From a virus: a stretch of DNA of 64,000 bases. Under the pieces are notes generated by a model. The model saw only the letters and a list, made by a program, of their open reading frames with translations, was not told where the DNA came from and did no database searches. The translations under genes were made by a program, and so were the position numbers. This document shows positions 1 to 64,000 of this stretch, one piece after another; positions within the stretch are counted from its first letter, which is position 1, and the number at the start of each line of letters is the position of its first letter. Location of the stretch: the IMG/VR virus record IMGVR_UViG_3300045988_066445, positions 1 through 64,000 of that record, one strand, 5' to 3'.

Positions 1-49
1 CTAGTAATCGTGTAAAAGCGATGTGTGGGTTGGAGTCCCACTGCTTCCT
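1..49 (+). tRNA. partial tRNA-like 3' portion (window starts inside the element)
   Basis: T-arm-like GTGGG-TTGGAGT-CCCAC followed by a 7-nt acceptor 3' strand TGCTTCC. T-loop is non-canonical. The 5' half lies outside the window. Confidence 0.3.
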
Positions 50-76
50 CAAAACCGTCGGGCGGTAACACGTCCC

Positions 77-101
77 CAGGGTTCGAATCCCTGTCCTTCC
101 G
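77..101 (+). pseudogene. tRNA 3' fragment (canonical T-arm plus acceptor 3' strand, no 5' partner found)
   Basis: CAGGG-TTCGAAT-CCCTG then TCCTTCC-G. No complementary GGAAGGA 5' strand within 100 nt upstream. Confidence 0.3.
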
Positions 102-106
102 CAAAT

Positions 107-180
107 ACGTCCGTACTCAAGTGGTTTAAGAGGATAGTCTCCAAAACTATTATTCCTAGGTTCGAATCCTAGCGGGCGTG
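107..180 (+). tRNA. tRNA-Trp (anticodon CCA)
   Basis: Acceptor ACGTCCG/CGGGCGT, D-arm CTC-AAGTGGTTTAA-GAG, anticodon stem ATAGT/ACTAT with loop CTCCAAA, T-arm CTAGG-TTCGAAT-CCTAG. No encoded CCA. Confidence 0.8.
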
Positions 181-203
181 CTCATTTATTAATAAATTAG
201 ATT

Positions 204-434
204 ATGAAAAAGTTAACAATTATTTCATTGGGGTTGGCTCTATTGTGTAGCTGTTCTAGACCGACTCTTGAGTCAGAGGCAACAAAGAGTGTTCCAGATG
301 GAATCATTCCGTTTGATGCTGTGATTCACTTTCGGTACAAAAACCATTATTACATTAAGTTTACTGAGGGATATGAAAGATCTAGAACCAGTGGAGTAGT
401 TCATGACCCAGATTGTAAGTATTGTAGGAGATGA
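204..434 (+). CDS. small lipoprotein (signal peptide with lipobox Cys: LLCSCS)
   Basis: N-terminal hydrophobic signal ending in Cys. First gene of the NfeD/flotillin operon. ATG preceded by the AATTAGATTATG motif. Confidence 0.45.
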   Translation: MKKLTIISLGLALLCSCSRPTLESEATKSVPDGIIPFDAVIHFRYKNHYYIKFTEGYERSRTSGVVHDPDCKYCRR

Positions 435-949
435 GTGAAGTGTATTATCTTTTGTCAGCCATTTCATATGGCATTTTTCTAGTTCAATTCATCTTATCTT
501 GGTTTGGTGGAGACACTGACTTAGATGTTGATTTAGATGGAGAACTAGATATGAATGTGAGTGATATTGTCTCATTTAAGGGATTAGTCCATTTTATAAT
601 GGGAGCTAGTGGATGGCTTTGTGTTAAGCAGTCCGTATCTCATTCTGTAGAATGGTATGATTATCTAATCGCATTAGTATGCGGTATTCTTTTCGTGGTT
701 ATACTTTACTACTTATATAAACTCTGTTTAAAACTCCAGCATCAAGTTATTCCAGAAGAGGGTGAAGCCTTGATTGGAAGGGTTGGAATTATCACAGTTC
801 CTTGTGAAAACCATTTCTTCATTACTATTGAAGTAAATGGAGGTTCTGAGGAAATTGTAGCCTATCCAGAAGTCCCAAAAATGGGATATATGGTTGGTAC
901 TCGTGTGGTAATTTCTAAATTTGAGAATGGAAAGTATTATTTTAACTAA
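431..949 (+). CDS. NfeD-like membrane protein (short form: N-terminal TM helices plus C-terminal OB-fold beta domain)
   Basis: Two to three hydrophobic helices at the N-terminus. C-terminal LIGRVGIITVP...FFITIEVNGGSEEIVAYPE...GTRVVISKFENGKYYF resembles the NfeD OB-fold. Start overlaps the upstream ORF and the gene sits directly upstream of the SPFH gene. Confidence 0.5.
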   Translation: MSEVYYLLSAISYGIFLVQFILSWFGGDTDLDVDLDGELDMNVSDIVSFKGLVHFIMGASGWLCVKQSVSHSVEWYDYLIALVCGILFVVILYYLYKLCLKLQHQVIPEEGEALIGRVGIITVPCENHFFITIEVNGGSEEIVAYPEVPKMGYMVGTRVVISKFENGKYYFN

Positions 950-967
950 AAAAAGAATTTTTAAAAG

Positions 968-2926
968 ATGACAACAGAAACTCTTATTGTAGCAGGTGTT
1001 ATTGTATTGCTAGTAGTTTTAACCTTTATTGGACTTTTGTCACGGTATCGTAAGTGTGCTAGTGATGAAATCTTGGTTGTGTTTGGTAAGGCAGGAAAGA
1101 AGAAGGTAGTTAACGAGAAGACTGGTAAAACGGAGGAAGTTATACTGCCGTCTAAAATCATCCACGGCGGAGGTACATTCGTAATGCCTATCATTCAAGA
1201 CTGGGCTAAAATGTCCTTGAAACCTATTCAGATTCAGGTAATGGTAGAGGGAGTGTCTAGCCAAATGATTAAGGTTAGGATTCCTGTGACATTAACTACT
1301 GGTATAGGAACCGATCAAGTACTAATGCAAAACGCTGCAAGCAGATTCTTAACAGCTAAAACTTCTGAAATCTCAGACCAAATCAAGGATATTCTCATCG
1401 GTGAAGTGAGAAGCTTGATGGCAACAATGACGATTGAGGAAATAAATGCTGATAGAATCAAATTTATCGGCAAGGCAAAAGAGAATATTGAAACTGAGTT
1501 GAACAAGGTAGGTTTCAGTATTATCAATATTAACAACGCTGATATCTCGGATGATGCGAACTATATCAAGAATCTTGGTCAGAAAGCTGCAACTAAAGCT
1601 CTTGCTCAGGCACAGGCTGACATTGCAGAAGAGAAGAAGAAAGGAGATATTCAGATTGCAGAAACCAACAAACAGCGTGAGATTGCCGTAGCCGATGCTG
1701 AAAAGGAAAGAGAAACTACAGTTGCTCAAACTAAGCAAGAACAGGAAGTAAAGGTTGCTGAGATTAATCAGGAGAAAGCTATTCGCTTGGCAGAAGCAGA
1801 AAAGAACAAACAAGCTGGTATCGCTGAACAGAAGGCGGAACAAGAAGCTAGTATTGCTCGTGCAAACACTCAAGCAGAATCAGCTAAAGCTGAAGCTGAA
1901 TCTCAGAGAATAGCTAATGTAGCGAAATCCGCTTCAGAGGCTGCTTCTAAGAAAGCTGCTGCTGACGCAGAAGCAGAAGCTAATGTAGCTAAAGCTAAGG
2001 CAGAAGCAGATTCTAAGAAAGCTGAAGCTGAAGCTCTGAAGCAAACTCGTATTGCTCAAGCTAAGCAAAAGCAGGAAGCAGACACTCAGAAAGCAATTAA
2101 TGAGCAAGAAGCTGCTACTGCAGAGTATGAGTCTCAGAAGAGAATTAAGGCTGCAGAAGCTGACAAGCAAGCTGGAGTAGCTGAGCAGAAAGCAACTATT
2201 GAAGTATCAAAGGCAAAAGGAGAAGCTGCACAGGCACAAGCTGAAGCAGAAAAGGTAGCTGGTACTTCTAAAGTAGAAGCAAGAATGGCTGTAGCCAAAA
2301 CAGAACAAGAACGCCAGATTGAGGTTAACGAAGCTGCTGCTAAGGCAGAGGAAGCAAAACTTCAAGCTGAAATGATTGTTCCTGCTCAGAAACAAAAAGA
2401 GAGAGTAACTATTGAAGCAGAAGCAATTAAAGCCAAAGCGGTATTGGAAGCAGAAGCAGAAGCTGCAAAGATTTTGAAAGAAGCAGAAGCGAAAGCTGAC
2501 GCTACTAAACTGCAGTTAGAAGCAGAGGCAGAAGGTACTCGCAAGAAATTGCTTGCTGAAGCTGAAGGTAAGAGAGCATCATTGATGGCAGAAGCTGATA
2601 AGGTTCAAGCTATCGAAATGGCTCCAGCCTTGGCAGTTGAGAAGATGATTGAATCTGGCTTGACTCCACAAATGGTGGTTCAGTACAAGACTGTTGACCA
2701 ATTGGCCGGTATTGCTCAGGCATCTGCTCAGATGTTTGAACACATTCACCTTGGACAGGTTACTGTTTATGGTAATGAGAATACCGCTGGTAATTTCATG
2801 GCTAAGACTGCTGAGAACTTGAATCCTGCTCTTGACTTGTTACGTTCTATTCCTTTCGCTGACACAGTAAAGGAAATGTTCGGCAAGAAGCAAGCAGAAG
2901 CTACTGAGTTTGAAGAAGTGAAGTAA
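968..2926 (+). CDS. SPFH/band-7 flotillin-like protein (YqiK/FloA-like) with a very long Ala/Glu/Lys/Gln-rich coiled coil
   Basis: N-terminal TM helix, SPFH core (ILVVFGKAGKK...HGGGTFVMPIIQ...), then about 400 aa of EAEAKA heptad-like repeats and a flotillin-type C-terminus. Followed by a hairpin terminator. Confidence 0.75.
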   Translation: MTTETLIVAGVIVLLVVLTFIGLLSRYRKCASDEILVVFGKAGKKKVVNEKTGKTEEVILPSKIIHGGGTFVMPIIQDWAKMSLKPIQIQVMVEGVSSQMIKVRIPVTLTTGIGTDQVLMQNAASRFLTAKTSEISDQIKDILIGEVRSLMATMTIEEINADRIKFIGKAKENIETELNKVGFSIININNADISDDANYIKNLGQKAATKALAQAQADIAEEKKKGDIQIAETNKQREIAVADAEKERETTVAQTKQEQEVKVAEINQEKAIRLAEAEKNKQAGIAEQKAEQEASIARANTQAESAKAEAESQRIANVAKSASEAASKKAAADAEAEANVAKAKAEADSKKAEAEALKQTRIAQAKQKQEADTQKAINEQEAATAEYESQKRIKAAEADKQAGVAEQKATIEVSKAKGEAAQAQAEAEKVAGTSKVEARMAVAKTEQERQIEVNEAAAKAEEAKLQAEMIVPAQKQKERVTIEAEAIKAKAVLEAEAEAAKILKEAEAKADATKLQLEAEAEGTRKKLLAEAEGKRASLMAEADKVQAIEMAPALAVEKMIESGLTPQMVVQYKTVDQLAGIAQASAQMFEHIHLGQVTVYGNENTAGNFMAKTAENLNPALDLLRSIPFADTVKEMFGKKQAEATEFEEVK

Positions 2927-2931
2927 TCACA

Positions 2932-2990
2932 GCGAAGGGGCTTTACAAAGAATTAGTAAAGTATAACAAAAGCCCCTTCGCAATTTGGAG
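2932..2990 (+). terminator. putative rho-independent terminator after the flotillin gene
   Basis: 13-bp perfect stem GCGAAGGGGCTTT/AAAGCCCCTTCGC followed by AATTT. Confidence 0.5.
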
Positions 2991-3074
2991 GTATGGGTGA
3001 GCGGTCTAAACCAGAGTCCTGCTAAGACTCCGGGCCTCAAAAGGGTCCCGCTGGTTCGAATCCAGCTGCCTCCG
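2987..3074 (+). tRNA. tRNA-Ser (anticodon GCU), type II with long variable arm
   Basis: Acceptor GGAGGTA/TGCCTCC, anticodon stem GAGTC/GACTC with loop CTGCTAA, long variable arm CGGGCCTCAAAAGGGTCCCG, T-arm CTGG-TTCGAAT-CCAG. Confidence 0.8.
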
Positions 3075-3098
3075 CATTAACTTAAATAATTATTAGAT

Positions 3099-3518
3099 AT
3101 GAGCGAATGGAAATACATAGATTCAATCGCAGAGCTATCCGATTTTGAATGTGCACACTGCGATACAAGAGATTTTTATATGGTTACTTATGATACTATA
3201 AGTCAACCTTGGAAAGTATTAAATAAATTCCTGAAAAAGAATAGAATTATAGTAGAACAATGTTCGTTTAATAAGGACGAGATTATTCCCTTACTAAAGA
3301 GTTTAGAGACTGCATCGGGTGGTGAGGGAGACTGGAGGCATTTGGTATTGGATTCTATTGACCATTGGTGGATAAAGTATATCCGTTTCCAGAGACTTAG
3401 TAATGGACAATACTTTTGTTTTACTGATTCTGCTGATACTATTATTCCGCTTTATAAGGATAAACTTAAGGCAGAGTTCGTGAATCAGGATGAAAATCAT
3501 AAAGTTCATGGAAGATAA
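3099..3518 (+). CDS. hypothetical protein
   Basis: 139-aa ORF preceded by an ATTAGAT-ATG motif. No recognisable domain. Confidence 0.4.
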   Translation: MSEWKYIDSIAELSDFECAHCDTRDFYMVTYDTISQPWKVLNKFLKKNRIIVEQCSFNKDEIIPLLKSLETASGGEGDWRHLVLDSIDHWWIKYIRFQRLSNGQYFCFTDSADTIIPLYKDKLKAEFVNQDENHKVHGR

Positions 3519-3744
3519 AATTGAAATATTTAGAAGCCTTCATAAAGAATTTCTCAGTATGCTTCTAGATGATACTTGGCTATGTGAGGAGCCTATTGAA
3601 CTAGCAGAAGTAGAAGCGTGTTGGCAGTGGGCTATAGAAGTAGGAGAAGAAGTTGTTCCGTTAGAAGACTTTGAAAAAGAATTTAAGTTTTCTTTACAGG
3701 ATTTAACTAACTGGTGGAACAAAAAAATACTAGAATTGGAATAA
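3490..3744 (+). CDS. hypothetical protein
   Basis: 84-aa ORF overlapping the upstream gene end. Acidic C-terminus. Confidence 0.35.
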   Translation: MKIIKFMEDKIEIFRSLHKEFLSMLLDDTWLCEEPIELAEVEACWQWAIEVGEEVVPLEDFEKEFKFSLQDLTNWWNKKILELE

Positions 3745-3941
3745 CTGATAGTTGAAAGTGCACTTAGTAGACTATCGACTGCATAGACCCCTTATGTAGT
3801 ATATAGAGTGGATGGCTGAGGGATAAATCCAGCAAAACGCTATTAGTAGTGCGCAATGCTAATAACCTTAAGTCCGTTGAAGTCGCCTTAGTACGTGCGT
3901 AACATACTCGGAAATGCATAACTTGCTTTGGGACTCTTTTC

Positions 3942-3986
3942 CATAGATGAAGGTTTTATCCGTTTACTTCATCTATGCCTTTACAT
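3942..3986 (+). terminator. hairpin plus T-run (possible terminator or processing site upstream of tRNA-Phe)
   Basis: 11-bp stem CATAGATGAAG/CTTCATCTATG then CCTTTACATT. A second overlapping inverted repeat ATCCGTTTA/TAAACGGAT. Confidence 0.4.
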
Positions 3987-3999
3987 TATAAACGGATAT

Positions 4000-4076
4000 G
4001 GGACGATAGCTCAGTAGGTAGAGCGCTGGACTGAAAATCCAGGACGTTAGCGGCAGTTCGATCCTGCCTCGTCCCA
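4000..4076 (+). tRNA. tRNA-Phe (anticodon GAA)
   Basis: Acceptor GGGACGA/TCGTCCC, D-arm GCTC-AGTAGGTA-GAGC, anticodon loop CTGAAAA, T-arm GGCAG-TTCGATC-CTGCC. Unusually long (9-nt) variable region. Confidence 0.75.
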
Positions 4077-4140
4077 CTTGCATTGTGTGTTTTTCATGGT
4101 AAATAGACTTAGTGGTTCGTGAGAATAGCTGAGCCAAAAT

Positions 4141-4212
4141 TGGGTTATGGTGTAATGGTTAGCACTACAGATTTTGATTCTGTCAGTCTAGGTTCGAGTC
4201 CTAGTAGCCCAA
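4141..4212 (+). tRNA. tRNA-Gln (anticodon UUG)
   Basis: Acceptor TGGGTTA/TAGCCCA, anticodon stem ACAGA/TCTGT with loop TTTTGAT, T-arm CTAGG-TTCGAGT-CCTAG. Confidence 0.75.
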
Positions 4213-4226
4213 CAAACTTAACAAAT

Positions 4227-4553
4227 ATGGAAGAGATAGAAAAGATTAATATCATTAACAAGAGGCTTAGGCAAAAAGAAGCCAGAGCAGACTGGAAATG
4301 GGTAAATGATGGCAAACAATTTGGTTGGGCACGTGGTTGCTCTAAGAACCGTAAATCTAAGAGAGGATATGAGGTAGGAACTAAGGAAAGTAGGAAGCTT
4401 GAGAGGAAATGGTTTAAAAATATACACCACAAGATATTATTTCATATTCCATTAACCGAAGAAGAGTCTAACAGTCTTGAATTTCATTACAAATGGAGAG
4501 AACAAACTCATATGATTCAAGCGTTAATTAACGATATACGTTCTAAATTATGA
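4227..4553 (+). CDS. hypothetical basic protein (start moved downstream of tRNA-Gln)
   Basis: The track ORF 4119..4553 overlaps tRNA-Gln. The first Met after the tRNA (MEEIEKINIINKRL...) is at 4227. Lys/Arg-rich. Confidence 0.4.
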   Translation: MEEIEKINIINKRLRQKEARADWKWVNDGKQFGWARGCSKNRKSKRGYEVGTKESRKLERKWFKNIHHKILFHIPLTEEESNSLEFHYKWREQTHMIQALINDIRSKL

Positions 4554-4726
4554 AGCCAGAAGATTATAGAAAAGTTGTCAAGTTTTGTGACAAAGGTAAA
4601 TGTAAAGTTCGAGAAAATTCATTCGGAGTTTGTTGGTGTGTTAGGTGTGGTAAGCTACACTCTGATGCAGCAGAAAAGTTAAAACCAGAAGAACAAATAA
4701 TAGTAAGAAATGAGAGTAATAATTAA
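4550..4726 (+). CDS. small zinc-ribbon protein (58 aa, CxxC...CxxC)
   Basis: ATGA start/stop overlap with the upstream gene. MKPEDYRKVVKFCDKGKCKV...CWCVRCGKLH carries four Cys in two pairs. Confidence 0.35.
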   Translation: MKPEDYRKVVKFCDKGKCKVRENSFGVCWCVRCGKLHSDAAEKLKPEEQIIVRNESNN

Positions 4727-4925
4727 TAGTTGTTTAGTTACAGAATTGTTTGCCAATTTTCAAACTTCTATAGATAGAAAAAGTATCATAGGAGAAACAC
4801 ATTCCGTAGAAGAAACGGAAAAGTTGATGCTAGAATTTGCTAAGTTTAATATAAAACCAAGCGATGTTCTAGGGAAGACGGTAATATTTGAATGCAAATC
4901 AATAAGTGCATACGAATAATATTTA

Positions 4926-5000
4926 GGACCTATAGCTCAGTCTGGTCAGAGCAGCTGACTCATAATCAGAAGGTCGGGGGTTCAAAGCCCTCTAGGTCCA
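4926..5000 (+). tRNA. tRNA with CAU anticodon (Met, fMet or Ile2-lysidine)
   Basis: Acceptor GGACCTA/TAGGTCC, D-arm GCTC-AGTCTGGTCA-GAGC, anticodon loop CTCATAA, T-arm GGGGG-TTCAAAG-CCCTC. Confidence 0.75.
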
Positions 5001-5005
5001 CACTT

Positions 5006-5074
5006 GAGCCTACCTAATTGGAATAAAGGTCTAGACGCGTTGGCTAGATTTGGGTTCAAGTCCCAATAGGTTCA
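5006..5074 (+). tRNA. atypical tRNA-like element (69 nt; reduced D-arm, enlarged 9-nt anticodon loop)
   Basis: Acceptor GAGCCTA/TAGGTTC pairs 7/7 and the T-arm TTGGG-TTCAAGT-CCCAA is canonical. D region is only about 15 nt and the anticodon arm TCTAG-ACGCGTTGG-CTAGA has a 9-nt loop. Identity unresolved. Confidence 0.35.
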
Positions 5075-5211
5075 CATAATCAGATACGGAGAAAGTAGTA
5101 CAACCGAAAAGACATATCAAGTAATATAGGTTGCCACGAGTATAGTCGGCTTATATTGCGCTCCATGGAACGGATATGAGGTCTGATTTCAAATAATTAA
5201 AAATAAAACTT

Positions 5212-5622
5212 ATGAATTATCAGTATTTTGGATTGTTCTTAGATGAACCAACTAGAAACAAACTTATGCAAGTTATCATTGGAAATCCCATCATTTGCAA
5301 TCTGGTGTTCCAAAGAGGAAGTACTATTTATTTAGACCATTGCACTCTTCTCCATAAAAATCAACATGAAGAAAAGATGGCTAATGACCTACAATATCGT
5401 ATAGATGGTAATTTTCGATTAATTGTAAACAAAATAGGGATTTCTGAGAAAGCAATAGCTTTTGGAGTAGAATTGGGAGACCAATATCTGCCTTGTGCAA
5501 ATGCTAAACCTCATATCACTATTTGTACAATCAACAAGGGTAAACCAGTAGATAGCAATGGTATTGCAACTTGGATTCCAATTCCAGAATTTAGTATTTA
5601 TTGCCATCTTAAAGTAGTATAA
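5212..5622 (+). CDS. hypothetical protein
   Basis: 136-aa ORF with no recognisable motif. Confidence 0.4.
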   Translation: MNYQYFGLFLDEPTRNKLMQVIIGNPIICNLVFQRGSTIYLDHCTLLHKNQHEEKMANDLQYRIDGNFRLIVNKIGISEKAIAFGVELGDQYLPCANAKPHITICTINKGKPVDSNGIATWIPIPEFSIYCHLKVV

Positions 5623-5623
5623 T

Positions 5624-6085
5624 ATGTGGGGAAGAAAGAGTCCTATAGAAGAATATCTGGACAAGCATCCAGACAGCACTCTAAGAGAGTATAATGAATA
5701 TGTTAAGGAAGAAGAACGGAAGAGACACCAAGAGAAGGTAGATAGCGATAATAGACATAAAGCACTACTTAAAAGCTATATAGGAAAGTGTTTCAAGATA
5801 GACTTCAATGGTATGTCAACAATGTTTTTCAGACTTACATCCGACCCAACAGATCCACGAAGTAGTAGAATCGAAGAGGATGCCTATTCAGTTTATATTG
5901 ATTCATCTAAGGTACATATGGAATTAGAAAAGAAGAGGTATATTAATATAACGTGGCTTCCTGGTCAAGAAGAGTGGTATGGAAACTCTCACAAAGTTTT
6001 TCAAATATCTGAGGAAGACTTTAATAAGGTAGTAGAGAAATATAACGAAATGGTTAAGGTTGCTAAAGAAATAAAAGCAACCTAA
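5624..6085 (+). CDS. hypothetical protein
   Basis: 153-aa ORF, charged; abuts tRNA-Leu. Confidence 0.4.
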   Translation: MWGRKSPIEEYLDKHPDSTLREYNEYVKEEERKRHQEKVDSDNRHKALLKSYIGKCFKIDFNGMSTMFFRLTSDPTDPRSSRIEEDAYSVYIDSSKVHMELEKKRYINITWLPGQEEWYGNSHKVFQISEEDFNKVVEKYNEMVKVAKEIKAT

Positions 6086-6090
6086 CAGTT

Positions 6091-6172
6091 GGGGTAGTGG
6101 CGGAATTGGTAGACGCGCTAGACTTAGGATCTAGTGCCGCAAGGCGTGAGGGTTCGAGTCCCTCCTACCCTA
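6091..6172 (+). tRNA. tRNA-Leu (anticodon UAG), type II
   Basis: Acceptor GGGGTAG/CTACCCT (G1-U72), anticodon stem CTAGA/TCTAG with loop CTTAGGA, long variable arm GCCGCAAGGCGTG, T-arm GAGGG-TTCGAGT-CCCTC. Confidence 0.8.
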
Positions 6173-6357
6173 CAACTTTTATTTATTAAATAATATGAAA
6201 GAGTTAAGTGAAATTATTCAGGAAATGGTAGACAATGGCAATTCCATGGGTCAAATGGACCTAAAACTGCCATAGTGTTTGTTACAGAGGCTTACGAATC
6301 TGGTATAGAAAAGGCTCGTTCTCTCATAACTAATGAACATAACGAGGAGGATTACTA

Positions 6358-7770
6358 ATGACCGTAGAAGAATTAGAAGGTAAGCTGACTAGTATCTACC
6401 ATGAATTTGCTGAAACAATCTCTGAAAATGAGACTGATGAGCAAATAGTTGCCCGTTCTAAAGAGTGGTTTGTAAAAAGACTCTCAGAGGAAACTGATAA
6501 CAAAGAAGCTATAGAATCTATAGCTAATCAATTAGTAGGATGTCTCAAACAGGCATCTGTTTTAAGTAACCTAGAAAAAGAAAAAATGAACAAAGTTTGG
6601 ATGTGTTCTGGGTCTACATATACCCAGGTAAGCTCAGGCTATAGCGTTGAGCAGTCTCTCCCAGTTGGAATCTACAGTATTTGTCTGACAATGACAGGTT
6701 ATCACCTAGACAGATATGCGGATAAGTTTGTATTCCCGTACAAAATGTATGGTTTGCAGAACGAGTTTATTGACCATGTAATTAAGACGTATCACGCTAC
6801 AGAAGGCAATCTCGGAATTATGCTTACTGGTACAAAGGGCACTGGAAAGACTGTTACCGCTAAGGAACTAGCTAACAAGCTAAATCTGCCCATCATTATC
6901 GTAAAGGATATGGGAGACCATAATCAATCTATGATTGAGTTCCTTTCTGGTATTGAAGGAGATTGCATTCTGTTCTTGGATGAATTTGAAAAGAATTTCA
7001 GTGAATCGGATTCTACTATCTTGCAAATCATGGACGGTGTTTACAACTCTAAGTATCGCAAGGTTTTCCTGCTTACTACTAATGCCATGACCATCAATGA
7101 GAATATGGTAGGACGTCCGTCTAGAATCCGTTATGTCAAGGAATTTGGCAACTTGGATTTGAAGGTTGTGAACGAATATCTGGACGACGCACTTCAAGTG
7201 CCGGAAGCTCGTCAAGATTTGCTTGATTTCATTGATTCTTTGACTATATCTACTATTGATATTCTCAAAACTATAGTTAATGAGGTCAATATTCACGGTA
7301 TAGAAGGATTGAGAAGAGCTAAGAGCTTCTTCAATGTAGTAACTAATGAGTATGACTATTCCTGCGTCAGAGGTTATGCATATGCTTATGAGATTTCTGC
7401 TGATAAGAATAAATTCTCTATTGAAGAGTTCTCTAAAGCTGTTGAGAGATTCAACAATCCGATGCCGAAGCCTATTGTAGACGATGAGGATAACTGTACT
7501 GTTGAGGAAAGAAAAGCTCTTAACGAGTATTATGAATATCGCCGCCACAATTTCCACAATCTGTCATATTACTATGTATCTTCGGATATTAAGTTCGCAA
7601 ATCTGGCAGTTGGAGATGACTTCTATGATGACGAAATTATTGCGATTGACAAGAAACTAGGAATCGTAGTTACTAAAGACGGCAACGAAATCAATTACTA
7701 CTGGATTAAAGATCCAAATAGTAAACCGTCTCTGTATCGTAGAGGTGCTTACAACTCTTTGGTACTATAA
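6358..7770 (+). CDS. AAA+ family ATPase
   Basis: Walker A GTKGTGKT, Walker B ILFLDEFEK, sensor-1-like LLTTNAM, arginine finger region GRPSRIRYV. Unusually for this window it has a strong AGGAGGA Shine-Dalgarno before the ATG. Confidence 0.65.
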   Translation: MTVEELEGKLTSIYHEFAETISENETDEQIVARSKEWFVKRLSEETDNKEAIESIANQLVGCLKQASVLSNLEKEKMNKVWMCSGSTYTQVSSGYSVEQSLPVGIYSICLTMTGYHLDRYADKFVFPYKMYGLQNEFIDHVIKTYHATEGNLGIMLTGTKGTGKTVTAKELANKLNLPIIIVKDMGDHNQSMIEFLSGIEGDCILFLDEFEKNFSESDSTILQIMDGVYNSKYRKVFLLTTNAMTINENMVGRPSRIRYVKEFGNLDLKVVNEYLDDALQVPEARQDLLDFIDSLTISTIDILKTIVNEVNIHGIEGLRRAKSFFNVVTNEYDYSCVRGYAYAYEISADKNKFSIEEFSKAVERFNNPMPKPIVDDEDNCTVEERKALNEYYEYRRHNFHNLSYYYVSSDIKFANLAVGDDFYDDEIIAIDKKLGIVVTKDGNEINYYWIKDPNSKPSLYRRGAYNSLVL

Positions 7771-7775
7771 AACTT

Positions 7776-7797
7776 GGGGAGCTAGTCTCCCCTTTAT
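7776..7797 (+). terminator. rho-independent terminator
   Basis: GGGGAG-CTAGT-CTCCCC followed by TTTAT. Lies between the AAA+ gene and tRNA-Cys. Confidence 0.55.
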
Positions 7798-7871
7798 GTC
7801 TAGATGCCCGAGCGGTCTAAGGGAACGGTCTGCAAAACCGTGTTTCGTGGGTTCGAATCCCACTCTAGATT
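7798..7871 (+). tRNA. tRNA-Cys (anticodon GCA)
   Basis: Acceptor GTCTAGA/TCTAGAT (G1-U72), anticodon stem ACGGT/ACCGT with loop CTGCAAA, T-arm GTGGG-TTCGAAT-CCCAC. Confidence 0.75.
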
Positions 7872-7891
7872 CTACACTAATCTTATTGCTT

Positions 7892-8320
7892 ATGGATAGA
7901 GAATTAAGAAGAGAACTTTCTAAAAGAAAGTGGATTTCGAGAGCTAAAAAGGTTTACAACGCTTGCGGTAAATTTTACGTACCTGTTGCCGGGATTAAAG
8001 CCAATGTAAGGTATAATGTTCCTATAATAAGGAATAAGGCGTTGAAGGTCTGTGAGTCAATTACGGATTTCCTTGATAGTTCTAAATACGCAAAGATGCT
8101 TAAGAATTGCACTTCTCCTTATAGAAGCAGAATGATGCAATATGAATACAAGAAAGAGAATAGAAAGGATAGATATAAAGCAAAAAGAGATATTCAAGAA
8201 GGTATTCAAGAATATGAATCTAGGGACAATCTTTCGTGTTCATCCTGCATTTTCTATGATAAAGGCTTTTGCGAAAAGGGATTATTAATGACTGAAAACT
8301 GCCCAGAATATTGGGATTAA
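7892..8320 (+). CDS. hypothetical protein with Cys-rich C-terminus (start moved downstream of tRNA-Cys)
   Basis: The track ORF 7745..8320 overlaps tRNA-Cys. First Met after the tRNA is at 7892 (MDRELRRELSK...). C-terminal CSSCIFYDKGFCEKG...CPEYW motif. Confidence 0.4.
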   Translation: MDRELRRELSKRKWISRAKKVYNACGKFYVPVAGIKANVRYNVPIIRNKALKVCESITDFLDSSKYAKMLKNCTSPYRSRMMQYEYKKENRKDRYKAKRDIQEGIQEYESRDNLSCSSCIFYDKGFCEKGLLMTENCPEYWD

Positions 8321-8323
8321 AGT

Positions 8324-8683
8324 ATGGACAAGTATATTAATGGAAGTTTAGTAAAGAGAGTTTTAGTTTTTAAAACTAGAAAGCATCCCGATTGGGTACA
8401 TTATGTGGACGATTACCGATTCTTGTTTTGGAAAATACATCGAGATTATTGGTATTATTGGGACCCATGTTTTGGAACTTATACGGAAGAAAAAATGATT
8501 TCATCTTTAGAGAAGAGATATGCCTTCTACAAGGATGGAATAGTATATCAGAAACCTCATATCATTTTAGAGTTCTCTAAAAGACATGATGAATCTATCT
8601 ATTTTGATAGTGACGAAGAAATGGAGGGATGGTTTGAATCCTTCATGGAAGAATTTGGAAAACCGTTTATTTACATAGACTAA
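8324..8683 (+). CDS. hypothetical protein
   Basis: 119-aa ORF rich in aromatic residues. Confidence 0.4.
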   Translation: MDKYINGSLVKRVLVFKTRKHPDWVHYVDDYRFLFWKIHRDYWYYWDPCFGTYTEEKMISSLEKRYAFYKDGIVYQKPHIILEFSKRHDESIYFDSDEEMEGWFESFMEEFGKPFIYID

Positions 8684-8804
8684 TACCTTTATCCCAGTTT
8701 AGAGCTTAGCTCAAATAGTGAATAATAGTAGCTATTGGTTAAAACGAGGTGGAGTGCCAGACGAAAGACTGGAATTAACATAGTTTAACTTTGAATCTCC
8801 GACT

Positions 8805-9149
8805 ATGCAGAGTATTATTATGGCAGAATTGATTTTCTTAGCTAATGGAAGATGTGACTTGAAAATGCACGCACCTATCAAAAACTTTAAAAGAGTTGAG
8901 GTAGTAAAGCACAAAAGAAACTTCTTCAAGGTGTTCGTTGACCGCAACGACAGCGTTTATGACGTGAAGCGTTGCACAGTTATCACATGGAAAACCGTAG
9001 ACAACGGTAAAAGAAAATTGAATGTTCCAGACAAAGTTGAGGAGGTACGCGATGCCAATCTCTTCGACAAAATCAAGGGAAATCCATTCAAGATCGCACT
9101 TACTAAAATAATTGGCGAAATTGAAGCCCAAGAATTACTACATTCGTAG
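8805..9149 (+). CDS. hypothetical protein
   Basis: 114-aa ORF. Confidence 0.35.
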   Translation: MQSIIMAELIFLANGRCDLKMHAPIKNFKRVEVVKHKRNFFKVFVDRNDSVYDVKRCTVITWKTVDNGKRKLNVPDKVEEVRDANLFDKIKGNPFKIALTKIIGEIEAQELLHS

Positions 9150-9185
9150 TAGCGTTTAGGAGAGTATCGCATAACTCTCCTCAAT

Positions 9186-9260
9186 GCAGATGTGGTGTTA
9201 ATGGTTTGAGCACGTCAGACTTCCAATCTGAAGGGGAGAGTTCGAGTCTCTCTATCTGCA
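9186..9260 (+). tRNA. tRNA-Gly (anticodon UCC)
   Basis: Acceptor GCAGATG/TATCTGC, anticodon stem TCAGA/TCTGA with loop CTTCCAA, T-arm GAGAG-TTCGAGT-CTCTC. Confidence 0.8.
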
Positions 9261-9265
9261 CATTT

Positions 9266-9337
9266 GTAGGTATAGCACAACGGTTAGTGCATCGGCTTGC
9301 CATGCCGAGGATGTGAGTTCGATTCTCATTACCTACT
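9266..9337 (+). tRNA. tRNA-Gly (anticodon GCC)
   Basis: Acceptor GTAGGTA/TACCTAC, D-arm GCAC-AACGGTTA-GTGC, anticodon stem TCGGC/GCCGA with loop TTGCCAT, T-arm GTGAG-TTCGATT-CTCAT. Confidence 0.8.
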
Positions 9338-9343
9338 CAATAT

Positions 9344-9424
9344 TCCGATTTAGCTCAGTCTGGTTAGAGCGTCCGCATCCAAAACATCAGCGGGAGGTCA
9401 GGGGTTCAAATCCTTTAATCGGAA
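9344..9424 (+). tRNA. tRNA with a 13-nt anticodon loop (stem TCCGC/GCGGG; loop ATCCAAAACATCA; CCA or CAU anticodon possible)
   Basis: Acceptor TCCGATT/AATCGGA pairs perfectly, D-arm GCTC-AGTCTGGTTA-GAGC and the T-arm are canonical. The anticodon loop carries about 6 extra nt. Confidence 0.45.
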
Positions 9425-9428
9425 CAAT

Positions 9429-9502
9429 CTCGGTGTACCAGAGTGGTTTAATGGCTAGGACTGCAAATCCTTAGTTCGTCAGTTCGAATCTGACCACCGA
9501 GT
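9429..9502 (+). tRNA. tRNA-Cys (anticodon GCA), second copy
   Basis: Acceptor CTCGGTG/CACCGAG, anticodon stem TAGGA/TCCTT (U-U at base) with loop CTGCAAA, T-arm GTCAG-TTCGAAT-CTGAC. Confidence 0.65.
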
Positions 9503-9508
9503 CAATAT

Positions 9509-9588
9509 AGTGGAGTAGAGAAGTTGGTCATCTCGCTAGGCTCATAACCTAGAAATCGTCATAAACGGTTCGAATCCTACCTCCGCAA
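9509..9588 (+). tRNA. tRNA-like gene with CAU anticodon and a degenerate T-arm (possible tRNA pseudogene)
   Basis: Acceptor AGTGGAG/CTCCGCA (6/7 paired), D-arm GAGA-AGTTGGTCA-TCTC, anticodon stem CTAGG/CCTAG with loop CTCATAA. The T-loop TTCGAAT is present but its flanks AACGG/CCTAC do not pair and the region is 6 nt too long. Confidence 0.3.
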
Positions 9589-9833
9589 CTAAACTCCTTT
9601 TGTGGCTCTGAATTAGATTAATTATTAACAATTTTAAACTTTGATGTTATGAAGAAAGTAATTAATGTTGTGAAGAAAGCTGCTAAGTGGTATTTTGAAC
9701 AGAGTTCTAAGAGCTATACATGGTTAGTTTCTGGAACTATTCCGCCTCCTTATAGAGGTCTAGAGTAAAGATACTACTAAAAGGTAAGTACCAAAGGGGT
9801 ACTTATCTACACCCGTGGAGAAAATTAACTATT

Positions 9834-9903
9834 GGGGTATAGTTCAAAGGTCAGAACTTTTGACTGTTAATCAAAGAATCATGGTTCGAGTCCATGTGCC
9901 CCA
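9834..9903 (+). tRNA. tRNA-Asn (anticodon GUU)
   Basis: Acceptor GGGGTAT/GTGCCCC, anticodon stem TTTGA/TCAAA with loop CTGTTAA, T-arm ATGG-TTCGAGT-CCAT. Confidence 0.7.
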
Positions 9904-9925
9904 GCTATTGACCTTATATTAGATT

Positions 9926-10084
9926 ATGCATCAGTGTGATTATTGTTGTTGGTACTACAGTGGAAATTGTGATTGTCCATATGTAATGAAGAAACAAGCG
10001 TGTGAAAATGCTTTGAAAACTAAAGAGAGAAATGAAAGACCTATTAGAAAAGTACAAAATGTTTCAAACTCCAAAACTAGCTAA
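9926..10084 (+). CDS. small Cys-rich protein (52 aa)
   Basis: MHQCDYCCWYYSGNCDCPYV... ATG preceded by ATATTAGATTATG. Confidence 0.3.
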   Translation: MHQCDYCCWYYSGNCDCPYVMKKQACENALKTKERNERPIRKVQNVSNSKTS

Positions 10085-10433
10085 TGAGATTTCATGGAAA
10101 GACATGAAGGAATTTAACTCTTATATGAAAGAAGTAGTTCGTGATTATAAGATTAAACAGGCTAAATCAATTCAGAGTGCTAGAAACGTAATAATATCCT
10201 GACCTGGCAAGGTAAAAATCCATTCGGGGTTTAAGTTGAAGCCAGTCCCTGCGGAATCATAAAGACCTTTTCTGATACGATAGTCGATGAACTGAGAGAG
10301 TAGTATGGTTGCGGACTTATGCTACTAGAACATGATTTAAACAAAAAAAACTTATCTGGTGATGTTAGGTTATGGAATCCTAACAGTGGAAATTTATGGG
10401 TATGTCACCAATTAAAAAGAAAATCCCAAAAAT

Positions 10434-10506
10434 GGGCCGTTAGCTCAAATGGCTAGAGCGCTGGTTTTGCACACCGGAAGATAGGGTTCGAGTCCCTGCG
10501 TGTCCA
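10434..10506 (+). tRNA. tRNA-Ala (anticodon UGC) with G3-U70 but a poorly paired inner acceptor stem
   Basis: D-arm GCTC-AAATGGCTA-GAGC, anticodon stem CTGGT/ACCGG with loop TTTGCAC, T-arm TAGGG-TTCGAGT-CCCTG. Acceptor GGGCCGT versus CGTGTCC pairs only the outer 4 positions, including G3-U70. Confidence 0.55.
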
Positions 10507-10715
10507 CAAACTTTATTTAAAAAATTATGAAAGATATGTAGTTGTAGTAAATTATCACCCAGCTAATGCTCCTCAAAATTATGAAACTGATTGCCAAATC
10601 TTCTTAGACAAGAAACAGGCAGAGAAGTATAAAGAGGCTAAGGAAAAAGAGTTTCCTATTAGCTGGGGAGGAGAGTATAATCATTGTAAACTAATTAAAA
10701 AGCATTTGTAATATC

Positions 10716-10787
10716 GCGGGATGATAGCAGAGGTAGCTAGTCAGGCTCATAACCTGAAGGTCGTCGGTTCGAATCCGACTCCCGTTA
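10716..10787 (+). tRNA. tRNA with CAU anticodon (Met or Ile2), acceptor stem register ambiguous
   Basis: D-arm TAGC-AGAGGTA-GCTA, anticodon stem TCAGG/CCTGA with loop CTCATAA, T-arm GTCGG-TTCGAAT-CCGAC. 5' CGGGA pairs with 3' TCCCG. Confidence 0.6.
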
Positions 10788-10818
10788 CTAAGTTATTTTT
10801 AACAATTAAAATTAGATT

Positions 10819-11244
10819 ATGGATTTCAAGAATCTTACAAAGGAATCTCTTCCGAAAGAATTTCAGGAGAGAATCGAACGTTTCAATCGTTTGTTCGTTG
10901 AAGCTGGTGATGGTACATTTGAAGAAAATGACCTATTTGGTTATGAAATGGCTTGTATAAAGCAAGCCCTATCATTCTCTGAGTTTTTCAAAGAAATGAG
11001 TCTGGAGGAATGTAAAGCCTTCTATGAGAAATATCCTAGCTTATTTGGGCTGATTGAGGCTATCAAAGACAAACTTCCTTACTTTGATAATGGTCATAGT
11101 GGAAACTCTATGAGCATGAGTTGGATGCTATACAGGTGTTATAAGGAGAAACCTGAGCTTGTTCCTTATATGCATGGTTGTCTGGCTCAACTTGTTGGAG
11201 ACGAAGGTTATCATGATAATCGTTCTGATGTTCCTAAGTTATGA
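10819..11244 (+). CDS. hypothetical protein
   Basis: 141-aa ORF. ATG preceded by AAAATTAGATTATG. Confidence 0.45.
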   Translation: MDFKNLTKESLPKEFQERIERFNRLFVEAGDGTFEENDLFGYEMACIKQALSFSEFFKEMSLEECKAFYEKYPSLFGLIEAIKDKLPYFDNGHSGNSMSMSWMLYRCYKEKPELVPYMHGCLAQLVGDEGYHDNRSDVPKL

Positions 11245-11537
11245 GTGTAATACAACAAGTTTATCTAGCTGATTCTGGATGTTCTATTTATATAAAAGGG
11301 ATAAAACCAGATAAGGACAATGAATATTCTGGTGAGATTACTATAAACGGTAATCCCACTAGATTAGAAAGAAAAGAACGCTATCATATTGATGGTGGTA
11401 TGCTCGTTACTGATAGTTACCATATTCCTATGGAGTTTATAATTAGTTTTTTACAAGCTAATAATTGTGTTGAACAGAAAGAGGATGGTAAAATGTATGT
11501 TGTTCTAAAAGAAGTGGAATTTAAACTCAATAAATAA
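11241..11537 (+). CDS. hypothetical protein
   Basis: 98-aa ORF with ATGA overlap to the upstream gene. Confidence 0.4.
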   Translation: MSVIQQVYLADSGCSIYIKGIKPDKDNEYSGEITINGNPTRLERKERYHIDGGMLVTDSYHIPMEFIISFLQANNCVEQKEDGKMYVVLKEVEFKLNK

Positions 11538-12118
11538 TGTTATCAATACTTTATGACGAATACCTAAAATGGGGTTGTCCCAACTGTGGTTGTGATGCCA
11601 TTAAAGGTAGTTGTGTATCTGGAGGAGGTTTAACTTCTGGTACTTGTAGACATTGCAAGTTAAAATTTGAAGTTAGAAGCGAAAACCCAATGGGAATAGT
11701 CCAATATGGCTGCCATCCAGAAAATCCCTCAGACCCGAAATCTAAATGGGTTATGGAAAGCGCAATCAGAATTGAACATCCTAGAAAAGGTATTCCTGCA
11801 TGGAATTGGGAACCAGTTGACGAACGTCCAGAAGAAGGAGAATATTGGAACTCTCGTGGTCCTGGCTATCCAGATGTTTCTGGCTTTGTAAAGACTAAAG
11901 CTGCTGGTGAGCGTATTCTAGCTATGGTGCATGAAGTGTTAGGAACTGACAAGTGTAAGACTTATCTAGATTTCAGACCAAGTGAACCAACGTGGATTCA
12001 ATTTAAGTTCCAGTCTAGCGAGTTTGACTTAGAAAAGTTGGATAAGCTATCTAGAGAAGCTGATAGAGTAGTTACTAAGGAAATATTAAAACAGTGTTTA
12101 TATGGCAAAAGTAATTAA
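11537..12118 (+). CDS. hypothetical protein with N-terminal zinc-ribbon (CPNCGC...CRHCK)
   Basis: 193-aa ORF with four Cys in CxxC pairs near the N-terminus. Confidence 0.4.
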   Translation: MLSILYDEYLKWGCPNCGCDAIKGSCVSGGGLTSGTCRHCKLKFEVRSENPMGIVQYGCHPENPSDPKSKWVMESAIRIEHPRKGIPAWNWEPVDERPEEGEYWNSRGPGYPDVSGFVKTKAAGERILAMVHEVLGTDKCKTYLDFRPSEPTWIQFKFQSSEFDLEKLDKLSREADRVVTKEILKQCLYGKSN

Positions 12119-12359
12119 TAAGACAATCACAACACATCTTACAAATATGAAAGATGGAGATGTAGCTGAGATTGTAAATTGGTTCTGTGACGAGGAAATG
12201 GAGCCTGGAACTATAGTTCAGAGGTACGGAGATGCTTTAATTATCATTGGTGGGCGTAGCGGTCTATGCTATCCTAAGCTGTTTACTGTTGCGGATACGC
12301 GTCGTTTGCTTACTTGTAAGGTCACAATTTTGCCTCCTGGCTCAACTATAATGCTATAA
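12102..12359 (+). CDS. hypothetical protein
   Basis: 85-aa ORF. Confidence 0.35.
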   Translation: MAKVINKTITTHLTNMKDGDVAEIVNWFCDEEMEPGTIVQRYGDALIIIGGRSGLCYPKLFTVADTRRLLTCKVTILPPGSTIML

Positions 12360-12401
12360 TTTCTTTTCTCCAGTTTTCTAATCAGAGATAAACTGGAACA
12401 T

Positions 12402-12916
12402 GGGCCTACTTGGATTTGACAGGCGATTACGAATTATAAGGACGTGTAGAGCGCAATCTCTCTAAACGAAGGAAAACAATAATTGCTACTTATAGCGAAG
12501 TAAGAATGGCAGCGTGAGCTGTGGCTAATTAATAGAAATATTAATCGAGTCGGGTTAACGGAGAAGACCTAGAAACAGAAGAGGTGTACAGCAGAAGGAT
12601 GATAGAGCCACTGTGCTTAACTTGAAAGCCAAAGGTTAGTAAAGCTGAAATTCTCCATTACCTATCTATAGGTTACAAATAGGCGTTCTCCAACGTAAAT
12701 GGAGTGGTAGAGAAGAGACCCCTGGTCCTCTAAGTTTGATAGTTTGTTGTATAGTTAAGCGGAAAGGTGCTAGATGAGTCCGCTTGTAAAGAATCTAGCT
12801 CTTCTATGAAAACTATCTAAATGCTAGAACTCACTAGCTGATATAATAAAAATGAGACGCACGTTATCCTTGTAACGAGGGTTGTTTGGACACGGGTTCG
12901 ACTCCCGTTAGGTCCA
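12402..12916 (+). ncRNA. ssrA: tmRNA (SsrA-like), phage-encoded
   Basis: 5' GGGCCUACUUGGAUUUGACAGGCG closely resembles the canonical tmRNA 5' end GGGGCUGAUUCUGGAUUCGACGGG. 3' end is GGACACGGGTTCGACTCCCGTTAGGTCC-A, a T-arm plus acceptor. Acceptor GGGCCUA/UAGGUCC closes with the G3-U70 alanine identity pair. Candidate tag frame GCT ACT TAT AGC GAA GTA AGA ATG GCA GCG TGA at 12485-12517. Confidence 0.7.
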
Positions 12917-12922
12917 CATAAT

Positions 12923-12996
12923 AGGGCTATAGCTCAACTGGTTAGAGCACCACACTGATAATGTGGAGGTTATCAGTTCAAGTCTGATTAGCCCTA
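12923..12996 (+). tRNA. tRNA-Ile (anticodon GAU)
   Basis: Acceptor AGGGCTA/TAGCCCT, D-arm GCTC-AACTGGTTA-GAGC, anticodon loop CTGATAA, T-arm ATCAG-TTCAAGT-CTGAT. Confidence 0.8.
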
Positions 12997-13042
12997 CAAA
13001 ACCGCCAGCTCACGCGGTATATAAGAAAGGATTGCCGGACTC

Positions 13043-13073
13043 GCAGGTGTAACGAGATAAATACCTGCATTTT
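13043..13073 (+). terminator. hairpin plus T-run
   Basis: GCAGGT-(14 nt)-ACCTGC followed by ATTTTCG. Confidence 0.35.
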
Positions 13074-13111
13074 CGAGGCTGTGGTGTAATGGCTTGCATA
13101 TCACACTGTCA
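13074..13111 (+). pseudogene. 5' half of a tRNA-Asp-like gene (acceptor 5' strand, D-arm, anticodon 5' stem and loop CTGTCA)
   Basis: CGAGGCT-GT-GGTGTAATGGCTTGCAT-A-TCACA-CTGTCA, then the sequence diverges into the HNH gene leader. Pairs with the 3' fragment at 13769-13805. Confidence 0.5.
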
Positions 13112-13133
13112 TTAAAATTAATTAAACTTATCT

Positions 13134-13685
13134 GTGAATCGAGAACAATCTCTTAAATTGTATTATGAGAATCCTAACCACTGTAAGGAATGTGGTAAGG
13201 TAATCGAAGTACTAGATAATCAGAGGGTCGCAGATGTGAGGAAGAAACAGTTTTGTAGTCATTCGTGTGCTGCTTCTTACAATAATAGAGGTAGGATAAA
13301 GCACGATGAAAACAAGATATGTCCTAGATGTGGTAAACCTAAGCATAAAGATTCAGAAATTTGTCGTAGTTGCTGGGAAGAACTTAATGGAATTGGTAAC
13401 AAAACATTAGGTTATTATACATCTGGGCAGAAGTACTTATCATCTAAATGTCAAGAAATAAGGACTAATGCTCGTAGAGTATTAGAAAGTTCCGAACGTG
13501 AGAAAGTATGTCAATATTGTCATAATCATGAATTTGATGCAATACTTGAAGTACATCATCTTAAAGGAATATTAGAATTTGACGAAGGCACTCTTATTAA
13601 AGAGATTAACAATGAGAATAATTTAGTATGGTTATGTCCGAATCACCATATTATGTTAGAGAAGGGTTTAATTAGTCTGGAGTAA
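13134..13685 (+). CDS. HNH homing endonuclease with multiple Cys4 zinc fingers
   Basis: C-terminal HHLKG...NNLVWLCPNHH is an HNH motif. Several CxxC pairs upstream. Embedded in the tRNA cluster. Confidence 0.75.
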   Translation: MNREQSLKLYYENPNHCKECGKVIEVLDNQRVADVRKKQFCSHSCAASYNNRGRIKHDENKICPRCGKPKHKDSEICRSCWEELNGIGNKTLGYYTSGQKYLSSKCQEIRTNARRVLESSEREKVCQYCHNHEFDAILEVHHLKGILEFDEGTLIKEINNENNLVWLCPNHHIMLEKGLISLE

Positions 13686-13696
13686 TCCAGTTACAC

Positions 13697-13768
13697 CGAG
13701 GGTTAGTTCAGTGGTAGAATAGCGCACTGTCTATGCGAAGGTCGCCAGTTCGAGTCTGGTACTCTCGG
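13697..13768 (+). tRNA. tRNA-Asp (anticodon GUC)
   Basis: Acceptor CGAGGGT/ACTCTCG, D-arm GTTC-AGTGGTA-GAAT, anticodon loop CTGTCTA, T-arm GCCAG-TTCGAGT-CTGGT. Confidence 0.8.
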
Positions 13769-13805
13769 CACTGTGAAGGTTGGGGTTCGAATCCCCCAGT
13801 CTCGG
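13769..13805 (+). pseudogene. 3' half of a tRNA-Asp-like gene (anticodon 3' stem TGTGA, variable loop, T-arm, acceptor 3' strand AGTCTCG)
   Basis: Anticodon 3' stem TGTGA complements TCACA of the 5' fragment. Acceptor AGTCTCG pairs 7/7 with CGAGGCT of the 5' fragment at 13074. Confidence 0.5.
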
Positions 13806-13811
13806 CTATAT

Positions 13812-13885
13812 TCCGGATTAGCTCAATTGGCTAGAGCACGTGATTTGTAATCTCGAGGTTGTGGGTTCGACCCCCACATCCGGAT
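13812..13885 (+). tRNA. tRNA-Thr (anticodon UGU), tentative
   Basis: Acceptor TCCGGAT/ATCCGGA, D-arm GCTC-AATTGGCTA-GAGC, anticodon stem CGTGA/TCTCG (one mismatch) with loop TTTGTAA, T-arm GTGGG-TTCGACC-CCCAC. Confidence 0.65.
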
Positions 13886-13913
13886 CTTTAACTATTAATT
13901 AGATTAATTATTT

Positions 13914-14588
13914 ATGACTAGATTAGAAAAGTATTTATTGGCAACAGCTTCTGAAATAATTGAAGCTGAAACTACAGTTTCTCGCTATTTTGTTATAGGT
14001 AATGTTAAGGTAAGAGTCTCTGACCATTGGAGTAGAATGACTGACGCAGACCTGCAGGTCATTATTCCTTACAACGGAGGAACTAAATATGTTGTGACTA
14101 TTAAAGATAGTCCTGGAAAGTTTCTCGTTTGGAATGCAAATCAGATTAAAGATTTTATTCCATCGTTGCAGCTTATAAAAGGAATGAAGACACCTGTACA
14201 GATGGGCCCAAAACCTAAGGATTCTGCTGTGCAGAAGATACAACAAGCACTAAGTAACAATACTCCTGCTGAAGGTTGTTTAACTTTCAGTGGAACTCTT
14301 GTTGAGAGTACTCTTAAGGACAAATATCTATCTGCAAAACAGAGAGAAGTTCTTAGAAAACCTAAGTCAACTTGGGATGCGTCTCAAGTAGGATGCTTAC
14401 CAGAAATGGTGAGAATAGATCTAAAACTTAAGTCTTCCGCTTCTATAAATGAAGACGTGCAAATTTTCCTTACATGTACCTCTTTGACTTATATAGAGTT
14501 CTTGAACATTTATAAAATAGTAGTTGTAGACAATAATAAAGTCCCAACTATTAAGTTATTGCAAGAGGCTTATAGTCTTATCGCGTAA
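13914..14588 (+). CDS. hypothetical protein
   Basis: 224-aa ORF. ATG preceded by TTAATTAGATTAATTATTT. Confidence 0.45.
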   Translation: MTRLEKYLLATASEIIEAETTVSRYFVIGNVKVRVSDHWSRMTDADLQVIIPYNGGTKYVVTIKDSPGKFLVWNANQIKDFIPSLQLIKGMKTPVQMGPKPKDSAVQKIQQALSNNTPAEGCLTFSGTLVESTLKDKYLSAKQREVLRKPKSTWDASQVGCLPEMVRIDLKLKSSASINEDVQIFLTCTSLTYIEFLNIYKIVVVDNNKVPTIKLLQEAYSLIA

Positions 14589-14595
14589 CCAGGAT

Positions 14596-14667
14596 AGCGC
14601 CATCATCTAAGGGTTAGGATACAAGATTTTCATTCTTGGCATACGGGTTCGAATCCCGTTGGCGTTA
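14596..14667 (+). tRNA. tRNA-Glu (anticodon UUC)
   Basis: Acceptor AGCGCCA/TGGCGTT, anticodon stem CAAGA/TCTTG with loop TTTTCAT, T-arm ACGGG-TTCGAAT-CCCGT. Confidence 0.75.
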
Positions 14668-14674
14668 CTATGTA

Positions 14675-14710
14675 CCCCAGCAGCGAAAGTTGTTGGGGTA
14701 TTTTTTGTTT
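14675..14710 (+). terminator. rho-independent terminator after tRNA-Glu
   Basis: CCCCAGCAG-loop-TTGTTGGGG followed by TATTTTTTGTTT. Confidence 0.7.
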
Positions 14711-14725
14711 AATAAATTAGAATTA

Positions 14726-15043
14726 ATGAGAAAGACATTTGAATTTGTAAAAATTGGAGGAACCTGGTTCTATTGGTGGCCAGATTTCTGTGGAGACCCA
14801 GGAGAGCTAGCTATGGTCAATGGGGCTGACAGTTTTCTTGATTCTATAGATAATAAATTTGTTAGACTACAAATGGTGGATCCATCCGTAGCTAAGATAA
14901 CCTTATCTAAGATAGAAGAAGACGAGAGTGGAGCTACTTACTTATGTAAGAGCAGGCGCTATAATGATAGAGTTTGGATTTGTCCGGTGACTCTGGAAGT
15001 ATTTGGAGAATATCCTCAGAATATTTATTTAAAAGAATTATAA
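14726..15043 (+). CDS. hypothetical protein (start moved downstream of tRNA-Glu and terminator)
   Basis: The track ORF 14636..15043 overlaps tRNA-Glu. First Met after the terminator is at 14726 (MRKTFEF...), preceded by AAATTAGAATTA. Confidence 0.4.
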   Translation: MRKTFEFVKIGGTWFYWWPDFCGDPGELAMVNGADSFLDSIDNKFVRLQMVDPSVAKITLSKIEEDESGATYLCKSRRYNDRVWICPVTLEVFGEYPQNIYLKEL

Positions 15044-15495
15044 TGAAAACATTAAACGAGATTTTAGACAATTACAAGGATTATGAGATATTCCTTGATG
15101 ATCGCTTTGGCGTCAGATTGTCCCAGTTCTTAACTAAGGAACAATTAGAAAAGATAGGTTTCAAATGGGACAGTGAAGAACCTTATCCGGAGCCTAAAGA
15201 ATGGACTAGAGAAAATATCCTAGCTCAACTTAGAAAAGATGTAGAATTTGGATTTGAAAAAGCTCTAGACCAAAGAGGAATATCAGCTAGCTTGATGTTC
15301 TATGTGGTTTTACGCTGGAACCAAGTTCTAGAAGAAGGACTAGAAGACTATTCCGAGGATAATTATCCTATGTATGGGCTTCCTCTATTTAAAGCTACCG
15401 CCGAAAAGTATGGTTGGGAAAATCCTATCGGAGACGATAATGGCGACGAAAGTCATTACAATGAAGAATATGATGAAGGATTGTGCCATAGTTAA
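15044..15495 (+). CDS. hypothetical acidic protein
   Basis: Met at 15044 immediately after the upstream stop (MKTLNEILDNYK...). Confidence 0.4.
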
Positions 15496-15661
15496 TGTCA
15501 TTGTAGATGCTTTAGAGGAATATGAAAATAATCTTAATCATAAGATAAGTATTCTAGAAAGTCGGCTTCATTTTATGGAAAAAGAAAGAGAAGCTATCAT
15601 AAGGCATCTAGAGGAAGGAAATATTGATTTACTAAAAGAGTACTTTAAAATTGGAAAATGA
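15461..15661 (+). CDS. hypothetical small protein
   Basis: In-frame Met within track ORF 15374..15661. Small overlap with the upstream gene. Confidence 0.3.
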   Translation: MKNMMKDCAIVNVIVDALEEYENNLNHKISILESRLHFMEKEREAIIRHLEEGNIDLLKEYFKIGK

Positions 15662-15948
15662 AGGAGTTCTATTTAATTAAGTTCCGGAATGGCATCCCGT
15701 TTATTCTAGGTCAGTATGATACTGAAGAAGAAGCTGTTGAAGCGAAGTATCGTGAAGGCGTGGATTCTAAACTAATGATAGCTGTTGATCTGGATAAACT
15801 AAAAAGTATAGAAGCTGACAGAGACTATTACCAAAATATGTGTAATGAGATTTCTAAGAAAGTCAGTATGATAGTATCCTTGTATAAGACCGTCTCCACT
15901 ATAGAATCTGTAATTAAGAATTATGGTTATCACCACCTCATACGATAA
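15658..15948 (+). CDS. hypothetical protein
   Basis: 96-aa ORF with ATGA overlap. Confidence 0.35.
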   Translation: MKEFYLIKFRNGIPFILGQYDTEEEAVEAKYREGVDSKLMIAVDLDKLKSIEADRDYYQNMCNEISKKVSMIVSLYKTVSTIESVIKNYGYHHLIR

Positions 15949-16225
15949 GGATATACTAGGGCATGAGGTAAGAGGTACTAATACTTCTTACTATGGTATC
16001 TCCGCACTACAAGCTGTTATTAATCACGATGAGATTCGTGCTGACATAGCTAAATATTTATATAAAGACTGCACAACGCACGAGGGACATGAAGGAATAA
16101 TTATAGGATTTGAGGACAACAATCAGTTCTTTGATTATTACTACATTGTTTACATTCCTGAACTCAACAAGGTTGAATATCAGCTGTGCAATGATGCAGA
16201 ATTTACAAAATCTATCAAGATATGA
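15923..16225 (+). CDS. hypothetical protein
   Basis: 100-aa ORF. Confidence 0.35.
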   Translation: MVITTSYDKDILGHEVRGTNTSYYGISALQAVINHDEIRADIAKYLYKDCTTHEGHEGIIIGFEDNNQFFDYYYIVYIPELNKVEYQLCNDAEFTKSIKI

Positions 16226-16716
16226 AAAAGAAAGTTTTATTCATCTTACTAATCAGTATAGTATTTGGTTTTGCAACGGGATACTCGTTGCATCACCTTA
16301 TCCACTTTAATGAGAAGCAAGATGAAATGGTAATGCTGCCAGAGCATCCATTTTATTTGTTGGAAGAAGTAAATGAAGAGGTACTTTATAATACCTTAGT
16401 ACATTACGATTTTCCAAGTCCAGCTATTATAACAGCCCAGGCTGTTCTGGAATCTGGCAATTTTAAATCAAAGCTATGTAAAGATAAGAATAATCTGTTC
16501 GGACTTTATAACTCTAGAACAATGTCTTACTTTAGCTTTGATAGTTGGATAAGCTGTGTATTTGCTTATAAGAAGTTCATCCTCAACAAGTATAATCCAG
16601 AAGAGAATTATTATGTATTCTTGGATAGGATAGGGTACGCGGAGGATTCTCTTTATGAGAGTAAGGTTAAGAAATTAGAACTTGAAATTTCCAATAAGTA
16701 TGGAAACTCAGAATAG
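16222..16716 (+). CDS. peptidoglycan hydrolase, glucosaminidase-domain (FlgJ/Mur2-like) with N-terminal TM/signal
   Basis: ITAQAVLESGNFKSKLCKDKNNLFGLYN matches the glucosaminidase signature A-Q-A-x-L-E-S-G...N-N-L-F-G. N-terminal hydrophobic segment. Confidence 0.6.
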   Translation: MKKKVLFILLISIVFGFATGYSLHHLIHFNEKQDEMVMLPEHPFYLLEEVNEEVLYNTLVHYDFPSPAIITAQAVLESGNFKSKLCKDKNNLFGLYNSRTMSYFSFDSWISCVFAYKKFILNKYNPEENYYVFLDRIGYAEDSLYESKVKKLELEISNKYGNSE

Positions 16717-16918
16717 AGAAGTTATTAAGCTTAGAAAGAAAGCTAATTTCAAAATCTTAACCAGACTCGGACAAATTATTGACCAGTATCCTTACCTAAG
16801 GTTTCAGCAGATTCTTGCTATTTACAAGATTAGTGAACCTTATGAGGATAAGTTTTATGAAGAAAGTGTAGAAACATTACAAAAACTGGAACATGAATTG
16901 GAAAACAGAGGGAGTTAG
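16682..16918 (+). CDS. hypothetical protein
   Basis: 78-aa ORF downstream of the PG hydrolase. Confidence 0.3.
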   Translation: MKFPISMETQNREVIKLRKKANFKILTRLGQIIDQYPYLRFQQILAIYKISEPYEDKFYEESVETLQKLEHELENRGS

Positions 16919-16937
16919 ACTAGGAGCAGTAGCTGCT

Positions 16938-17048
16938 ATGGCGGTAGTTTTATTTGGGATTAAAGAGATACTCGGTTTTGAAACTGCTGCCCTAAGTGGA
17001 ATAGGCATAATTTTAGTTAATCAAATATTTAATAAAGATCAAAAATGA
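16938..17048 (+). CDS. small hydrophobic membrane protein (36 aa; holin- or spanin-like candidate)
   Basis: MAVVLFGIKEILGFETAALSGIGIILVNQIF... ATGA overlap with the downstream gene. Lies next to the PG hydrolase. Confidence 0.3.
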   Translation: MAVVLFGIKEILGFETAALSGIGIILVNQIFNKDQK

Positions 17049-19051
17049 ATTTTCAAGATTTTAAGAAAGATGTAGAGGCTGCTTTCAAAAATATGATTGC
17101 AGACACTCTTTTCGTAGCTAATGTAGACAAGGATCTGCTGTGGACTGGATACTTGCTATCGTTTGAGGATGACGATATTAGGCAAGATCATAACTGTAAT
17201 GCTTGCAAGTCATTTATTAGGCACTACGGTAAGGTAGTAGCTATTGATCCCAGAATCTTCGAAATTAAGACGTTTTGGGATGACGTTCATACTCCTGGGT
17301 ATGAGAAAACTGCTAAGGAATTAGCTAAACTGGTTAAGGAAGCTGGAATAGCTGACATCTTTATACAGGATGTAAACGAGTTCCATGGATGTGACCATAA
17401 TATTCAACTTCTTCCAGATGGAACTACTAGAACTTGGACACATCTGTTTGTTCAAATTCCTAACCAATTCAAATTCAATAAGAGAGTTCACAATTTTGAT
17501 ACCGCTCCTGGATATCGCGGCGATGTTCGTGCGAGAAAGGAAGTTCTTCAACGTTCAATCTCGGAATTAACTGATGATTCAGTTAATACTGTAATAGAAC
17601 TAATTGAAGATAATTCTCTCTACCGTGGACAAGAGTTCTTGAAGGGGCTGCAGGAATTTAGGAGAATAAAGGAGTCTGCCCCTAGGAAGAATCTTTCAAA
17701 TTTCTGTTGGATGAATTTCAGATCTCCTATAGCTAAGATTAGAAATACGGCTATGGGAACATTGCTTATTGACCTAAGTAATGGAGTAGAACTGGAAAGG
17801 GCTGTAAGAGCATATGAGAATATCATGGCTCCTGCTAACTACAAGAGACCTACTGCTCTTATTACCAAGAAGCAAATAGAAGCCGCCCAAAAGAAAGTTG
17901 AGGAACTTGGACTAACTGATGCTCTTCCTAGACGTCATGCACATGTAGAAGATATTTCTGTAAACGATGTATTATTCGTAAATAGAGATACTCGTGCTAG
18001 AATGAAGGGTGGAATGTTTGACTCTCTTACGGAGACTGCTATGGTAAACCCGAAGGAATTTACTAAAGCTACTGAAGTATCCGCTCAGAAGTTTGTAACT
18101 GATATATTGCCAGGAGCAAAGGACGTCTCTATCTTGGTAGAGAATAGGCACATTCCTAACTTTGTTACTTTAACTGCTCCTGAGAATCCAGACGCTAATC
18201 AGTTGTTTAAGTGGAACAATAACTTTGCTTGGGTTTACAACGGTTCTGTAGCTGATTCATTCAAAGAAAAGGTTAAAGCAGCAGGAGGTAATGTTAATGG
18301 ATTCCTAAGATGTTCTCTACACTGGTTTAACTACGACGATTTGGATCTTCATGTAACTGAGCCTGGTGGTAGTGAAATTTATTTTGGACATAAGAACGGG
18401 TACAGTGGTGGCGTTCTAGACGTAGACATGAATGCTGGAAGTGGTAAAACTAGAGATGCTGTTGAGAATATTATCTGGACAGACCCATCTAGAATAAGAA
18501 CTGGGAGCTATAGGGTACGTGTTCATAACTTCGCTAGAAGAGAAAGTATAGACGTAGGCTTCGAGATGGAAATTGAAATCAACGGAGAGATCCATAAGTT
18601 TAATTATAGCAAGATGATTCCGCACGGTGACTACGTTGATGTTGCTCGTATTGAAGTAGACAGACAAGGCAACATTAGCCTAACTCCTTCTATTCCAGAA
18701 GGGACTACATCTTTCAAATCGGTAAACGAGTGGGGAATAGATACTATGAAATTCCAAAAGGTTTCTTGTATAATGTTCTCTCCTAACCACTGGGAAGGAA
18801 ACTCTGTAGGTAATAAGCACCTATTCTTTATGGTTGATGGATGTAAGAATCCTGAGCCGGTTCGAGGGTTCTTTAATGAGTACTTGAGAGCTGACCTTGA
18901 GAAAGACCATAAGAGAGTATTTGAAGCTCTGGGAGCTAGGGCTAAAACTGAATATAGTGACGAGCAGTTAAGTGGACTTGGGTTCTCTTCAACATCTCGT
19001 AACGACGTTATTGTAAAAGTAGATAATAAATCATTTAAAATCATTTTCTAA
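17045..19051 (+). CDS. large hypothetical protein (668 aa)
   Basis: Long ORF. N-terminal HNCNACKSF Cys/His cluster. C-terminal region LHWFNYDDLDLHVTEPGGSEIYFGHK...LDVDMNAGSG. No family recognised. Confidence 0.5.
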   Translation: MNFQDFKKDVEAAFKNMIADTLFVANVDKDLLWTGYLLSFEDDDIRQDHNCNACKSFIRHYGKVVAIDPRIFEIKTFWDDVHTPGYEKTAKELAKLVKEAGIADIFIQDVNEFHGCDHNIQLLPDGTTRTWTHLFVQIPNQFKFNKRVHNFDTAPGYRGDVRARKEVLQRSISELTDDSVNTVIELIEDNSLYRGQEFLKGLQEFRRIKESAPRKNLSNFCWMNFRSPIAKIRNTAMGTLLIDLSNGVELERAVRAYENIMAPANYKRPTALITKKQIEAAQKKVEELGLTDALPRRHAHVEDISVNDVLFVNRDTRARMKGGMFDSLTETAMVNPKEFTKATEVSAQKFVTDILPGAKDVSILVENRHIPNFVTLTAPENPDANQLFKWNNNFAWVYNGSVADSFKEKVKAAGGNVNGFLRCSLHWFNYDDLDLHVTEPGGSEIYFGHKNGYSGGVLDVDMNAGSGKTRDAVENIIWTDPSRIRTGSYRVRVHNFARRESIDVGFEMEIEINGEIHKFNYSKMIPHGDYVDVARIEVDRQGNISLTPSIPEGTTSFKSVNEWGIDTMKFQKVSCIMFSPNHWEGNSVGNKHLFFMVDGCKNPEPVRGFFNEYLRADLEKDHKRVFEALGARAKTEYSDEQLSGLGFSSTSRNDVIVKVDNKSFKIIF

Positions 19052-19053
19052 CT

Positions 19054-19428
19054 ATGTTTAAACAAGCATCAAGAATGAAGTTGCGCTTTGCAACTAGTAA
19101 AGGTAATCTGAGTGTTGAAGATTTGTGGGACTTGAGCCTGCCAGTGTTGGATAAATTAGCTGTCTCCTATGACGAAGAACTAGCTAAGAGTCCTAGAAAA
19201 TCTTTTATTAGTAATGATTCACCTAAGAATGATGAACTTGAATTAAAGTTCAACATTGTGAAAGACATCATTACTGACAAGTTGAAAGAAAAGGCAGACA
19301 GAGACCAGGCCAAGCAAAAGGCTGCTGAGAAGGCTAAATTGCTGGATCTGTTAGATAAGAAGCAATCTGAGAAGTTGGAGAACTTGTCAGAGGAGGAACT
19401 GAGACAGCGCCTCGCTGAATTGGGATGA
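19054..19428 (+). CDS. hypothetical charged coiled-coil protein
   Basis: 124-aa ORF, Lys/Glu-rich. Confidence 0.4.
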   Translation: MFKQASRMKLRFATSKGNLSVEDLWDLSLPVLDKLAVSYDEELAKSPRKSFISNDSPKNDELELKFNIVKDIITDKLKEKADRDQAKQKAAEKAKLLDLLDKKQSEKLENLSEEELRQRLAELG

Positions 19429-19724
19429 AACGGATTCTTATTGTAATTATGTTTGGGCTGTTCTGTGTAGGAGCAGTCCAAGCTCAAACCCAATGGTTTA
19501 AGGCTACCGAGTTTGCTGTAAGAGTAGTTGATAATGGGCGTTGGACAAAATGGTCTGATTGGGAATCAGTTGATATAAATATAAAATTTGACCTATCCAA
19601 TGACCTAATTATAATTTACAGCCAAGAAACTCAAATATACAAAGTTTTAGAGCAAGTCAAGTCTCCCTATGATTCTAATGGAACTCAGGTGAAGCACAGA
19701 TATTGGAACCACTCTTTTTTTTGA
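19425..19724 (+). CDS. secreted protein (signal peptide ...GAVQAQT)
   Basis: N-terminal signal MKRILIVIMFGLFCVGAVQA. Confidence 0.45.
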   Translation: MKRILIVIMFGLFCVGAVQAQTQWFKATEFAVRVVDNGRWTKWSDWESVDINIKFDLSNDLIIIYSQETQIYKVLEQVKSPYDSNGTQVKHRYWNHSFF

Positions 19725-19751
19725 TAGATAAGTTATTAATTTTAAAAACTA

Positions 19752-19919
19752 ATGGAAATGAAGAAAGTACTATTGCTTTTCGGAATGATTGCATTGATGT
19801 CTGCTTGTGCAGGAAACACTAAGACCTCAGAGAATGACTCTATTGTAGTCATTGAGGAAGTTGTGGACACATTAAGTGTAGATACTGTAGGCGTTGATAG
19901 CCTCGTAATCAATCAGTAA
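19752..19919 (+). CDS. small lipoprotein (55 aa; LMSACAGN lipobox)
   Basis: MEMKKVLLLFGMIALMSACAGNTK... Confidence 0.35.
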   Translation: MEMKKVLLLFGMIALMSACAGNTKTSENDSIVVIEEVVDTLSVDTVGVDSLVINQ

Positions 19920-19920
19920 T

Positions 19921-20238
19921 ATGGATTTCATCGCAACCAGAGTCAATGAACTCTTAAGTAGGATTTCGCCTATTAAGCGATGGCTTATTTCTGATGTTGC
20001 GAATGAATATTATCGTAAAGGTTATGAAGATGGTCAGAAGTTAGTCTACAGAAATGTTTTAAAGGGAAACGCTTTGAAAGACTTCATAGATGTCTTAAGT
20101 CATTGCGGAATTAAACTAAGTTATAATTTGCGGAAGGGAGGGTTAATTGTCAGTGTAAAACCTGACAGACTCTCAAATCTGCAACGTCTTATTGAATGTT
20201 ACAAAAATGAAAGTGAAGAGAACAAACAACTACAGTGA
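19921..20238 (+). CDS. hypothetical protein
   Basis: 105-aa ORF. Confidence 0.4.
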   Translation: MDFIATRVNELLSRISPIKRWLISDVANEYYRKGYEDGQKLVYRNVLKGNALKDFIDVLSHCGIKLSYNLRKGGLIVSVKPDRLSNLQRLIECYKNESEENKQLQ

Positions 20239-20581
20239 CTCCCCTCCTCTAAATGTTCAGTACGAGAACATAATGAGGAACTTTGATTTCGACAGAGTTC
20301 GCGAATTTATGAATTGGGAAAAGAGCAAAAGAAGCTATGACGATGAGGGGAATTGTATAGATAAGTCCTCCTGGAAAATGTTTGTAGCACCTAGTATATA
20401 TAAAATACCTGACATAAGTGAACTTAGAGACTGTGCTAGCAGGTTACTTAAGGGTGTTATGAAGGTTAAGGAAACTAGCAAAGCTCCTGTGATTTTTATG
20501 GCTACTGGACCATTTAAGGCTATATACAGATACGGTATACTAGAGTTAGATTGCATTATAGGATCTTGGAGCGATGATTGA
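20192..20581 (+). CDS. hypothetical protein
   Basis: 129-aa ORF. Confidence 0.4.
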   Translation: MNVTKMKVKRTNNYSDSPPLNVQYENIMRNFDFDRVREFMNWEKSKRSYDDEGNCIDKSSWKMFVAPSIYKIPDISELRDCASRLLKGVMKVKETSKAPVIFMATGPFKAIYRYGILELDCIIGSWSDD

Positions 20582-20978
20582 GTTTAACGAAGTATTTTGC
20601 CTAGACTTAAGAGACGATTTTGAGGAAATGGGCAGACACGAGAGAAACTTTGAGTTAGACGAGTTTATTCAAAGAGATTTGAGTAGAGCTTTTGCTTTTG
20701 GATATTGTCATTTAGATTGGATAGGGGAGAAAATGTGGTTTCCAGTTCCTATTAGGAAAGCTCTTAGACACTTATCCGATGGGTTAGAGGATTTCAATCC
20801 TCAAATCAAATGGTTAAATGACAAATACGGAGCTATAGGTAAGAGAGTTAAGATTAAGGATTACGCGAACTATATTCTAGAAAATATAATTTGTGATAAT
20901 TATGATGATTTGATAAAGATTGCAATATTACTAGGAACTAACATGAGAGTAAATTCTCGTGATGGAGAAATCCAATAA
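20574..20978 (+). CDS. hypothetical protein
   Basis: 134-aa ORF. Confidence 0.4.
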   Translation: MIEFNEVFCLDLRDDFEEMGRHERNFELDEFIQRDLSRAFAFGYCHLDWIGEKMWFPVPIRKALRHLSDGLEDFNPQIKWLNDKYGAIGKRVKIKDYANYILENIICDNYDDLIKIAILLGTNMRVNSRDGEIQ

Positions 20979-21417
20979 GGTTCTAGAAGTCTTCACTGAT
21001 GGAGCTTTTAGTTCGTCTAGAAACACTGGAGGGGTAGGAGTCGTATTTGTAATTGATGGAGAAAAAGTCTATGAATTTAGCAAAATGATTCCTAATACTA
21101 CTAATAACAAATGTGAGTTGTTAGCAGTAATATATGCCCTTAATGCAGTAAGCAGTCAACTTAAATCTCTTACTATCTATTCAGATTCTCAGTATGTTAT
21201 AGGATGTGCTACTAAAGGATGGAAGAGGAAAAAGAATGTGGAACTATGGAATTTGTATGACAAGGTTTTAGAAAAGGCAGAAAAATTCTGCCCTAGTATA
21301 AACTTTTGTTGGGTAAAAGGACATACCTCCAATTCTGATTTCTTTTCTCAGATGAATAATCTCGCAGATAAATTAGCAGTTGAAGCAAGTCAAGAATATG
21401 AAACTAAGAAAGAGTAA
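20959..21417 (+). CDS. rnhA: ribonuclease H (RNase HI-like)
   Basis: VFTDGAFSS...GGVGVV, NNKCELLAVIYAL, DSQYVI and C-terminal D motifs follow the RNase H DEDD arrangement. Confidence 0.7.
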   Translation: MMEKSNKVLEVFTDGAFSSSRNTGGVGVVFVIDGEKVYEFSKMIPNTTNNKCELLAVIYALNAVSSQLKSLTIYSDSQYVIGCATKGWKRKKNVELWNLYDKVLEKAEKFCPSINFCWVKGHTSNSDFFSQMNNLADKLAVEASQEYETKKE

Positions 21418-21814
21418 GAACAAGAAGCTCATTAAAGAGGCTATGAAGTTCTATCCGTTTGATTATGGTTTCGTGCTCTCACTAGAGAAGCAAGCCTTAA
21501 TCAGAATGTATGAATACTTCAAAGTATCTAGAATTGCTGAAGGTAATGAATTTGTTGAAAGGGATCTAAAACTAGCACTAGGACTCTTGGACATTGTGTT
21601 AGAGATAGATTCTGCCTATCACTGTGATTTCAGACCGAGGTCTAAAGGATTTGTAGATAGGCACATAAACATTAAGAATTGGAAACGATTCCGTCCTAAA
21701 GCTGCTGATCTCGATTGGAGCGAACCTATTCTCCAAGACTCTTTGAGAAGAGAAAAAGCCTGGTACTTGTACAACAAACTTAAGTTTGAACGTATGAGAA
21801 CTTGGTGGGATTAA
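21380..21814 (+). CDS. hypothetical protein
   Basis: 144-aa ORF. True start may be an internal Met (MKFYPFDY). Confidence 0.35.
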   Translation: MKQVKNMKLRKSKNKKLIKEAMKFYPFDYGFVLSLEKQALIRMYEYFKVSRIAEGNEFVERDLKLALGLLDIVLEIDSAYHCDFRPRSKGFVDRHINIKNWKRFRPKAADLDWSEPILQDSLRREKAWYLYNKLKFERMRTWWD

Positions 21815-21832
21815 ATTTTAATTAATGTAATT

Positions 21833-22849
21833 ATGAAGAAAATTTTTAGTATTATTTGTTTGTGTTTAATGTGTGCGTTTGCAAGTGCGCAAGTTGTAGA
21901 AACCGGAAGTTTGAAAGACAATTGGTATATTTCCGGCAATGTTGGAACTACAGTTTGGGACAATCAGAGAAGTTGGGCTGAACCTAATGATATTCTGGTG
22001 AATATTGCTGTAGGTAAAGAAATTACACCTATCTTTGGCCTAGAATTAGACATGGTAGCTGGTATGAATCAGGGAAATAAGACATTCTTTGATTCACACA
22101 ACCTTACGGCTAATGTTACTACCAATCTTAGTAATTTGGTATGTGGCTATGAAGGCAATAGACGTCTGTTTGAACCAGTATTGATTATAGGAGCAGGTTG
22201 GTATCATACCTATGGGTACGTCTATAACAATGTATCTGCGCGTGGTGCAGTAAGATGTAATTTCAACATTACTGATACGTGGGCGTTAAATATAACCCCA
22301 GAATATATGCTACTTCCTAAAACTACTCCATTAAACCAAGAAGTCAATGTTTATGTAGGAGCTACTTACAGATTTAAGTCGAGCAAAGGGAATTTCCCAG
22401 TTATGAAACTTTATAATGATTCGGAAATAGAAAGCTTAAATGCGTCTATTAATGAATTGAGAGAGAAGAATAATGAACTTATGGCTCGCAAACCTGTTGA
22501 GGTAGTTAAGGTAGATACCATAGAAATTACTAAGGTAGAATTACTTACTCCTAAAATCCAATTCTTACAAAACTCCTCTGAAATATCCGCTACTTCTAAT
22601 GTTGCTGTGTCTGAATTAGCAGCTTACATAGCAAATAGTGGTAAGTCATATGTTATAGAGGGATATGCTTCTGAAGAGGGACCTATCGACTTCAACAACA
22701 AATTAGCTAATGCTAGAGCGGAATCTATGAAGAAGGCTCTGGTTAACTATGGTGCTCCAGAGGACAAACTTACAGTAAAGGGGTGTGGAGTTACTACTGA
22801 TTTTGGAGATAATGAATTTAACAGAATTGTAATAGTTTCTGAGCAATGA
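21833..22849 (+). CDS. OmpA-family outer-membrane protein (N-terminal beta-barrel-like domain plus C-terminal OmpA/peptidoglycan-binding domain)
   Basis: Signal peptide MKKIFSIICLCLMCAFASAQ. C-terminal YVIEGYASEEGPIDFNNKLANARAESMKKALVNYG matches the OmpA_C signature. Confidence 0.7.
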   Translation: MKKIFSIICLCLMCAFASAQVVETGSLKDNWYISGNVGTTVWDNQRSWAEPNDILVNIAVGKEITPIFGLELDMVAGMNQGNKTFFDSHNLTANVTTNLSNLVCGYEGNRRLFEPVLIIGAGWYHTYGYVYNNVSARGAVRCNFNITDTWALNITPEYMLLPKTTPLNQEVNVYVGATYRFKSSKGNFPVMKLYNDSEIESLNASINELREKNNELMARKPVEVVKVDTIEITKVELLTPKIQFLQNSSEISATSNVAVSELAAYIANSGKSYVIEGYASEEGPIDFNNKLANARAESMKKALVNYGAPEDKLTVKGCGVTTDFGDNEFNRIVIVSEQ

Positions 22850-23090
22850 AGTACAAGAAGAGAGTAGCTTGGTTGAAATCAAAGCAAGCATGGTGGGACA
22901 AGCAAGGGAAGGATTTTCAAGCTGCTACCACTAGACCAGGTTCTGTAAAAACTCGGTGATTTATGATTGCGTTTATAATTATATGCTTACTATTCATTGC
23001 ATATATCTACTATGATCCTTATGTAGATATTGCGGAGGATAGTGTACTACTGTGGTATAATAAGAAAAGCAATAGAGAATATATTATTTT

Positions 23091-23303
23091 ATGGTCGAGA
23101 AAAACCTAATTAAGGCATTTATTGCCATAGTATTAGTTTTTGTAGCCTATAATATGGGACTGTGGTTATTATCTCAGTCCCTATGGGTTGCAAACCTTGG
23201 AGGACTATTGTTATTATTTATAGCAATTCCTAGTCTAGTCTATAGGACTATTAAACATTTCAAAAAACATTTTAAAAATAAAAAAGATGAAGACAATAAT
23301 TAA
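23091..23303 (+). CDS. small two-TM membrane protein
   Basis: Two hydrophobic helices. Overlaps the downstream SPFH gene start. Confidence 0.4.
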   Translation: MVEKNLIKAFIAIVLVFVAYNMGLWLLSQSLWVANLGGLLLLFIAIPSLVYRTIKHFKKHFKNKKDEDNN

Positions 23304-24111
23304 GTTTCTGTGTGTATTAACTCTAGTATTTGGTTTGTCAAGTTGCGGCTACGAGCGGGTAGACGCTGGACATGAAGGAATCAAGGTAAATCTTTACGGT
23401 GATGGTAAAGGAGTAGATGACATCTCATTGGTCACGGGGGCTGTTTGGTATAATCCAATTACCACAGCTGTATATGAATACCCAACCTATGTGCTTACTG
23501 TGGACTATGAGGCTTTTTCTATTAATGCTAAGGATGGTTCGTCATTTACTGTTGACCCTACTATATCTCTTAAGATAGTTGATGGAAAGTCACCTGAGGT
23601 ATTTAAGAAATACAGAAAAGACAATATACTTGATGTCGTAAATACTACATTATATAACTATGTTAAAAACGCATTCCGTATACAACTTAATAATTATACT
23701 ACTGATGAATTAGTTAGCAAAAGAGAAGAGTTTGAGAAATCTATAGAAGATAGATTAAGCAAAGAATTACTTGCCGAAAACTTCCAACTTGAGCAGCTAA
23801 CTTCTGGTCTTCAATATCCTAAGACACTAGTAGATGCTATTGATGCTAAAAATAAAGCGGTGCAGGATGCTCTTAAGATAGAAAATGAGGTTAAATCTGT
23901 AGAAGCTAATGCTAAAAAGGCTGTAGCCCAAGCAGAGGGAGCAGCTCAGGCTCTGAAAATTAAGGGAGACGCAGAAGCTGAGTATAACAGAAAGATTGCA
24001 GCTTCCTTATCTGCATTGATTGTACAACAGAATTTTGTGGAGAAGTGGGATGGAAAACTGCCTACTTATGGTACTGTTCCTACCTTATTTAAGGATGTAG
24101 CTGGGAAATAA
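23287..24111 (+). CDS. SPFH/band-7 (prohibitin/HflKC-like) lipoprotein
   Basis: Lipoprotein signal ...LVFGLSSCGYE. SPFH core followed by an Ala/Lys/Glu-rich coiled coil. Confidence 0.65.
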   Translation: MKTIIKFLCVLTLVFGLSSCGYERVDAGHEGIKVNLYGDGKGVDDISLVTGAVWYNPITTAVYEYPTYVLTVDYEAFSINAKDGSSFTVDPTISLKIVDGKSPEVFKKYRKDNILDVVNTTLYNYVKNAFRIQLNNYTTDELVSKREEFEKSIEDRLSKELLAENFQLEQLTSGLQYPKTLVDAIDAKNKAVQDALKIENEVKSVEANAKKAVAQAEGAAQALKIKGDAEAEYNRKIAASLSALIVQQNFVEKWDGKLPTYGTVPTLFKDVAGK

Positions 24112-24113
24112 CT

Positions 24114-24461
24114 ATGATGTACTTAATAATATGCACTGTGATGATAATCGTCACGGTGCTTATCTTAAAAGATACTCATGTTACGGTTTATTGGACTGGG
24201 TATAGTAGCAACTATGCTAACATAGACGAAGAGTATGACATTAAAGTTCCAATCTGGGCAGTATTACTAATCATAGTTCTGGGATTTGTTCCTGTCTTAA
24301 ATATAGTACTATATATGGTAGGTTATATATACTATGCAATCCATGCTTTGTGGAATCCTAACAGAAATGACGGATATACTCACAAGTATACGTTAAGAGG
24401 TAGAAATGTTCTGACTAAAATTATAAAGAAGATATGGAAGATCTTAAATTTGTGTATTTAA
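24114..24461 (+). CDS. small membrane protein (2 TM)
   Basis: Hydrophobic helices. Directly downstream of the SPFH gene. Confidence 0.4.
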   Translation: MMYLIICTVMIIVTVLILKDTHVTVYWTGYSSNYANIDEEYDIKVPIWAVLLIIVLGFVPVLNIVLYMVGYIYYAIHALWNPNRNDGYTHKYTLRGRNVLTKIIKKIWKILNLCI

Positions 24462-24766
24462 TATGCGACGGCATAGGGCTTATACTTTATGCACTTCTAT
24501 ATTACTGTCTGTACTACACCTACCAGGTAAATTGGTTAACTTCTAAAGCTACAAGAATAAAAATCCCTAGATGGACTATTATTATTGTTGTAGCTAGTTT
24601 GATTATCCCTCCGCTTGGTTTAGGTGCCTCACTAGCATCGTGGGTAGTATACGCATTTGCAGTGTACAATGAAGACTATACAGTAGATGTCCCTATTCTT
24701 AACTTCCTAGGAGATTCGTTATATGATTCGGATATTAAAGCATTTAAGAAGGATACTAAGGCATAA
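24434..24766 (+). CDS. small membrane protein (2-3 TM)
   Basis: Hydrophobic. Overlaps both neighbours. Confidence 0.4.
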   Translation: MEDLKFVYLICDGIGLILYALLYYCLYYTYQVNWLTSKATRIKIPRWTIIIVVASLIIPPLGLGASLASWVVYAFAVYNEDYTVDVPILNFLGDSLYDSDIKAFKKDTKA

Positions 24767-25229
24767 GTTCTGGGTTGCATACTATTGCTTCCAATTAGGA
24801 CTATACAGGCAGGGCATTTTGCACGATTTATCTAAGTTCGGATGGTATGAATTTTCTCGCTCTGTTAAATTTTACGATGATAACACATCTCCATTAAATA
24901 AGGAGAAAGAAATTCTGGGCTATTCTAGGTCCTATTTACATCATAGAGGAAGAAATCCACATCATTATGAATATTGGGTAACTCAATTAGATTCTGGTGG
25001 AGTCCCAGTGAAAATCCCTAGAGAATATGCATTAGAGTTAGTGTGTGATTATTTAGCCGCTGGTAAGGTATATAATGGAAATAGTTTCCAAGGAGAGTAC
25101 AACTGGTGGATTAAATATATTAGCGCTCCTAGAGCGATTCATCCAGAGACAAAAGAGTTTATTACTCAATGTTTTAAGAACTTAGCTGTCGGTAAAAACA
25201 TGAAGAGTTTATTAACAATCAGTTATTAA
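24723..25229 (+). CDS. hypothetical protein
   Basis: 168-aa ORF, His/Tyr-rich. Confidence 0.4.
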   Translation: MIRILKHLRRILRHKFWVAYYCFQLGLYRQGILHDLSKFGWYEFSRSVKFYDDNTSPLNKEKEILGYSRSYLHHRGRNPHHYEYWVTQLDSGGVPVKIPREYALELVCDYLAAGKVYNGNSFQGEYNWWIKYISAPRAIHPETKEFITQCFKNLAVGKNMKSLLTISY

Positions 25230-25242
25230 AATAATTTTTAGA

Positions 25243-26931
25243 ATGGAAATAATTAATGCAACAGATGGTTACAAATTAGGCCATCACAGGATGTACCCAG
25301 AAGGTACTGAACAAGTTTATAGTAACTGGACTCCGAGAAGTAACAAGTACTTTCCAGAAGCTACCGAAGGTTCTGTAGTATTCGGAATCCAATATTTAAT
25401 TAAAAAGTATTTGATCGACGAATTTAATAAGAATTTCTTTGTATTGCCTAAAGAGAAAGCTATAGAAATGTTTTATCGGAGAGTCCACAACTTCGTTGGA
25501 ATTGAGTCCGTGGGATATAGACATATTGAGGCTTTGTATGATTTAGGATATCTCCCTATTCGTATTAAAGCGTTGCCAGAAGGTTCAGTATGTCCTATTA
25601 GAGTTCCTATGATGACTATTACTAATACGAAACCAGAGTTCTTTTGGTTAACTAATTATCTAGAGACTTTGATTAGTTGTACTTTGTGGATGCCTTGTAC
25701 CTCTGCCACTAGAGCAAGACTCTATAAGAAAGAACTCAAAAGACACTCAGTACACACTGGATTTCCGGAGGATGTAAACCTGGATTTCTTGTGTCATGAC
25801 TTCTCTATGAGAGGAATGGCTGGTTTGGAAGCATCTGTTATTTCTGGTATGGCTCATATGACTTCATTTGTAGGAAGTGAAACTATTCCTGCTATTGCAG
25901 CTCTTGAAGAGTATTATGGAGCTAATTCGGATAGTGAATTAATTGCTGCTACTGTTCCGGCTACTGAACATTCGGTAATGTGTGCAGGAGGAGAAGAGGA
26001 TGAGTTAGGAACATATAAACGTCTTATTAATGAGTTATATCCTACTGGGTTTGTTTCTATAGTGTCCGATACTTGGGATTTCTGGAATGTTGTTGAAAAC
26101 TTCCTTCCTAAGTTGAAGAAAGACATTATGGCTCGTGACGGTCGTGTAGTTATTCGTCCCGATAGTGGAGACCCGGTAGATATTATTTGTGGTCTGAGAA
26201 CTAATCCTCATTTCAATACAAGAATAAAGGAAGGTAAATACTACTGCTGTTATGCTCCGTTTAATGACGATGCAGAGTATGTAGAAGTGTCAGAAGGTCA
26301 ATACTACGGAGCGTACTATATGCTTGGTAAGATATTCGGCTGGAATACTACTTCCAAGGACTATCGTTATCCGAGTACTAAGATAGGCTTGTTATATGGC
26401 GATTCTATTACTTTGGAGCGTCAGAAACAAATCTACATGAGACTTGAAAATGCTCATATGGCTGCTTGCAACCTTGTTCTTGGTGTTGGTTCATTCTCAT
26501 ATCAGTATGCAAGTAGAGATAGTCTAGGCTTTGCAGTTAAGGCTACTGCTTGTGTAATCAATGGAGAATTGAAGGAAATCTTTAAACATCCGAAAACTGA
26601 TGATGGGACTAAGAACTCTTTGAAAGGGTTAATTGCCGTTTATCAGGATGTCAACGGTGTCTACTACGCGGAAGACCAAGTAAGTCCTGAAGTAGAAGAG
26701 GGAGGCTGTTTATGCAACGAATGCGGTTATGAGGCTGGAGACCCAGATTGCACTGGGTGTTTATATTCTTGGAACAAGGATAATGTAAATAAGTTTAGTG
26801 TCCCGTGTATAAACCAATATACTTATTGTGCTATCTATATTGCTGAAAGTCTAGATGAACTATATGAAGCTATACAGAACAGAGCAGACTTCATCGAAAA
26901 TCTTATTAAAGAAATAGAAAATGATAATTGA
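25243..26931 (+). CDS. nadV: nicotinamide phosphoribosyltransferase (NAMPT / NadV-like)
   Basis: N-terminus MEIINATDGYKLGHHRMYPEGT and overall length and layout match phage/bacterial NadV-type NAMPT. Confidence 0.75.
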   Translation: MEIINATDGYKLGHHRMYPEGTEQVYSNWTPRSNKYFPEATEGSVVFGIQYLIKKYLIDEFNKNFFVLPKEKAIEMFYRRVHNFVGIESVGYRHIEALYDLGYLPIRIKALPEGSVCPIRVPMMTITNTKPEFFWLTNYLETLISCTLWMPCTSATRARLYKKELKRHSVHTGFPEDVNLDFLCHDFSMRGMAGLEASVISGMAHMTSFVGSETIPAIAALEEYYGANSDSELIAATVPATEHSVMCAGGEEDELGTYKRLINELYPTGFVSIVSDTWDFWNVVENFLPKLKKDIMARDGRVVIRPDSGDPVDIICGLRTNPHFNTRIKEGKYYCCYAPFNDDAEYVEVSEGQYYGAYYMLGKIFGWNTTSKDYRYPSTKIGLLYGDSITLERQKQIYMRLENAHMAACNLVLGVGSFSYQYASRDSLGFAVKATACVINGELKEIFKHPKTDDGTKNSLKGLIAVYQDVNGVYYAEDQVSPEVEEGGCLCNECGYEAGDPDCTGCLYSWNKDNVNKFSVPCINQYTYCAIYIAESLDELYEAIQNRADFIENLIKEIENDN

Positions 26932-27220
26932 AGGCTCCTTTTATAGGCTAACCCCTATCAATGATGCTTCTCCTCGTTTCGACTTGGAGCTGCTATATGA
27001 TATTGGAGGGAAAAATCCGAGAAAAGAATTTAAAGTGGAAGGCTATGGCTATTCACTAGAGGCTGCTGTAGAACGTTGTATAAACTACGCAACTAGAAAG
27101 AAATTCGGAAAAGATGAAATTATAACTTTAGGTCAGTACTTAGATGAGTTTAAAAAGGCAAAAGAAGAGATTAAACTCGAAATCACCGGAAGTGCAGGAG
27201 ATTCTAGCGGAAAGGCTTAA
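26921..27220 (+). CDS. hypothetical protein
   Basis: 99-aa ORF. Confidence 0.35.
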   Translation: MIIEGSFYRLTPINDASPRFDLELLYDIGGKNPRKEFKVEGYGYSLEAAVERCINYATRKKFGKDEIITLGQYLDEFKKAKEEIKLEITGSAGDSSGKA

Positions 27221-27617
27221 TAAGCTTTGTAAGTTTCTGGATGAGGAGTATGACATTAATGCTGGAGGCTGTTGTTATATAGCATATTGTTTAGCTAGGC
27301 TACTTAGTAGAGATAAATTTAAATTCAAAGTTATAATCTATGAAGATTATTTTCTTGGAAACAGATTTAGTGAAATAATAGGTAGTCATTGGCATTATGC
27401 TATAGGCATAGGGGAATATACAATAAACTCTTGTGACTGTGAGGACGATAGTAGCTTCTGCAAAAATGTTTATACAGGAGTAAAAGCCTCTGAACTTTTA
27501 ACTCATTATCAGAGTAGAAGCTGGAACGATTGCTATAATTCAAGAAAAAATTCATTTATTTTCAAAACTATTAAAGTGTTTTACAATGACCTTACGGAAG
27601 ACTTACGAGAAGGATAA
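27144..27617 (+). CDS. hypothetical Cys-rich protein (N-terminus overlaps previous ORF by 76 nt; true start may be the in-frame GTG near 27192)
   Basis: ORF in the +1 frame relative to 26921..27220. Has CC and CDCEDD Cys clusters. Confidence 0.3.
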   Translation: MSLKRQKKRLNSKSPEVQEILAERLNKLCKFLDEEYDINAGGCCYIAYCLARLLSRDKFKFKVIIYEDYFLGNRFSEIIGSHWHYAIGIGEYTINSCDCEDDSSFCKNVYTGVKASELLTHYQSRSWNDCYNSRKNSFIFKTIKVFYNDLTEDLREG

Positions 27618-27867
27618 GCAAATTGTATATACACATGATAAGTTTATCTATTGTAGTTCGATTTATCAAATTTGGAGTTGGGGAGCGGCTCTAATGGAGG
27701 AGAAATACTTTTCTTCTAGTAAACCGATTACTATAAAAAAGAAAAATCTTTCTGTAAAGAAAAAGAATTATTCACTAAGAAGGTTCTTTGAATTACAGTT
27801 TGCTCCAGAAGAATATCTAATTAATAACGGTTTTAAAATTGTAGAAAATGAAACAGGATGTGATTGA
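27586..27867 (+). CDS. hypothetical protein
   Basis: 93-aa ORF. Confidence 0.3.
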   Translation: MTLRKTYEKDKQIVYTHDKFIYCSSIYQIWSWGAALMEEKYFSSSKPITIKKKNLSVKKKNYSLRRFFELQFAPEEYLINNGFKIVENETGCD

Positions 27868-28435
27868 GTACATGATTGACTCATTTGTAGATTTCAAGGG
27901 TAAGGAACATAAGATTGTAGCGTGTGCTCTGAGTCAGTCTCCAGAAGAAAGTGAAGATGACTACAAACTTTCAGTTGGATGGGCAAGTGAAGACGGCTAT
28001 ATTTGCGTAGACGATCCTGACTATGCAGAAGTTTGCAGAGTAGTATCTGTAGGTATCAGTGTATGTCACCCAACTGACGAGTTTGATAAGGAGAGAGGAA
28101 AAGCTAACGCCTATAATAAGGCTTTACATGATCCTAAGTGTCCTACTATCTACACTAAGTCTAGAGGTGTAATTAACAAGACTCTGGTTAAGGCATTCTT
28201 GAAACAAGAAATAGGGTTTATTAAAGAAAACCCTGAACGAATCATCAAAGGATATAACCAGATGAAAGCCCGCTTTGATAAAAAAGAAGCAGTCAAGAAA
28301 GAAATAGAGGATTTGAACGGTTCTGAAAAAGAAATATTCAATGCTGCTAAAAGCGGAAGCGTAGATGTTGCTAAATGCGTCGAGCTTGTAGAGAAGGCTA
28401 AGGCGATGGGCATTGAGTTAAATGAACAAGGTTAA
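27848..28435 (+). CDS. hypothetical protein
   Basis: 195-aa ORF. Confidence 0.4.
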   Translation: MKQDVIEYMIDSFVDFKGKEHKIVACALSQSPEESEDDYKLSVGWASEDGYICVDDPDYAEVCRVVSVGISVCHPTDEFDKERGKANAYNKALHDPKCPTIYTKSRGVINKTLVKAFLKQEIGFIKENPERIIKGYNQMKARFDKKEAVKKEIEDLNGSEKEIFNAAKSGSVDVAKCVELVEKAKAMGIELNEQG

Positions 28436-28745
28436 GCTCTGTTATATTACAATCATACTAATGGGATTATTAATTATATACTTACTATCTTCTAGGAGGG
28501 ACCACATTGACTTACCTATAGTAGACGTGCAAGAAATTGTACGAGATTCTATTATTAGAGATAGTATCTTTATAGTTAATGATTCTATTGTAAAGGAGAT
28601 TGAATATATAGACAAGAAGTATGATGAGAAAGTATCTACTATTATGTCTAGTTCTGATAGCGTCAATTTGTGCTTCTTCTCAGAATACATCGACCGTTAC
28701 AATAACGGGAGAACAGCTAAAGACGGCGAACCTGATATTCGCTGA
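28422..28745 (+). CDS. membrane-anchored hypothetical protein
   Basis: N-terminal TM helix. Confidence 0.35.
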   Translation: MNKVKLCYITIILMGLLIIYLLSSRRDHIDLPIVDVQEIVRDSIIRDSIFIVNDSIVKEIEYIDKKYDEKVSTIMSSSDSVNLCFFSEYIDRYNNGRTAKDGEPDIR

Positions 28746-28995
28746 ACATCAGAAACTTTCTGAGACTGTTCCGTTATTGAAAACCAAAATAACTAATCTG
28801 GAACTAATAAATAAGAGTTGGGAAAGGACGGATTCTGTTCGCAGAGTTCAGTTACTATATTATGGAAACATAATCGAAGATAAAAATAGATCTATTGAAG
28901 GTCTTAATAAGTCTTTAAAGAGAAAGCAGAACGTTATAAAATACGGAGCTGCTGGTTCATGTGTATTAATATTGTTATGCCTATTACTGAAATAA
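28621..28995 (+). CDS. hypothetical protein with signal peptide and C-terminal TM
   Basis: N-terminal signal plus C-terminal hydrophobic tail. Confidence 0.35.
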   Translation: MMRKYLLLCLVLIASICASSQNTSTVTITGEQLKTANLIFAEHQKLSETVPLLKTKITNLELINKSWERTDSVRRVQLLYYGNIIEDKNRSIEGLNKSLKRKQNVIKYGAAGSCVLILLCLLLK

Positions 28996-29168
28996 TGTTT
29001 AAGGACAAAGATGGTTTTCACTATAAACATCCTGAACGCAGTTGTACTAGGTGTAAGAATTATCCATGTCTCCAGAATATGGATAAGCTCCAAGGAGATT
29101 TTGCATCCTATGGTTGCAAGATGTTTGAGGATATTAATACATTCGATGTGTGGAAACCAAAGAAGTAA
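28959..29168 (+). CDS. small Cys-containing protein
   Basis: 69-aa ORF with CTRCKNYPC. Confidence 0.3.
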   Translation: MCINIVMPITEIMFKDKDGFHYKHPERSCTRCKNYPCLQNMDKLQGDFASYGCKMFEDINTFDVWKPKK

Positions 29169-29473
29169 CTTACCATGTAAAATTTGTTGCTAAAAATGAG
29201 GACGGGATGGGCTATGCTAGTTATGTTTTTGAAAGGTTTGAATACGATAATCTGGATTATAAAGATATAATGTGTGTAAGGTTCCCAAACTGGAATCAGT
29301 GTTCTATGGAATTAGGAGATGTCGGATACGTTACTGTGAGGTATGTAGAAGAAGGCATCGATAAGTGGTACGATGGTAAAGATTTTGTTCCATATAAAGA
29401 AACGAATATAATTTTCCTGAAGTTTATTCACGAAAAGCCGTTGATTGAAAATGGGCAAATATTATTAGATTAA
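29150..29473 (+). CDS. hypothetical protein
   Basis: 107-aa ORF. Confidence 0.35.
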   Translation: METKEVTYHVKFVAKNEDGMGYASYVFERFEYDNLDYKDIMCVRFPNWNQCSMELGDVGYVTVRYVEEGIDKWYDGKDFVPYKETNIIFLKFIHEKPLIENGQILLD

Positions 29474-29517
29474 CATTAAAATAAGATGAATTATGGAATA
29501 TTATTAAAGAATAATTT

Positions 29518-30381
29518 ATGACTGTATTAGGAGATAAGCTGAAAGAAGCTTTAAATGATAAAGCAAACGACATCAATAGTTACGTATGGAAAGGTCCTAA
29601 AGTAAACGGGGTCCAGGAAGAGGTAAAACTAGTAGACGCTGATTATGACCAATTGAGACGGTTTTATAACCATTGTGAACAAATGCTATACAATTCTGAT
29701 ACTAAGAATCCGGGTCGTATAACATTGTTGGGCATAGTGTCTGACCAAATTCAGAGATGTCGTGCTGAGCTTCTTATTAGATGGCTTAGAGCTGAAAAAC
29801 AATATACCAATACTCGCTGTTTGGAAGACTTGAAGGCTATTATCCAGAACAATAAAGAGGTGTTAACTAATGAAACCATTAAAACTTATCCCATTGGGGA
29901 TATTATTAATGGTATTCCAGTAGAATTTAGAGAAGTGTCAGTAAGTTTAGTTATGGATGCTTGTCTTGATTCTCTGGGACTATTCGACAATTCTCACTTA
30001 ACGCTTAACTTTATTGTTAAGATGGGTTTGTGGTTTACCCAGCAAGAGATGCAAAAAGATTTGTATCGTAAAGACCCAATAACAGGAAAAGCTGTCAACA
30101 GACTGGAAGTAGTAAGTAAGGAACTTCGTTTGAATCCTTCTATAGCTTTAAAAATCTGTGATACTGGATTAAGTTATGCTGAATTTAGATCTATGTGTAG
30201 ACTGAAAAGAGATAAATACGCTAACTTAACTAGTGATCAACTAAGACTGTTATCTAACAAAGTCTTGTATCGCTTCCAGAATCAGTGCGAAAACCAGGCT
30301 AAACAGTGGAAGGACAAGATGGAGGAAATCAAAAAAGTTGCAGAACTTAAAGGATGGGGCATCACTAGGAACATAGATTGA
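29518..30381 (+). CDS. hypothetical protein (upstream of helicase, ATGA-coupled)
   Basis: 287-aa ORF. Confidence 0.45.
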   Translation: MTVLGDKLKEALNDKANDINSYVWKGPKVNGVQEEVKLVDADYDQLRRFYNHCEQMLYNSDTKNPGRITLLGIVSDQIQRCRAELLIRWLRAEKQYTNTRCLEDLKAIIQNNKEVLTNETIKTYPIGDIINGIPVEFREVSVSLVMDACLDSLGLFDNSHLTLNFIVKMGLWFTQQEMQKDLYRKDPITGKAVNRLEVVSKELRLNPSIALKICDTGLSYAEFRSMCRLKRDKYANLTSDQLRLLSNKVLYRFQNQCENQAKQWKDKMEEIKKVAELKGWGITRNID

Positions 30382-31655
30382 TGAAAGATCTCTTTACTCC
30401 TGTTACTCGTGATGAGCGGCAGGAGCAATGTAAGAGAGCCTGGTTATTACATAAGGGAAAAGGAACCATAGAAGCATGTACCGGTTTTGGAAAGACTCGA
30501 TGTGCAATCAATTGCCTAAAAGCTGTTCTATCCAAGTATCCTACTATTAGAGCACTAGTGGTAGTTCCCACTGAGCTTTTGAAAAACCAGTGGATAGATA
30601 TATTAGACAAGGAAGGGCTTGGTCTTAATACAGAAGTACAGGTTGTGAATACTACAGCTAAGAACGGATATGAGTGTGACTTTCTAATCATTGATGAGAT
30701 TCACAGGACCGCTGCTGAAACTTTACAGTTTGTATTCAGTAAGGTAAAGTACAAGCTAATTCTTGGATTAACTGCTACATTAGAAAGACTAGATGGTAGA
30801 CATACTATTGTCGAAAAATACTGTCCAGTTGTTGATAGTGTTAGTATTGAGGTAGCTAAAGCAAGCGGTTGGGTATCGGACTTTACAGAATATCAAGTAA
30901 TTATTACTGCGGAAGACATAGAAAACTACCGAGAGCAAAATAGGGAATTTATAAAACATTTTGAATTCTTTAACTTTGATTTTGGACTCGCAATGAGTAT
31001 GGTTGGTAAAGACGGCCTCAGAAATAGGCTAAATTATAGAACTCAAATCTGTAATAGTTTAGATAAAACTGAGCTGTCTAATGCTTTGAAGCAGATTACT
31101 TATCATTCTACAGCTTTTATGAGAGCCCTACAAGCTCGGAAGAAATTCATTCATAATCATCCAGCTAAGTTAGAAGTAGCTAGAGAGATTATTGCTCACC
31201 GTACAGACAAGAAAATAATTACCTTTTCAGCTAACACTGCTATGGCAGAGAAAATTGGGATAGGATATGTCTATACTGGTAAAGAGAGCAAGAAACAGAA
31301 TAGAATTACTCTTGAAGAGTTTGCGCTTTTGGATAGTGGAGTTATTAATAGTTGTAAATTAGCTATTGAAGGATTTGACTGTCCTGGCCTGTCAGTTGGT
31401 ATAATGCTAGGAGTAGATTCTAGTAGTACTAAAAGCACCCAAGCTGCTGGCAGGGTTATAAGAAAGGAAGGTTCTAAATACTCTGAAATATTCACATTAG
31501 TGCTGGAAGACACCGTTGAACAAGAATGGTTTAAGAAATCACATCAGAAAGGTAACTATGTTACTATTGATGTTGAAAACTTACGAAAGTTACTTAATGG
31601 AGAGCCTTGGGAACCCTACAAGAAAAAATTGCAGAATTTTACCTATCGTTTTTAA
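30378..31655 (+). CDS. SF2 DEAD/DEAH-box helicase (UvsW/RecG-like candidate)
   Basis: Walker A CTGFGKTRCAI, motif II LIIDEIHR, C-terminal helicase domain with QAAGRVIR (motif VI). Confidence 0.65.
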   Translation: MMKDLFTPVTRDERQEQCKRAWLLHKGKGTIEACTGFGKTRCAINCLKAVLSKYPTIRALVVVPTELLKNQWIDILDKEGLGLNTEVQVVNTTAKNGYECDFLIIDEIHRTAAETLQFVFSKVKYKLILGLTATLERLDGRHTIVEKYCPVVDSVSIEVAKASGWVSDFTEYQVIITAEDIENYREQNREFIKHFEFFNFDFGLAMSMVGKDGLRNRLNYRTQICNSLDKTELSNALKQITYHSTAFMRALQARKKFIHNHPAKLEVAREIIAHRTDKKIITFSANTAMAEKIGIGYVYTGKESKKQNRITLEEFALLDSGVINSCKLAIEGFDCPGLSVGIMLGVDSSSTKSTQAAGRVIRKEGSKYSEIFTLVLEDTVEQEWFKKSHQKGNYVTIDVENLRKLLNGEPWEPYKKKLQNFTYRF

Positions 31656-31657
31656 TT

Positions 31658-31825
31658 ATGGAAACTTATTACACTAAAAAAGAGTTTAATGAGATGAAGT
31701 CTGCTTTGACTAAGAAGTGCAAAGCATTGGAAACTAAAGTTAGTAAGCTTACCGCTGAATTGAAGGAATTAAAGAAGGACTATGCAGTACTTCTTGAAAC
31801 TGCCAGCGAAAAAGTTGAGGACTAA
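31658..31825 (+). CDS. small coiled-coil protein
   Basis: Met at 31658 immediately after the helicase stop. Confidence 0.3.
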   Translation: METYYTKKEFNEMKSALTKKCKALETKVSKLTAELKELKKDYAVLLETASEKVED

Positions 31826-31912
31826 AGTTTATCACGTAACCAAGTTTTAACGCTTTAACAAGTAAACTAGACTTGGTGTATAGATTAGTAGAAAATCTAT
31901 TAATTTGTACAC
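31826..31912 (+). promoter_or_regulatory. intergenic region with inverted repeats preceding the replication module
   Basis: AACCAAGT/ACTTGGT inverted repeat and TAGAT-N10-ATCTA hairpin, then TTG...TTGAACTG. One of the few gaps of 80 nt or more between genes. Confidence 0.3.
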
Positions 31913-32518
31913 GTGAAAAATCTTGAACTGAAACAGCAACTTTTGTTTTGTGAAAAATATAGCATAAACCCAAGTGAGCTGTTGTTGTTAGAAATTCTTC
32001 TTATCGCCCAAGAGGGTGATGAACCCGAAATTGTCCACGAGTATTTCTCTTCTAGAGTATGCGCTCGTGGTTTTACAATAGAACTATTAACTGGACTTCG
32101 CGATGCTGGAGTTATTCATAAATCCTATAAGATTCCTGAGAAAGGGTCTGTATTTAACCCACTAGATGTTCCTCTAAATAAGTTAGTTGTGAAAGACTTT
32201 TATAAGTGTTCATTCGACTTAGGTAAGGAATTGTGGGATACTTATCCATTATTTGGAATAGTTAATAATACACAAGTGGGTCTGAAAAGCGTATCTAAGA
32301 AATTTGATACAATTGAAGACTTCTATAGGTTTTATGGTAAAACTATCAGATGGAAGCCAGAAACTCATAACCATATTATAGAGTTAGTTAAGTGGGCTAA
32401 TGAACACAATATATTGTGTACCACAATAGCTAATTTTGTAATAGACCATAAGTGGGAAGAACTAGAGGCATTAAAGAATGAAGGCGGAGTTAATTATGAT
32501 TCTATGAGATTACTATGA
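31913..32518 (+). CDS. hypothetical protein
   Basis: 201-aa ORF. First gene after the intergenic gap. Confidence 0.45.
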   Translation: MKNLELKQQLLFCEKYSINPSELLLLEILLIAQEGDEPEIVHEYFSSRVCARGFTIELLTGLRDAGVIHKSYKIPEKGSVFNPLDVPLNKLVVKDFYKCSFDLGKELWDTYPLFGIVNNTQVGLKSVSKKFDTIEDFYRFYGKTIRWKPETHNHIIELVKWANEHNILCTTIANFVIDHKWEELEALKNEGGVNYDSMRLL

Positions 32519-33609
32519 TTTCTGATAAACTTCTCAATGAAATTGATAGAGGTAGACAGGGACTAAATCATGGTATTTCTATGAAACTTCCTAAGCTAGA
32601 GAGTATTATTGATGGAGTTACTAGGGAAACCTATACTTTAATTCTATCAAACTCTGGTGCAGGTAAGACTTCGTTTGCCTTATATGCTTATGTATATCGA
32701 CCACTAATGGAACATCTTGATGATGATGATTTTAAGGTATTATATTTCAGTCTTGAAATGGGAGAAGTAGCTTTGTATATTAAGCTGTTATCCATATATA
32801 TATTTGAGACCTATGGAATCCAACTATCTTTTAAGAAGATATTGTCAAGAGAAAAAGAATATATTTTATCTGATGAGCATTATGACTTAGTTAAGCAATG
32901 TATGCCTTGGATAGATAAGATTAGTAAGAAGTTAGAAATCTATGACAAGAAGGTAACTCCGAAGAAGGTATATGCCATCTTGAAAACTAGGTTGGAGGAA
33001 ATGGGAACCTTTTCTGAAAGCGAAACCCGCCTCGTCTATACTCCAAATAATCCTAATCTTATTTATAATGTAGTTGTAGACCATATTGGTCTTGTTGGTA
33101 CAAAGCCTGATATTGATTTGTTGTCTAGCTATCTTCTTTTTCTTAGAGATAAGTGTTTTATTAGTCCTGTAGTAATACAGCAAGCTAATAGAGAGCAAGG
33201 AAATATTGAGAGGTTTAAACAAGGCAAAAGTGCGTTTACTATTCACGATGCTAAGGATTCAGGTAATACTGTGCAAGATTGTAATATCATGATTGCATTG
33301 TATAATCCTCACAGAGATGGATTGAAGACTTATAAACATTACAATATTGAGTATCTAGGCTCTTATTATAGGAGTATTATGGTACTTAAGAACCGATATG
33401 GGGATTGCGATGTTGAGGTTGGAGTAAACTTCTTTGGATGGATTAATATGTTCTACGAGCTGCCGAAGCCCGATGAAATTTATGATTATGAGAGATATAC
33501 AAGTCCAAACTATATATTAGAAGATAATAGTTCTATTGTAGAACAGGAGCTAGATGATATTACAGAATTAGATAATTCAAATTCGAATTTTAATTTTGCA
33601 TTAGAATAA
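32515..33609 (+). CDS. DnaB-family replicative helicase (RecA-like C-terminal domain)
   Basis: Walker A SNSGAGKTSFAL, DnaB signature FSLEMGEVALYIKLLS, Walker B VVDHIGLV. Confidence 0.65.
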   Translation: MISDKLLNEIDRGRQGLNHGISMKLPKLESIIDGVTRETYTLILSNSGAGKTSFALYAYVYRPLMEHLDDDDFKVLYFSLEMGEVALYIKLLSIYIFETYGIQLSFKKILSREKEYILSDEHYDLVKQCMPWIDKISKKLEIYDKKVTPKKVYAILKTRLEEMGTFSESETRLVYTPNNPNLIYNVVVDHIGLVGTKPDIDLLSSYLLFLRDKCFISPVVIQQANREQGNIERFKQGKSAFTIHDAKDSGNTVQDCNIMIALYNPHRDGLKTYKHYNIEYLGSYYRSIMVLKNRYGDCDVEVGVNFFGWINMFYELPKPDEIYDYERYTSPNYILEDNSSIVEQELDDITELDNSNSNFNFALE

Positions 33610-34304
33610 TGGCTGCTGAAACAATTGCTATCGTAGGTGAATCAGGTACTGGAAAAAGTACAAGTTTAAGAAATCTTAATCCCGAAACTACTTTTATTAT
33701 AAGTACTACGGGTAAACCCCTTCCCTTCCGTGCATGGAAGAAGAAGTATATTCCCATCAAAATCGAAGGAAAGAACGTGAGTGGTAACTACTATGTAAGT
33801 TCAAAGTGGGACCAAATACTGAAAATTCTTCAAATTATTGATAAGATGATGCCGCACATTAAGCAGGTAATCATTGATGACTTCCAATATGTTCTCTCTT
33901 ATGAGTTCGTTGATAGAGCAACTGAAGTTGGTTATACTAAGTTTAGTGAATTAGCTCAACACGCTATGGAAATTCTGAGATATTCAGAAAAGATGAGAGA
34001 AGATTGTAAAATGATTTTCTTGACTCACTCAGAGAACGTTGGAGACAACGTAAATCCTAAGTTTGTTATCAAGACTGTTGGAAAGTTGTTGTCTGAGAAA
34101 GTAACCTTGGAAGGTCTATTTACCTATATCTTCTTTACTAAAGTAAGCGAAGGAGATTCTGGCAGAATGGAATATAAGTTAATCACTAATAATGATGGTA
34201 CTTGTGTTGCTAAGACATCCTTTGGTATGTTCGAGGATTTAGAGATTGACAATGATTTGGACAAGATTATTGATGTTATTGACGACTATAATGAAGGGGA
34301 ATAA
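33609..34304 (+). CDS. AAA/RecA-like ATPase (Sak4-like phage recombination ATPase candidate)
   Basis: Walker A IVGESGTGKST near the N-terminus, Walker B VIIDDFQY. Confidence 0.5.
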   Translation: MAAETIAIVGESGTGKSTSLRNLNPETTFIISTTGKPLPFRAWKKKYIPIKIEGKNVSGNYYVSSKWDQILKILQIIDKMMPHIKQVIIDDFQYVLSYEFVDRATEVGYTKFSELAQHAMEILRYSEKMREDCKMIFLTHSENVGDNVNPKFVIKTVGKLLSEKVTLEGLFTYIFFTKVSEGDSGRMEYKLITNNDGTCVAKTSFGMFEDLEIDNDLDKIIDVIDDYNEGE

Positions 34305-34882
34305 TGAAATTAGACATACTGTTTCACTACGAGGTGAATGAGCAAACTGGTGAAATCACCTATATTGGGAAAGAAGAAATTTCTGTTGACACTAAGGCAA
34401 CAAAGACTACTAAAACATCTACTAAGGCTTCTACGGCTAAGGTAGATGCTAATCCAGATCCTATTATTACGCTTGATTCCAACAAGTTAATATTAACTCA
34501 GGGAGCTGTAGACCTGTTACAGGTTTGTGCAGATTGTCGAGTAGACATCAAGTATAAGAAGAAGGATAAGAAAGCAGTTCCTATTATTGGAACTGATGCC
34601 GCTTTTGGAACTAAAAGTGGAAACAAGTTAACAAAGAGTAATACTGTAAGTTATAGGGGTGCAGCTAATGAAAAGCTCTCAGCTTATGGTACTACCTTTA
34701 AACTAGAGCCTACAGAGGATAAAGGAATTTATTATCTAGTAGGAGATAAGGTACAAGAAGAAAACTCTGTACCTGATGAGATAATTGATATCGAGAATGA
34801 ACTCGATATAGAATCATTAGATAATATAAACATAGACGAAGATGACAAAGACTTAGAAAAATTTGATTTTAATTTGAATTAA
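34304..34882 (+). CDS. hypothetical protein with acidic C-terminus
   Basis: 192-aa ORF with ATGA overlap. Confidence 0.4.
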   Translation: MKLDILFHYEVNEQTGEITYIGKEEISVDTKATKTTKTSTKASTAKVDANPDPIITLDSNKLILTQGAVDLLQVCADCRVDIKYKKKDKKAVPIIGTDAAFGTKSGNKLTKSNTVSYRGAANEKLSAYGTTFKLEPTEDKGIYYLVGDKVQEENSVPDEIIDIENELDIESLDNINIDEDDKDLEKFDFNLN

Positions 34883-34884
34883 TT

Positions 34885-35580
34885 ATGGCATTTAATTTTG
34901 GTATATCAGCAGACTCAGCAGTAAGAAACACACGTCGTCCTTTAACTCCTTGGAACATCCATGATGTAAAATTCATGGGATGTGAAATTAAGGAATTTGA
35001 CGGAAAGAAAGATCCAACAGCTCATTATAAAGTTCTTTCAATCAACTTCGAAAATGAAGATGGTTACTTCTCAGTAACTCAATTCTTCCCGAAAGCTGGT
35101 GATGATGAGAGACGAGAATTTGATAGTAAGAATGGTGGAAAGGTAGTGATGCCCTCCAACTTCGAAACTTTGATGGCTGTAGTTAAACAGACTGCGCAGG
35201 TTCTTAACCCTGCAGGATTCGAAAAGATGCAAGCAGCTAGCTCTAAGTTTAAGAGCTTCGACGATGTAGCTAAGGCTTTGATTACAATCACTGAGAAGGT
35301 GAAGGGAACAGAGACTAAGTTGAAGTTGATTGGTAGAAACCGTGACGGTAAGGTAGTTGCTGATATACCGCGTATTGTTGGTATTAACAAACAGGGTGAG
35401 TCGTTCATTTCTGATAACTATATTGGCGATAAGCTGTTCTTCTCTGACTATGAGGAAGGAGAACGTCAGAAATATCTGAAGGCTAAGCCTACTGAAATGA
35501 AGTCAGAAGATCCAATTGCAGATGTAGCAGGAGTAGACCAAGCTCCAGCAGATGATTTGGACATCACTGACTTACTCTAA
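34885..35580 (+). CDS. putative single-stranded DNA-binding protein (acidic C-terminal tail DDLDITDLL)
   Basis: Acidic amphipathic C-terminal tail typical of SSBs. Position within the replication module. Confidence 0.4.
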   Translation: MAFNFGISADSAVRNTRRPLTPWNIHDVKFMGCEIKEFDGKKDPTAHYKVLSINFENEDGYFSVTQFFPKAGDDERREFDSKNGGKVVMPSNFETLMAVVKQTAQVLNPAGFEKMQAASSKFKSFDDVAKALITITEKVKGTETKLKLIGRNRDGKVVADIPRIVGINKQGESFISDNYIGDKLFFSDYEEGERQKYLKAKPTEMKSEDPIADVAGVDQAPADDLDITDLL

Positions 35581-35614
35581 TGATTTGTTAGTAGAGTAAT
35601 TCATAAATTCCTTA

Positions 35615-36628
35615 GTGACCATGTTTGATTATACTTTTGAACCAAAAATTACTAAGGAATTTCTTCTATCTAAAAACAATGAGGAGACTTACATGACTTA
35701 TTATCTGGGTATTCCAGTTAAGAAAGGATTGTTTAAGTCTCCTTTGCGTAGTGACAGTCATGTCACCTGCAGTTTCTTTAGGGGAAAATCTGGAAACTTG
35801 TATTTTAAGGACTTTGCTTCTGGAAAATGTTTGACATTTGAAGGAGTAGTTATGGAAAAGTATAATTGTAACTACCACACTGCTTTAAAGATTATAGCTA
35901 AGGACTTTGGATATACTAAGAATTCTTCTGTAAAGAAAGTTGCAGTAAAAATCCAGCCTAGATTTGAAGAGGAGAAGCAAACTTTTATTCAAATAGAGGC
36001 TAAGGAGTTTTCAGAGCCTGAGTTAAAGTGGTGGGGAAGCTTTGGTATCACTAAAGACATTCTACATAAGTTTAAAGTGTACAGTTGTAGTACTGTATTT
36101 CTGAACGGTAATATATATGCACAATCTGCCCAACATAGTCCTATTTATGGATACTATTTTGGAAAGAAGGAAAACATCGAGCAATGGCGTATTTATATGC
36201 CAAAACGAAAGGAGTTTAGATTCATAGGTAACGTTCCTACTAAGACTATTCAAGGCTATAAACAATTAGCTAAGACTGGTAAACTGGTAGTAATAACTAA
36301 GTCTATGAAAGATGTAATGTGTTTATATTCTTTAGGAATACCAGCTATAGCTCCCAACTCTGAAACTCAGTTTGTTTCTGATAAAGTTTTAGAAGAATTA
36401 AAGCAGAGATTCAAATACATTGTGTTGCTATACGATAATGACCTTACTGGAGTTCGTTTTACTAATAAGATTAGAAAGCAACATCCAGAACTGATTGTAT
36501 CAATGATTCCAAGGAGTACAGGAGCTAAGGATATAAGTGATTACTATCATATGTATGGAAGAAAAGGTACACAAGAATTTATTACTAACTACATAAAGAA
36601 ATTTAAAAAGAATGAAAAAGTAGACTAA
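35615..36628 (+). CDS. DNA primase (Toprim domain, DnaG-like)
   Basis: Toprim motifs VVITKSMKDVMCLYSLGIPAIAPNSE and VLLYDNDLTG. Confidence 0.6.
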   Translation: MTMFDYTFEPKITKEFLLSKNNEETYMTYYLGIPVKKGLFKSPLRSDSHVTCSFFRGKSGNLYFKDFASGKCLTFEGVVMEKYNCNYHTALKIIAKDFGYTKNSSVKKVAVKIQPRFEEEKQTFIQIEAKEFSEPELKWWGSFGITKDILHKFKVYSCSTVFLNGNIYAQSAQHSPIYGYYFGKKENIEQWRIYMPKRKEFRFIGNVPTKTIQGYKQLAKTGKLVVITKSMKDVMCLYSLGIPAIAPNSETQFVSDKVLEELKQRFKYIVLLYDNDLTGVRFTNKIRKQHPELIVSMIPRSTGAKDISDYYHMYGRKGTQEFITNYIKKFKKNEKVD

Positions 36629-36917
36629 TACAAGTGTTACAGCCACATTTAAAAATGGAGAAAAGAAAACCTTCGAAACTATAGAGGAAGCCTCAGAAGT
36701 AACTGGTTTAGAGATAAACTCAATTAAAGCTAGGGCTAACAAACCTGGTTCTGGAGCTAAATCAAAAGACGGAATTACCTTTGAATGGGCAGACCCCGCG
36801 GTTAGAAGAAGTAAACAAGCAAAGAAGAGTAAACAAAAAGGTTCTCAATATGAGTTAGAAATAATTCACAAATTGAGAGATATTGGATATGAAGGATGCG
36901 TATCTAGCAGAAGTTAG
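36624..36917 (+). pseudogene. remnant of a homing-endonuclease DNA-binding domain (NUMOD-like), no start codon
   Basis: 97-codon open frame with no ATG. TFETIEEASEVTGLEINSIKARANKPGSGAKSKDGITFEW resembles the C-terminal DNA-binding repeats of GIY-YIG/HNH homing endonucleases. Confidence 0.4.
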
Positions 36918-36956
36918 AATAAACTAGCGGATGCCGACAAGATAGATATTGTTGAT

Positions 36957-37157
36957 ATGAACAATGAGCTTCCAGTTAATATTCAAGCTAAGTTCACCCA
37001 GAATATGCCAAATTATTTTGACATTAGAGATGCTTGTAGCGACAAATCCAAACCCTTCTGCATTTGTTGGAAGAAAGCAGGAAAGAATGGCGAATCAGCC
37101 AGAGGGCAAGTTGCTGTGATACCGATAGAATATTTTTATGAATTGCTTAAGAAATGA
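36957..37157 (+). CDS. hypothetical protein
   Basis: 66-aa ORF. Confidence 0.3.
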   Translation: MNNELPVNIQAKFTQNMPNYFDIRDACSDKSKPFCICWKKAGKNGESARGQVAVIPIEYFYELLKK

Positions 37158-37405
37158 AAAAGTTAATAGTTAAGGGTCCAGTACCTAAATCGATTCCGAA
37201 TTGCATAATTAATGACTTCGATGAAGAATATGCGCTTTATTTAAGGAAAGCTAAAAAGAATTGGAGAACTAAAGAAGCATTCTCCTTAGAGTTTAATTCT
37301 ACTCTCTCTGATTTACTTAAGAGTCACTTTATTTATGTAGATAGGGAAGACCTTGAGCTATTAATAATGAAGCGATTGAACGTTATTGAAGTAATTGAGT
37401 TATGA
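37154..37405 (+). CDS. hypothetical protein
   Basis: 83-aa ORF. Confidence 0.35.
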   Translation: MKKLIVKGPVPKSIPNCIINDFDEEYALYLRKAKKNWRTKEAFSLEFNSTLSDLLKSHFIYVDREDLELLIMKRLNVIEVIEL

Positions 37406-37623
37406 ACACATATTTATTTCCGTGGCATACAGATGAAGTCTGTAGCATTGGCAAGATAGTAGCTAGAAGCTACGAGGATTGTGAAGAAAAGATAAAGAGT
37501 ATGTATATAAATAAGTACGACGATTTAGATGATCTTCTAGATTATGATGATTTCTGTGAGGAACTTGCCGACAAACATGGGATATATTTAGGAGAAGTAT
37601 CTGAGATAAATGAATTTATGTAA
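37402..37623 (+). CDS. hypothetical acidic protein
   Basis: 73-aa ORF. Confidence 0.35.
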   Translation: MNTYLFPWHTDEVCSIGKIVARSYEDCEEKIKSMYINKYDDLDDLLDYDDFCEELADKHGIYLGEVSEINEFM

Positions 37624-38128
37624 TCCATTACGAATAGCTTTAGACTTGGATGATACTATTTTTGACTTTTGGGGAGCGTACAAAGCTCTATTCCCAAGAA
37701 AGTCCGATTTAGTGGAACACGTAATTACACGAAACGTAGTAAGTCTTCGCTGCAACAAGGAGTTTTGGGAAAATTTACCCTTGCTAGAAAGGCCAAATTT
37801 TGAGCCGTATATTTATGCGACTAAAAGAATTAATAGCAAAACCTATACTAGGAATTGCCTAGCTAAATACAATTTACCCATAAGACCTATTTATCAAATG
37901 TATTATCAGCACGGAAACAAAGCTGATTTGATAAAAGGCAAATGCGACGTATTAATTGACGACAGTATCAGTAATGTGAGAATGGCTATTGACTCTGGAC
38001 TTCCAGCTCTGTTAATTGACAGACCTCATAATCAGAATGGAGACCCATTATTTCGCATTTATAGTTTAGATATTGATGAAATTAGATTTGCATATGAATT
38101 AGAATTAGAGACTTTGGGATGGAATTAA
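37610..38128 (+). CDS. 5'(3')-deoxyribonucleotidase (HAD superfamily, NT5C-like)
   Basis: N-terminal ALDLDDTIFDFWG matches the HAD motif I DxDxT of NT5C-type nucleotidases. Confidence 0.6.
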   Translation: MNLCNPLRIALDLDDTIFDFWGAYKALFPRKSDLVEHVITRNVVSLRCNKEFWENLPLLERPNFEPYIYATKRINSKTYTRNCLAKYNLPIRPIYQMYYQHGNKADLIKGKCDVLIDDSISNVRMAIDSGLPALLIDRPHNQNGDPLFRIYSLDIDEIRFAYELELETLGWN

Positions 38129-39168
38129 AAGACATCAAGCTTAGACCTCTGCTAGACACGCTAAGGTTGGAGAAGATAAGTGATAAGGTGTATTTTTCCG
38201 AGCAATATAGTGGATATGTAAGTAATTCTCGTTTGGGGTTAATTAATCCTAGGCAAGATGGAAATCCAGATAAATTTTTCACTGGATTTAAAAATACCTT
38301 CTCTCCTGCACTTGAGCTTGGTAGTGCTGTACATGAACTCGTATTGCAGCCAGATAGTTTTGAGCTTTCAGAAGACATTGGTAAACCGACTGCTAAGTTG
38401 GGAGCAATGGCTAATGAGCTTTATCCAGTTTTTCTTAAAGGAGATGTAAAATTTGATGATGTGAAGGCTGCTTCAGATAAAGTTGAATATTACAAAGGAA
38501 AACTTACCAAAGACCTAGCTAAGTCTGTTATTGAAGCGTCTACCAATTATTGGAAGAATAGACAGCTTAAAGAATTTGATTTGGCTCAGGATAAGGAAAT
38601 TATATACCTTGATAATAAGTCACTAGAAATCGTAAAATCTTGTGTGGCTGCATTAAATAGCAATAAGCAAGTACAGAAACTTTTACATCCTGAAGGGATA
38701 ACTAAAACACCTATTTCTGAAAATGAGCAAGCTATTTTATTGGACGTGGAAGCTACTTGTCCCAACGGCAAGAAGTTCATTTTGCACTTAAAGTCCAAAT
38801 TAGATAATTATACCATAGATATGGAGACTAACACTATTGTAGTGAATGATATAAAAACTATTGGTAAGATTGTCAGTGAAATCGACAATAATATCAAGAA
38901 GTTTCATTACAGTAGAGAGTTTGCAATGTATTTATATCTTCTGAAGCTATGTGCTGAGAAGTTCTATCACCTAAAGAATCCTAAAATCCAAGCTAATTAC
39001 TTGATAGTTTCTACTATTCCAAACTTTTATAGTAAGGTTAGACCAGTTACTTATGGAGAATTACGTGAGGGATTTCATGAGTTTAAAACTCTATTGAAGT
39101 ATGTAGCATATCAGATAGGTTATAGAGACTATTCTCTGGATGAACGACCTTCAAAATATCAGCTTTGA
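38119..39168 (+). CDS. hypothetical protein (possible PD-(D/E)XK-type nuclease)
   Basis: 349-aa ORF. A D...E-x-K-like arrangement around LLDVEATC...LKSK is weak. Confidence 0.3.
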   Translation: MELKDIKLRPLLDTLRLEKISDKVYFSEQYSGYVSNSRLGLINPRQDGNPDKFFTGFKNTFSPALELGSAVHELVLQPDSFELSEDIGKPTAKLGAMANELYPVFLKGDVKFDDVKAASDKVEYYKGKLTKDLAKSVIEASTNYWKNRQLKEFDLAQDKEIIYLDNKSLEIVKSCVAALNSNKQVQKLLHPEGITKTPISENEQAILLDVEATCPNGKKFILHLKSKLDNYTIDMETNTIVVNDIKTIGKIVSEIDNNIKKFHYSREFAMYLYLLKLCAEKFYHLKNPKIQANYLIVSTIPNFYSKVRPVTYGELREGFHEFKTLLKYVAYQIGYRDYSLDERPSKYQL

Positions 39169-39490
39169 GAAATTGTCAGCAATTTATAACAAATACTTTA
39201 CCTTAAATTACCTAAATAGCAATATTGGAGATAAACTAGCTTGTATTGCTCTCACTTGTTATATAACTAATGAGTTAAGGAAAAAAGGTCAAAAAGTAAC
39301 TTGTTATGATGTTCTCCTAAAAATAGGTAATGACTTTGGGGAGGTGGAAAAAAATACCTTCCTGAAGTCCCTAGGAGCCATTTGCGAGGATTTAATGTAT
39401 GGGTGTAATACTTTCCTTGACTTCGGGATAAAGCCCAAGGATATGCCCAGACAACTCAAAATTTTGCTAGACAATTATGTACCATTTTAA
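39140..39490 (+). CDS. hypothetical protein
   Basis: 116-aa ORF. Confidence 0.35.
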   Translation: MNDLQNISFEKLSAIYNKYFTLNYLNSNIGDKLACIALTCYITNELRKKGQKVTCYDVLLKIGNDFGEVEKNTFLKSLGAICEDLMYGCNTFLDFGIKPKDMPRQLKILLDNYVPF

Positions 39491-39659
39491 TGTTAAATTT
39501 TTAACATCCTTTAAGATTAAATTAACATTTAAAGATTAGGGTTTCCCTAAATTACGAAGTATAATTGATTACATCAGTAAGGGAAACGATACTGATTAGA
39601 TACAGAAAAATAGTTCTAGATTATATGTTAATGATTTATGTTTAAAATTTTTATTTATT
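39491..39659 (+). promoter_or_regulatory. AT-rich intergenic control region upstream of a strongly terminated gene
   Basis: 170-bp non-coding region with inverted repeats ATGTTAAA/TTTAACAT and GTTTCCC-N35-GGGAAAC, followed by a gene that ends in a strong terminator. Confidence 0.4.
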
Positions 39660-40217
39660 ATGAGTACAACGATTTTGAATTTTAAGAAAGTAGAAGTAGT
39701 AGCAGAAAGCAAAGAAGCAGCAATCGCACAAGTAGAAAGTACATTGTTCCATGTAAATGGTGACGCAACTCAGGCTTACAAAAATTGGAAAGCCAAACAA
39801 ACCAAGGGTATCACAGAACGTGATGTAAAAGAATTTATGCTTGAATATCTTGCAAAGAAAGGTAAGAATTGCCCTGGTGCTGGTTATTTGATTACTGTTG
39901 AATCATCTGTTGCGGATACACGTGAACGTCCGTATAAGATTGACGACGTTAAGGGTGACGGAAAACGTAAGTTTAAAACATTCTACAAGTGGATTGACAA
40001 AGAAACTCAGACAGTAGTTTGCCAAGTTGATACAAACAAGGCTGACGCTAAAAATGCAATCAAAGAATTGTATAAGAGTGGTAAGTACAAAGGAAACGCT
40101 GAATTGGTGAAAACCAAAGATGTTGTTGAAGGACAAGCTGTAGTAGCTACTGCACAATATACTCCTTCTAAGAACACTAAGAATGGTACTTGGTTAGCTT
40201 TCGGTATCGAAGCCTAA
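39660..40217 (+). CDS. hypothetical Lys-rich protein, probably highly expressed (own promoter region plus strong terminator)
   Basis: 185-aa ORF bracketed by a long upstream non-coding region and a downstream GC hairpin plus T-run. Confidence 0.5.
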   Translation: MSTTILNFKKVEVVAESKEAAIAQVESTLFHVNGDATQAYKNWKAKQTKGITERDVKEFMLEYLAKKGKNCPGAGYLITVESSVADTRERPYKIDDVKGDGKRKFKTFYKWIDKETQTVVCQVDTNKADAKNAIKELYKSGKYKGNAELVKTKDVVEGQAVVATAQYTPSKNTKNGTWLAFGIEA

Positions 40218-40241
40218 TTTCTTAAAAGAAACATATTTAAA

Positions 40242-40279
40242 GGGAAGATTACCTTAGGGTGGTCTTCCCTTTTTATTTT
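40242..40279 (+). terminator. strong rho-independent terminator
   Basis: GGGAAGATTACC-TTAG-GGTGGTCTTCCC followed by TTTTTATTTT. Confidence 0.75.
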
Positions 40280-40353
40280 GAGATAACAACTAATTTTTAA
40301 TAGATATTAAACGTAATTTAATTATGGAAATCTAACGATTAATTAACAATTAA

Positions 40354-41022
40354 ATGGAGAAATGGAAACGGTATACGGGTGAAGAAATCCTGTATAATGC
40401 TTTGGATGAGAATGGAGTAGTTAGTAATGAACCTATGCTAGAAGATGCAGTAAAGTTAGGTATAAGCACATCATCTAATGGGGAGTGTATATTACTAAAA
40501 TTTTATTGGACAGATGGATTTGGATGGTACTTTAAAGACGGGAAAATAACCTTTATATTACATGAGTGTAAAGTGGGAGATTCTGTTGTAGGTAAGACTA
40601 TGAGAGGATATAAGACTTGCTTAAAGAAAGCATTACTTCAAAATATAGGTTACTACTTTAAAATAAAGAACTATCAATATACTAAGTTTAGTAAAAAATT
40701 AAAAGATTTGGCAGAGGAGTTTGGCTATACAGATATTAATAAATTCATTATTGACCACTTTGGGATGTTTTTGATAACAACTCCGAAGTTTGTATGTCAT
40801 GCAACCATGACTGAAGATATTAAAAGATTAGTTAATACCTTAGAAGATCCAATATCTAAAGCTACAAGTTCCCCAAGCGAATATTGGGGAGATAAGACAT
40901 CTAATATGAAGCAAATTATGCTGGATTTTGATGCAGATGACCTACCGTTCGAGATGATGCCAGACAGAGTAGATTTGGCAGATACTGGAGAGATACTTAA
41001 TAGTATATTAAAAGAGGAATAA
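40354..41022 (+). CDS. hypothetical protein
   Basis: 222-aa ORF. Confidence 0.45.
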   Translation: MEKWKRYTGEEILYNALDENGVVSNEPMLEDAVKLGISTSSNGECILLKFYWTDGFGWYFKDGKITFILHECKVGDSVVGKTMRGYKTCLKKALLQNIGYYFKIKNYQYTKFSKKLKDLAEEFGYTDINKFIIDHFGMFLITTPKFVCHATMTEDIKRLVNTLEDPISKATSSPSEYWGDKTSNMKQIMLDFDADDLPFEMMPDRVDLADTGEILNSILKEE

Positions 41023-41790
41023 ATGGAATTGACGATTGAACAATTAATGCAAGGAAAGGCAACTAGAATTAAAGATAAAGAATATTTTACTACAGAAGCT
41101 TATGTAACTCCATTTATGGACAGAGTTTCTAAAATGACTGATAACTTTATAATTAATGCTAAACCTGCCGATCAAATATCACTTACTAAAGACGGGGAGA
41201 TTAATTTTGATGATGTAATATATAATAGAGTTTGGATTCAGGGCGTTCTTCCAGACGAATATGCTTGGGATAATCATAAGAGAGTAATTAGTATGATTTA
41301 TGCTCTTGATACTCGTAAACCATTAGTTAAGTTCTATGTGGGAGCTTTAAATATGGCTTGTCTAAACTTGTGTGTATTTAATCCAGAAATGTTGAATGTT
41401 TCTGAGTTAGAGCCGGAATCTGCTATTAACTATAGCTTCTTAAGAAATGCTATGTCAATGACAGATGAAACTAACGTAACTCTAAAGAGACTTTCAGAGA
41501 TGGAATATAAGAAAGATGATATATATGCTGACTTGGGTCACTGGGTTGACAACTGCATTAATTCTAAAATCAATATGGGATTTGGTTCTGTGAAGCTAGC
41601 TGAATCTGCGCCAATTGATGTGTATAAAGATTTGTTTTACGATGAGAAATCCAAATATTATACAACAGACAATGTTGTAGACGGATTTACCGTATATAAC
41701 GCATTTACCGATTTGATTACCCAAGACAAAAGAGACTTGGTTAATAAATTTGAAAAGACATTGTTAATTAAAGACGTAATGGGTATCTAA
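41023..41790 (+). CDS. hypothetical protein
   Basis: 255-aa ORF directly after the upstream stop. Confidence 0.45.
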   Translation: MELTIEQLMQGKATRIKDKEYFTTEAYVTPFMDRVSKMTDNFIINAKPADQISLTKDGEINFDDVIYNRVWIQGVLPDEYAWDNHKRVISMIYALDTRKPLVKFYVGALNMACLNLCVFNPEMLNVSELEPESAINYSFLRNAMSMTDETNVTLKRLSEMEYKKDDIYADLGHWVDNCINSKINMGFGSVKLAESAPIDVYKDLFYDEKSKYYTTDNVVDGFTVYNAFTDLITQDKRDLVNKFEKTLLIKDVMGI

Positions 41791-41791
41791 T

Positions 41792-43960
41792 ATGCAGGTA
41801 GTAAAGAGAGACGGAAGTTTACAGGAATTTGATAGTAATAAAATAGTAGAAGCAATATCTAAGGCATTTAATGCTTGTTGCCCAGAGGAAAATAAGGAAG
41901 TTATCACCTCCATGGTAACTGATATGCATCTGTGGGATGGAATTACTATCGAAGAAATTCAAGATGTTGTAATTGAGACTTTGAGGGACTATGGTTATGA
42001 TGATGTAGCCTCAGCCTATTCTCAATACAGAAGTGAGCAGTCCAGACTTAGAGAAATCATAGCTAAGATTAGTTATCAAGACAATTACATCAATAGCTCT
42101 GAAAATGCAGCTACTTCATCTGAAACAGATGGAAATGCTAATGTTGTCTCTAAGAATGTTGCTACACTGGAAAGTGAGGATAGAAAGCGCGAGAACAGAG
42201 AAATACAACGTTATCGTATGAAGAAGAAATTAAAACTTCTTTATCCGGAATTATCTTCTCAATATGCTAGAGACTTAGATAGTCATATTATCTATACTCA
42301 TGATGAAGCTTCCACCTCAGTACTTAAACAGTATTGTATGGCAGTTTCATTATATCCCTTAATGCTTGAAGGAGTGGGTAATATTGACGGAGTTACTCCT
42401 GGTCCTCCTAATGATTTGCAGTCATTTAGTGGACAGGTGACTAATCTGATATTTCTATTATCTTCTCAATGTAAAGGAGCAGTAGCCGTTGGAAGTTATT
42501 TTATTGCACTTAACTATTACATTATAGCGGAATATGGAGAAAAATGGTATGAAAAGCTGGATTGCATTTGCACTTCTGAACATTCCCTGATTAAGAGAAC
42601 TATTGAGGATTCTATACTCAAAGCTTTCAAGCAGTTCGTCTGGGGAATTAATCAGCCAGCAGGGAATAGAAGTTATCAATCACCGTTCACTAATGTTTCA
42701 TACTATGATAGAACCTATTTCGAGTCTTTATTTGGAGAGTTTTATTATCCAGATGGAACCAAACCAGAATGGTCTGCGATTGATACATTGCAAAGACTGT
42801 TTATGTCCTGGTTCAATAAGCTACGTTTGAAGCAAGTATTAACATTCCCAGTTGAAACCTTTGCTATGGTACATGATGGCAAAGATATTATAGATAAGGA
42901 ATATAAGGATTTATGTGCTGAAATGTATGCACAAGGTCATAGTTTCTTTACCTATATCTCTGATAGTGCAGATAGTCTAGCTTCGTGTTGCAGACTCCGT
43001 AATGAGTTGGCAGAGAATACGTTTAGTCCTACTTCTGGTATGACTGGAGTTAAAACTGGTTCTTGTAATGTAATTACCCTAAATATTAACAGAATTGTTC
43101 AGGATTGTATAAGAGAAAACTGTACAAATCCGGAAGATATTATCCAAATATATTCTGAGTTTAAAGAATCCATTCATAATGGGATAAGGGAAAGTCTAAT
43201 TAATATATTGGAAAGGGTATATAAGTATCATATTACTTATAAAACTATGCTCTACGAATGGGAAGAGAAGAAAATGTTTGCTTCTTCTAATGGTGGATAT
43301 ATAAATATCAAAGACTTGTATAGCACTATTGGTCTAAATGGTTTGAATGAAGCCGCTGAGTTCTTAGGACTAAAAGTATCTAATAATCCAGAGTACTTTA
43401 AGTTCTTGCAGCTAATCCTTGGAACTATCAAAGAGCAGAATAAACTTCATTCCATTCATGATAAGAAAAGACCTTTCTTATTCAATTCTGAGGTTGTTCC
43501 AGCAGAAGGTCTTGGAGGTAAGAATTATAAATGGGATAAAGCTGATGGATATTGGATTCCAGAAGATAGAAACCTATATAATAGTTATTTCTATAATGCC
43601 CATGATGATACTTCTGTACTTGATAAATTTATTCTCCATGGAAGGCAAACCTATCAATATACTGATGGAGGTAGTGCAGCTCATATAAATCTAGAAGAAC
43701 ATCTGTCTAAGAAGCAGTATCTTCATCTGATTGATTTTGCTATTGAGCAGGGAACTAATTACTTTACTTTTAATATTCCAAATAGTAAGTGTGAGGATTG
43801 TGGGCATATTGTAAAAGCTCCTATTAAGGCGTGTCCCAAGTGTGGGAGTGAGCATATTACCCAATATACAAGAATTATTGGCTATCTAAGACCTATTACT
43901 GCATTTGGCAAGGATAGGAAAATAGAAGCTGAAAAGAGAACTTATTCAAAAAATGTATAA
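41792..43960 (+). CDS. nrdD: anaerobic ribonucleoside-triphosphate reductase (class III, NrdD) with N-terminal ATP-cone
   Basis: ATP-cone MQVVKRDGSLQEFDSNKIVEAI. C-terminal Zn ribbon CEDCGH...CPKCGS and glycyl-radical motif TRIIGYLRP. Confidence 0.85.
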   Translation: MQVVKRDGSLQEFDSNKIVEAISKAFNACCPEENKEVITSMVTDMHLWDGITIEEIQDVVIETLRDYGYDDVASAYSQYRSEQSRLREIIAKISYQDNYINSSENAATSSETDGNANVVSKNVATLESEDRKRENREIQRYRMKKKLKLLYPELSSQYARDLDSHIIYTHDEASTSVLKQYCMAVSLYPLMLEGVGNIDGVTPGPPNDLQSFSGQVTNLIFLLSSQCKGAVAVGSYFIALNYYIIAEYGEKWYEKLDCICTSEHSLIKRTIEDSILKAFKQFVWGINQPAGNRSYQSPFTNVSYYDRTYFESLFGEFYYPDGTKPEWSAIDTLQRLFMSWFNKLRLKQVLTFPVETFAMVHDGKDIIDKEYKDLCAEMYAQGHSFFTYISDSADSLASCCRLRNELAENTFSPTSGMTGVKTGSCNVITLNINRIVQDCIRENCTNPEDIIQIYSEFKESIHNGIRESLINILERVYKYHITYKTMLYEWEEKKMFASSNGGYINIKDLYSTIGLNGLNEAAEFLGLKVSNNPEYFKFLQLILGTIKEQNKLHSIHDKKRPFLFNSEVVPAEGLGGKNYKWDKADGYWIPEDRNLYNSYFYNAHDDTSVLDKFILHGRQTYQYTDGGSAAHINLEEHLSKKQYLHLIDFAIEQGTNYFTFNIPNSKCEDCGHIVKAPIKACPKCGSEHITQYTRIIGYLRPITAFGKDRKIEAEKRTYSKNV

Positions 43961-44135
43961 AATAGAAGAACTTATTACTGGAAACTTACACGAATTAGAG
44001 AATTTCCTTAATAATAAAGAAAAGGAAAACTATAGTGTAGTGAATATAATCATAAGTAAGACAAATAAAATGGTAACTCCTGGAGTTTCCATAGATATTC
44101 CAAAGTACATAATCATATTTAAATATCATGAGTAA
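43953..44135 (+). CDS. hypothetical small protein
   Basis: 60-aa ORF between nrdD and the phosphatase. Confidence 0.3.
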   Translation: MYKIEELITGNLHELENFLNNKEKENYSVVNIIISKTNKMVTPGVSIDIPKYIIIFKYHE

Positions 44136-44802
44136 AATACTTATAGTCCCAGACGTTCATGGGAGAAAATTTTGGAGAAAAGCACCAGAAACAATAAATA
44201 GTGTGGATAAGGTAGTCTTCCTAGGAGACTACCTAGATCCCTATCCTTGGGAAGGTATATCCAGACGAGATGCTATTAGCGAGTTTAAGGACATTATCGA
44301 ATTCAAGAGAAGCAATCCAGACAAGGTTATTTTATTATTAGGTAATCATGACTGTGCTTATTGTTTTGATTTTGGTAGTGCTTCTAGGTATGATTATGAG
44401 AATGAGTTTGAGATTAAATCTCTATTCAAGGAAAATATGGATATTTTTAGACTCTATTACAAGGAGGATAGGTATCTATTTTCTCATGCTGGGATTACTA
44501 ACGACTGGCTAAAAACTTACTTACCAGAGTATGATGCTGAAAGGTTTACTACCCTAACAACTAAAGAGTTGATTCCCTTCTTGTGGAAGGTTTCCTTTCA
44601 CAGGGGCGGTTACGATAATACTGGAAGTATTGTATGGAGTGATGTCAGGGAGGGAGATAGAGAATCAACATTCTATCAAATCTTCGGACACACTCAACTG
44701 GAAAAAGATCCTATTATTGATAATACTTATGCTTGCTTAGATGTAAGAAAGTGTTTTCTTTTAGATACAGAGGAAGGAACAATATTAGGAGACCATGATT
44801 AA
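44128..44802 (+). CDS. calcineurin-like metallophosphoesterase
   Basis: Motifs PDVHG, GDYLDP, GNHD, and GHT near the C-terminus. Confidence 0.6.
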   Translation: MSKILIVPDVHGRKFWRKAPETINSVDKVVFLGDYLDPYPWEGISRRDAISEFKDIIEFKRSNPDKVILLLGNHDCAYCFDFGSASRYDYENEFEIKSLFKENMDIFRLYYKEDRYLFSHAGITNDWLKTYLPEYDAERFTTLTTKELIPFLWKVSFHRGGYDNTGSIVWSDVREGDRESTFYQIFGHTQLEKDPIIDNTYACLDVRKCFLLDTEEGTILGDHD

Positions 44803-45286
44803 ATATGTTGACACTAAAGTAGTATTTCAGGAGATTCCAGATGAAACTACATTAGCTATAAACATCTCGAACTGTCCATGTCATTGTAAGGGCTGCCATA
44901 GCTCTTACTTGGCAGAGGATATTGGAACTCCTCTTGACGAAGATTCTTTGGTAGAGTTACTACTCAATAATAAAGGTATTACTTGTATAGCCTTCATGGG
45001 AGGAGATTCAGACCCAGAATATATTAACTGGTTAGCTAGTATAATGCGTGACATGAACGATAGCGAACCTGGGAACTGGGCTGATGTAAAGATAGCTTGG
45101 TATAGTGGTAGGCAGGAGTTGTCTCCCGATATTGATTTAAGAAATTTTGACTATATAAAGCTTGGACCTTATATAGAAGAAAAAGGCCCACTCAGTAGTA
45201 GAACTACTAATCAGGTAATGCTCCAAATAGATAACAGCTGTGGAAGATCCATAGTTAAAGACATAACATCACGTTTTTGGAAATGA
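44795..45286 (+). CDS. nrdG: anaerobic RNR activating protein (NrdG-like radical SAM)
   Basis: Cys cluster NCPCHCKGCHS (CxxxCxxC) near the N-terminus. Size and position next to nrdD. Confidence 0.6.
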   Translation: MIKYVDTKVVFQEIPDETTLAINISNCPCHCKGCHSSYLAEDIGTPLDEDSLVELLLNNKGITCIAFMGGDSDPEYINWLASIMRDMNDSEPGNWADVKIAWYSGRQELSPDIDLRNFDYIKLGPYIEEKGPLSSRTTNQVMLQIDNSCGRSIVKDITSRFWK

Positions 45287-45579
45287 TTCTTAAGGTAGTA
45301 TATGATGACGACAGTCAGACTCTGGTTGATAGACTGAAAGATATCCTCCCAAATTATCCTCTTGTTGAGCTAGAAACTTATCATGAGGGATTGTTTAAGG
45401 AGAGGAAGAAAGCCTTTAAGATTAAAGGAGGATTTAGTGCTAGACACACTCCATTCGCAGTACTTATAAATAATGACTCTGAGCCTATTACAGCTTTCTA
45501 CAGTGAAGCAAGTACTTGTACTATAGATGTGATAATTAAAGCATTAAATAGTTTTGTAGCTTATGGTAACGAAAACTGA
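45277..45579 (+). CDS. hypothetical protein
   Basis: 100-aa ORF. Confidence 0.35.
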   Translation: MEMILKVVYDDDSQTLVDRLKDILPNYPLVELETYHEGLFKERKKAFKIKGGFSARHTPFAVLINNDSEPITAFYSEASTCTIDVIIKALNSFVAYGNEN

Positions 45580-45919
45580 AGTAGAGGATATTATTCGTAA
45601 GAAGCAACTTCTGATAAAAGGGCTTGAGGAAAATATTTTCAAAGATTTTACAGAAATGGAAGAGCATTTGCTTCATTCTAAGCATGGAAATATTAAGGTC
45701 TGGCTAAAATCCGGAGTAGGAAAAGTCTATGAAGGTATAACTGGAGCATTTAAAGTAGGACTGCCATTAATAATTGATTGCAATCCTACTAAGGCAGTGT
45801 CTAAGATTATTATGATAGATTGGGACTCTCACATGTTCCAAACTATAGATGAAGACTGGTATAGTTTTGAATTTACGCCAGTGAAACTGCAGGATTTAAC
45901 CACTTTGATAAATGATTAG
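45563..45919 (+). CDS. hypothetical protein
   Basis: 118-aa ORF. Confidence 0.35.
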   Translation: MVTKTEVEDIIRKKQLLIKGLEENIFKDFTEMEEHLLHSKHGNIKVWLKSGVGKVYEGITGAFKVGLPLIIDCNPTKAVSKIIMIDWDSHMFQTIDEDWYSFEFTPVKLQDLTTLIND

Positions 45920-46223
45920 AAAATTTACTAATATCATTTGTGTTTATTACAATGATAAGAATTATATACCAGCTAAATATAATTGTCCAGACTTAGAAAT
46001 TGATGATGTAATTCTCAACCTGACTACAAATAAGGAGCAGAATTATGAGAAAATTTCTGAGATTATAGTTGATTATGCTTTTGCCTTGTTTTGTAATAAG
46101 TCAGATTTAAAAGACTTTGCACAAGACCATAAAAAGTACAAGAGGCAAAACTGGAAATTGCTGGATTTCAGAGAAATAATTAAAACCAATGAGATAACTA
46201 ATAAACAAAAAGATCCAAAATGA
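45912..46223 (+). CDS. hypothetical protein
   Basis: 103-aa ORF. Confidence 0.35.
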   Translation: MIRKFTNIICVYYNDKNYIPAKYNCPDLEIDDVILNLTTNKEQNYEKISEIIVDYAFALFCNKSDLKDFAQDHKKYKRQNWKLLDFREIIKTNEITNKQKDPK

Positions 46224-46774
46224 AATACGGAGTTATTCTAGCTAGATTTCAGCCCATTCATAATGGGCATCTAGCTTTGATTAAGAAAGCGTGTTCTGAG
46301 AATGATAAGGTTCTCTTGTTAGTTGGTAGCGCTAACAAAATAAGTAAACGTAATCCTATCCCTGTTAATATAAGGATAGAATTACTTAAGACTACCTTAG
46401 AGAATGAAAACTTACTAGAAAAATGTGTTATTCATTCCCTGAATGATTTGACTGATGAGACTGATAACTCTCAAGATTGGGGATTCTATTTATATGCTAA
46501 TATTGTTAGTATTATAAAAGAGTCCTCTTTTAATATCTACTATAGCGACGGATATGAAATCATTACCACATGGTTTCCTAAGTTCATGCTTAGAGATTAT
46601 ATATCTATGACTCTTATGGCTAGAGAACAGGTAGAAGAGGGAATATCAGCTACTACTGTTAGAAATGCCATAAGAAATGATCTAGACTTAGAAGGACTAG
46701 TTCCCAAATGTGTTATAGATGCCAAGTTTTATTTAAAAGAATTTATCTTACTCCATGAAAGTATCAATAATTAA
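46220..46774 (+). CDS. nicotinamide-nucleotide adenylyltransferase (NMNAT, NadM/NatV-like)
   Basis: [10 protein letters not shown] matches the (H/T)xGH nucleotidyltransferase motif. ISATTVR matches the ISSTxxR motif. Confidence 0.75.
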
Positions 46775-47336
46775 TAAATCAAGACACAAACTTCCTAAAT
46801 ATGAAACTCTCTTCTCAGCAGGTATGGACATCTGTGGAGACTTTAGCAGAATTAAGTTGGTAGACAATAAGCCTGAAAAGAATTTCTTTGATGCAGATGT
46901 AGTAGCAATACATCTTATAGAAGCTCCTGATGCTCCGTTTGTCCTTGATAAGGAAGGGAATCCTACTGATAGAAAAATTCCTACAATCCAGGCAGCTTCT
47001 ACTATAGAAATTAAACCAGGAGGTAGGTGTCTAATTCCTACTGGACTGTTTATTGCTTTACCTCAGGGTTATGAAGCTCAAATTCGCCCTAGAAGCGGAT
47101 TAGCATTGAAGCAAGGACTTACTGTCCTAAATTCTCCTGGAACCATCGACGCTGACTATAGAGGTGAGATAGGTATTATCTTAGTTAACACTTCTAATCA
47201 GCCTGTGCGAATAAAGGATGGAGAAAGAGTAGCCCAGATGGTGATTGCTAAGCATGAGACTATCGAATGGGAAGAGGTGGAAGAACTACCCTCCACTGAA
47301 AGAGGAGAAGGCGGATTTGGACATACTGGCGTATGA
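46755..47336 (+). CDS. dut: dUTP diphosphatase (dUTPase) / dCTP deaminase-family protein
   Basis: Motif [20 protein letters not shown], motif II-like RSGLALK, C-terminal GxxGFGxTG. Confidence 0.7.
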
Positions 47337-47578
47337 TATATTTAGTATTAGCATTAGTAATAATTAATATGTGTATGACTATTTTCTTAATTATACAAAT
47401 TAAGGAGGTTAAGCATCAAGCTAAGATTAACTATACATATATTGATGATACAAGAGACAAGGTTAAATATGTAGCGTCTTCTATGATAGCTGTAAACTCA
47501 ATACCAGATGAGCTTGGCAAACAGTTAGAAAAAATGAAGAAGGAAGTTGTTGTTAAAAATGTATTAAAAGTACCATGA
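47333..47578 (+). CDS. small membrane protein
   Basis: N-terminal TM helix. Confidence 0.35.
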
Positions 47579-47895
47579 CAAAAGAAGAACTAAGAGAACG
47601 TATTTTGGAACTTAGCGCTAAGATACAGAAGGAAGATAGTAAGTCCGCTATCTCAGAAATGGATAAAGAATGTGAAAATCTTCTAGACGAATTAGAGGAT
47701 GTTCTATTTGAAGAATTAAATAGCCTAAAAGTTATAATCAGAACTGAAGTAATAGTAGACAGATACGATGTAGATATGGATTTAATAGTTTCTGATTATA
47801 TAGAAACCGGAAATCTAGAAGATACTTTTAAGGTAATATCTGGAGAATGCGATTGTGGTTGGAAAACGGAGATTAAAAAAGAAATATTAAAATGA
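47575..47895 (+). CDS. hypothetical acidic protein
   Basis: 106-aa ORF. Confidence 0.35.
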   Translation: MTKEELRERILELSAKIQKEDSKSAISEMDKECENLLDELEDVLFEELNSLKVIIRTEVIVDRYDVDMDLIVSDYIETGNLEDTFKVISGECDCGWKTEIKKEILK

Positions 47896-47904
47896 TTTCA
47901 TGTT

Positions 47905-48210
47905 ATGACTAAGGAAGGATTTGTTAAGCTGATTGAGAATGCCCAGAACTATTCTAAAGAACTAGATAGATGGTACAATTTCGGCATCGAATTATATGAA
48001 TTACCAATATCAGAGTTGGGTTGGGGATTTCTAAACATCACGTTACCAGAACTTTTCTCCGATGAGGGAGTAGACTGGATTAACTGGTGGCTGTTTGAAA
48101 AACCAGGATTTGGAGGAGAGCCTAACCAGGCATACAATGAAGACGGCAGCATGATTCCTACTGACACGATAGATGATTTATGGGAGTTAGTTAAAGAATA
48201 TCAGAAGTAA
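47905..48210 (+). CDS. hypothetical protein
   Basis: 101-aa ORF, Trp-rich. Confidence 0.35.
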   Translation: MTKEGFVKLIENAQNYSKELDRWYNFGIELYELPISELGWGFLNITLPELFSDEGVDWINWWLFEKPGFGGEPNQAYNEDGSMIPTDTIDDLWELVKEYQK

Positions 48211-48281
48211 ATGGGCACGGATAAAGACGGCAAAGAAATTTTTGGAGATAAACTTTCTATAGAATTTTATAATAAGACTGA

Positions 48282-49481
48282 ATGATTAAATATTTATTAA
48301 GTAAAGCCTCAACTGGTAAATTTAGAGTTGCGTATTTGTCTACTACTGAGGAGTGGGATGAAGAAAAAGCTGGATTTGTAATTAACAGAGTTACTGGTCA
48401 GCTACATGGAAAGATGACAGAACAGCCTGAAATTGTTATTACGAAAGGTAAGGCAGGTAGAACTCACAGAGAACAACTTGAGTTGCAGTTTAAGTCTGAG
48501 CTTAAGAAATATTTAGATAAAGGTTACAAGGAAATGGAAAATGATCCGGAAACCTACAGTGAAACACAATTGGAGGAGTTTTATGGAGACATCAAGACGG
48601 ACCAGAATGGATTTGCAAAGCATATGCTTGCAAAATCTGCAGATAAGGTTAAAGAATCCTCAATCAATAAGGTCAAGTATTGGTATGCTAGCCGAAAAAT
48701 TGATGGAGTTAGGTGTTCCTTCTACTACAAGGATGGTGAGATTTTATCTGCTTCTAGGGGAGGGGGAAATTATGACTATTCAACAGGTCATATCAGAAGA
48801 AATAAGAAATTGCTTAAGTTCTTCGAATCTCATCCCGCTTACATACTTGATGGAGAGTTGTATAAACATGGTAAAAGCCTCCAACAAATCAGTGGAGCAG
48901 CTCGTCTTGAGAAGAACGCAGTTGACTGCGACTGGCTTGAATATTATGTTTACGACATCATGATTCCTGGAATGAAGTTCTCAGATAGATTAGAGATTCT
49001 TAAGCAGTTGCAAAAGGAGCTTAATCTTGGGTTTGACCCAAATAGAGAATGGGAAGAAGGAGAACTTCAAATGCAATTAGTTCCACAGGAGAAGGTTTCT
49101 GGATATGAAAATATAATGAAACTCCATGACCAGTATGTATCAGAAGGTTGGGAAGGAGTAGTATGTAGAAATCCTGATAAGGAGTATGGCTTCGGAAAAC
49201 GTACTAATGATATGCTTAAATTTAAATTCTATAAAGATGCAGAGTTTGAAATTACTGGCTTATCAGAAGGTCTTCGAGAAGAGGATATGTGTTTTACGTT
49301 GGTAACTGAAGACGGTATAGAATTTAAGGCTAAACCTATGGGTTCTAGGGAGCTTAAGCAACAGTATAGAGAAAGACTTAAAGAGCTTATTGGAAAGATG
49401 GCTACTGTTAAGTATTTCTACCTATCTGATGAGGGAACTCCACTACAACCTGTATTGAAATGTATTCGCGACTATGAGTGA
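48282..49481 (+). CDS. ATP-dependent DNA ligase
   Basis: Motif I KIDGVR, motif III-like LDGELY, motif IV EGVVCR, motif V LKFK. Confidence 0.75.
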   Translation: MIKYLLSKASTGKFRVAYLSTTEEWDEEKAGFVINRVTGQLHGKMTEQPEIVITKGKAGRTHREQLELQFKSELKKYLDKGYKEMENDPETYSETQLEEFYGDIKTDQNGFAKHMLAKSADKVKESSINKVKYWYASRKIDGVRCSFYYKDGEILSASRGGGNYDYSTGHIRRNKKLLKFFESHPAYILDGELYKHGKSLQQISGAARLEKNAVDCDWLEYYVYDIMIPGMKFSDRLEILKQLQKELNLGFDPNREWEEGELQMQLVPQEKVSGYENIMKLHDQYVSEGWEGVVCRNPDKEYGFGKRTNDMLKFKFYKDAEFEITGLSEGLREEDMCFTLVTEDGIEFKAKPMGSRELKQQYRERLKELIGKMATVKYFYLSDEGTPLQPVLKCIRDYE

Positions 49482-49629
49482 TGTAGAAAGAAGACTTTTT
49501 ATGCTTTGTAGTAATCTGTTTGTCGATCGCTTTAAGACATATAAAAAAGGTGAGTATTACATAGTGGGAGGAAATAAGTGGAAAATTAACCTTTATAACG
49601 AAGCATAAATTTAGCAAATATATTTAAAA

Positions 49630-50280
49630 ATGAAAAAGATTAACTATAGGCAATATTACTATAATGGGGACTATTATAACAAAGAGCTTCTAGTTCCAGA
49701 AGAGTGTAAAATGTACGAGGTCGGGCTTGTAGCAGTATCCCATCAAGTTAAAGACAGAGAAGAAACCTGGGCTAAAACATACGTATTGATTTGCCCAACG
49801 GAATTTGAAAATGCTATTCTTCTGGGAAATGTATATTTTAACTATTTGGATGATATATTCGTCATAGAAACTGAAGTACCCATTTTGGACGTCGATACGG
49901 CTCCAAGATTTAATAATGTGTATTCTATAGGAAAATATAAAAATCCTAGTGCGGAATCTAAGTTACGAGATTATTTAGGTAAAATAGGGGAGCTTAGGGA
50001 AGCGACGGAGGACGATTTGAAAGAAATGACTAAATTATATCAGGAATCGACAGGAATTGGTTCTATCTGTATGTTAAGAAGATTAACCTATACAGGAATA
50101 GAAGCTAGTAACATAAGCTTTAAGAGCTGGATTGATGGTAGTGATGAGGCTATTATGGCTATTACAAAAATAGGATACGGAACCCTACTTTCACATGATT
50201 TTGTTGCTGATCCAGATGTAGCTAAACTATTCCAAAAGAAGTCAGCAGAAATATATAAATCTATTGTCAATAATGAATGA
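49630..50280 (+). CDS. hypothetical protein
   Basis: 216-aa ORF. Confidence 0.4.
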   Translation: MKKINYRQYYYNGDYYNKELLVPEECKMYEVGLVAVSHQVKDREETWAKTYVLICPTEFENAILLGNVYFNYLDDIFVIETEVPILDVDTAPRFNNVYSIGKYKNPSAESKLRDYLGKIGELREATEDDLKEMTKLYQESTGIGSICMLRRLTYTGIEASNISFKSWIDGSDEAIMAITKIGYGTLLSHDFVADPDVAKLFQKKSAEIYKSIVNNE

Positions 50281-50491
50281 TGTAGAGAAACGTTACACCT
50301 GGCTAATTAAGCATTTAATATGGAACGGCTCGAAACAGACTGATGGTGTCTACTGGGTTAAAATTACCCAGGAAGATGCCTCTACCCTTAAGAAAAAGTA
50401 CGAGGTGAAAGATACTCGTACTTTGAAAGGAGGGATTAAAGCAGATGTTATAAGAATGTGTGATAATTTTATTGTACTTGATACACGATGA
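50264..50491 (+). CDS. hypothetical protein
   Basis: 75-aa ORF. Confidence 0.3.
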   Translation: MSIMNDVEKRYTWLIKHLIWNGSKQTDGVYWVKITQEDASTLKKKYEVKDTRTLKGGIKADVIRMCDNFIVLDTR

Positions 50492-50982
50492 AATACGAAA
50501 AGTTTGATATTTTAAAGAAGGCTAAATTCTCTGCTATTCCAAATAATAGAGAATTATACATAGTATATGTAGAGTGTGATGCGAACGATGGAGATTACAT
50601 GAGAGATACTCTCGAATTTGATAAAAACTCCTTTGAGGAAGACGAGCTTCTTTTACTAGTGCTGTCCTATGTCAGTAAATATTCTGGCAAGTTCTCAGAG
50701 GGAAAAGGTTGGAATGATAGGCATTATGGACATCACGTGGATGAGAATGAGGACTTCCCATGGTTAAGTGACTACTTATCAGAGAATGATATTCTAATCT
50801 TTGCTGGGATGTGTGATATGCCGTGCCACAGTGTAAGTGGTATAGACATTGTATACTATGATGATAATGGGATAGCTAACAAAGTAAAGCTTCCAGATGT
50901 GGATGATTTATTTGAAAGCAAAGGGGAGTTTGTAAATTATTTAAACAAGCTATATTCAGCTTATTATGACGAAATTGAATAA
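50488..50982 (+). CDS. hypothetical acidic protein
   Basis: 164-aa ORF. Confidence 0.4.
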   Translation: MKYEKFDILKKAKFSAIPNNRELYIVYVECDANDGDYMRDTLEFDKNSFEEDELLLLVLSYVSKYSGKFSEGKGWNDRHYGHHVDENEDFPWLSDYLSENDILIFAGMCDMPCHSVSGIDIVYYDDNGIANKVKLPDVDDLFESKGEFVNYLNKLYSAYYDEIE

Positions 50983-51292
50983 AGGAGGGAAGCTTCCAAA
51001 TAAGTTTAAAATAGCTAATCAAGAAATAACTGTAGTCATGGAAGACTCTCTTCCAAATAATGACTATGGTTATTTCTGTGATGCTACAAATACCATTAAG
51101 TTAGCTAGAACTATTAACTCTGAACATGATGGGGAAGTTATTTTAAGTGATGAACAAGTAAGAAATACTTTTTATCACGAATTATTCCACGTGTTTCAAT
51201 TTTACTTTAATAATGAGTTTAACGAAACACAAGCTCAGGTGTATGCTAACTTTATGTGTGAATTTATAGAAACTACAGAAGAACCATTTTAA
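50966..51292 (+). CDS. small protein with HExxH zinc-metallopeptidase motif
   Basis: FYHELFHVFQ (HELFH) near the C-terminus of a 108-aa ORF. Confidence 0.35.
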   Translation: MTKLNKGGKLPNKFKIANQEITVVMEDSLPNNDYGYFCDATNTIKLARTINSEHDGEVILSDEQVRNTFYHELFHVFQFYFNNEFNETQAQVYANFMCEFIETTEEPF

Positions 51293-51303
51293 ATAGAGAA
51301 TAA

Positions 51304-52671
51304 ATGAAGTTATCTAAGAGTAAAAGAGCCAACGTAAATTATTTGGCAAAGATTGTAGACATTAAGAATTTCAGAGCGCATAGTAATCCAGAGGTTACTA
51401 GACTTAAGTGTTGTACCATTGATGGTTTCAATATCATTACTGGGATTGACTCACAGCCTGGATTGTATGTATACTTTCCAACAGCCTGTTGCATAAATCC
51501 AGACTTTTTGAGGTATTGTAATCTATACCGCCATAAGGAATTAAATAACGACCCAGAACAAACTGGTATGTTTGAGGACAATGGTAGGGTAAAGGCTATC
51601 AGACTAAAGAATGAATTGTCTGAAGGATTTATTCTTCCAGTAGTTCAATTCCAGAACTATATAATGTCGGTGACTAATAAGGAGATTGATACTGAAGCAG
51701 GTACTGAATTTGATATTGTAGAACATGAAGGCAAGGAATTTTGGATTAACAAGAAATATATCCCGAAAAGACAGCAAGGACAAGGAGGAACTCCACGTAA
51801 CAACCAAACGAAGAAAGTCAAAGGAATCAGTAAAGTTATTGATGAACAATTTAGATTCCACTACGACACAACTCTTATTAAGAAATGTCCTAATGTGATT
51901 CATCCTAATGATTTGATTAGTATTACTGAGAAAATACATGGAACTTCTGGTATCTCAGCATATGTTTTGTGTAAGCAAGACTTAAATTGGAAACAGAAGA
52001 TTGCTAGATGGTTAACTAAGGAAGAGTTTAATAAATATGATTATCTCTACGCATCTAGAACCGTCATCAAGAATCAGTTCTACAACAAAAATGTTACTCC
52101 AGGATTTTATGGATGTGACGTTTGGGCAGAGGCTGACAAAATTGTTAAGCCGTGCTTGTCAAAAGGTATGACCGCGTATTATGAAATAGTAGGATTCTTA
52201 CCTAATGGTGGTTATATCCAGAAGAACTACGATTATGGATGTATGCCTCCAAAAGAGGGAGAGTCATATACTCACGAAAAGCATTTCAAGGTTCGTATCT
52301 ATCGTGTAACTATAACTAATGTAGATGGTGTAGTTCATGAGTTCTCTGCTCGCGAAGTTCAGCAATGGTGTGCCAAAGTTGGACTTATTCCAGTAGAGGA
52401 ATGGTATTACGGAACTGCAAAGTCTTTATATCCAGAACTCAATGAAGCTGAACATTGGAATGAAAACTTCATGGAGAAGCTAGCAAATGATACACAGTTC
52501 TATATGGAACGCAATTCTCCGTCTTGCGACAATAAAGTACCTCACGAAGGGATTGTTATCAAGATTGAGAATATGAAGTCAGAAGCCTTTAAGCTAAAAT
52601 GCTTTAAATTCCTTGATAAGGAAGGTAAGGAATTAGATAAGGGAGAAACTAATATTGAAGACGAAGCTTAA
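51304..52671 (+). CDS. ATP-dependent RNA ligase (Rnl2-like nucleotidyltransferase domain with a roughly 200-aa N-terminal extension)
   Basis: Motif I EKIHGTSG (KxHG), motif IV EGIVIKIEN, motif V FKLKCFKF. A separate DNA ligase exists at 48282. Confidence 0.55.
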   Translation: MKLSKSKRANVNYLAKIVDIKNFRAHSNPEVTRLKCCTIDGFNIITGIDSQPGLYVYFPTACCINPDFLRYCNLYRHKELNNDPEQTGMFEDNGRVKAIRLKNELSEGFILPVVQFQNYIMSVTNKEIDTEAGTEFDIVEHEGKEFWINKKYIPKRQQGQGGTPRNNQTKKVKGISKVIDEQFRFHYDTTLIKKCPNVIHPNDLISITEKIHGTSGISAYVLCKQDLNWKQKIARWLTKEEFNKYDYLYASRTVIKNQFYNKNVTPGFYGCDVWAEADKIVKPCLSKGMTAYYEIVGFLPNGGYIQKNYDYGCMPPKEGESYTHEKHFKVRIYRVTITNVDGVVHEFSAREVQQWCAKVGLIPVEEWYYGTAKSLYPELNEAEHWNENFMEKLANDTQFYMERNSPSCDNKVPHEGIVIKIENMKSEAFKLKCFKFLDKEGKELDKGETNIEDEA

Positions 52672-52673
52672 TT

Positions 52674-52961
52674 ATGCAGAAACTAGCTATAACATATGAG
52701 GTTACTATGTCTCAACATGCTGACATTGATATTGATGAAATAATTGAGGCAGTTATAACTAATCTTAAAGTCGAAGGGAAAGCTATAAACTTGGATTATT
52801 TAAGCTATGAATTTGAAGACAATGTAGGGTATTATTTAGAATCTCTCAATATGATAAATGATGCAAGCTTACTTAGTGAGTCTACTGTAGAAACAATTTG
52901 TGAAGCATTTCGCTATAGGGCTGCAAGAATACATCCTGAATATGCTGGAACGTCTATTTAG
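52674..52961 (+). CDS. hypothetical protein
   Basis: 95-aa ORF. Confidence 0.35.
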   Translation: MQKLAITYEVTMSQHADIDIDEIIEAVITNLKVEGKAINLDYLSYEFEDNVGYYLESLNMINDASLLSESTVETICEAFRYRAARIHPEYAGTSI

Positions 52962-53529
52962 TAAAAAGTATGGAAGTCTGTATTATAGGATTTCCTACTT
53001 TTTTCATAGTAAGATTCCGTTTATCTCTCCAGGGTGGAATGAGTATAGAAACCCTTGGTATCACTGGTGGAAGGTTAGAAAATATTTTAAATGTCCAAAG
53101 ACTCATTTCTTCTTTAGGAAAAACTTCTGGACATTTGGACTTCCAATCAGGAGAGACTACTATAACCCTATCCTAGACATAGGATTCCATGCATTAGGGT
53201 GGAAGGATAAATGGGATAGTCCGAGGCATGAATGGGACCCCATGATTTGCATAACCTTTTTCAGAACTTGGCATTTGTTATGGATATTTAACTGGGTAAT
53301 CGAAGAAGAAAAGAATAGTATTACAAAGAGCATGGCTACTTGGGAAGCTATCTTAGATTATTCCTACTATAACAAGACTATAGACCAAGCTATCGACAAC
53401 CATGTTTGGAGTTATGAAGAGGATAGTGAAAAGAAATATATAACTATTATTTCTAATATGACTAAAAAAGGATTAAAAGAATATGAACCCAAACACGCTG
53501 AAGAAAATACAGAGGTTGAAGAATGGTGA
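52900..53529 (+). CDS. hypothetical Trp/Tyr-rich protein
   Basis: 209-aa ORF overlapping the upstream gene. Confidence 0.35.
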   Translation: MKHFAIGLQEYILNMLERLFSKKYGSLYYRISYFFHSKIPFISPGWNEYRNPWYHWWKVRKYFKCPKTHFFFRKNFWTFGLPIRRDYYNPILDIGFHALGWKDKWDSPRHEWDPMICITFFRTWHLLWIFNWVIEEEKNSITKSMATWEAILDYSYYNKTIDQAIDNHVWSYEEDSEKKYITIISNMTKKGLKEYEPKHAEENTEVEEW

Positions 53530-53779
53530 GTCTTTTGTTACAAGCGAACCAGGAAATTCAATGCTACCTCTGTATAAGAGTAATGAGAAACATCTTGTCA
53601 CGCCTATAACTTGGCAAGAATGTAATATTGGAGATGTTGTATTCTGTAAGGTTAGAGGTTCCTGCGTCACTCACAAAGTATACGCAGTGGATTCTAACAA
53701 AGGATGCCTTATTGGTAATAACAAGGGGCATATGAACGGATGGACTAAGAATGTTTATGGTTTAGCACACAAATTATGA
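53483..53779 (+). CDS. hypothetical protein
   Basis: 98-aa ORF. Confidence 0.35.
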   Translation: MNPNTLKKIQRLKNGESFVTSEPGNSMLPLYKSNEKHLVTPITWQECNIGDVVFCKVRGSCVTHKVYAVDSNKGCLIGNNKGHMNGWTKNVYGLAHKL

Positions 53780-54471
53780 AAATATGTGTTTTGAGTGATT
53801 TGCATGGATTTCTAATTGATTATATTCAGCCATGCGAATTAGTGTTAATCTGTGGGGATATTGTGCCGTTAAGGATGCAAAGAAACAAACCACAGTGTGA
53901 AAAATGGCTAAAGACAGAATTTGCAGACTGGATAAAATCTCTTCCCTGTGAAAAGGTTGTATTTGTAGCCGGGAATCATGATTTTGTATTTGAGAATAGA
54001 GAGCTATTATGGATAAATTCTATAATTACTCATCCTACAGAAGGAAAAGCAATCTATTTAGAGAATCGCCATTGTGATTACTTAGGTAGTGAAGGAAGGG
54101 TATACAGAATATATGGAACACCAGCTTGCCACATATTTGGTAATTGGGCATTTATGTATTCCGATGAAAAGCTTCAAGAACTATACTCAAATATTCCAGG
54201 AAATTGTGATGTATTAATTAGTCATGATGCTCCTAAATTAAATAATTGCGGTTTGGTGCCTCCTAATATGTGGCATTCTGACCCTGTAGATGCTGGAAAC
54301 AGTGTCTTGGCTTCAGCAATCCTAGATAAGAAACCGAAATATGCTTTTTGTGGACATATCCATGAGGGAAATCACCAACTGACAGAAGCTGGTGAATCTA
54401 AGATTGCTAATGTATCTATACTTGATGATACCTACAGTATTAATTATGAACCTTTATATTTGGATATTTGA
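53776..54471 (+). CDS. calcineurin-like metallophosphoesterase (second copy, different subfamily)
   Basis: Motifs LSDLHG, GDIVP, GNHD and GHIHEG. Confidence 0.6.
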   Translation: MKICVLSDLHGFLIDYIQPCELVLICGDIVPLRMQRNKPQCEKWLKTEFADWIKSLPCEKVVFVAGNHDFVFENRELLWINSIITHPTEGKAIYLENRHCDYLGSEGRVYRIYGTPACHIFGNWAFMYSDEKLQELYSNIPGNCDVLISHDAPKLNNCGLVPPNMWHSDPVDAGNSVLASAILDKKPKYAFCGHIHEGNHQLTEAGESKIANVSILDDTYSINYEPLYLDI

Positions 54472-54604
54472 TACTATTCTTGTGTATTTATTTGGAGGAA
54501 TAGTATTGTTATTAGTAACAGTTGGAATTTATGAGATAATACAGGAGGAAACTAACTTCCTTAATGCCTACGGGTCTAGATTCATTTGCAATATTAAAAA
54601 TTAA
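54392..54604 (+). CDS. small membrane protein
   Basis: Hydrophobic 70-aa ORF. True start may be internal. Confidence 0.25.
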   Translation: MNLRLLMYLYLMIPTVLIMNLYIWIFDTILVYLFGGIVLLLVTVGIYEIIQEETNFLNAYGSRFICNIKN

Positions 54605-54851
54605 TCAAATGGAACAAGCTGTTTTTCAAAGAATGTTGGGAGAATTTAACGAGGTTAACGAACGTGCTACAAAACTAAGAGATTTTATTCTCAGTGATAA
54701 AAGCAAGGAGATTGATAATCTTAATCGCGACCTATTAATTGCTCAACTAAAAGCAATGGAGGCTTATGTATCTGTACTATCTATTCGTATAGGACTGAAC
54801 TCTCCTAAAGATGAAATACAAGAGGCAGAGATTGTAAAGGAAGGTGAATAA
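54564..54851 (+). CDS. hypothetical protein
   Basis: 95-aa ORF upstream of the sigma factor. Confidence 0.35.
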   Translation: MPTGLDSFAILKINQMEQAVFQRMLGEFNEVNERATKLRDFILSDKSKEIDNLNRDLLIAQLKAMEAYVSVLSIRIGLNSPKDEIQEAEIVKEGE

Positions 54852-55689
54852 AAAAATCATTTTCACAGACCGTTCGGACTCTCTACTAACTAGTTATCTC
54901 AAAGATATATCTAGGTATCCAATCCTAGATAGTGATGAGATAATTAGATTAATAGGAGAGGCTCAGAAAGGAGATGATATTGCTAGAGAAAAGATTATCA
55001 AATCAAATCTTAGATTTGTTGTAACTATTGCTAAGCAATTTCAGAATAGAGGTATTCCGTTGATGGATTTAATCTCTAGTGGAAATGAAGGTTTAATGAA
55101 AGCTATTGATAAGTTTGACCCTACTAAGGGAGTAACATTCTTATCTTATGCTGTATGGTGGATTAGGCAAAGCATTTATAATTCTATATATTGGCAGGCT
55201 AGAGAAATTCGCTTGCCAATGTCTCAGCAATTGCTAGTAATTAGCATTCTCGATGCAACTAATAAATTCTTACAATCACACGATAGAAATCCTAGCTCGG
55301 AGGAATTGTCCGAAATAACGGATATTCCAAGAGAGCAGATTGATTATCTAGCACAATTTTCTAATAAATTGGTTTCTGTTGATGATTTTATAGGAGGAGA
55401 TGAAGAGAACAGTCAGGTTTGTGATATTATTCCAGATGGAGAAGAACTCCTCGATGAGCAAGTAAACAAAAGCTATGTAACTAAAGAACTAGAGAATCTG
55501 TTATCTAAATTAACTATTAGAGAACATGATTTATTATGTATGTTATTTGGTATAGGAATGACTCCGGTTAATCCTAAGATTATAGCTGATATGTATGGTG
55601 TAGGGGGAGAAAGAATCAGACAGATGAAAGAAGGAGCATTAGCTAAACTAAGACGTAGATTTTCTAACCAACTTAAAAATTTATTATAA
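54844..55689 (+). CDS. RNA polymerase sigma-70 family factor (phage-encoded, regions 2, 3 and 4)
   Basis: Region 2 FVVTIAKQF...LMDLISSGNEGLMKAIDKFDP. Region 2.4 WWIRQSI. Region 4 IADMYGVGGERIRQMKEGALAKLRR. Confidence 0.8.
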   Translation: MNKKIIFTDRSDSLLTSYLKDISRYPILDSDEIIRLIGEAQKGDDIAREKIIKSNLRFVVTIAKQFQNRGIPLMDLISSGNEGLMKAIDKFDPTKGVTFLSYAVWWIRQSIYNSIYWQAREIRLPMSQQLLVISILDATNKFLQSHDRNPSSEELSEITDIPREQIDYLAQFSNKLVSVDDFIGGDEENSQVCDIIPDGEELLDEQVNKSYVTKELENLLSKLTIREHDLLCMLFGIGMTPVNPKIIADMYGVGGERIRQMKEGALAKLRRRFSNQLKNLL

Positions 55690-56012
55690 TGAAATTAGAG
55701 GAAATTTTACCAGCATTGCGCAGAGGAGAAGTAGTAAGAAGAGGAGTCTTTCAAAGTAGCCTTGTAGTATTTATGCAAATTCCTGCAGAAATTCCTGCAC
55801 AGGATGTCTTGAAGATGAAATCTATACCTATCCAAATGAAGGTTCTTATGGGAGAGTATGAAGCTGGGGTTACTTATCATGACCAGTTTATAATGTATGA
55901 CTTTTCAGACCAAAGTTGTACATACTATCCCTTTGATGGAGAAGATATGAATGCAGATGATTGGGAATTGATTGACCCTATGTCATACGACCCTTATGAG
56001 GACTTTCGATAA
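55689..56012 (+). CDS. hypothetical protein
   Basis: 107-aa ORF with ATGA overlap to the sigma factor gene. Confidence 0.35.
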   Translation: MKLEEILPALRRGEVVRRGVFQSSLVVFMQIPAEIPAQDVLKMKSIPIQMKVLMGEYEAGVTYHDQFIMYDFSDQSCTYYPFDGEDMNADDWELIDPMSYDPYEDFR

Positions 56013-56259
56013 TTATCCAGTAGGAGCAGCTGACGATCCTAGAGCACCCTATAACGAACCATTAGCAAGAAATGTTAAGGTAGAAGTAGGAGTTGAACTA
56101 GGGACAATGGTAGATATTGAAGTAGTTGGAGACCTCTCAGAGGACATAATGCAAGAGTTGGTTAAAGATAAAGTTATCGAAAAACTGAATATAGATAATG
56201 AGGATATTGTCCTTAATGATATAACAATCTATAGTCACGATGATTTATCTAGTAAGTAG
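55972..56259 (+). CDS. hypothetical acidic protein
   Basis: 95-aa ORF. Confidence 0.3.
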   Translation: MTLCHTTLMRTFDNYPVGAADDPRAPYNEPLARNVKVEVGVELGTMVDIEVVGDLSEDIMQELVKDKVIEKLNIDNEDIVLNDITIYSHDDLSSK

Positions 56260-58678
56260 AAATAAAACTCTCTTTCGCCCTGAGAAGTATCAACATATTC
56301 CTTTTGAGGAGGCAATGGATTTTCTGTTGCCTTTGAAAAGGGTTCAATTTGATACTGAGACTATGGGTCTTGATGCTCATACTAAAGATTTATTAACTGT
56401 TCAACTTGGAAATAGAGATAACCAAGTTGTATTCGATTGGACTACCCTAACAGAATGTGAAAAAAGATCTTTAAAGGACTATCTAGAATCTGGAGTACTA
56501 GTTATTGGAGTTAATCTAATGTTTGACTTGTGCTTTATGTATGTTCAAGGTATATATCCTAAGAAGATATATGACATAATGTTGGCTGAACAACTAATCT
56601 ATTTAGGATATCCGAAGATTATAACTAATGAGCTGTATAATGAACTTGGGGTAGAACTTCCAGGATACGAGTTTATACAAGAGGCAGGGAAACTTCCTTA
56701 TTATGAGCTTAGTTATTCTTTGAAAGCTATGGCTAAGAGGTATCTTAATATAGACATTGATAAAACAGTCCGAGGCAAAATTATAAATGATGGTCTTACT
56801 GAGGATGTGATTGTTTATGCTGCTGGAGATGTCATGTATCTGGAGGACATTCTAGATAAGCAGATGGAGGAACTTAAGCTTCAAGACCTAGTTTTGGCCG
56901 CAGAGTTTGAGTGCGAGTTTGCTAAATCCTTAGCTTATGTTAAACATTGTGGAGTTCATCTTGATGTTGCTAAATGGAAAAACAAGATGGCTAAAGATTT
57001 ACTTAAACTCAAGACATCTGAGCAAGAGTTGAATGATTGGGTAGTAGAGTGGGATTCTAAAAGAGTTAAGAACGGAGATTGGGATATTCGTTATCCAGAA
57101 ATGGATTATGATAAGCCTGATGATATAGCAGAGGAGGAAAGAAGATTATTAAAGGATAAGTATGTACGCTCTCCAAAAGATGACCTAGAAGTGCCTTATC
57201 AGAGCTTAAAATTGAAAGCTTATAAGAAGAAGGTATCAAGTCTATTTACCAAGATAGATTTGCAAGGAGACCTATTTTCTGGTTTTAATGATAAACCACA
57301 GTGTGTTATAAATTGGAGTAGTTCTAAACAAGTAATCAAACTGTTCGAAGTCTTAGGCATTGAAGTTGATACTTTTGATAAAAAGACGAAGAAGAAAAAG
57401 AAGTCCGTTGAGGCTAAAATGCTTAAGCCTCAAAAGGATAAGTTTCCTATTATCCCTATTTATTTGAGGTATCAGGAAGCTGCAAAGGTGGTTTCTACCT
57501 ATGGAGAAAACTGGCTAAAGGCAATAAACCCTAAAACTGGAAGAGTCCATGCAGACTTGCACGTAATAGGAACTGATACAAGTAGAATATCATCTGGAGG
57601 AGGTCCTTACAAAGTGAATGTGTTGAATCTCCCTAGAGATAAGGAGACTAGAGCGTGCTTTACCTCAGAGAAAGGTAATCTATGGGTTTCTTGTGATTAT
57701 ACTGGACAGGAAAGTGCTATTACTGCCTCCGTATCTAATGACCAGAAGATGATTAATATTCTTGAGTCTGGAGGAGATATGCATAGTGAAGTAGCAAAAA
57801 TGTGCTGGCCCGATCTTCTTGGAAAATTAACTGTTGAAGAAGTTAAAACCAAGTATAAGGGACACAGACAAGATGCGAAAGCTGTTGAATTTGCTATTTT
57901 CTATGGAGGTGATGATAATACTTTACACGTCAATAGTGGGTTTGACAAGAAGGATGCAAAGAACATTTATGATAACTTTATGAAGGGTTTTTCTGGAATT
58001 GCAGAATACCAGGACTATTGTAGAAAAGCAGTAATGCGAAATGGGTATATCCTAATGAATCCTATAACTAAGCATAGAGCACACATATTTGACGCAAAGT
58101 GGATGTTCAAAATGCAGGAAAAATTCAAGGAGGATGGATATTGGGAATATTATAGAGAAATGAAGCGTGATGCTCCAAGCTGCGATACTGTCCAACAAGT
58201 AACTAGATATTTCAGAAGGAAGTCAGACTCCGAAAAGCAATCTATTAATTATAGGATTCAGAATAGAGGCGCAATGGCTTTTAAGCTAGCAATGATAAAG
58301 CTATTTAATTGGATTATGAATAATAATTTAATTGATATTGTTCTCTTATGTGTTACTCCGTATGATGAGATAAATTTGGAATGTCCAGAATCTATAGCAG
58401 AAGATATGGCTAATGTTCTAGTTAAATGTTTAGCTGATGGAGGAAAGCCATTCTGTACTAGAGTACATCTTGGAGCTGACGTAGCTAGAATGTCCAAATG
58501 TCATACTAATTTCAGTGTAGCAGATAAAGTTATAATGGAGAATGGTGATGTTGTGGATTGTTTAGATGGAGTATTTTATAATATAACTAAGAATACTACG
58601 TATCCAGAGTCTGAGGTAAAAGGGTATAAGGATTACATTGAAGCTGATGGACCTTTGCCTAATTATTGGATTCATTAA
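56240..58678 (+). CDS. polA: DNA polymerase I (family A) with N-terminal 3'-5' exonuclease domain
   Basis: Exo I VQFDTETMGLD. Pol motif A CDYTGQESAI. Motif B RQDAKAVEFAIFYG. Motif C TPYDEINLE. Confidence 0.9.
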   Translation: MIYLVSRNKTLFRPEKYQHIPFEEAMDFLLPLKRVQFDTETMGLDAHTKDLLTVQLGNRDNQVVFDWTTLTECEKRSLKDYLESGVLVIGVNLMFDLCFMYVQGIYPKKIYDIMLAEQLIYLGYPKIITNELYNELGVELPGYEFIQEAGKLPYYELSYSLKAMAKRYLNIDIDKTVRGKIINDGLTEDVIVYAAGDVMYLEDILDKQMEELKLQDLVLAAEFECEFAKSLAYVKHCGVHLDVAKWKNKMAKDLLKLKTSEQELNDWVVEWDSKRVKNGDWDIRYPEMDYDKPDDIAEEERRLLKDKYVRSPKDDLEVPYQSLKLKAYKKKVSSLFTKIDLQGDLFSGFNDKPQCVINWSSSKQVIKLFEVLGIEVDTFDKKTKKKKKSVEAKMLKPQKDKFPIIPIYLRYQEAAKVVSTYGENWLKAINPKTGRVHADLHVIGTDTSRISSGGGPYKVNVLNLPRDKETRACFTSEKGNLWVSCDYTGQESAITASVSNDQKMINILESGGDMHSEVAKMCWPDLLGKLTVEEVKTKYKGHRQDAKAVEFAIFYGGDDNTLHVNSGFDKKDAKNIYDNFMKGFSGIAEYQDYCRKAVMRNGYILMNPITKHRAHIFDAKWMFKMQEKFKEDGYWEYYREMKRDAPSCDTVQQVTRYFRRKSDSEKQSINYRIQNRGAMAFKLAMIKLFNWIMNNNLIDIVLLCVTPYDEINLECPESIAEDMANVLVKCLADGGKPFCTRVHLGADVARMSKCHTNFSVADKVIMENGDVVDCLDGVFYNITKNTTYPESEVKGYKDYIEADGPLPNYWIH

Positions 58679-58814
58679 CGAATAAGGGGCTATAGTAGTG
58701 ATGCCAAACCTGAGCCCCTGAGTAGGCTTAAGAACAATCAGCCGAACAGCCATCCTTGTAATGAGGTAGGAGTGCAGTTAGGGCATCATTTTTAATTCTA
58801 ATTTAAGTACTTAT

Positions 58815-59096
58815 ATGAAAAAATTATTAATTTTATTGATTACAGTGTTAGCTTTGTGTACTGCGTGTGCAGATAGTAAAACCTTTGAGAGAGCAGACGG
58901 AACTAAGTTCGTTGCCGAACCATATGGATGGGCAAATTATCAATCTAAGAAGATTGAAGGAGTAACATATGAAGCATGTTTTGAGAACATTGTTTGGGAT
59001 ATTGTTGCTATAGAAACCGTAATTGTTCCAGTATGGTTAACTGGCTGGGAATTGTACGAACCAGTTTCTTATACCGAACCAAATGTTACTAAGTAA
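58815..59096 (+). CDS. lipoprotein
   Basis: Signal MKKLLILLITVLALCTACAD with a lipobox. Confidence 0.45.
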   Translation: MKKLLILLITVLALCTACADSKTFERADGTKFVAEPYGWANYQSKKIEGVTYEACFENIVWDIVAIETVIVPVWLTGWELYEPVSYTEPNVTK

Positions 59097-59243
59097 TTAT
59101 GGATACTTATACACCAATGAGAGCTATGATTGTCTGTGCTAATGGCACAGGCGATTATATAAAGAAAGAGGATGCAATTAAGGCTTTACAAAATATTTTT
59201 GAAGAAGATTCTCAGAAAATAATAGAAGTTTTTTTAAAAGAAT

Positions 59244-59600
59244 TTGGATATGAAGATACAACTACCGGAACTTGATGTAATAAGCTGTAATGGCTCTTGG
59301 ACGGGTTTAATCTTAAAGAAACATCTTACATTCGACGAAGCTCGTTTTATTGCAGCATCAGCATTAGGAGTAAACATGGATTTACTCTTAGATGATTGGT
59401 GGGCAAGAAGTATTGATGGGGAAGACGATATTAAGGATGAAATTGATGATTTTACTAATGATGTAGAAGGGCTTCTTACTGGTGAAAATACTTGGGATTA
59501 TTTTACTAATAGGTGGACTTTAGAGGAGGGCCTAGAGGACATATGCCCTACAATGTTTCTCCAAATGGTTTATGAAGCTAATTATTTAGGCTTATTATGA
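59244..59600 (+). CDS. hypothetical acidic protein
   Basis: 118-aa ORF. Confidence 0.35.
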   Translation: MDMKIQLPELDVISCNGSWTGLILKKHLTFDEARFIAASALGVNMDLLLDDWWARSIDGEDDIKDEIDDFTNDVEGLLTGENTWDYFTNRWTLEEGLEDICPTMFLQMVYEANYLGLL

Positions 59601-60067
59601 AAGTAATTTTCTTAGATATTGATGGAGTCTTGAATAGTAATGATTGGTATGTCAAGACTCGTGGTGTTGGAGGATACAATGGAGGAGACGTTGATCCAGA
59701 ATGTATTGAGCTTATAAATGATTTAATAGATGCTACTGGGGCTAAAATAATTATGTCTTCATCATGGAGGTCTGATTATGAAAATTCTTGTGAATATTTG
59801 TATGACAATGGCTTATATTGTGATGCAATTATAGGAAAGACTCCACACTTCTGCTATACTTGTCAGAATGACGATATCAGAAGCACACTTTGTAGAGGAA
59901 ATGAAATACAATACGTATTAGAGTCAGAGGATATAACTAATTATGTTATCTTTGACGATGATCAGGACATGCTATATTCCCAGAAGGATAATTTTATCCA
60001 TATAGATTATATGCATGGTATTACGAAAGAACATATTGAACAAGCAATTAAAATATTAAACAAATGA
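59597..60067 (+). CDS. HAD-superfamily phosphatase
   Basis: N-terminal motif I FLDIDGVLN (DxDGV). Confidence 0.5.
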   Translation: MKVIFLDIDGVLNSNDWYVKTRGVGGYNGGDVDPECIELINDLIDATGAKIIMSSSWRSDYENSCEYLYDNGLYCDAIIGKTPHFCYTCQNDDIRSTLCRGNEIQYVLESEDITNYVIFDDDQDMLYSQKDNFIHIDYMHGITKEHIEQAIKILNK

Positions 60068-60288
60068 CTGTAGATTTTATAACAACAGAAGTATTAACTG
60101 ATGACCAAATTCTTAGAGGGTTTGGTGAGACACTATGTTATGGAGAAGGTAAGTTTACTGAAAATGACTTCTTTGAGTCCATTGGAAGTTCTTTAGATAC
60201 CTATGGATCATGCATGACAGAATCCTCAAAGGGAGAAGTTATTAAACAATTAAAGGTATTACTAACTAAACTATTAGAGGAACTATGA
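60064..60288 (+). CDS. hypothetical protein
   Basis: 74-aa ORF. Confidence 0.3.
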   Translation: MTVDFITTEVLTDDQILRGFGETLCYGEGKFTENDFFESIGSSLDTYGSCMTESSKGEVIKQLKVLLTKLLEEL

Positions 60289-60683
60289 GTAGTTATTTAA
60301 ATATATATGGAGTTCCGAAAGAAGGAGAGCCAATAAAGATTGTTAGCTTTAGTAGGTCACATTGTGTATATTCTCCATTCTGCGATACCCTAAATATAGC
60401 ATGGGCGGGAGAAAACAAAGTCTACACAGACTTAACTACAAGCGACGTAGAGCAAGTTATTAAAGATATAAGCTCTGATTTGAAAAGTGCTAATAGTAGA
60501 TTGCAAATATATGAAAAGTATGCTTCTCAAAATCCTGAATATATTCAGGAAATTATAAGTCTGCAAGAATATATTGAGGAGCTTAACACTACTATACATT
60601 ATTGTGAAATGATAGGTATTATAGTGATGCACAGCTCTTTGTCTTTTTCGGGATTTAGTAAAATCTGCTGTAATATATCATGA
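60285..60683 (+). CDS. hypothetical protein
   Basis: 132-aa ORF. Confidence 0.35.
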   Translation: MSSYLNIYGVPKEGEPIKIVSFSRSHCVYSPFCDTLNIAWAGENKVYTDLTTSDVEQVIKDISSDLKSANSRLQIYEKYASQNPEYIQEIISLQEYIEELNTTIHYCEMIGIIVMHSSLSFSGFSKICCNIS

Positions 60684-60874
60684 GATTTAAGTTAGAATTT
60701 ACATTTGATATTTCTGACAGCTCACTGCTGATAGATGCCAATGACGGTAGAGATGAGGAATACACTAGCCTAGAAGATGTACCAGAGGATACTCTAATGG
60801 ATGTAGTATACCATTATTTAGATGGGGTTGTAGAAGGTATGACTTACGATGAAGTAACAATTAAGAAATTATGA
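60680..60874 (+). CDS. hypothetical acidic protein
   Basis: 64-aa ORF. Confidence 0.3.
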   Translation: MRFKLEFTFDISDSSLLIDANDGRDEEYTSLEDVPEDTLMDVVYHYLDGVVEGMTYDEVTIKKL

Positions 60875-61188
60875 AAAGGTTTCTAATACATGTTAGCACC
60901 TACTGGTGTGGAATGGACGACACATTTAGAGCAGTTGCGGAAGATGAGACTCAACTATGGGATCTAGCCGAAGAGCTAGCTTATCAAAATTTCCAGTCCT
61001 ATGGGCTAGATGAAGAAATAGCTGAAGACCAGGGATATAACCCAGATGAAATGTCAGAGGAGGACTGGGATAAGATGTGGGGTGAAGTAGACGAATCTGC
61101 TTACTACAGTCATAGTATTGAGGAATTTGACGGTAATAGTACAGAGTGGGAAGAATACGGAGGAGAGGTATATGGAAGAGAAGGTTAA
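60871..61188 (+). CDS. hypothetical highly acidic protein
   Basis: 105-aa ORF, Glu/Asp-rich. Confidence 0.35.
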   Translation: MKRFLIHVSTYWCGMDDTFRAVAEDETQLWDLAEELAYQNFQSYGLDEEIAEDQGYNPDEMSEEDWDKMWGEVDESAYYSHSIEEFDGNSTEWEEYGGEVYGREG

Positions 61189-61648
61189 ATTCTATGATAG
61201 AGAAGAACTAGACTCTAAGGATATACTGGAACTTATTAGAATATGGGAAGGTGGAGCTGGAGAATCATTTACTGATTACTGCTGCTTTCAGCGTCAAAGT
61301 GATGCAGACTTTCTAACCTTTCTAAGTATTTGGTATGAACCTCTATATGATTACTGTGTCAATCGTATAGTAGAGGAAGGTGGTAATTACTTAGAGTATA
61401 CTATACAGTATGTAGCAGATTACTGTGTAGATTATTATACTAGTTGGATTCCTGGGGATAACCCCGAGTTCTGGGATAAATCCTATGAAATAGGAATGTA
61501 CCCATTGGCACATTTTATAAAGAAGAATGACCTAGCTTGGAAAGCATTTGTGGAGTTTTTCACAGATACTGATAATACATGCTCTGGGACTCCCTATATT
61601 GATTGTTACAACATTAGAAAACAGTTTGAAGATGACAGAAAGTTTTAA
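61173..61648 (+). CDS. hypothetical protein (start set to the first Met after the upstream stop region)
   Basis: In-frame Met (MEEKVKFYD...) inside track ORF 61118..61648. Confidence 0.35.
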
Positions 61649-62375
61649 ATTTTATGAAGTAGGTGGTAAGATACGTGATGAACTCCTTGGATTAAAGTCC
61701 AAGGATGTTGATTATGTTGCTGTACCCACCAATGAATTGTTATATAAAGATTACACTGCCGAAGAAATGTTTAAACTTCTTTATGCTGACTTGGCGATGG
61801 AGAAGTTTGAAATCTTCTTAGTAACCCCAGAGTGCTATACTATACGTGCTAAATTCCCAGAGGGGTACAAGTATCAAGGTGTAGCGGACTTTGTAATGGC
61901 AAGAAAGGAAGTGAGCTATCCTCCAGGTACTAGAATTCCAATTGTACAACCGGGTAATCTTTATGATGATTTATCTCGTAGAGATTTCACTGTTAATGCA
62001 ATGGCTAAAGACCCTGATACTGGTGAGATTATTGACTACTTCGGTGGTATGGAGGATTTAAGAAACAGAGTATTGATGACTCCTTTAGACCCTCTTACAA
62101 CCCTTGATGATGACCCTTTGAGAGTACTTAGAGGAGTAAGGTTTGCTATTACTAAGGGTTTCGTTATACCAAAAGACCTAATGTATATTATCCAACATTA
62201 TCCTTATAAGCATAAAATGTATGTAGTCTCAGAGGAGAGAATAAGGGAGGAACTCACTAAGTGCTTCAAGTGTAACACCATTGAAACCTTAGAGTTCTTG
62301 CATGAGATTCCCAGACTTAGAGATTATATATTCGAGAGGACTAATCTATGGTTAAAGCCGACTAACGAGAAATAA
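61632..62375 (+). CDS. tRNA nucleotidyltransferase (CCA-adding enzyme / poly(A) polymerase head domain), minimal form
   Basis: FYEVGGKIRDELLG...KDVDYVAV matches GGxVRDxLLG...DxD. RRDFTVNAMA matches the RRDFTINA motif. Confidence 0.7.
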   Translation: MTESFKFYEVGGKIRDELLGLKSKDVDYVAVPTNELLYKDYTAEEMFKLLYADLAMEKFEIFLVTPECYTIRAKFPEGYKYQGVADFVMARKEVSYPPGTRIPIVQPGNLYDDLSRRDFTVNAMAKDPDTGEIIDYFGGMEDLRNRVLMTPLDPLTTLDDDPLRVLRGVRFAITKGFVIPKDLMYIIQHYPYKHKMYVVSEERIREELTKCFKCNTIETLEFLHEIPRLRDYIFERTNLWLKPTNEK

Positions 62376-62377
62376 AT

Positions 62378-62602
62378 ATGTATTGTATCTTATCTAATGC
62401 AAGACTTTCTAAGGAATTGAAGAACTTCCCAATAGTTAGAGAAGTTTCTTTTACTGATATAACAGAAATTAGGAAGCATACCGGCTTAGGTGTTTATCTA
62501 TGTAAGCTTTTAGCTCAGCGAAGCAAAAGTGTAGAGGAAGCAACGGATTTATTAAACAAATCGCTTTTAAATATTGAAAATGGAAGAATACAAAATACCT
62601 AG
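62378..62602 (+). CDS. hypothetical protein
   Basis: 74-aa ORF. Confidence 0.3.
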   Translation: MYCILSNARLSKELKNFPIVREVSFTDITEIRKHTGLGVYLCKLLAQRSKSVEEATDLLNKSLLNIENGRIQNT

Positions 62603-62930
62603 TGATTATGAACTTGATGGATTAGCTGAAGACTACGTCTGTTCTTTAAATGATGAAGATCTGCCTGTACTAGAGGAAGAATTAACCGAAGAATGTTTAA
62701 GGGAATTCCTTAACGATAGAGGATATGAGTTTGTAGAAGAGCAAAGAGATAACTTTATAAACTATATACTGTATAGCTCTGATGCTAGCTATGAGCGGAT
62801 GCGCGAGGATGCAAAACAAAACTTTAGAGATTCTTTAGAAGAAGTTATAGAATCTGCAGATGATATATTATCTAATGAAGATAAACTAAAGATTATAATC
62901 TCAGTTACTAATTACAATTTTGGTGATTAA
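62574..62930 (+). CDS. hypothetical acidic protein
   Basis: 118-aa ORF. Confidence 0.35.
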   Translation: MKMEEYKIPSDYELDGLAEDYVCSLNDEDLPVLEEELTEECLREFLNDRGYEFVEEQRDNFINYILYSSDASYERMREDAKQNFRDSLEEVIESADDILSNEDKLKIIISVTNYNFGD

Positions 62931-63219
62931 AATGGTTGATCAAGAAAGTCTTTACAGAAAGGCTATTGTTTGCTATGGATTTCCTGCCCAAGCTGCCATG
63001 ATGGTAGAAGAATGTAGTGAACTAACTAATGCTATCTGCAAATTTAGAAGAGGTAGAGTTAATGAGGACGATATTATAACTGAAATTGCTGATGTTATGA
63101 TTATGTGCGAACAAATGGCTGCTTACTTTGGTAAGGATAAAGTAGCTTTAGAAAAAGAAAATAAATTAGAAAGATTAGAAGAACGTTTAGCTAAATACGA
63201 ATGGGAACAAGAAAATTAA
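62920..63219 (+). CDS. MazG-like nucleotide pyrophosphohydrolase (small single-domain form)
   Basis: VEECSELTNAI...EIADVMIMCEQ matches the MazG EExxE...E/D helix pair. Confidence 0.5.
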   Translation: MVIKMVDQESLYRKAIVCYGFPAQAAMMVEECSELTNAICKFRRGRVNEDDIITEIADVMIMCEQMAAYFGKDKVALEKENKLERLEERLAKYEWEQEN

Positions 63220-64000
63220 TTATTTGTAGAGGAATACAAGGCTCAGGTAAATCTACTTGGGCTAAGCAGTGGTGTCATGAAGATCCAAAGCATAGAGTAA
63301 GGTTTAACAACGATGATATTCGTAATATGTTAGGAGATTACTGGGTTCCGGATAGAGAAAAGTTAGTAACAGAAGCTAAGGCGAATATGATTACATTTGC
63401 TTTAATTACCGGATATGATGTAGCAGTAGACAATATGAATCTTAATCCCAAGGAAGATACGTGGATTAGAACTCTATGTACTAATATAGAAAAGGATAAA
63501 GGAATTCATATTGATATAGAATATAAAGACTTTTTCATACCAGTTGAAGAATGTATTCGTCGTGATGCTATGAGGCCTAATCCTATTGGAGAAAAAGTTA
63601 TTAAAGATACTTGGAGACGTTACAGAACTTTTATAATTCAGCAAAACATTAATGAAATGCTAAGCAAACGTCCAGAGCATGTAGACGGGGCACGTCCTGC
63701 TATATTGGTTGATATGGATGCTACCTTATGTCTAAATACTACTGGTAGACCGTATTACGGTGAGGGTGCTGCCGAAGGTATGTTAAATGATATAGCAGTG
63801 GAAGGAATATGCAACCTTGTAAAATCTCTATATGAGAAACGTACCATATTTATCATTACAGGTAGAGAAGGAACTCCAGAAATTATAGAAGCTACTAAAA
63901 AGTGGTTAGACTCAAACAGTATCAAGGTTGATGGTTTATTCTTCCGACCAGTAAAGGACTACAGTCCTGGAGCTGAGTGCAAGAAGAAAATCTATGAGGA
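63211..64000 (+). CDS. pnk: polynucleotide kinase / 3'-phosphatase (T4 Pnk-like), partial; continues beyond the window
   Basis: N-terminal P-loop kinase ICRGIQGSGKSTWA. Downstream HAD phosphatase motif I ILVDMDATL and motif II FIITGR. Start overlaps the upstream stop. Confidence 0.75.

Follow-up and report, generated by a model that had tools for sequence, protein, structure and literature searches.

A predicted prohibitin-like SPFH lipoprotein and a small transmembrane protein are encoded by a conserved gene pair in phages

SPFH proteins occur universally as organisers of membranes, and what they do in bacteria is still debated. The mitochondrial prohibitins PHB1 and PHB2 (PDB 8RRH, 9O9Z, 9UNL), encoded by two genes, have an N-terminal anchor formed by a TM helix, an SPFH domain, a long coiled coil and a C-terminal cap, and their SPFH domain faces a compartment equivalent to the periplasm. 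The HflK/HflC-FtsH system of E. coli (PDB 7VHQ, 7WI3, 9CZ2) is also based on cage-forming SPFH proteins, with a periplasmic orientation and a K/C gene pair. In the SPFH-NfeD operons (QmcA-YbbJ, PDB 8Z5G; FloT-NfeD2; PH1511-PH1510), a small membrane-protein gene lies upstream of the SPFH gene and is coupled to it.

In phages, Band-7 lipoproteins are gathered in PHROG 200, among them phiP27 L05, PVP-SE1 gp117, phiE125 gp43, AR9 gp180 and the crAss-like proteins annotated 'SPFH domain/band 7'. In Kayvirus (the Staphylococcus phage K group), the protein MbpS is directly preceded by a small membrane protein, MbpV, which was described as holin-like; the mbpV-mbpS pair is located in the lysis region, between the holin/endolysin genes and the gene of the lytic transglycosylase Tgl, and the authors suggested help with the Sec-dependent export of Tgl (PMC7150955). 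The role of the phage SPFH family has been termed 'still not clear' (PMC8540360) and our literature searches found no functional study of this family.

Here we describe an SPFH lipoprotein gene and its neighbours in a stretch of 64,000 nucleotides from a virus (hereafter the window). The features are as follows:

21833-22849, plus strand: OmpA-like outer-membrane protein, part of the genomic context, in the same uninterrupted run of genes
22963-23109, plus strand: p48, 48 aa, one TM segment; overlaps the start of p70 by 19 nt and lies outside the range covered by the preliminary description (23091-24766)
23091-23303, plus strand: p70, 70 aa, two hydrophobic segments (2-TM)
23287-24111, plus strand: SPFH lipoprotein, predicted prohibitin-type, 274 aa
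23335-23346, plus strand: lipobox L-S-S-C, residues 17-20 of the SPFH protein, read from the sequence
23821-24006, plus strand: long helix rich in Ala, Lys and Glu, residues 179-240, from a composition scan and the AF2 model
24040-24063, plus strand: C-terminal motif EKWDGKLP, residues 252-259, a family signature
24114-24461, plus strand: p115, 115 aa, two to three hydrophobic (TM) segments
24434-24766, plus strand: p110, 110 aa, two to three TM segments, a second and divergent member of the p115 family

Cassette layout and the conserved gene pair

The four ORFs of the preliminary description, i.e. the 2-TM p70, the SPFH lipoprotein and the 2-3-TM proteins p115 and p110, were all found where it had placed them. 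It had also proposed that all of them are translationally coupled by ATGA or overlapping starts. We observed that p70 and the SPFH gene indeed overlap, by 17 nt, as do p115 and p110, by 28 nt, but there is no ATGA junction in the range and the SPFH gene is followed by a gap of 2 nt before p115. The sole ATGA junction is found upstream, between the OmpA-like gene and p37 at 22846; at the other end, p110 overlaps the next gene (DUF5662) by 44 nt. Small TM proteins represent 10 of the 112 plus-strand ORFs of the window, a base rate of 9%, and since four of these 10 cluster within the 1.8-kb stretch of the cassette, the arrangement goes beyond what is expected by chance. Scans for promoters and terminators, including the Bacteroidota -7 motif TAnnTTTG, gave nothing above chance. 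One TAnnTTTG motif is present at 21781, ahead of the OmpA-like gene, and is a hint at most.

The SPFH gene is almost always preceded, and usually overlapped, by a gene encoding a very small membrane protein. Of 80 IMG/VR loci, nearly all have such a gene directly 5' of the SPFH gene, and so do a P1-like phage, phiP27, Cellulophaga phi17:2, PVP-SE1, phiE125, Kayvirus, Pae-1, B13, AR9, a Caulobacter phage and Lak-A2; the phage groups with the pair include crAss-like, Lak, P1-like, phiP27, rV5-like, Vi01-like, Burkholderia and Cellulophaga phages. The pair is found, too, on Chitinophaga chromosomes and on a 1-Mb chromosomal contig, in a non-phage context. In all lineages inspected the partner gene is adjacent to the SPFH gene and in the same orientation. 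Co-occurrence of the four-gene cassette as a whole, which the preliminary description had raised, is not what these loci display: the conserved unit is the pair made of a small TM gene and the SPFH gene directly 3' of it. p115 is a gut-phage-specific add-on and p110, carried by near-identical genomes only, is a strain-specific extra copy, while p48 belongs to the cassette too.

p70 is a helical hairpin whose loop is short and rich in S, T and N and whose C-terminal tail is basic; no family of Pfam, PHROG or NCBIfam scored above cutoff for it. In each of 90 loci, an HMM of the p70 family recovers a single ORF, which invariably adjoins the SPFH gene on its 5' side; the matches reach the E. coli P1-like phage (7e-13) and phiP27 (1.7e-4). 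The alignment of this family (A2) gives a common pattern, TM1 / [LM][IV]S..T..N..G / TM2 / basic tail. The upstream partner of more distant lineages, with one or three TM segments, cannot be shown to be homologous to p70. Gene callers missed p70 in several related contigs, and it is absent from the GenBank records of PhiCrAssBcn1 and PhiSH19. In PhiSH19, the neighbour of the SPFH gene is an unannotated 72-aa 2-TM ORF; the gene annotated 'superinfection exclusion' was considered as the partner and discarded, its product being a soluble acidic protein. Identity of the pair with P1 upl-plp was likewise rejected on the basis of the P1 record, where plp, with 125 aa, is encoded on the opposite strand; in P1-like variants, the 2-TM and SPFH genes occupy the upl-plp variable slot of P1.

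Selection on the cassette was measured against an 86%-identical relative (L005 in the case of p48), with synonymous sites near saturation. In such conditions, dN/dS was 0.16 for p48, 0.07 for p70, 0.04 for the SPFH gene and 0.21 for p115, and p48, p70 and p115 are under purifying selection; p110 was outside this set, as the genomes that carry it are all near-identical (0-2 nt differences). The SPFH protein is 81% identical to that of an unrelated phage lineage of 25% GC, but its partners are only 23-42% identical in the same comparison. A recent transfer between the two lineages is ruled out as the source of this 81% identity, because the synonymous sites are saturated (pS 0.81).

Fold, relatives and membrane anchor of the SPFH protein

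The SPFH protein matches Pfam Band_7 (PF01145) over residues 24-216 with E = 4.8e-21 (76 bits, for a cutoff of 23.6) and is a member of PHROG 200 'lipoprotein' (6e-59). A sequence search of the PDB gave human prohibitin PHB1/2 as best matches (2.7e-6 and 2e-5, residues 3-227). We computed an AF2 model from an alignment of 43 sequences (pLDDT 83); a first model, based on 18 near-identical sequences, was discarded (pLDDT 53.6). The retained model consists of strands at residues 21-97, helices at 102-163 and a long helix at 179-240. When the structure-based search suggested at the outset was run on it with Foldseek, the top match was prohibitin 8rrh (2.7e-13), and further matches were stomatin, HflK/C, erlin, QmcA and flotillin cages, all with a probability of 1.00. 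Family profile, PHROG, PDB search and model all agree with the SPFH call made initially.

The Ala/Lys-rich helix that had been noted together with an LSSCGYE lipobox is present, as is the lipobox. Aligned with prohibitin and HflK/C, this helix (residues 179-240) falls on their coiled-coil region; as modelled, it corresponds to the coiled coil that forms the wall of SPFH cages. Further downstream, W254, D255, G256, K257, L258 and P259 are invariant in alignment A4, and the EKWDGKLP motif is shared with homologues of E. coli, Burkholderia, Pseudomonas, Caulobacter, Staphylococcus and Bacillus phages. The protein has the full layout of a cage former: an anchor, an SPFH domain, a long wall helix and a conserved C-terminal cap motif. 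Judging from sequence and model, it is prohibitin-like, the prohibitins appearing closest among the characterised SPFH proteins. Its homologues bear the name 'prohibitin family protein' at NCBI. Sources often label them HflC-like.

With PHB1/PHB2 the phage protein has in common this layout and the predicted orientation of the SPFH domain; it differs by a lipid anchor in place of the TM helix, by a single gene, by an identity of only ~18-19% and by a dedicated gene for a small TM partner, and a protease link would be an analogy. The preliminary description had compared the module with HflK/C-type regulators of membrane proteases, and this did not hold. The cage-forming fold (E ~1e-10) and the periplasmic orientation are indeed those of HflK/HflC, but against the HflC equivalog TIGR01932 the protein scores E = 0.015 and 14.1 bits, well below the cutoff of 134.4, and neither a K/C gene pair nor linkage to FtsH was found. 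Searching with phmmer, we detected no SPFH paralogue in the window; the cassette has a single SPFH gene and no K/C tandem. An HflK/C orthologue is thus ruled out, and the connection of the module with a membrane protease should be read as one of analogy.

The cassette resembles the SPFH-NfeD operons in gene order, with a small membrane-protein gene upstream of and coupled to the SPFH gene, and QmcA matches the model at 1.7e-9. However, p70 is a 2-TM hairpin without the NfeD OB-fold, and the phage SPFH domain is predicted to be outward-facing and lipid-anchored; Pfam and NCBIfam detected no NfeD domain in p70, p115, p110 or p48. Kayvirus MbpS is a homologue of the SPFH protein (~25% identity, tblastn 2e-8), but Kayvirus infects a Gram-positive host and lacks the p115 family, and MbpV combines a single TM segment with a long charged tail. 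The SPFH gene itself was already known from PHROG 200; what is new is the conserved, often unannotated partner gene and the p48 and p115 additions in gut phages.

The N-terminus of the SPFH protein, MKTIIKFLCVLTLVFGLSSC followed by GYE, contains a lipobox with Cys20. The signal peptide, MKTIIKFLCVLTLVFG-LSSC-GYE, fits the lipobox pattern [LVI][ASTVI][GAS]C; Cys20, which is invariant in alignments A1, A4 and A6, is predicted to be lipidated and to become residue 1 of the mature protein. Because of this lipoprotein signal peptide, the SPFH domain and the coiled coil are expected on the extracytoplasmic side. In E. coli, Asp at position +2 is the classical signal for retention in the inner membrane (the Lol-avoidance rule). 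Asp is present at this position in the inspected enterobacterial and Burkholderia phiE125 copies having a C-D junction; elsewhere the +2 residue varies, with Glu in PVP-SE1 and Gly in PhiSH19. The +2 rule is that of E. coli and may not be that of Bacteroidota, and the lipoprotein of the window could be located on the inner face of the outer membrane. Homologues of Bacillus phages have an N-terminal TM anchor and no Cys, and that of the staphylococcal Kayvirus, annotated as a lipoprotein, is hydrophobic at its N-terminus. A spanin was also considered and rejected: the C-D copies (enterobacterial and phiE125) carry Asp at +2, the family is found in Gram-positive phages as well, and in most lineages it lies outside any lysis cassette.

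Gut-phage additions and genomic context

An iterated HMM of p48 found 65 related loci, crAss-like phages included, with matches in PhiCrAssBcn1 (2e-20) and IAS virus (5e-20). Members of the p115 family were found in 81 related gut-phage loci, directly 3' of the SPFH gene; the family is confined to gut phages and always directly downstream, and each of two divergent members that we looked up comes right after a Band_7 gene. Only 61 clusters of this family were found among 5.8 billion proteins, none having a Pfam domain or an informative name, and 127 representatives among 1.84 billion proteins. None of the 79 members scanned belongs to a PHROG family, and scanning p70, p115 and p110 against PHROGs gave nothing usable. 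In one relative (L006), p115 is split by a frameshift. p110 clearly belongs to the p115 family, as seen by pairwise BLASTP against p115 (3e-4), by an HMM seeded with p115 (1.8e-16) and by the reciprocal search (4e-23). It is carried only by genomes whose SPFH protein is 100% identical (L013-L016, L032); in the 86%-identical relatives it is missing and p115 abuts DUF5662.

By their size (~110 aa), their two to three TM segments and their basic C-terminal tail, p115 and p110 are similar to class I/II holins; the tail of p115 is basic and amphipathic (...KIIKKIWKILNLCI). A gene for a TM-anchored glucosaminidase comes after the cassette in most crAss-like loci, so that these holin-like proteins are encoded there beside a peptidoglycan hydrolase. 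In the window, the glucosaminidase homologue (16222-16716) lies 6.4 kb from the cassette, which has no neighbouring lysin gene, and no known holin family or PHROG matched p115 or p110. The crAss001 gene annotated as a holin appears to be located elsewhere than the cassette. We considered whether placement in a lysis cassette is a general rule and rejected it: this placement holds in crAss-like phages and Kayvirus only and fails in the window and in most lineages, the pair being away from annotated lysis genes in phiP27, P1-like, AR9, B13, Pae-1 and Caulobacter phages.

The enterobacterial pair has a match in 570 of 5,426 complete E. coli genomes (~10%); in 218 of these, the match covers 80% or more of the length of the pair. 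The E. coli matches come through prophages and phage-plasmids. More generally, the module is found in lytic phages, in temperate phages and on plain bacterial chromosomes. In temperate elements the pair occupies accessory slots: in phiP27 and Stx phages it adjoins int/xis, and P1-like phage-plasmids carry it in their variable tRNA-ban slot. It is patchy among close relatives in Bruynoghevirus (PMC8540360), and was termed a moron in Burkholderia phage CSP3 (PMC10269572). The presence of the module varies between close relatives, and prophages and phage-plasmids often carry it; it is mobile and dispensable, not core.

Upstream of p48, the OmpA-like protein (Pfam OmpA 1.2e-11, OMP_b-brl 8e-10) combines a beta-barrel with an OmpA_C peptidoglycan-binding domain and is kept in relatives. 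Cellulophaga phage phi17:2 encodes a protein of the same architecture two genes 3' of its 2-TM and SPFH pair.

The presence of two SPFH systems in one phage, pointed out in the preliminary description, was verified: besides the lipoprotein gene there is a flotillin-type SPFH gene at 968-2926 (Band_7 1.5e-17, NCBIfam FloT 5e-41). What makes this combination unusual is mainly the flotillin type, matched in only 8 of 50,697 phage records; the lipoprotein type is common, with homologues in 598 of the same records (~1.2%). A membrane-protein gene (431-949, 172 aa) lies upstream of the flotillin gene, an order like that of SPFH-NfeD operons; the 172-aa protein is NfeD-like in look only, having no match in Pfam or in a PDB sequence search. 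Since the flotillin gene and its upstream membrane-protein gene are carried as well, this phage appears to invest in membrane organisation.

Possible roles of the module

The reading that we favour, to which we give somewhat less than an even chance, is that of an accessory envelope module in which a prohibitin-type scaffold would form a ring on the cytoplasmic membrane, at its outer face, and organise small membrane partners. The conserved small TM gene upstream, the linkage and holin-like build of p115, the strong constraint on the SPFH protein, the flotillin module of the same phage and, in crAss-like phages and Kayvirus, the nearby genes for wall-degrading enzymes speak for it; the last point is lineage-specific. 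According to this scheme, the SPFH protein would be exported and lipidated and would oligomerise into a prohibitin-like ring on that face of the membrane. The membrane patch enclosed by the ring would contain the co-translated small proteins, namely p70 in every case and, in gut Bacteroidota phages, also p48 and the holin-like p115/p110. In spite of having no NfeD domain, p70 would play an NfeD-like part for the SPFH protein. The small membrane proteins would be kept in check or in one place until needed, and the output that we think most likely is the control of membrane integrity or permeabilisation during infection. We infer oligomerisation and the contact between the SPFH protein and p70 from homology and gene order. 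In a bolder form, which has a slim chance of being right, the small-TM and SPFH pair would be an unrecognised, NfeD-less, two-component minimal cage, with the hairpin as client or co-factor; gut Bacteroidota phages (crAss-like and a ~186-kb lineage) would have recruited p115/p110 to it, and it would gate or time permeabilisation.

Several authors have speculated along the lines of an FtsH modulator (PMC10269572, PMC8540360, bioRxiv 10.64898/2026.08.21.746148), in which the ring would cage host FtsH from the periplasmic side and shift the turnover of membrane proteins or phage regulators. The nearest solved structures, the prohibitin and HflK/C cages, are both partners of FtsH-family proteases, their SPFH domain lies, with the same topology, outside the cytoplasmic membrane, and the far stronger conservation of the SPFH protein than of its partners fits the binding of a conserved host component. 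We nevertheless consider it unlikely: the protein is a single-gene product without a heteromeric pair and not an HflK/C orthologue, a protease gene is linked in none of the loci inspected, the small TM partner and the p115 family are left unexplained, and many carriers are strictly lytic, which makes the lambda CII logic inapplicable. Only a modest chance is also given to superinfection exclusion or, more broadly, to a host-protection moron, where the pair, here with the OmpA-like protein, would alter the envelope and block DNA injection by other phages or otherwise benefit the carrier cell. The accessory slots in temperate elements (phiP27, Stx phages, P1-like phage-plasmids), the name given in CSP3 and the patchiness in Bruynoghevirus cited above, the match of the pair in about a tenth of complete E. 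coli genomes and the OmpA-like envelope proteins adjoining the pair in two Bacteroidota phage lineages all speak for it. Against this, the pair is also located in early/replication regions of strictly lytic phages and on non-phage chromosomes, it has no similarity to known exclusion proteins and no PADLOC hits, and the 'superinfection exclusion' neighbour in PhiSH19 is a soluble acidic protein and not the partner.

Two further explanations carry far less weight. Resemblance to abortive-infection-like membrane modules had been put forward in the preliminary description; the small TM proteins would then be killing effectors and the SPFH protein a sensor or regulator. Small TM proteins with basic tails can depolarise membranes, and the cassette is compact and mobile, but we find this idea hardly tenable. 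The five cassette proteins, the OmpA-like protein and the flotillin-module proteins gave no PADLOC model match, the sole hit, of the SPFH protein to JetC (0.004, 13 bits), being a coiled-coil artefact; the module is carried by phages both lytic, including large ones, and temperate, and by chromosomal loci of housekeeping appearance, and strong long-term purifying selection is atypical of fast-turnover defence genes. Very improbable, too, is a reading in which the SPFH gene alone is functional, the small ORFs being unrelated filler or wrongly called. p70 was skipped by gene callers in relatives, in PhiCrAssBcn1 and in PhiSH19, and p115 is frameshifted in L006; however, dN/dS values are 0.07-0.21 at saturated synonymous sites, position and topology are kept across phyla, and the family HMMs give one match per locus, at the expected place.

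The SPFH family is among the commoner uncharacterised phage membrane proteins, including in the abundant crAss-like phages of the human gut and in Lak megaphages. The pair, together with the third family found in gut phages, provides a concrete handle on the role of phage-encoded SPFH proteins. Should the module stabilise membranes in a generic way, the finding would be ordinary; a role in the timing of lysis, in exclusion or in the control of FtsH would be relevant to how the dominant gut phages handle the envelope of their host.

A compact gene string encoding a prohibitin-type SPFH lipoprotein

The window is a one-strand phage segment of 36% GC, and the contigs related to it (185-193 kb) come from human-gut viromes. 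Between 21833 and 27220 we observed a string of genes without real intergenic space, whose architecture and linkage can be read directly:

21833-22849, OmpA-like protein
22846-22959, p37 (37 aa), ATGA overlap with the OmpA-like gene
22963-23109, p48 (48 aa)
23091-23303, p70 (70 aa, two TM segments)
23287-24111, SPFH lipoprotein (274 aa)
24114-24461, p115 (115 aa)
24434-24766, p110 (110 aa)
24723-25229, DUF5662 protein
25243-26931, nicotinamide phosphoribosyltransferase (NAMPT)

The preliminary description had placed the module at 23091-24766, which corresponds exactly to p70 through p110. It had also proposed translational coupling by ATGA or overlapping starts; the overlaps are real (17, 28 and 44 nt, with one 2-nt spacer) but no ATGA junction occurs in that range. 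The NAMPT is longer than those of close relatives (562 aa versus 515-520 aa), its extra C-terminal stretch being Cys-rich (CLCNECGYEAGDPDCTGC); in crAss-like phage cr126_1, too, NAMPT adjoins the SPFH cassette. Elsewhere in the window, ARAGORN predicts 17 tRNA genes (107-14668) and a tmRNA (12402-12917) with the tag peptide VQQKDDRATVLNLKAKG.

The SPFH call was confirmed by profile searches: the 274-aa protein matches Pfam Band_7 (4.8e-21) and PHROG 200 'lipoprotein' (6e-59), and it starts with a standard lipoprotein signal, which ends in LSSC. Its top matches among PDB sequences, over almost the full length, are human prohibitins 1 (2.7e-6) and 2 (2e-5). With a shallow alignment, AlphaFold gave no usable model (pLDDT 53.6); with 43 sequences of several clades, the model reached a pLDDT of 83 and shows the SPFH domain after an anchor helix, followed by one helix of 60 residues and a short one at the C-terminus. 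When this model was compared with the PDB by Foldseek, the prohibitin complex came first (2.7e-13), followed at lower ranks by stomatin, HflK/C, erlin, QmcA-YbbJ, flotillin and vault, all of which, like prohibitin, form rings or cages. Since prohibitin is on top by both sequence and fold, the protein is a prohibitin-type SPFH protein. It is not an HflK/C orthologue, though the module had first been likened to HflK/C-type regulators: it scores 14 bits with the HflC equivalog model, for a cutoff of 134, and no second SPFH gene was found beside its own.

The window does contain two SPFH systems, as had been noticed. Besides the lipoprotein, the ORF at 968-2926 encodes a 652-aa flotillin/FloT-like protein (Band_7 1.5e-17, NCBIfam FloT 5e-41), and directly upstream, at 431-949, is the gene of a 172-aa membrane protein whose C-terminal part is rich in beta structure. 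This 172-aa protein is NfeD-like by eye; it gave no Pfam match and no PDB sequence match. By tblastn, flotillin-type matches were detected in 8 of 50,697 phage records, and the lipoprotein type is present in 598 records of the same set, with Staphylococcus, Pseudomonas, Bacillus, Klebsiella, Erwinia, Escherichia, Burkholderia, Caulobacter, Salmonella and Prevotella (Lak) as hosts. The flotillin type is the rare one of the two in phages, and the 431-2926 module the more unusual.

The conserved pair and its additions

We surveyed 80 viral loci, 48 genome loci and about 20 annotated phage regions, in which ORFs and hydrophobic segments were called. In nearly every gut-phage locus a 60-75-aa ORF with two TM segments precedes the SPFH gene, usually overlapping it by about 10 nt. 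An HMM iterated from p70 gave exactly one match per locus in 90 loci, including an E. coli P1-like phage (7e-13) and phiP27 (1.7e-4), and the aligned family shares a common pattern of TM1, S/T/N loop, Gly-containing TM2 and basic tail. A small membrane-protein gene holds the partner position in Cellulophaga phage phi17:2, phiE125, Kayvirus, Lak-A2 and IAS virus, and is one gene removed in PVP-SE1; the partner has one or three TM segments in Pae-1, Bacillus B13, AR9 and a Caulobacter phage. The GenBank records of the Vi01-like phage PhiSH19 (locus L151, 1932-2150, minus strand) and of the cultured crAss-like phage PhiCrAssBcn1 (L101, about 2787-3002), where it is a p70 homologue, leave it unannotated, and in several metagenomic contigs it was likewise missed by gene callers.

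A stand-alone pair with no phage genes around is present in Chitinophaga and in another chromosomal contig of megabase scale; it consists of a 59-60-aa 2-TM protein and an SPFH lipoprotein about 55% identical to that of the window (L152, 5822-6792; L153, 5819-6798). The pair is therefore not phage-specific. Both chromosomes and plasmids of E. coli match the enterobacterial pair, in 570 of 5,426 complete genomes, and in 218 of these genomes a match covers at least 80% of it; beside some Cytophagales chromosomal homologues the partner is apparently absent.

In 81 gut-phage loci the gene 3' of SPFH encodes a 100-121-aa protein with two or three TM segments, the p115 family. This family is small, with 61 clusters among 5.8 billion proteins and 127 representatives among 1.84 billion. 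The 61 clusters have neither a Pfam domain nor an informative name, and none of the 79 members scanned had a PHROG match. Two divergent or truncated members, looked up independently, are immediately 3' of a Band_7 gene. Protein p110 is a divergent member of the family, restricted to genomes practically identical with the window; in the 86% relatives p110 is absent and DUF5662 comes straight after p115. As for p48, it is kept in 65 loci, including crAss-like phages. From this survey of partner and downstream genes, the conserved unit is therefore the pair of small TM gene and SPFH gene, and not the four-gene cassette of the preliminary description; p48 and p115 are additions in Bacteroidota gut phages, p115 being specific to gut phages, and p110 is an addition of the window strain.

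The small ORFs are genes. In comparison with a genome whose SPFH protein is 86% identical to that of the window (L005), p48, p70 and p115 keep frame and length, with dN/dS values of 0.16, 0.07 and 0.21, respectively, at synonymous differences of 0.46-0.73. Small TM proteins account for 10 of the 112 plus-strand ORFs of the window, and 4 of these 10 are inside the cassette. In one relative (locus L006, 6825-7176), a frameshift splits the p115 gene into 42-aa and 89-aa ORFs; it may be an error of sequencing or a loss-of-function allele that occurs naturally.

In a phage lineage of 25% GC, in which the neighbouring genes are entirely different, the SPFH protein is also 81% identical to that of the window, and the SPFH partners are just 23-42% identical. 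As the synonymous sites are saturated (pS 0.81), this identity indicates purifying selection on the SPFH protein over a long time and not a recent transfer; such constraint is compatible with an oligomeric scaffold, a conserved contact with the host, or both. In this lineage (L001-L004), Macro, R2K and RNA-ligase genes are among the neighbours, the 2-TM partner gene is separated from the SPFH gene by a gene for a soluble protein of 139 aa, and three small TM genes (128, 117 and 78 aa) are downstream.

Cellular location and genomic context

The lipobox would place the SPFH lipoprotein outside the cytoplasmic membrane. Asp is present at +2 in Burkholderia phage phiE125 and, among the enterobacterial copies inspected, in those with a C-D junction; exceptions are Glu in PVP-SE1 and Gly in PhiSH19. 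In E. coli, Asp at +2 is the classical inner-membrane retention signal (Lol avoidance). The Bacillus phage homologues have an N-terminal TM helix and no Cys, and the Kayvirus homologue is annotated as a lipoprotein. Lipobox, Asp at +2 and TM-anchored homologues together indicate a location on the outer face of the cytoplasmic membrane, but this placement is not secure for the window protein because the Asp rule is that of E. coli and the phage is one of Bacteroidota.

Context signals on function are mixed. A TM-anchored glucosaminidase (PF01832) is encoded directly 3' of the cassette in most crAss-like loci, and the Kayvirus pair is located between holin/endolysin genes and a transglycosylase; there, the lysis region includes the homologue MbpS and the holin-like MbpV, and participation in the secretion of Tgl was suggested (PMC7150955). 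The glucosaminidase homologue of the window is 6.4 kb upstream of the cassette and uncoupled from it. This 164-aa protein (16222-16716) has an N-terminal hydrophobic anchor and matches a crAss-like TM-anchored PF01832 enzyme (8e-38); a 51-aa 2-TM ORF is just 3' (16893-17048). An OmpA-like outer-membrane protein is encoded beside the pair in two Bacteroidota phage lineages: that of the window, with signal peptide, beta-barrel and OmpA_C peptidoglycan-binding domain, is conserved in relatives, and a protein built in the same way is encoded by phi17:2, two genes 3' of its 2-TM and SPFH pair (L094, 3392-4375), the sequence likeness being confined to the OmpA_C part.

Possible roles of the cassette

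The SPFH lipoprotein itself belongs to a known, widely annotated, uncharacterised phage family, on which we found no experimental work in the literature; papers on phage SPFH proteins speculated on an HflK/C-like control of lysogeny or called the role unclear (PMC10269572, PMC8540360, bioRxiv 10.64898/2026.08.21.746148). The literature found did not describe the small partner gene, which is nearly universal and often unannotated, the p48 and p115 families specific to gut phages, or the tandem p115/p110 copies of the window strain.

Prohibitin and HflK/C have the same topology as that proposed here for the SPFH lipoprotein, and by analogy with them an SPFH ring might modulate FtsH, which we consider rather improbable. 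The accessory slots that the pair occupies in temperate coliphages are close to int/xis or belong to the variable region of P1; superinfection exclusion or a moron function is a doubtful explanation of the cassette. The abortive-infection module evoked in the preliminary description is unlikely, since PADLOC finds no defence match in the cassette.

We think that the cassette is an accessory envelope module. At the outer face of the cytoplasmic membrane, the SPFH lipoprotein would oligomerise into a prohibitin-like ring and would contact and organise the co-translated small membrane proteins; p70 would be its partner, and the holin-like p115 and p110 its likely clients in gut phages. Such a module would differ from known SPFH-partner operons in being without NfeD, lipid-anchored and outward-facing. 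Its probable output, during infection, would be to control the integrity of the membrane or its permeabilisation.

Follow-up and report, generated by a model that had tools for sequence, protein, structure and literature searches.

Predicted RNA end-healing, sealing and 3'-end rebuilding genes near a tRNA array in a human-gut phage

The genes described here probably form an accessory toolkit that would keep tRNA-like RNAs usable during infection. Broken ends would be healed by a polynucleotide kinase/phosphatase (Pnkp), a HAD_SAK phosphatase and a candidate 2H phosphoesterase and sealed by an RNA ligase, while a mini CCA-adding enzyme would rebuild 3' ends and a Thg1-like enzyme would restore 5' ends; countering host defence is the likeliest driver. 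The genes come from an abundant, uncultivated human-gut phage with a genome of ~180 kb, whose host is probably Gram-negative, most likely one of the Bacteroidota. The window is a 64,000-nucleotide stretch of this phage, for which the analysis established what the genes encode, how their domains are arranged, which catalytic motifs they carry, how conserved they are and that they recur together elsewhere. A sequence-only reading had named five of the genes (RNA ligase, HAD phosphatase, CCA-adding enzyme, MazG-like protein and Pnkp); all five ORFs are real and on the + strand, their coordinates agree with those first given exactly or to a few bases, and profile searches back the functions proposed. 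Gene identities obtained in this way, drawn from independent profile libraries, likewise bear out a set for healing and sealing RNA ends and rebuilding 3' ends, adjoining a large tRNA repertoire. The list first given was incomplete, since the Thg1-like gene, the candidate 2H phosphoesterase and a tmRNA gene add to it. The relevant features of the window are as follows.

107..14668, +, 19 tRNA genes interspersed with small ORFs (17 found by ARAGORN, 2 by Rfam)
5212..5622, +, candidate minimal 2H phosphoesterase of the 2',3'-cyclic phosphodiesterase type, within the tRNA array (PF08302 tRNA_lig_CPD, E 2e-7, 31.1 bits, cut-off 23)
12402..12919, +, tmRNA gene with tag peptide (ARAGORN; Rfam RF00023, 64.5 bits, gathering score 47, E 7e-23)
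48282-49481, ATP-dependent DNA ligase, on one side of the RNA ligase
51304..52671, +, ATP-dependent RNA ligase of Rnl5 (DraRnl/NgrRnl) architecture, 455 aa (phrog_968, TIGR02306, PDB profile, AF2 with Foldseek)
56240-58678, DNA polymerase A (PolA), on the other side of the RNA ligase
59597..60067, +, stand-alone HAD phosphatase of the 'Swiss Army Knife' RNA-repair family (HAD_SAK_2), motif I DIDGV (PF18143, E 7.5e-27; phrog_1818, E 7e-35)
60285..60683, +, conserved 132-aa ORF that travels with the CCA/Pnkp genes
61632..62375, +, mini class II tRNA nucleotidyltransferase (CCA-adding type), 247 aa (PF01743, phrog_24229)
62920..63219, +, MazG-like all-alpha NTP pyrophosphohydrolase (phrog_2245, E 4e-29; PF03819, 19.1 bits, below the 22-bit cut-off)
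63201..64000, +, T4-type bifunctional polynucleotide 5'-kinase/3'-phosphatase (Pnkp), first 266 of 304 codons (AAA_33 and HAD_PNKP; phrog_505, E 1e-44)

tRNA gene ends and the purpose of the kit

As first noticed, none of the 19 tRNA genes in the window encodes CCA. Analysis of their 3' flanks refines the point: in every well-formed tRNA gene, as in the tmRNA gene, position 74 is C and the next base is A or T. What these genes are missing is C75-A76, not all of CCA. The tmRNA gene ends A73-C74-A, and its product would, to judge from this end, need C75-A76 (or CCA) to be added. In related contigs the array extends upstream of the window start with eight more tRNAs, including tRNA-His and a CUA-anticodon tRNA (L097); the phage total is about 28 tRNA genes, plus the tmRNA. 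Together the array and the tmRNA would provide replacement tRNAs and ribosome rescue.

These gene ends are what would be expected if the kit were mainly for housekeeping, adding 3' ends and tidying 5' ends on the phage's own ~28 tRNAs and tmRNA and so sustaining late translation. The CCA-adding and Thg1-like enzymes are classical maturation enzymes, and the CUA-anticodon tRNA hints at reliance on phage tRNAs. We nevertheless regard this account as unlikely, though deserving of serious weight: normal bacterial tRNA maturation needs no Pnkp, HAD_SAK, 2H phosphoesterase or ligase, the tRNA-His gene already encodes G-1, and one natural strain (L001) has lost the CCA enzyme. Moreover, the 50-kb stretch of crAss001 that holds its tRNA array has 23 tRNA genes with the same C74-but-no-C75-A76 ends and no CCA enzyme in its annotation. 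The earlier claim that the phage has all it needs to mature its tRNAs goes too far, on these last two grounds and because neither RNase P nor RNase Z was found.

For the tRNA-preserving toolkit that we favour, the likeliest selective advantage would be protection from host immunity or toxins by which tRNAs are cut in the anticodon loop or at the CCA tail; Cas12a3 immunity, for example, cuts tRNA CCA tails (PMC13594972). Boosted maturation of the phage's own tRNAs would be a secondary role. We infer each enzymatic activity, its substrates and the counter-defence role from the genes themselves.

An RNA ligase of Rnl5 architecture

The ligase comprises an N-terminal OB-like module (residues ~1-150), a flexible linker (~152-175) and a nucleotidyltransferase domain (~176-455), and its C-terminus lies 40 residues past motif IV. 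The PHROG profile phrog_968 ('RNA ligase') matches it end to end (E 1e-39), Pfam RNA_ligase reaches only 20.9 bits, short of its cut-off of 27, and TIGR02306 matches the N-terminal domain (E 1e-5) with a score of 24.5 bits, far under its 151-bit cut-off. A family profile built from 77 homologues retrieves NgrRnl (E 4e-8) and T4 Rnl2 (E 9e-6) from the PDB. With the AF2 model (pLDDT 94), the top 13 Foldseek matches are all NgrRnl and full-length (E 5e-13, TM 0.53-0.69), compared with E 4e-5 and TM 0.25 for Rnl1. The supposedly unrecognised 200-aa N-terminal domain is, on the TIGR02306, NgrRnl and Foldseek matches, the Rnl5-type OB module. Both profile and fold searches put the protein among RNA ligases rather than with DNA ligases or capping enzymes. 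Its motifs are TEK210IHG, S251R252, E294, E415GIVIK and K430/K432, of which K210, G213, E294, E415, G416 and K430 are invariant across the 77 diverse homologues. The clade is large (at least 2,004 clusters at 50% identity) and mainly phage-borne.

The phage ligase shares with DraRnl and NgrRnl the order of OB-like module and nucleotidyltransferase domain, with DraRnl the motif I sequence TEKxHG, and with both an end soon past motif V; the fold matches run the full length. It differs in size (455 aa against ~340 aa, with a longer linker and insertions), and identity is only ~15%. As in T4, which repairs PrrC-cleaved tRNA-Lys with Pnkp and Rnl1, a T4-type bifunctional Pnkp and an ATP-dependent RNA ligase occur in one phage. 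However, the ligase carries the Rnl5 OB-like module and lacks the C-terminal tRNA-specificity domain of T4 Rnl1, and is therefore no Rnl1 analogue; the proposal that the pair acts as T4 Pnk/Rnl1 does gives way to a family whose characterised members seal duplex nicks rather than specialising in anticodon loops. The ligase would self-adenylylate at K210 and then seal healed 3'-OH/5'-phosphate ends.

The Rnl5 enzymes characterised so far are nick sealers that act on duplexes (PMC4408790, PMC1807946), where they join an RNA strand ending in 3'-OH to RNA or DNA with a 5'-phosphate, and Deinococcus deprived of DraRnl becomes more sensitive to ionising radiation (PMC1807946, PMC5397189). Repair of anticodon-loop breaks has not been demonstrated for them, and their physiological role has been called uncharted (PMC4408790, PMC5397189). 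The ligase could accordingly be a replication or DNA-repair enzyme that seals nicks with a ribonucleotide 3' end (RNA primers, embedded ribonucleotides), leaving only the HAD_SAK-CCA-MazG-Pnkp-Thg1 block to act on RNA. Its position fits, 10.5 kb from Pnkp within a replication module (DNA ligase, sigma factor, PolA) and between the DNA ligase and PolA genes; in L093 its only recognisable neighbours are again DNA ligase, PolA and sigma factor. We consider this rather improbable, because a distinct DNA ligase is already encoded by the phage and because homologous ligases keep other company elsewhere. In MT835470, another gut phage, ligase, CCA enzyme and Pnkp lie inside 4.7 kb, the CCA enzyme <1 kb after the ligase and Pnkp within 2.4 kb. 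In Mycobacterium phage CicholasNage the homologous 'RNA ligase' has a polynucleotide kinase 3.4 kb away and tRNAs close by, and in Lak-B5 the ligase is 2.7 kb from a Thg1-like gene and 18 kb from HAD_SAK, homologues of which lie near the ligase in both MT835470 and Lak-B5. The co-location of ligase and Pnkp in MT835470 and the actinophage supports a functional link.

Healing genes and the mini CCA-adding enzyme

The Pnkp gene was correctly identified, but it starts at 63201, not 63211. It runs beyond the window to contig position 64115; all 304 residues of the protein were taken from the same contig (L010), which is 100% identical across 12,369 overlapping bases. With a P-loop (GIQGSGKST) and a phosphatase motif (DMDATL), Pnkp aligns along its whole length with both T4 Pnk (1ltq, E 5e-15) and Pnkp1 (4xrp, E 8e-25), and it would turn 5'-OH into 5'-phosphate and strip 2',3'-cyclic or 3'-phosphates. 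The HAD_SAK_2 assignment is clear (94.8 bits against a cut-off of 27.5). The translated candidate 2H phosphoesterase contains two HxT motifs (HCTL and HITI) and has no PHROG or PDB sequence match, and its assignment is therefore tentative; these two proteins may give extra 3'-end healing capacity. The Thg1-like gene lies 1.5 kb downstream of Pnkp, past the window end (PF04446, E 1e-30; phrog_4717, E 9e-93). Neither RlaP nor RtcB was seen in the stretch examined. The MazG-like ORF overlaps the start of Pnkp by 19 nt and sits upstream of it in both CCA-allele backgrounds, but it is absent from the pre-Pnkp position in MT835470; it has no established RNA-repair role, and its link to RNA repair is positional only. 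The 132-aa ORF has no Pfam or PHROG match; a homologue, 49% identical, lies between the CCA enzyme and Pnkp genes of MT835470 (L102 11804-12202).

The CCA-adding enzyme matches the PolyA_pol head domain (PF01743, E 3e-19) and, over its whole length, phrog_24229 'tRNA nucleotidyltransferase' (E 9e-65). [quoted passage not shown] It covers positions 2-218 of the 409-position E. coli CCA profile, and its family profile covers roughly the N-terminal 55-60% of solved CCA/A-adding chains (396-420 aa). Unlike those enzymes it is acidic (pI 5.3) and ends in a conserved NLWLKPTNEK-like motif common to its family. The earlier description, 247 aa with a head and minimal neck, stands; the enzyme is no one-off, however, but belongs to a conserved phage family (243-254 or 243-270 aa) already annotated in cultured Cellulophaga, Microbacterium and Synechococcus phages, with every catalytic motif invariant from gut phages through these. 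A literature search found no paper characterising this family, and both it and that of the ligase appear to have been tested by nobody.

In every class II enzyme studied, binding of the acceptor and T arms falls to body and tail, and the tail also fixes the tRNA elbow in place (PMC3925840). Lacking both and being acidic, the phage enzyme is therefore not assured of tRNA specificity. Its score also misses every NCBIfam CCA equivalog cut-off, with PcnB scoring nearly as well. Betat and colleagues are said to have altered specificity in 2004 by swapping the C-terminal regions of a CCA-adding enzyme and a poly(A) polymerase, which would likewise count towards relaxed tailing of other RNAs (with poly(A), poly(C,A) or one nucleotide only) in place of faithful CCA addition; host RNAs might thereby be marked for decay, or phage RNA modified. 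This is doubtful, as motif B (RRDFTVNA), the loop preceding it and motif D (DDPLRxLR), which templates the nucleotide, are kept as in CCA-/A-adding enzymes and the gene is linked to Pnkp and tRNAs. The family profile, moreover, is nearest class II CCA-/A-adding enzymes (E 2e-35), with E. coli poly(A) polymerase behind (E 1e-18), which also speaks against a non-tRNA enzyme of the polymerase-beta family. As a CCA-adding enzyme it would build or rebuild the 3' terminus of the ~28 phage tRNAs, the tmRNA and tRNAs stripped of their CCA tail.

Linkage and comparison with known toolkits

From 58815 to the end of Pnkp the ORFs form a string with overlaps or gaps of a few bases that includes HAD_SAK, CCA enzyme, MazG and Pnkp. 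Unrelated genes (sigma factor, PolA, Tad2-like protein, metallophosphoesterase) are interspersed in the region. Gene content is mosaic across strains: L001 lacks both CCA enzyme and MazG, L002 lacks HAD_SAK, and the parts are therefore dispensable and the kit accessory. Clustering of the kit genes exceeds chance; that unrelated early-region nucleotide-metabolism genes of a large phage were merely thrown together is very improbable, for all the interspersed genes and the mosaicism, given the overlapping string and the finding that parts of the set recur together in three further phage lineages, making four unrelated ones in all.

The kit concept is not new, toolkits of this type having already been described for large phages, which combine tRNAs, RNA ligases, PNK-HAD, SAK-HAD, CCA-adding enzyme and Thg1 (Iyer, Anantharaman, Krishnan, Burroughs and Aravind, 2021; PMC7824862). 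The component list matches, including sporadic Thg1 and 2H phosphoesterases, and the same rationale, undoing host attacks on tRNA, was proposed; the ligases of those jumbo phages are mostly Rnl1 or Rnl2 (PMC7824862), and the present one is neither. At ~180 kb the present phage is also under the jumbo threshold. Burroughs and Aravind reportedly also dealt with RNA-repair toolkits of jumbo phages in 2016.

Actinophages offer a further parallel: the CicholasNage pair of Pnkp and 'RNA ligase' (gp72, gp83), which adjoins NAMPT as well as tRNAs, has a ligase of the same family (29% identity over 98% of length). The host phylum differs, however, and the 13-kb stretch examined holds no CCA enzyme, Thg1 or HAD_SAK. 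Pnkp of two other mycobacteriophages, Omega and Cjw1, was reportedly characterised by Zhu, Yin and Shuman in 2004.

The RNA ligase and its architecture

The components considered here are listed below; all real genes of the window lie on the + strand.

5212-5622, + strand: candidate minimal 2H phosphoesterase, 136 aa, inside the tRNA array
12402-12919, + strand: tmRNA gene
51304-52671, + strand: Rnl5-like RNA ligase, 455 aa
59597-60067, + strand: HAD_SAK ORF, predicted RNA-repair phosphatase
60285-60683, + strand: 132-aa ORF without a family match
61632-62375, + strand: predicted mini CCA enzyme, 247 aa
62920-63219, + strand: MazG-like ORF
63201 onward, + strand: Pnkp, T4-type kinase-phosphatase, 304 aa when completed
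65585-66373 of the full contig (13954-14742 of L010, the locus on the same contig as the window): Thg1-like protein, 262 aa, 1.5 kb past the Pnkp end and outside the window

The ligase ORF is present as first described, and its assignment as an RNA ligase is backed by an end-to-end match to PHROG 968 'RNA ligase' (E = 1e-39). Its N-terminal 200 residues, which the sequence-only reading had called unrecognised, are in fact recognisable as the OB-like module of the Rnl5 (DraRnl/NgrRnl) family from TIGR02306, the NgrRnl profile and Foldseek. NCBIfam TIGR02306, built for the Deinococcus RNA ligase DRB0094, recognises residues 26-140 (E = 1e-5) at a score of 24.5 bits, below the equivalog cut-off of 151. 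The single ligase sequence gave no significant match in the PDB (E = 0.3), significance being reached with a family profile only. The profile of 77 diverse members identifies Naegleria gruberi RNA ligase (NgrRnl, E = 4e-8), with T4 Rnl2 second (9e-6); it aligns to NgrRnl residues 7-110 (N-domains), and in the HMM alignment NgrRnl K170, E312 and K326 fall on motifs I, IV and V. The motifs of the phage enzyme are TEK210IHG, S251R252, E294, E415G and K430/K432, and K210, G213, E294, E415, G416 and K430 are invariant across the 77 homologues. Motif I is of the K-x-H-G type, as in DraRnl.

AlphaFold supplied with 15 close homologues (74-84% identity) returned an unusable model (pLDDT 38), whereas the diverse 77-sequence alignment gave a model with a mean pLDDT of 94. 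A search for relatives seeded with 11 ligase sequences recovered close ones only (66-100% identical); the relatives as a whole form at least 2,004 clusters at 50% identity, and most listed members are full length (430-470 aa). In a Foldseek comparison of the model with the PDB, the 13 best matches are all NgrRnl, spanning both domains [E = 5e-13, TM 0.69 on the target], followed by REL1 and Rnl2 (~3e-7) and Rnl1 (4e-5), with DNA ligases appearing only above 0.04. The polypeptide ends 40 aa past E415 and 23 aa past K432, and the model has one helix only after motif V. The Rnl5 clade is defined by an OB-like module at the N-terminus, a motif I of the form TEKxHG and a chain that stops shortly behind motif V, without a C-terminal domain (PMC1807946); all are found in the phage ligase. 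With about 115 residues more than the solved Rnl5 enzymes and a score far under the TIGR02306 cut-off, the protein belongs to a divergent, mostly phage-borne clade with Rnl5 architecture and is neither an orthologue nor an equivalog of the known enzymes.

The analogy drawn earlier with T4 Rnl1 does not extend to architecture. Rnl1 structures match only the nucleotidyltransferase core of the phage ligase (TM 0.25 at the E value of 4e-5), and the C-terminal tRNA-specificity domain of Rnl1 is absent. Since the characterised Rnl5 enzymes are duplex nick sealers, closing nicks in duplexes with an RNA 3'-OH strand (PMC4408790, PMC5397189), the likeness to Rnl1 is functional at best. The physiological role of Rnl5 is described as 'uncharted' (PMC4408790, PMC5397189).

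The mini CCA enzyme and the tRNA 3' ends

As had been proposed, the ORF at 61632-62375 has a class II nucleotidyltransferase head domain (E = 3e-19), and its match to PHROG 24229 'tRNA nucleotidyltransferase' extends from end to end (E = 9e-65). Class II motifs A-E can be read as GGKIRD...DVD, RRDFTVNA, DYFGGMEDL, DDPLRVLRGVRF and SEERIREEL. The 247 residues cover positions 2-218 of the 409-position E. coli CCA profile, and the profile of the mini family covers roughly the N-terminal 55-60% of solved CCA- or A-adding chains (396-420 residues). Because the alignments stop there, the enzyme consists of head and neck only. It has no body or tail, the parts that in the studied class II enzymes contact the acceptor and T helices and hold the tRNA elbow in place (PMC3925840).

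The best 120 database relatives are all 244-270 aa in length, and annotated genes of cultured phages encode proteins of the same size: Cellulophaga phage phi4:1 gp032 (244 aa), Microbacterium phage Big4 gp255 (248 aa) and Synechococcus phage B23 gp209 (243 aa). When these three are aligned with the gut-phage proteins, the catalytic residues are all invariant, and every aligned mini enzyme stops at the same point with a common C-terminal motif (NLWLKPTNEK in the window version). The uniform length and shared ending argue that the short enzyme represents a conserved family and is no accident of the window genome. The family profile favours CCA- and A-adding enzymes (E = 2e-35) over E. coli poly(A) polymerase (E = 1e-18), and the protein falls short of the NCBIfam equivalog cut-offs (best 100 bits vs 290 for PRK13299; PcnB, 90.9). 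Literature searches found no characterisation of this short phage family.

A fused 407-aa ORF in L005, one of the contigs carrying an identical ligase or CCA enzyme, raised the idea of a split enzyme made up of the 247-aa ORF and the 158-aa ORF upstream of it. This is unlikely, because the fusion results from a single frameshift in one assembly and because the 158-aa ORF is absent from L003, another contig of the set. The 158-aa protein is very acidic (pI 4.25).

The window holds 19 tRNA genes, 17 found by ARAGORN and two by Rfam. The tmRNA gene was found by both ARAGORN and Rfam (64.5 bits, E = 7e-23); it lies 3 nt upstream of tRNA-Ile and encodes the tag peptide VQQKDDRATVLNLKAKG (ARAGORN). 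Neither the tmRNA nor any of the 19 tRNA genes encodes CCA, so the earlier claim stands. In related contigs the array runs on upstream of the window start with tRNAs for Arg, Lys, Pro, Tyr (two), His and Ser and one with a CUA anticodon, bringing the total to about 28. With the 3' ends positioned by T-loop and acceptor stem, C74 followed by A or T is found in 28 of 28 cases [19 window tRNAs, the tmRNA and eight upstream tRNAs; window 107-14668 and 1609-9672 of L097, a related contig that reaches upstream of the window start]. Given that C makes up 14.5% of the strand, the probability of 28 of 28 by chance is ~3e-24. Position -1 of the tRNA genes is usually T.

C74 is not a peculiarity of this phage; Bacteroides phage crAss001 has an equal pattern (about 20 of its 23 tRNAs), and cyanophage B23 has T74 in 13 of 13. 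Since C74 is common to crAss001 and B23 has T74, it looks like a 3'-processing signature specific to the host clade. With C74 encoded in the genome, C75-A76 may be all that the CCA enzyme has to add, subject to the site at which the precursor is cleaved. The CUA-anticodon tRNA (L097 1609-1680, called 'Pyl' by ARAGORN) is an amber-suppressor type of tRNA, a hint that part of the genome may be recoded at TAG.

Predicted healing enzymes, gene linkage and a proposed pathway

The last ORF of the window is, as described, a T4-type kinase-phosphatase, although it starts at 63201 and not at 63211. It could be completed to 304 aa from the contig; the window makes up the first 64 kb of the metagenomic ENA contig COST17-1_SAMEA4545336_METAG-scaffold_35 (178,602 bp), a locus of which overlaps the window by 12,369 bases that are 100% identical. 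An N-terminal P-loop, GIQGSGKST (AAA_33), is fused to a C-terminal DMDATL phosphatase (HAD_PNKP), and the protein aligns end to end with T4 Pnk (1ltq, E = 5e-15) and better with Pnkp1 (4xrp, E = 8e-25). The HAD ORF at 59597-60067, already read as a phosphatase, belongs to Pfam HAD_SAK_2 (PF18143), the 'Swiss Army Knife' RNA-repair phosphatases [E = 7.5e-27, 94.8 bits vs a gathering threshold of 27.5], with the DxD of motif I lying within MKVIFLDIDGV; a sequence search of the PDB with this ORF gave no match. The MazG-like assignment is carried by PHROG 2245 (E = 4e-29), with Pfam PF03819 just under its cut-off (19.1 bits vs 22). From 58815 to the end of Pnkp, successive ORFs overlap or are separated by a few bases, which makes co-expression of HAD_SAK, CCA enzyme, MazG and Pnkp probable.

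Every ORF named in the sequence-only reading exists, with backing for its proposed function from profile libraries independent of one another, but the kit is larger than that reading supposed, with a Thg1-like protein, a candidate 2H enzyme, the tmRNA and more tRNAs. The Thg1-like protein is a predicted 3'-5' nucleotidyltransferase [Pfam PF04446, 106.8 bits vs 29.2, E = 1e-30; Thg1C, 29.7 vs 26.3; PHROG 4717, E = 9e-93]. A role in adding G-1 to the phage tRNA-His is unsupported, since the tRNA-His gene in L097 already encodes G-1. The ORF at 5212-5622 passes the Pfam threshold for PF08302, the cyclic phosphodiesterase domain of fungal tRNA ligase (31.1 bits vs 23, residues 47-118 only), and contains two HxT motifs (HCTL and HITI), which together suggest a minimal 2H phosphoesterase. 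Pfam is the sole supporting library, PHROG and PDB sequence searches having given no match; the ORF is kept in the related contigs L097-L099.

In the window genome the ligase lies 10.5 kb from Pnkp within the replication module, and its membership of the kit therefore needed testing. This position would also suit a replication-repair enzyme, as would that of the ligase in L093, a distant relative, where it is flanked only by replication genes. Against such a role stands the recurrent linkage of the ligase to RNA-repair genes in other phages. In MT835470, a different gut phage of 117 kb with a PolA of 43% identity, a stretch of 4.7 kb runs from DNA ligase through Rnl5-like ligase (54%), three small ORFs, CCA enzyme (70%), a homologue of the 132-aa ORF (49%) and one small ORF to Pnkp (70%). 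In the Prevotella megaphage Lak-B5 the ligase homologue (53%) has a Thg1-like gene at a distance of 2.7 kb and a HAD_SAK gene at 18 kb. Mycobacterium phage CicholasNage has a homologous 'RNA ligase' (29% identity over 98% of the length) that is 3.4 kb from a polynucleotide kinase, adjoins NAMPT and lies near tRNAs. The recurrence of the association in these three phages favours a joint RNA-repair function of the ligase with the kit. Besides L093, a second relative is a counter-example: on a 204-kb contig, it has a cREC domain and RtcB within 9 kb of the ligase.

The 132-aa ORF may itself be an unrecognised kit component, as its homologue (L102, the MT835470 locus, 11804-12202) sits between the CCA enzyme and Pnkp genes of an unrelated phage. 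Two calcineurin-like metallophosphoesterases are encoded at 44128-44802 and 53776-54471; the latter follows the ligase at a distance of 1.1 kb, and MT835470 encodes a homologue of it (44% identity).

Cleavage of tRNAs by host systems, in the anticodon loop or at the CCA tail, has been described (PMC7824862; Cas12a3, PMC13594972). We infer the activities and substrates of all kit members from family membership. Pnkp would heal the broken ends by phosphorylating 5'-OH groups and stripping 2',3'-cyclic or 3'-phosphates, with HAD_SAK and the candidate 2H enzyme as possible back-up, and the Rnl5-like ligase would join the healed ends via a K210-AMP intermediate. The mini CCA enzyme would complete or restore the 3' ends of phage tRNAs, tmRNA and damaged host tRNAs, and the Thg1-like enzyme would restore 5' ends. 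Lost tRNAs would be replaced from the phage array, and stalled ribosomes rescued by the phage tmRNA.

Relation to known toolkits, the phage and its host

The concept of such a kit is already known. The jumbo-phage toolkit of Iyer et al. 2021 (PMC7824862) comprises tRNAs, ATP-dependent RNA ligases, PNK-HAD, SAK-HAD, a CCA-adding enzyme and, sporadically, Thg1, and the same authors mention that divergent ligases belonging to neither Rnl1 nor Rnl2 occur, rarely, in actinophages. The locus described here adds a further example, in an abundant gut phage. Two modest additions emerge, neither of which overturns current understanding: the divergent ligases have Rnl5 architecture and are repeatedly linked to Pnkp, and the CCA enzyme represents a conserved head-plus-neck mini family.

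The mini CCA enzyme (~245 aa; head, neck and conserved WLKPT tail) may recognise the 3' ends of both tRNA and tmRNA, and may finish C74-ending precursors by adding C75-A76 only. Were this the case, it would rank as the smallest natural enzyme of the class II CCA type, and its way of recognising tRNA would be new. The large phage Rnl5-like clade may likewise be a dedicated sealing partner of Pnkp in tRNA repair, in which case a clear role in physiology would for the first time be known for the Rnl5 architecture. That both hold together, a mini CCA enzyme working without the body/tail anchor and an Rnl5-like clade sealing for Pnkp, we consider rather unlikely. The locus yields two compact, conserved, predicted enzymes, the 455-aa ligase with its high-confidence model and a CCA-type nucleotidyltransferase of ~245 aa that could serve as a reagent and could reveal how small a protein may be and still recognise a tRNA 3' end.

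This is a common phage: of the indexed blocks of the assembly collection, 109 contain its ligase and 182 its CCA enzyme as exact sequences, on contigs mostly of 50-200 kb (typically 130-190 kb). Megablast of the region against GenBank phages gave just two short matches. The kit is accessory, since L001 (identical ligase) is without CCA enzyme and MazG and L002 (identical ligase) is without HAD_SAK, as expected of counter-defence genes. The strains are mosaic in their alleles as well, with two forms of the CCA enzyme, of 247 and 254 aa (~67% identity), and two of PolA, of 812 and 729 aa (~63%).

Candidates for further counter-defence functions are a NAMPT (25243-26931) and an NMNAT-like protein of cytidylyltransferase fold (46220-46774), which would act in NAD+ salvage, a Tad2-like anti-Thoeris domain protein (55689-56012) and a crAss001_48-related protein (54564-54851). 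The early region stacks tRNAs and tmRNA, RNA repair, NAD+ salvage and a Tad2-like protein; such stacking in a common phage suggests that translation and NAD+ are frequent targets of gut bacteria under phage infection.

The host is probably Gram-negative and likely a member of the Bacteroidota. This is indicated by the C74 signature, by an OmpA-family protein with an outer-membrane beta-barrel domain (21833-22849), by affinities to Lak (Prevotella) and Cellulophaga phages, and by Pnkp being closer to Pnkp1, which we take to be the Capnocytophaga enzyme, than to T4 Pnk. The window has a G+C content of 36% and further encodes RNase H, DnaB, primase, NrdD, an ATP-dependent DNA ligase, a sigma-70-family factor and DNA polymerase A. 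Two SPFH/Band 7 domain proteins are found in the early region (968-2926, 652 aa; 23287-24111, 274 aa). In L093 a LAGLIDADG-type ORF interrupts DNA polymerase A (5521-8312), and in Lak-B5 the NrdD matches are split into four separated pieces (34655-40982 of its locus, L103), which suggests inteins or introns in core genes of these two relatives.
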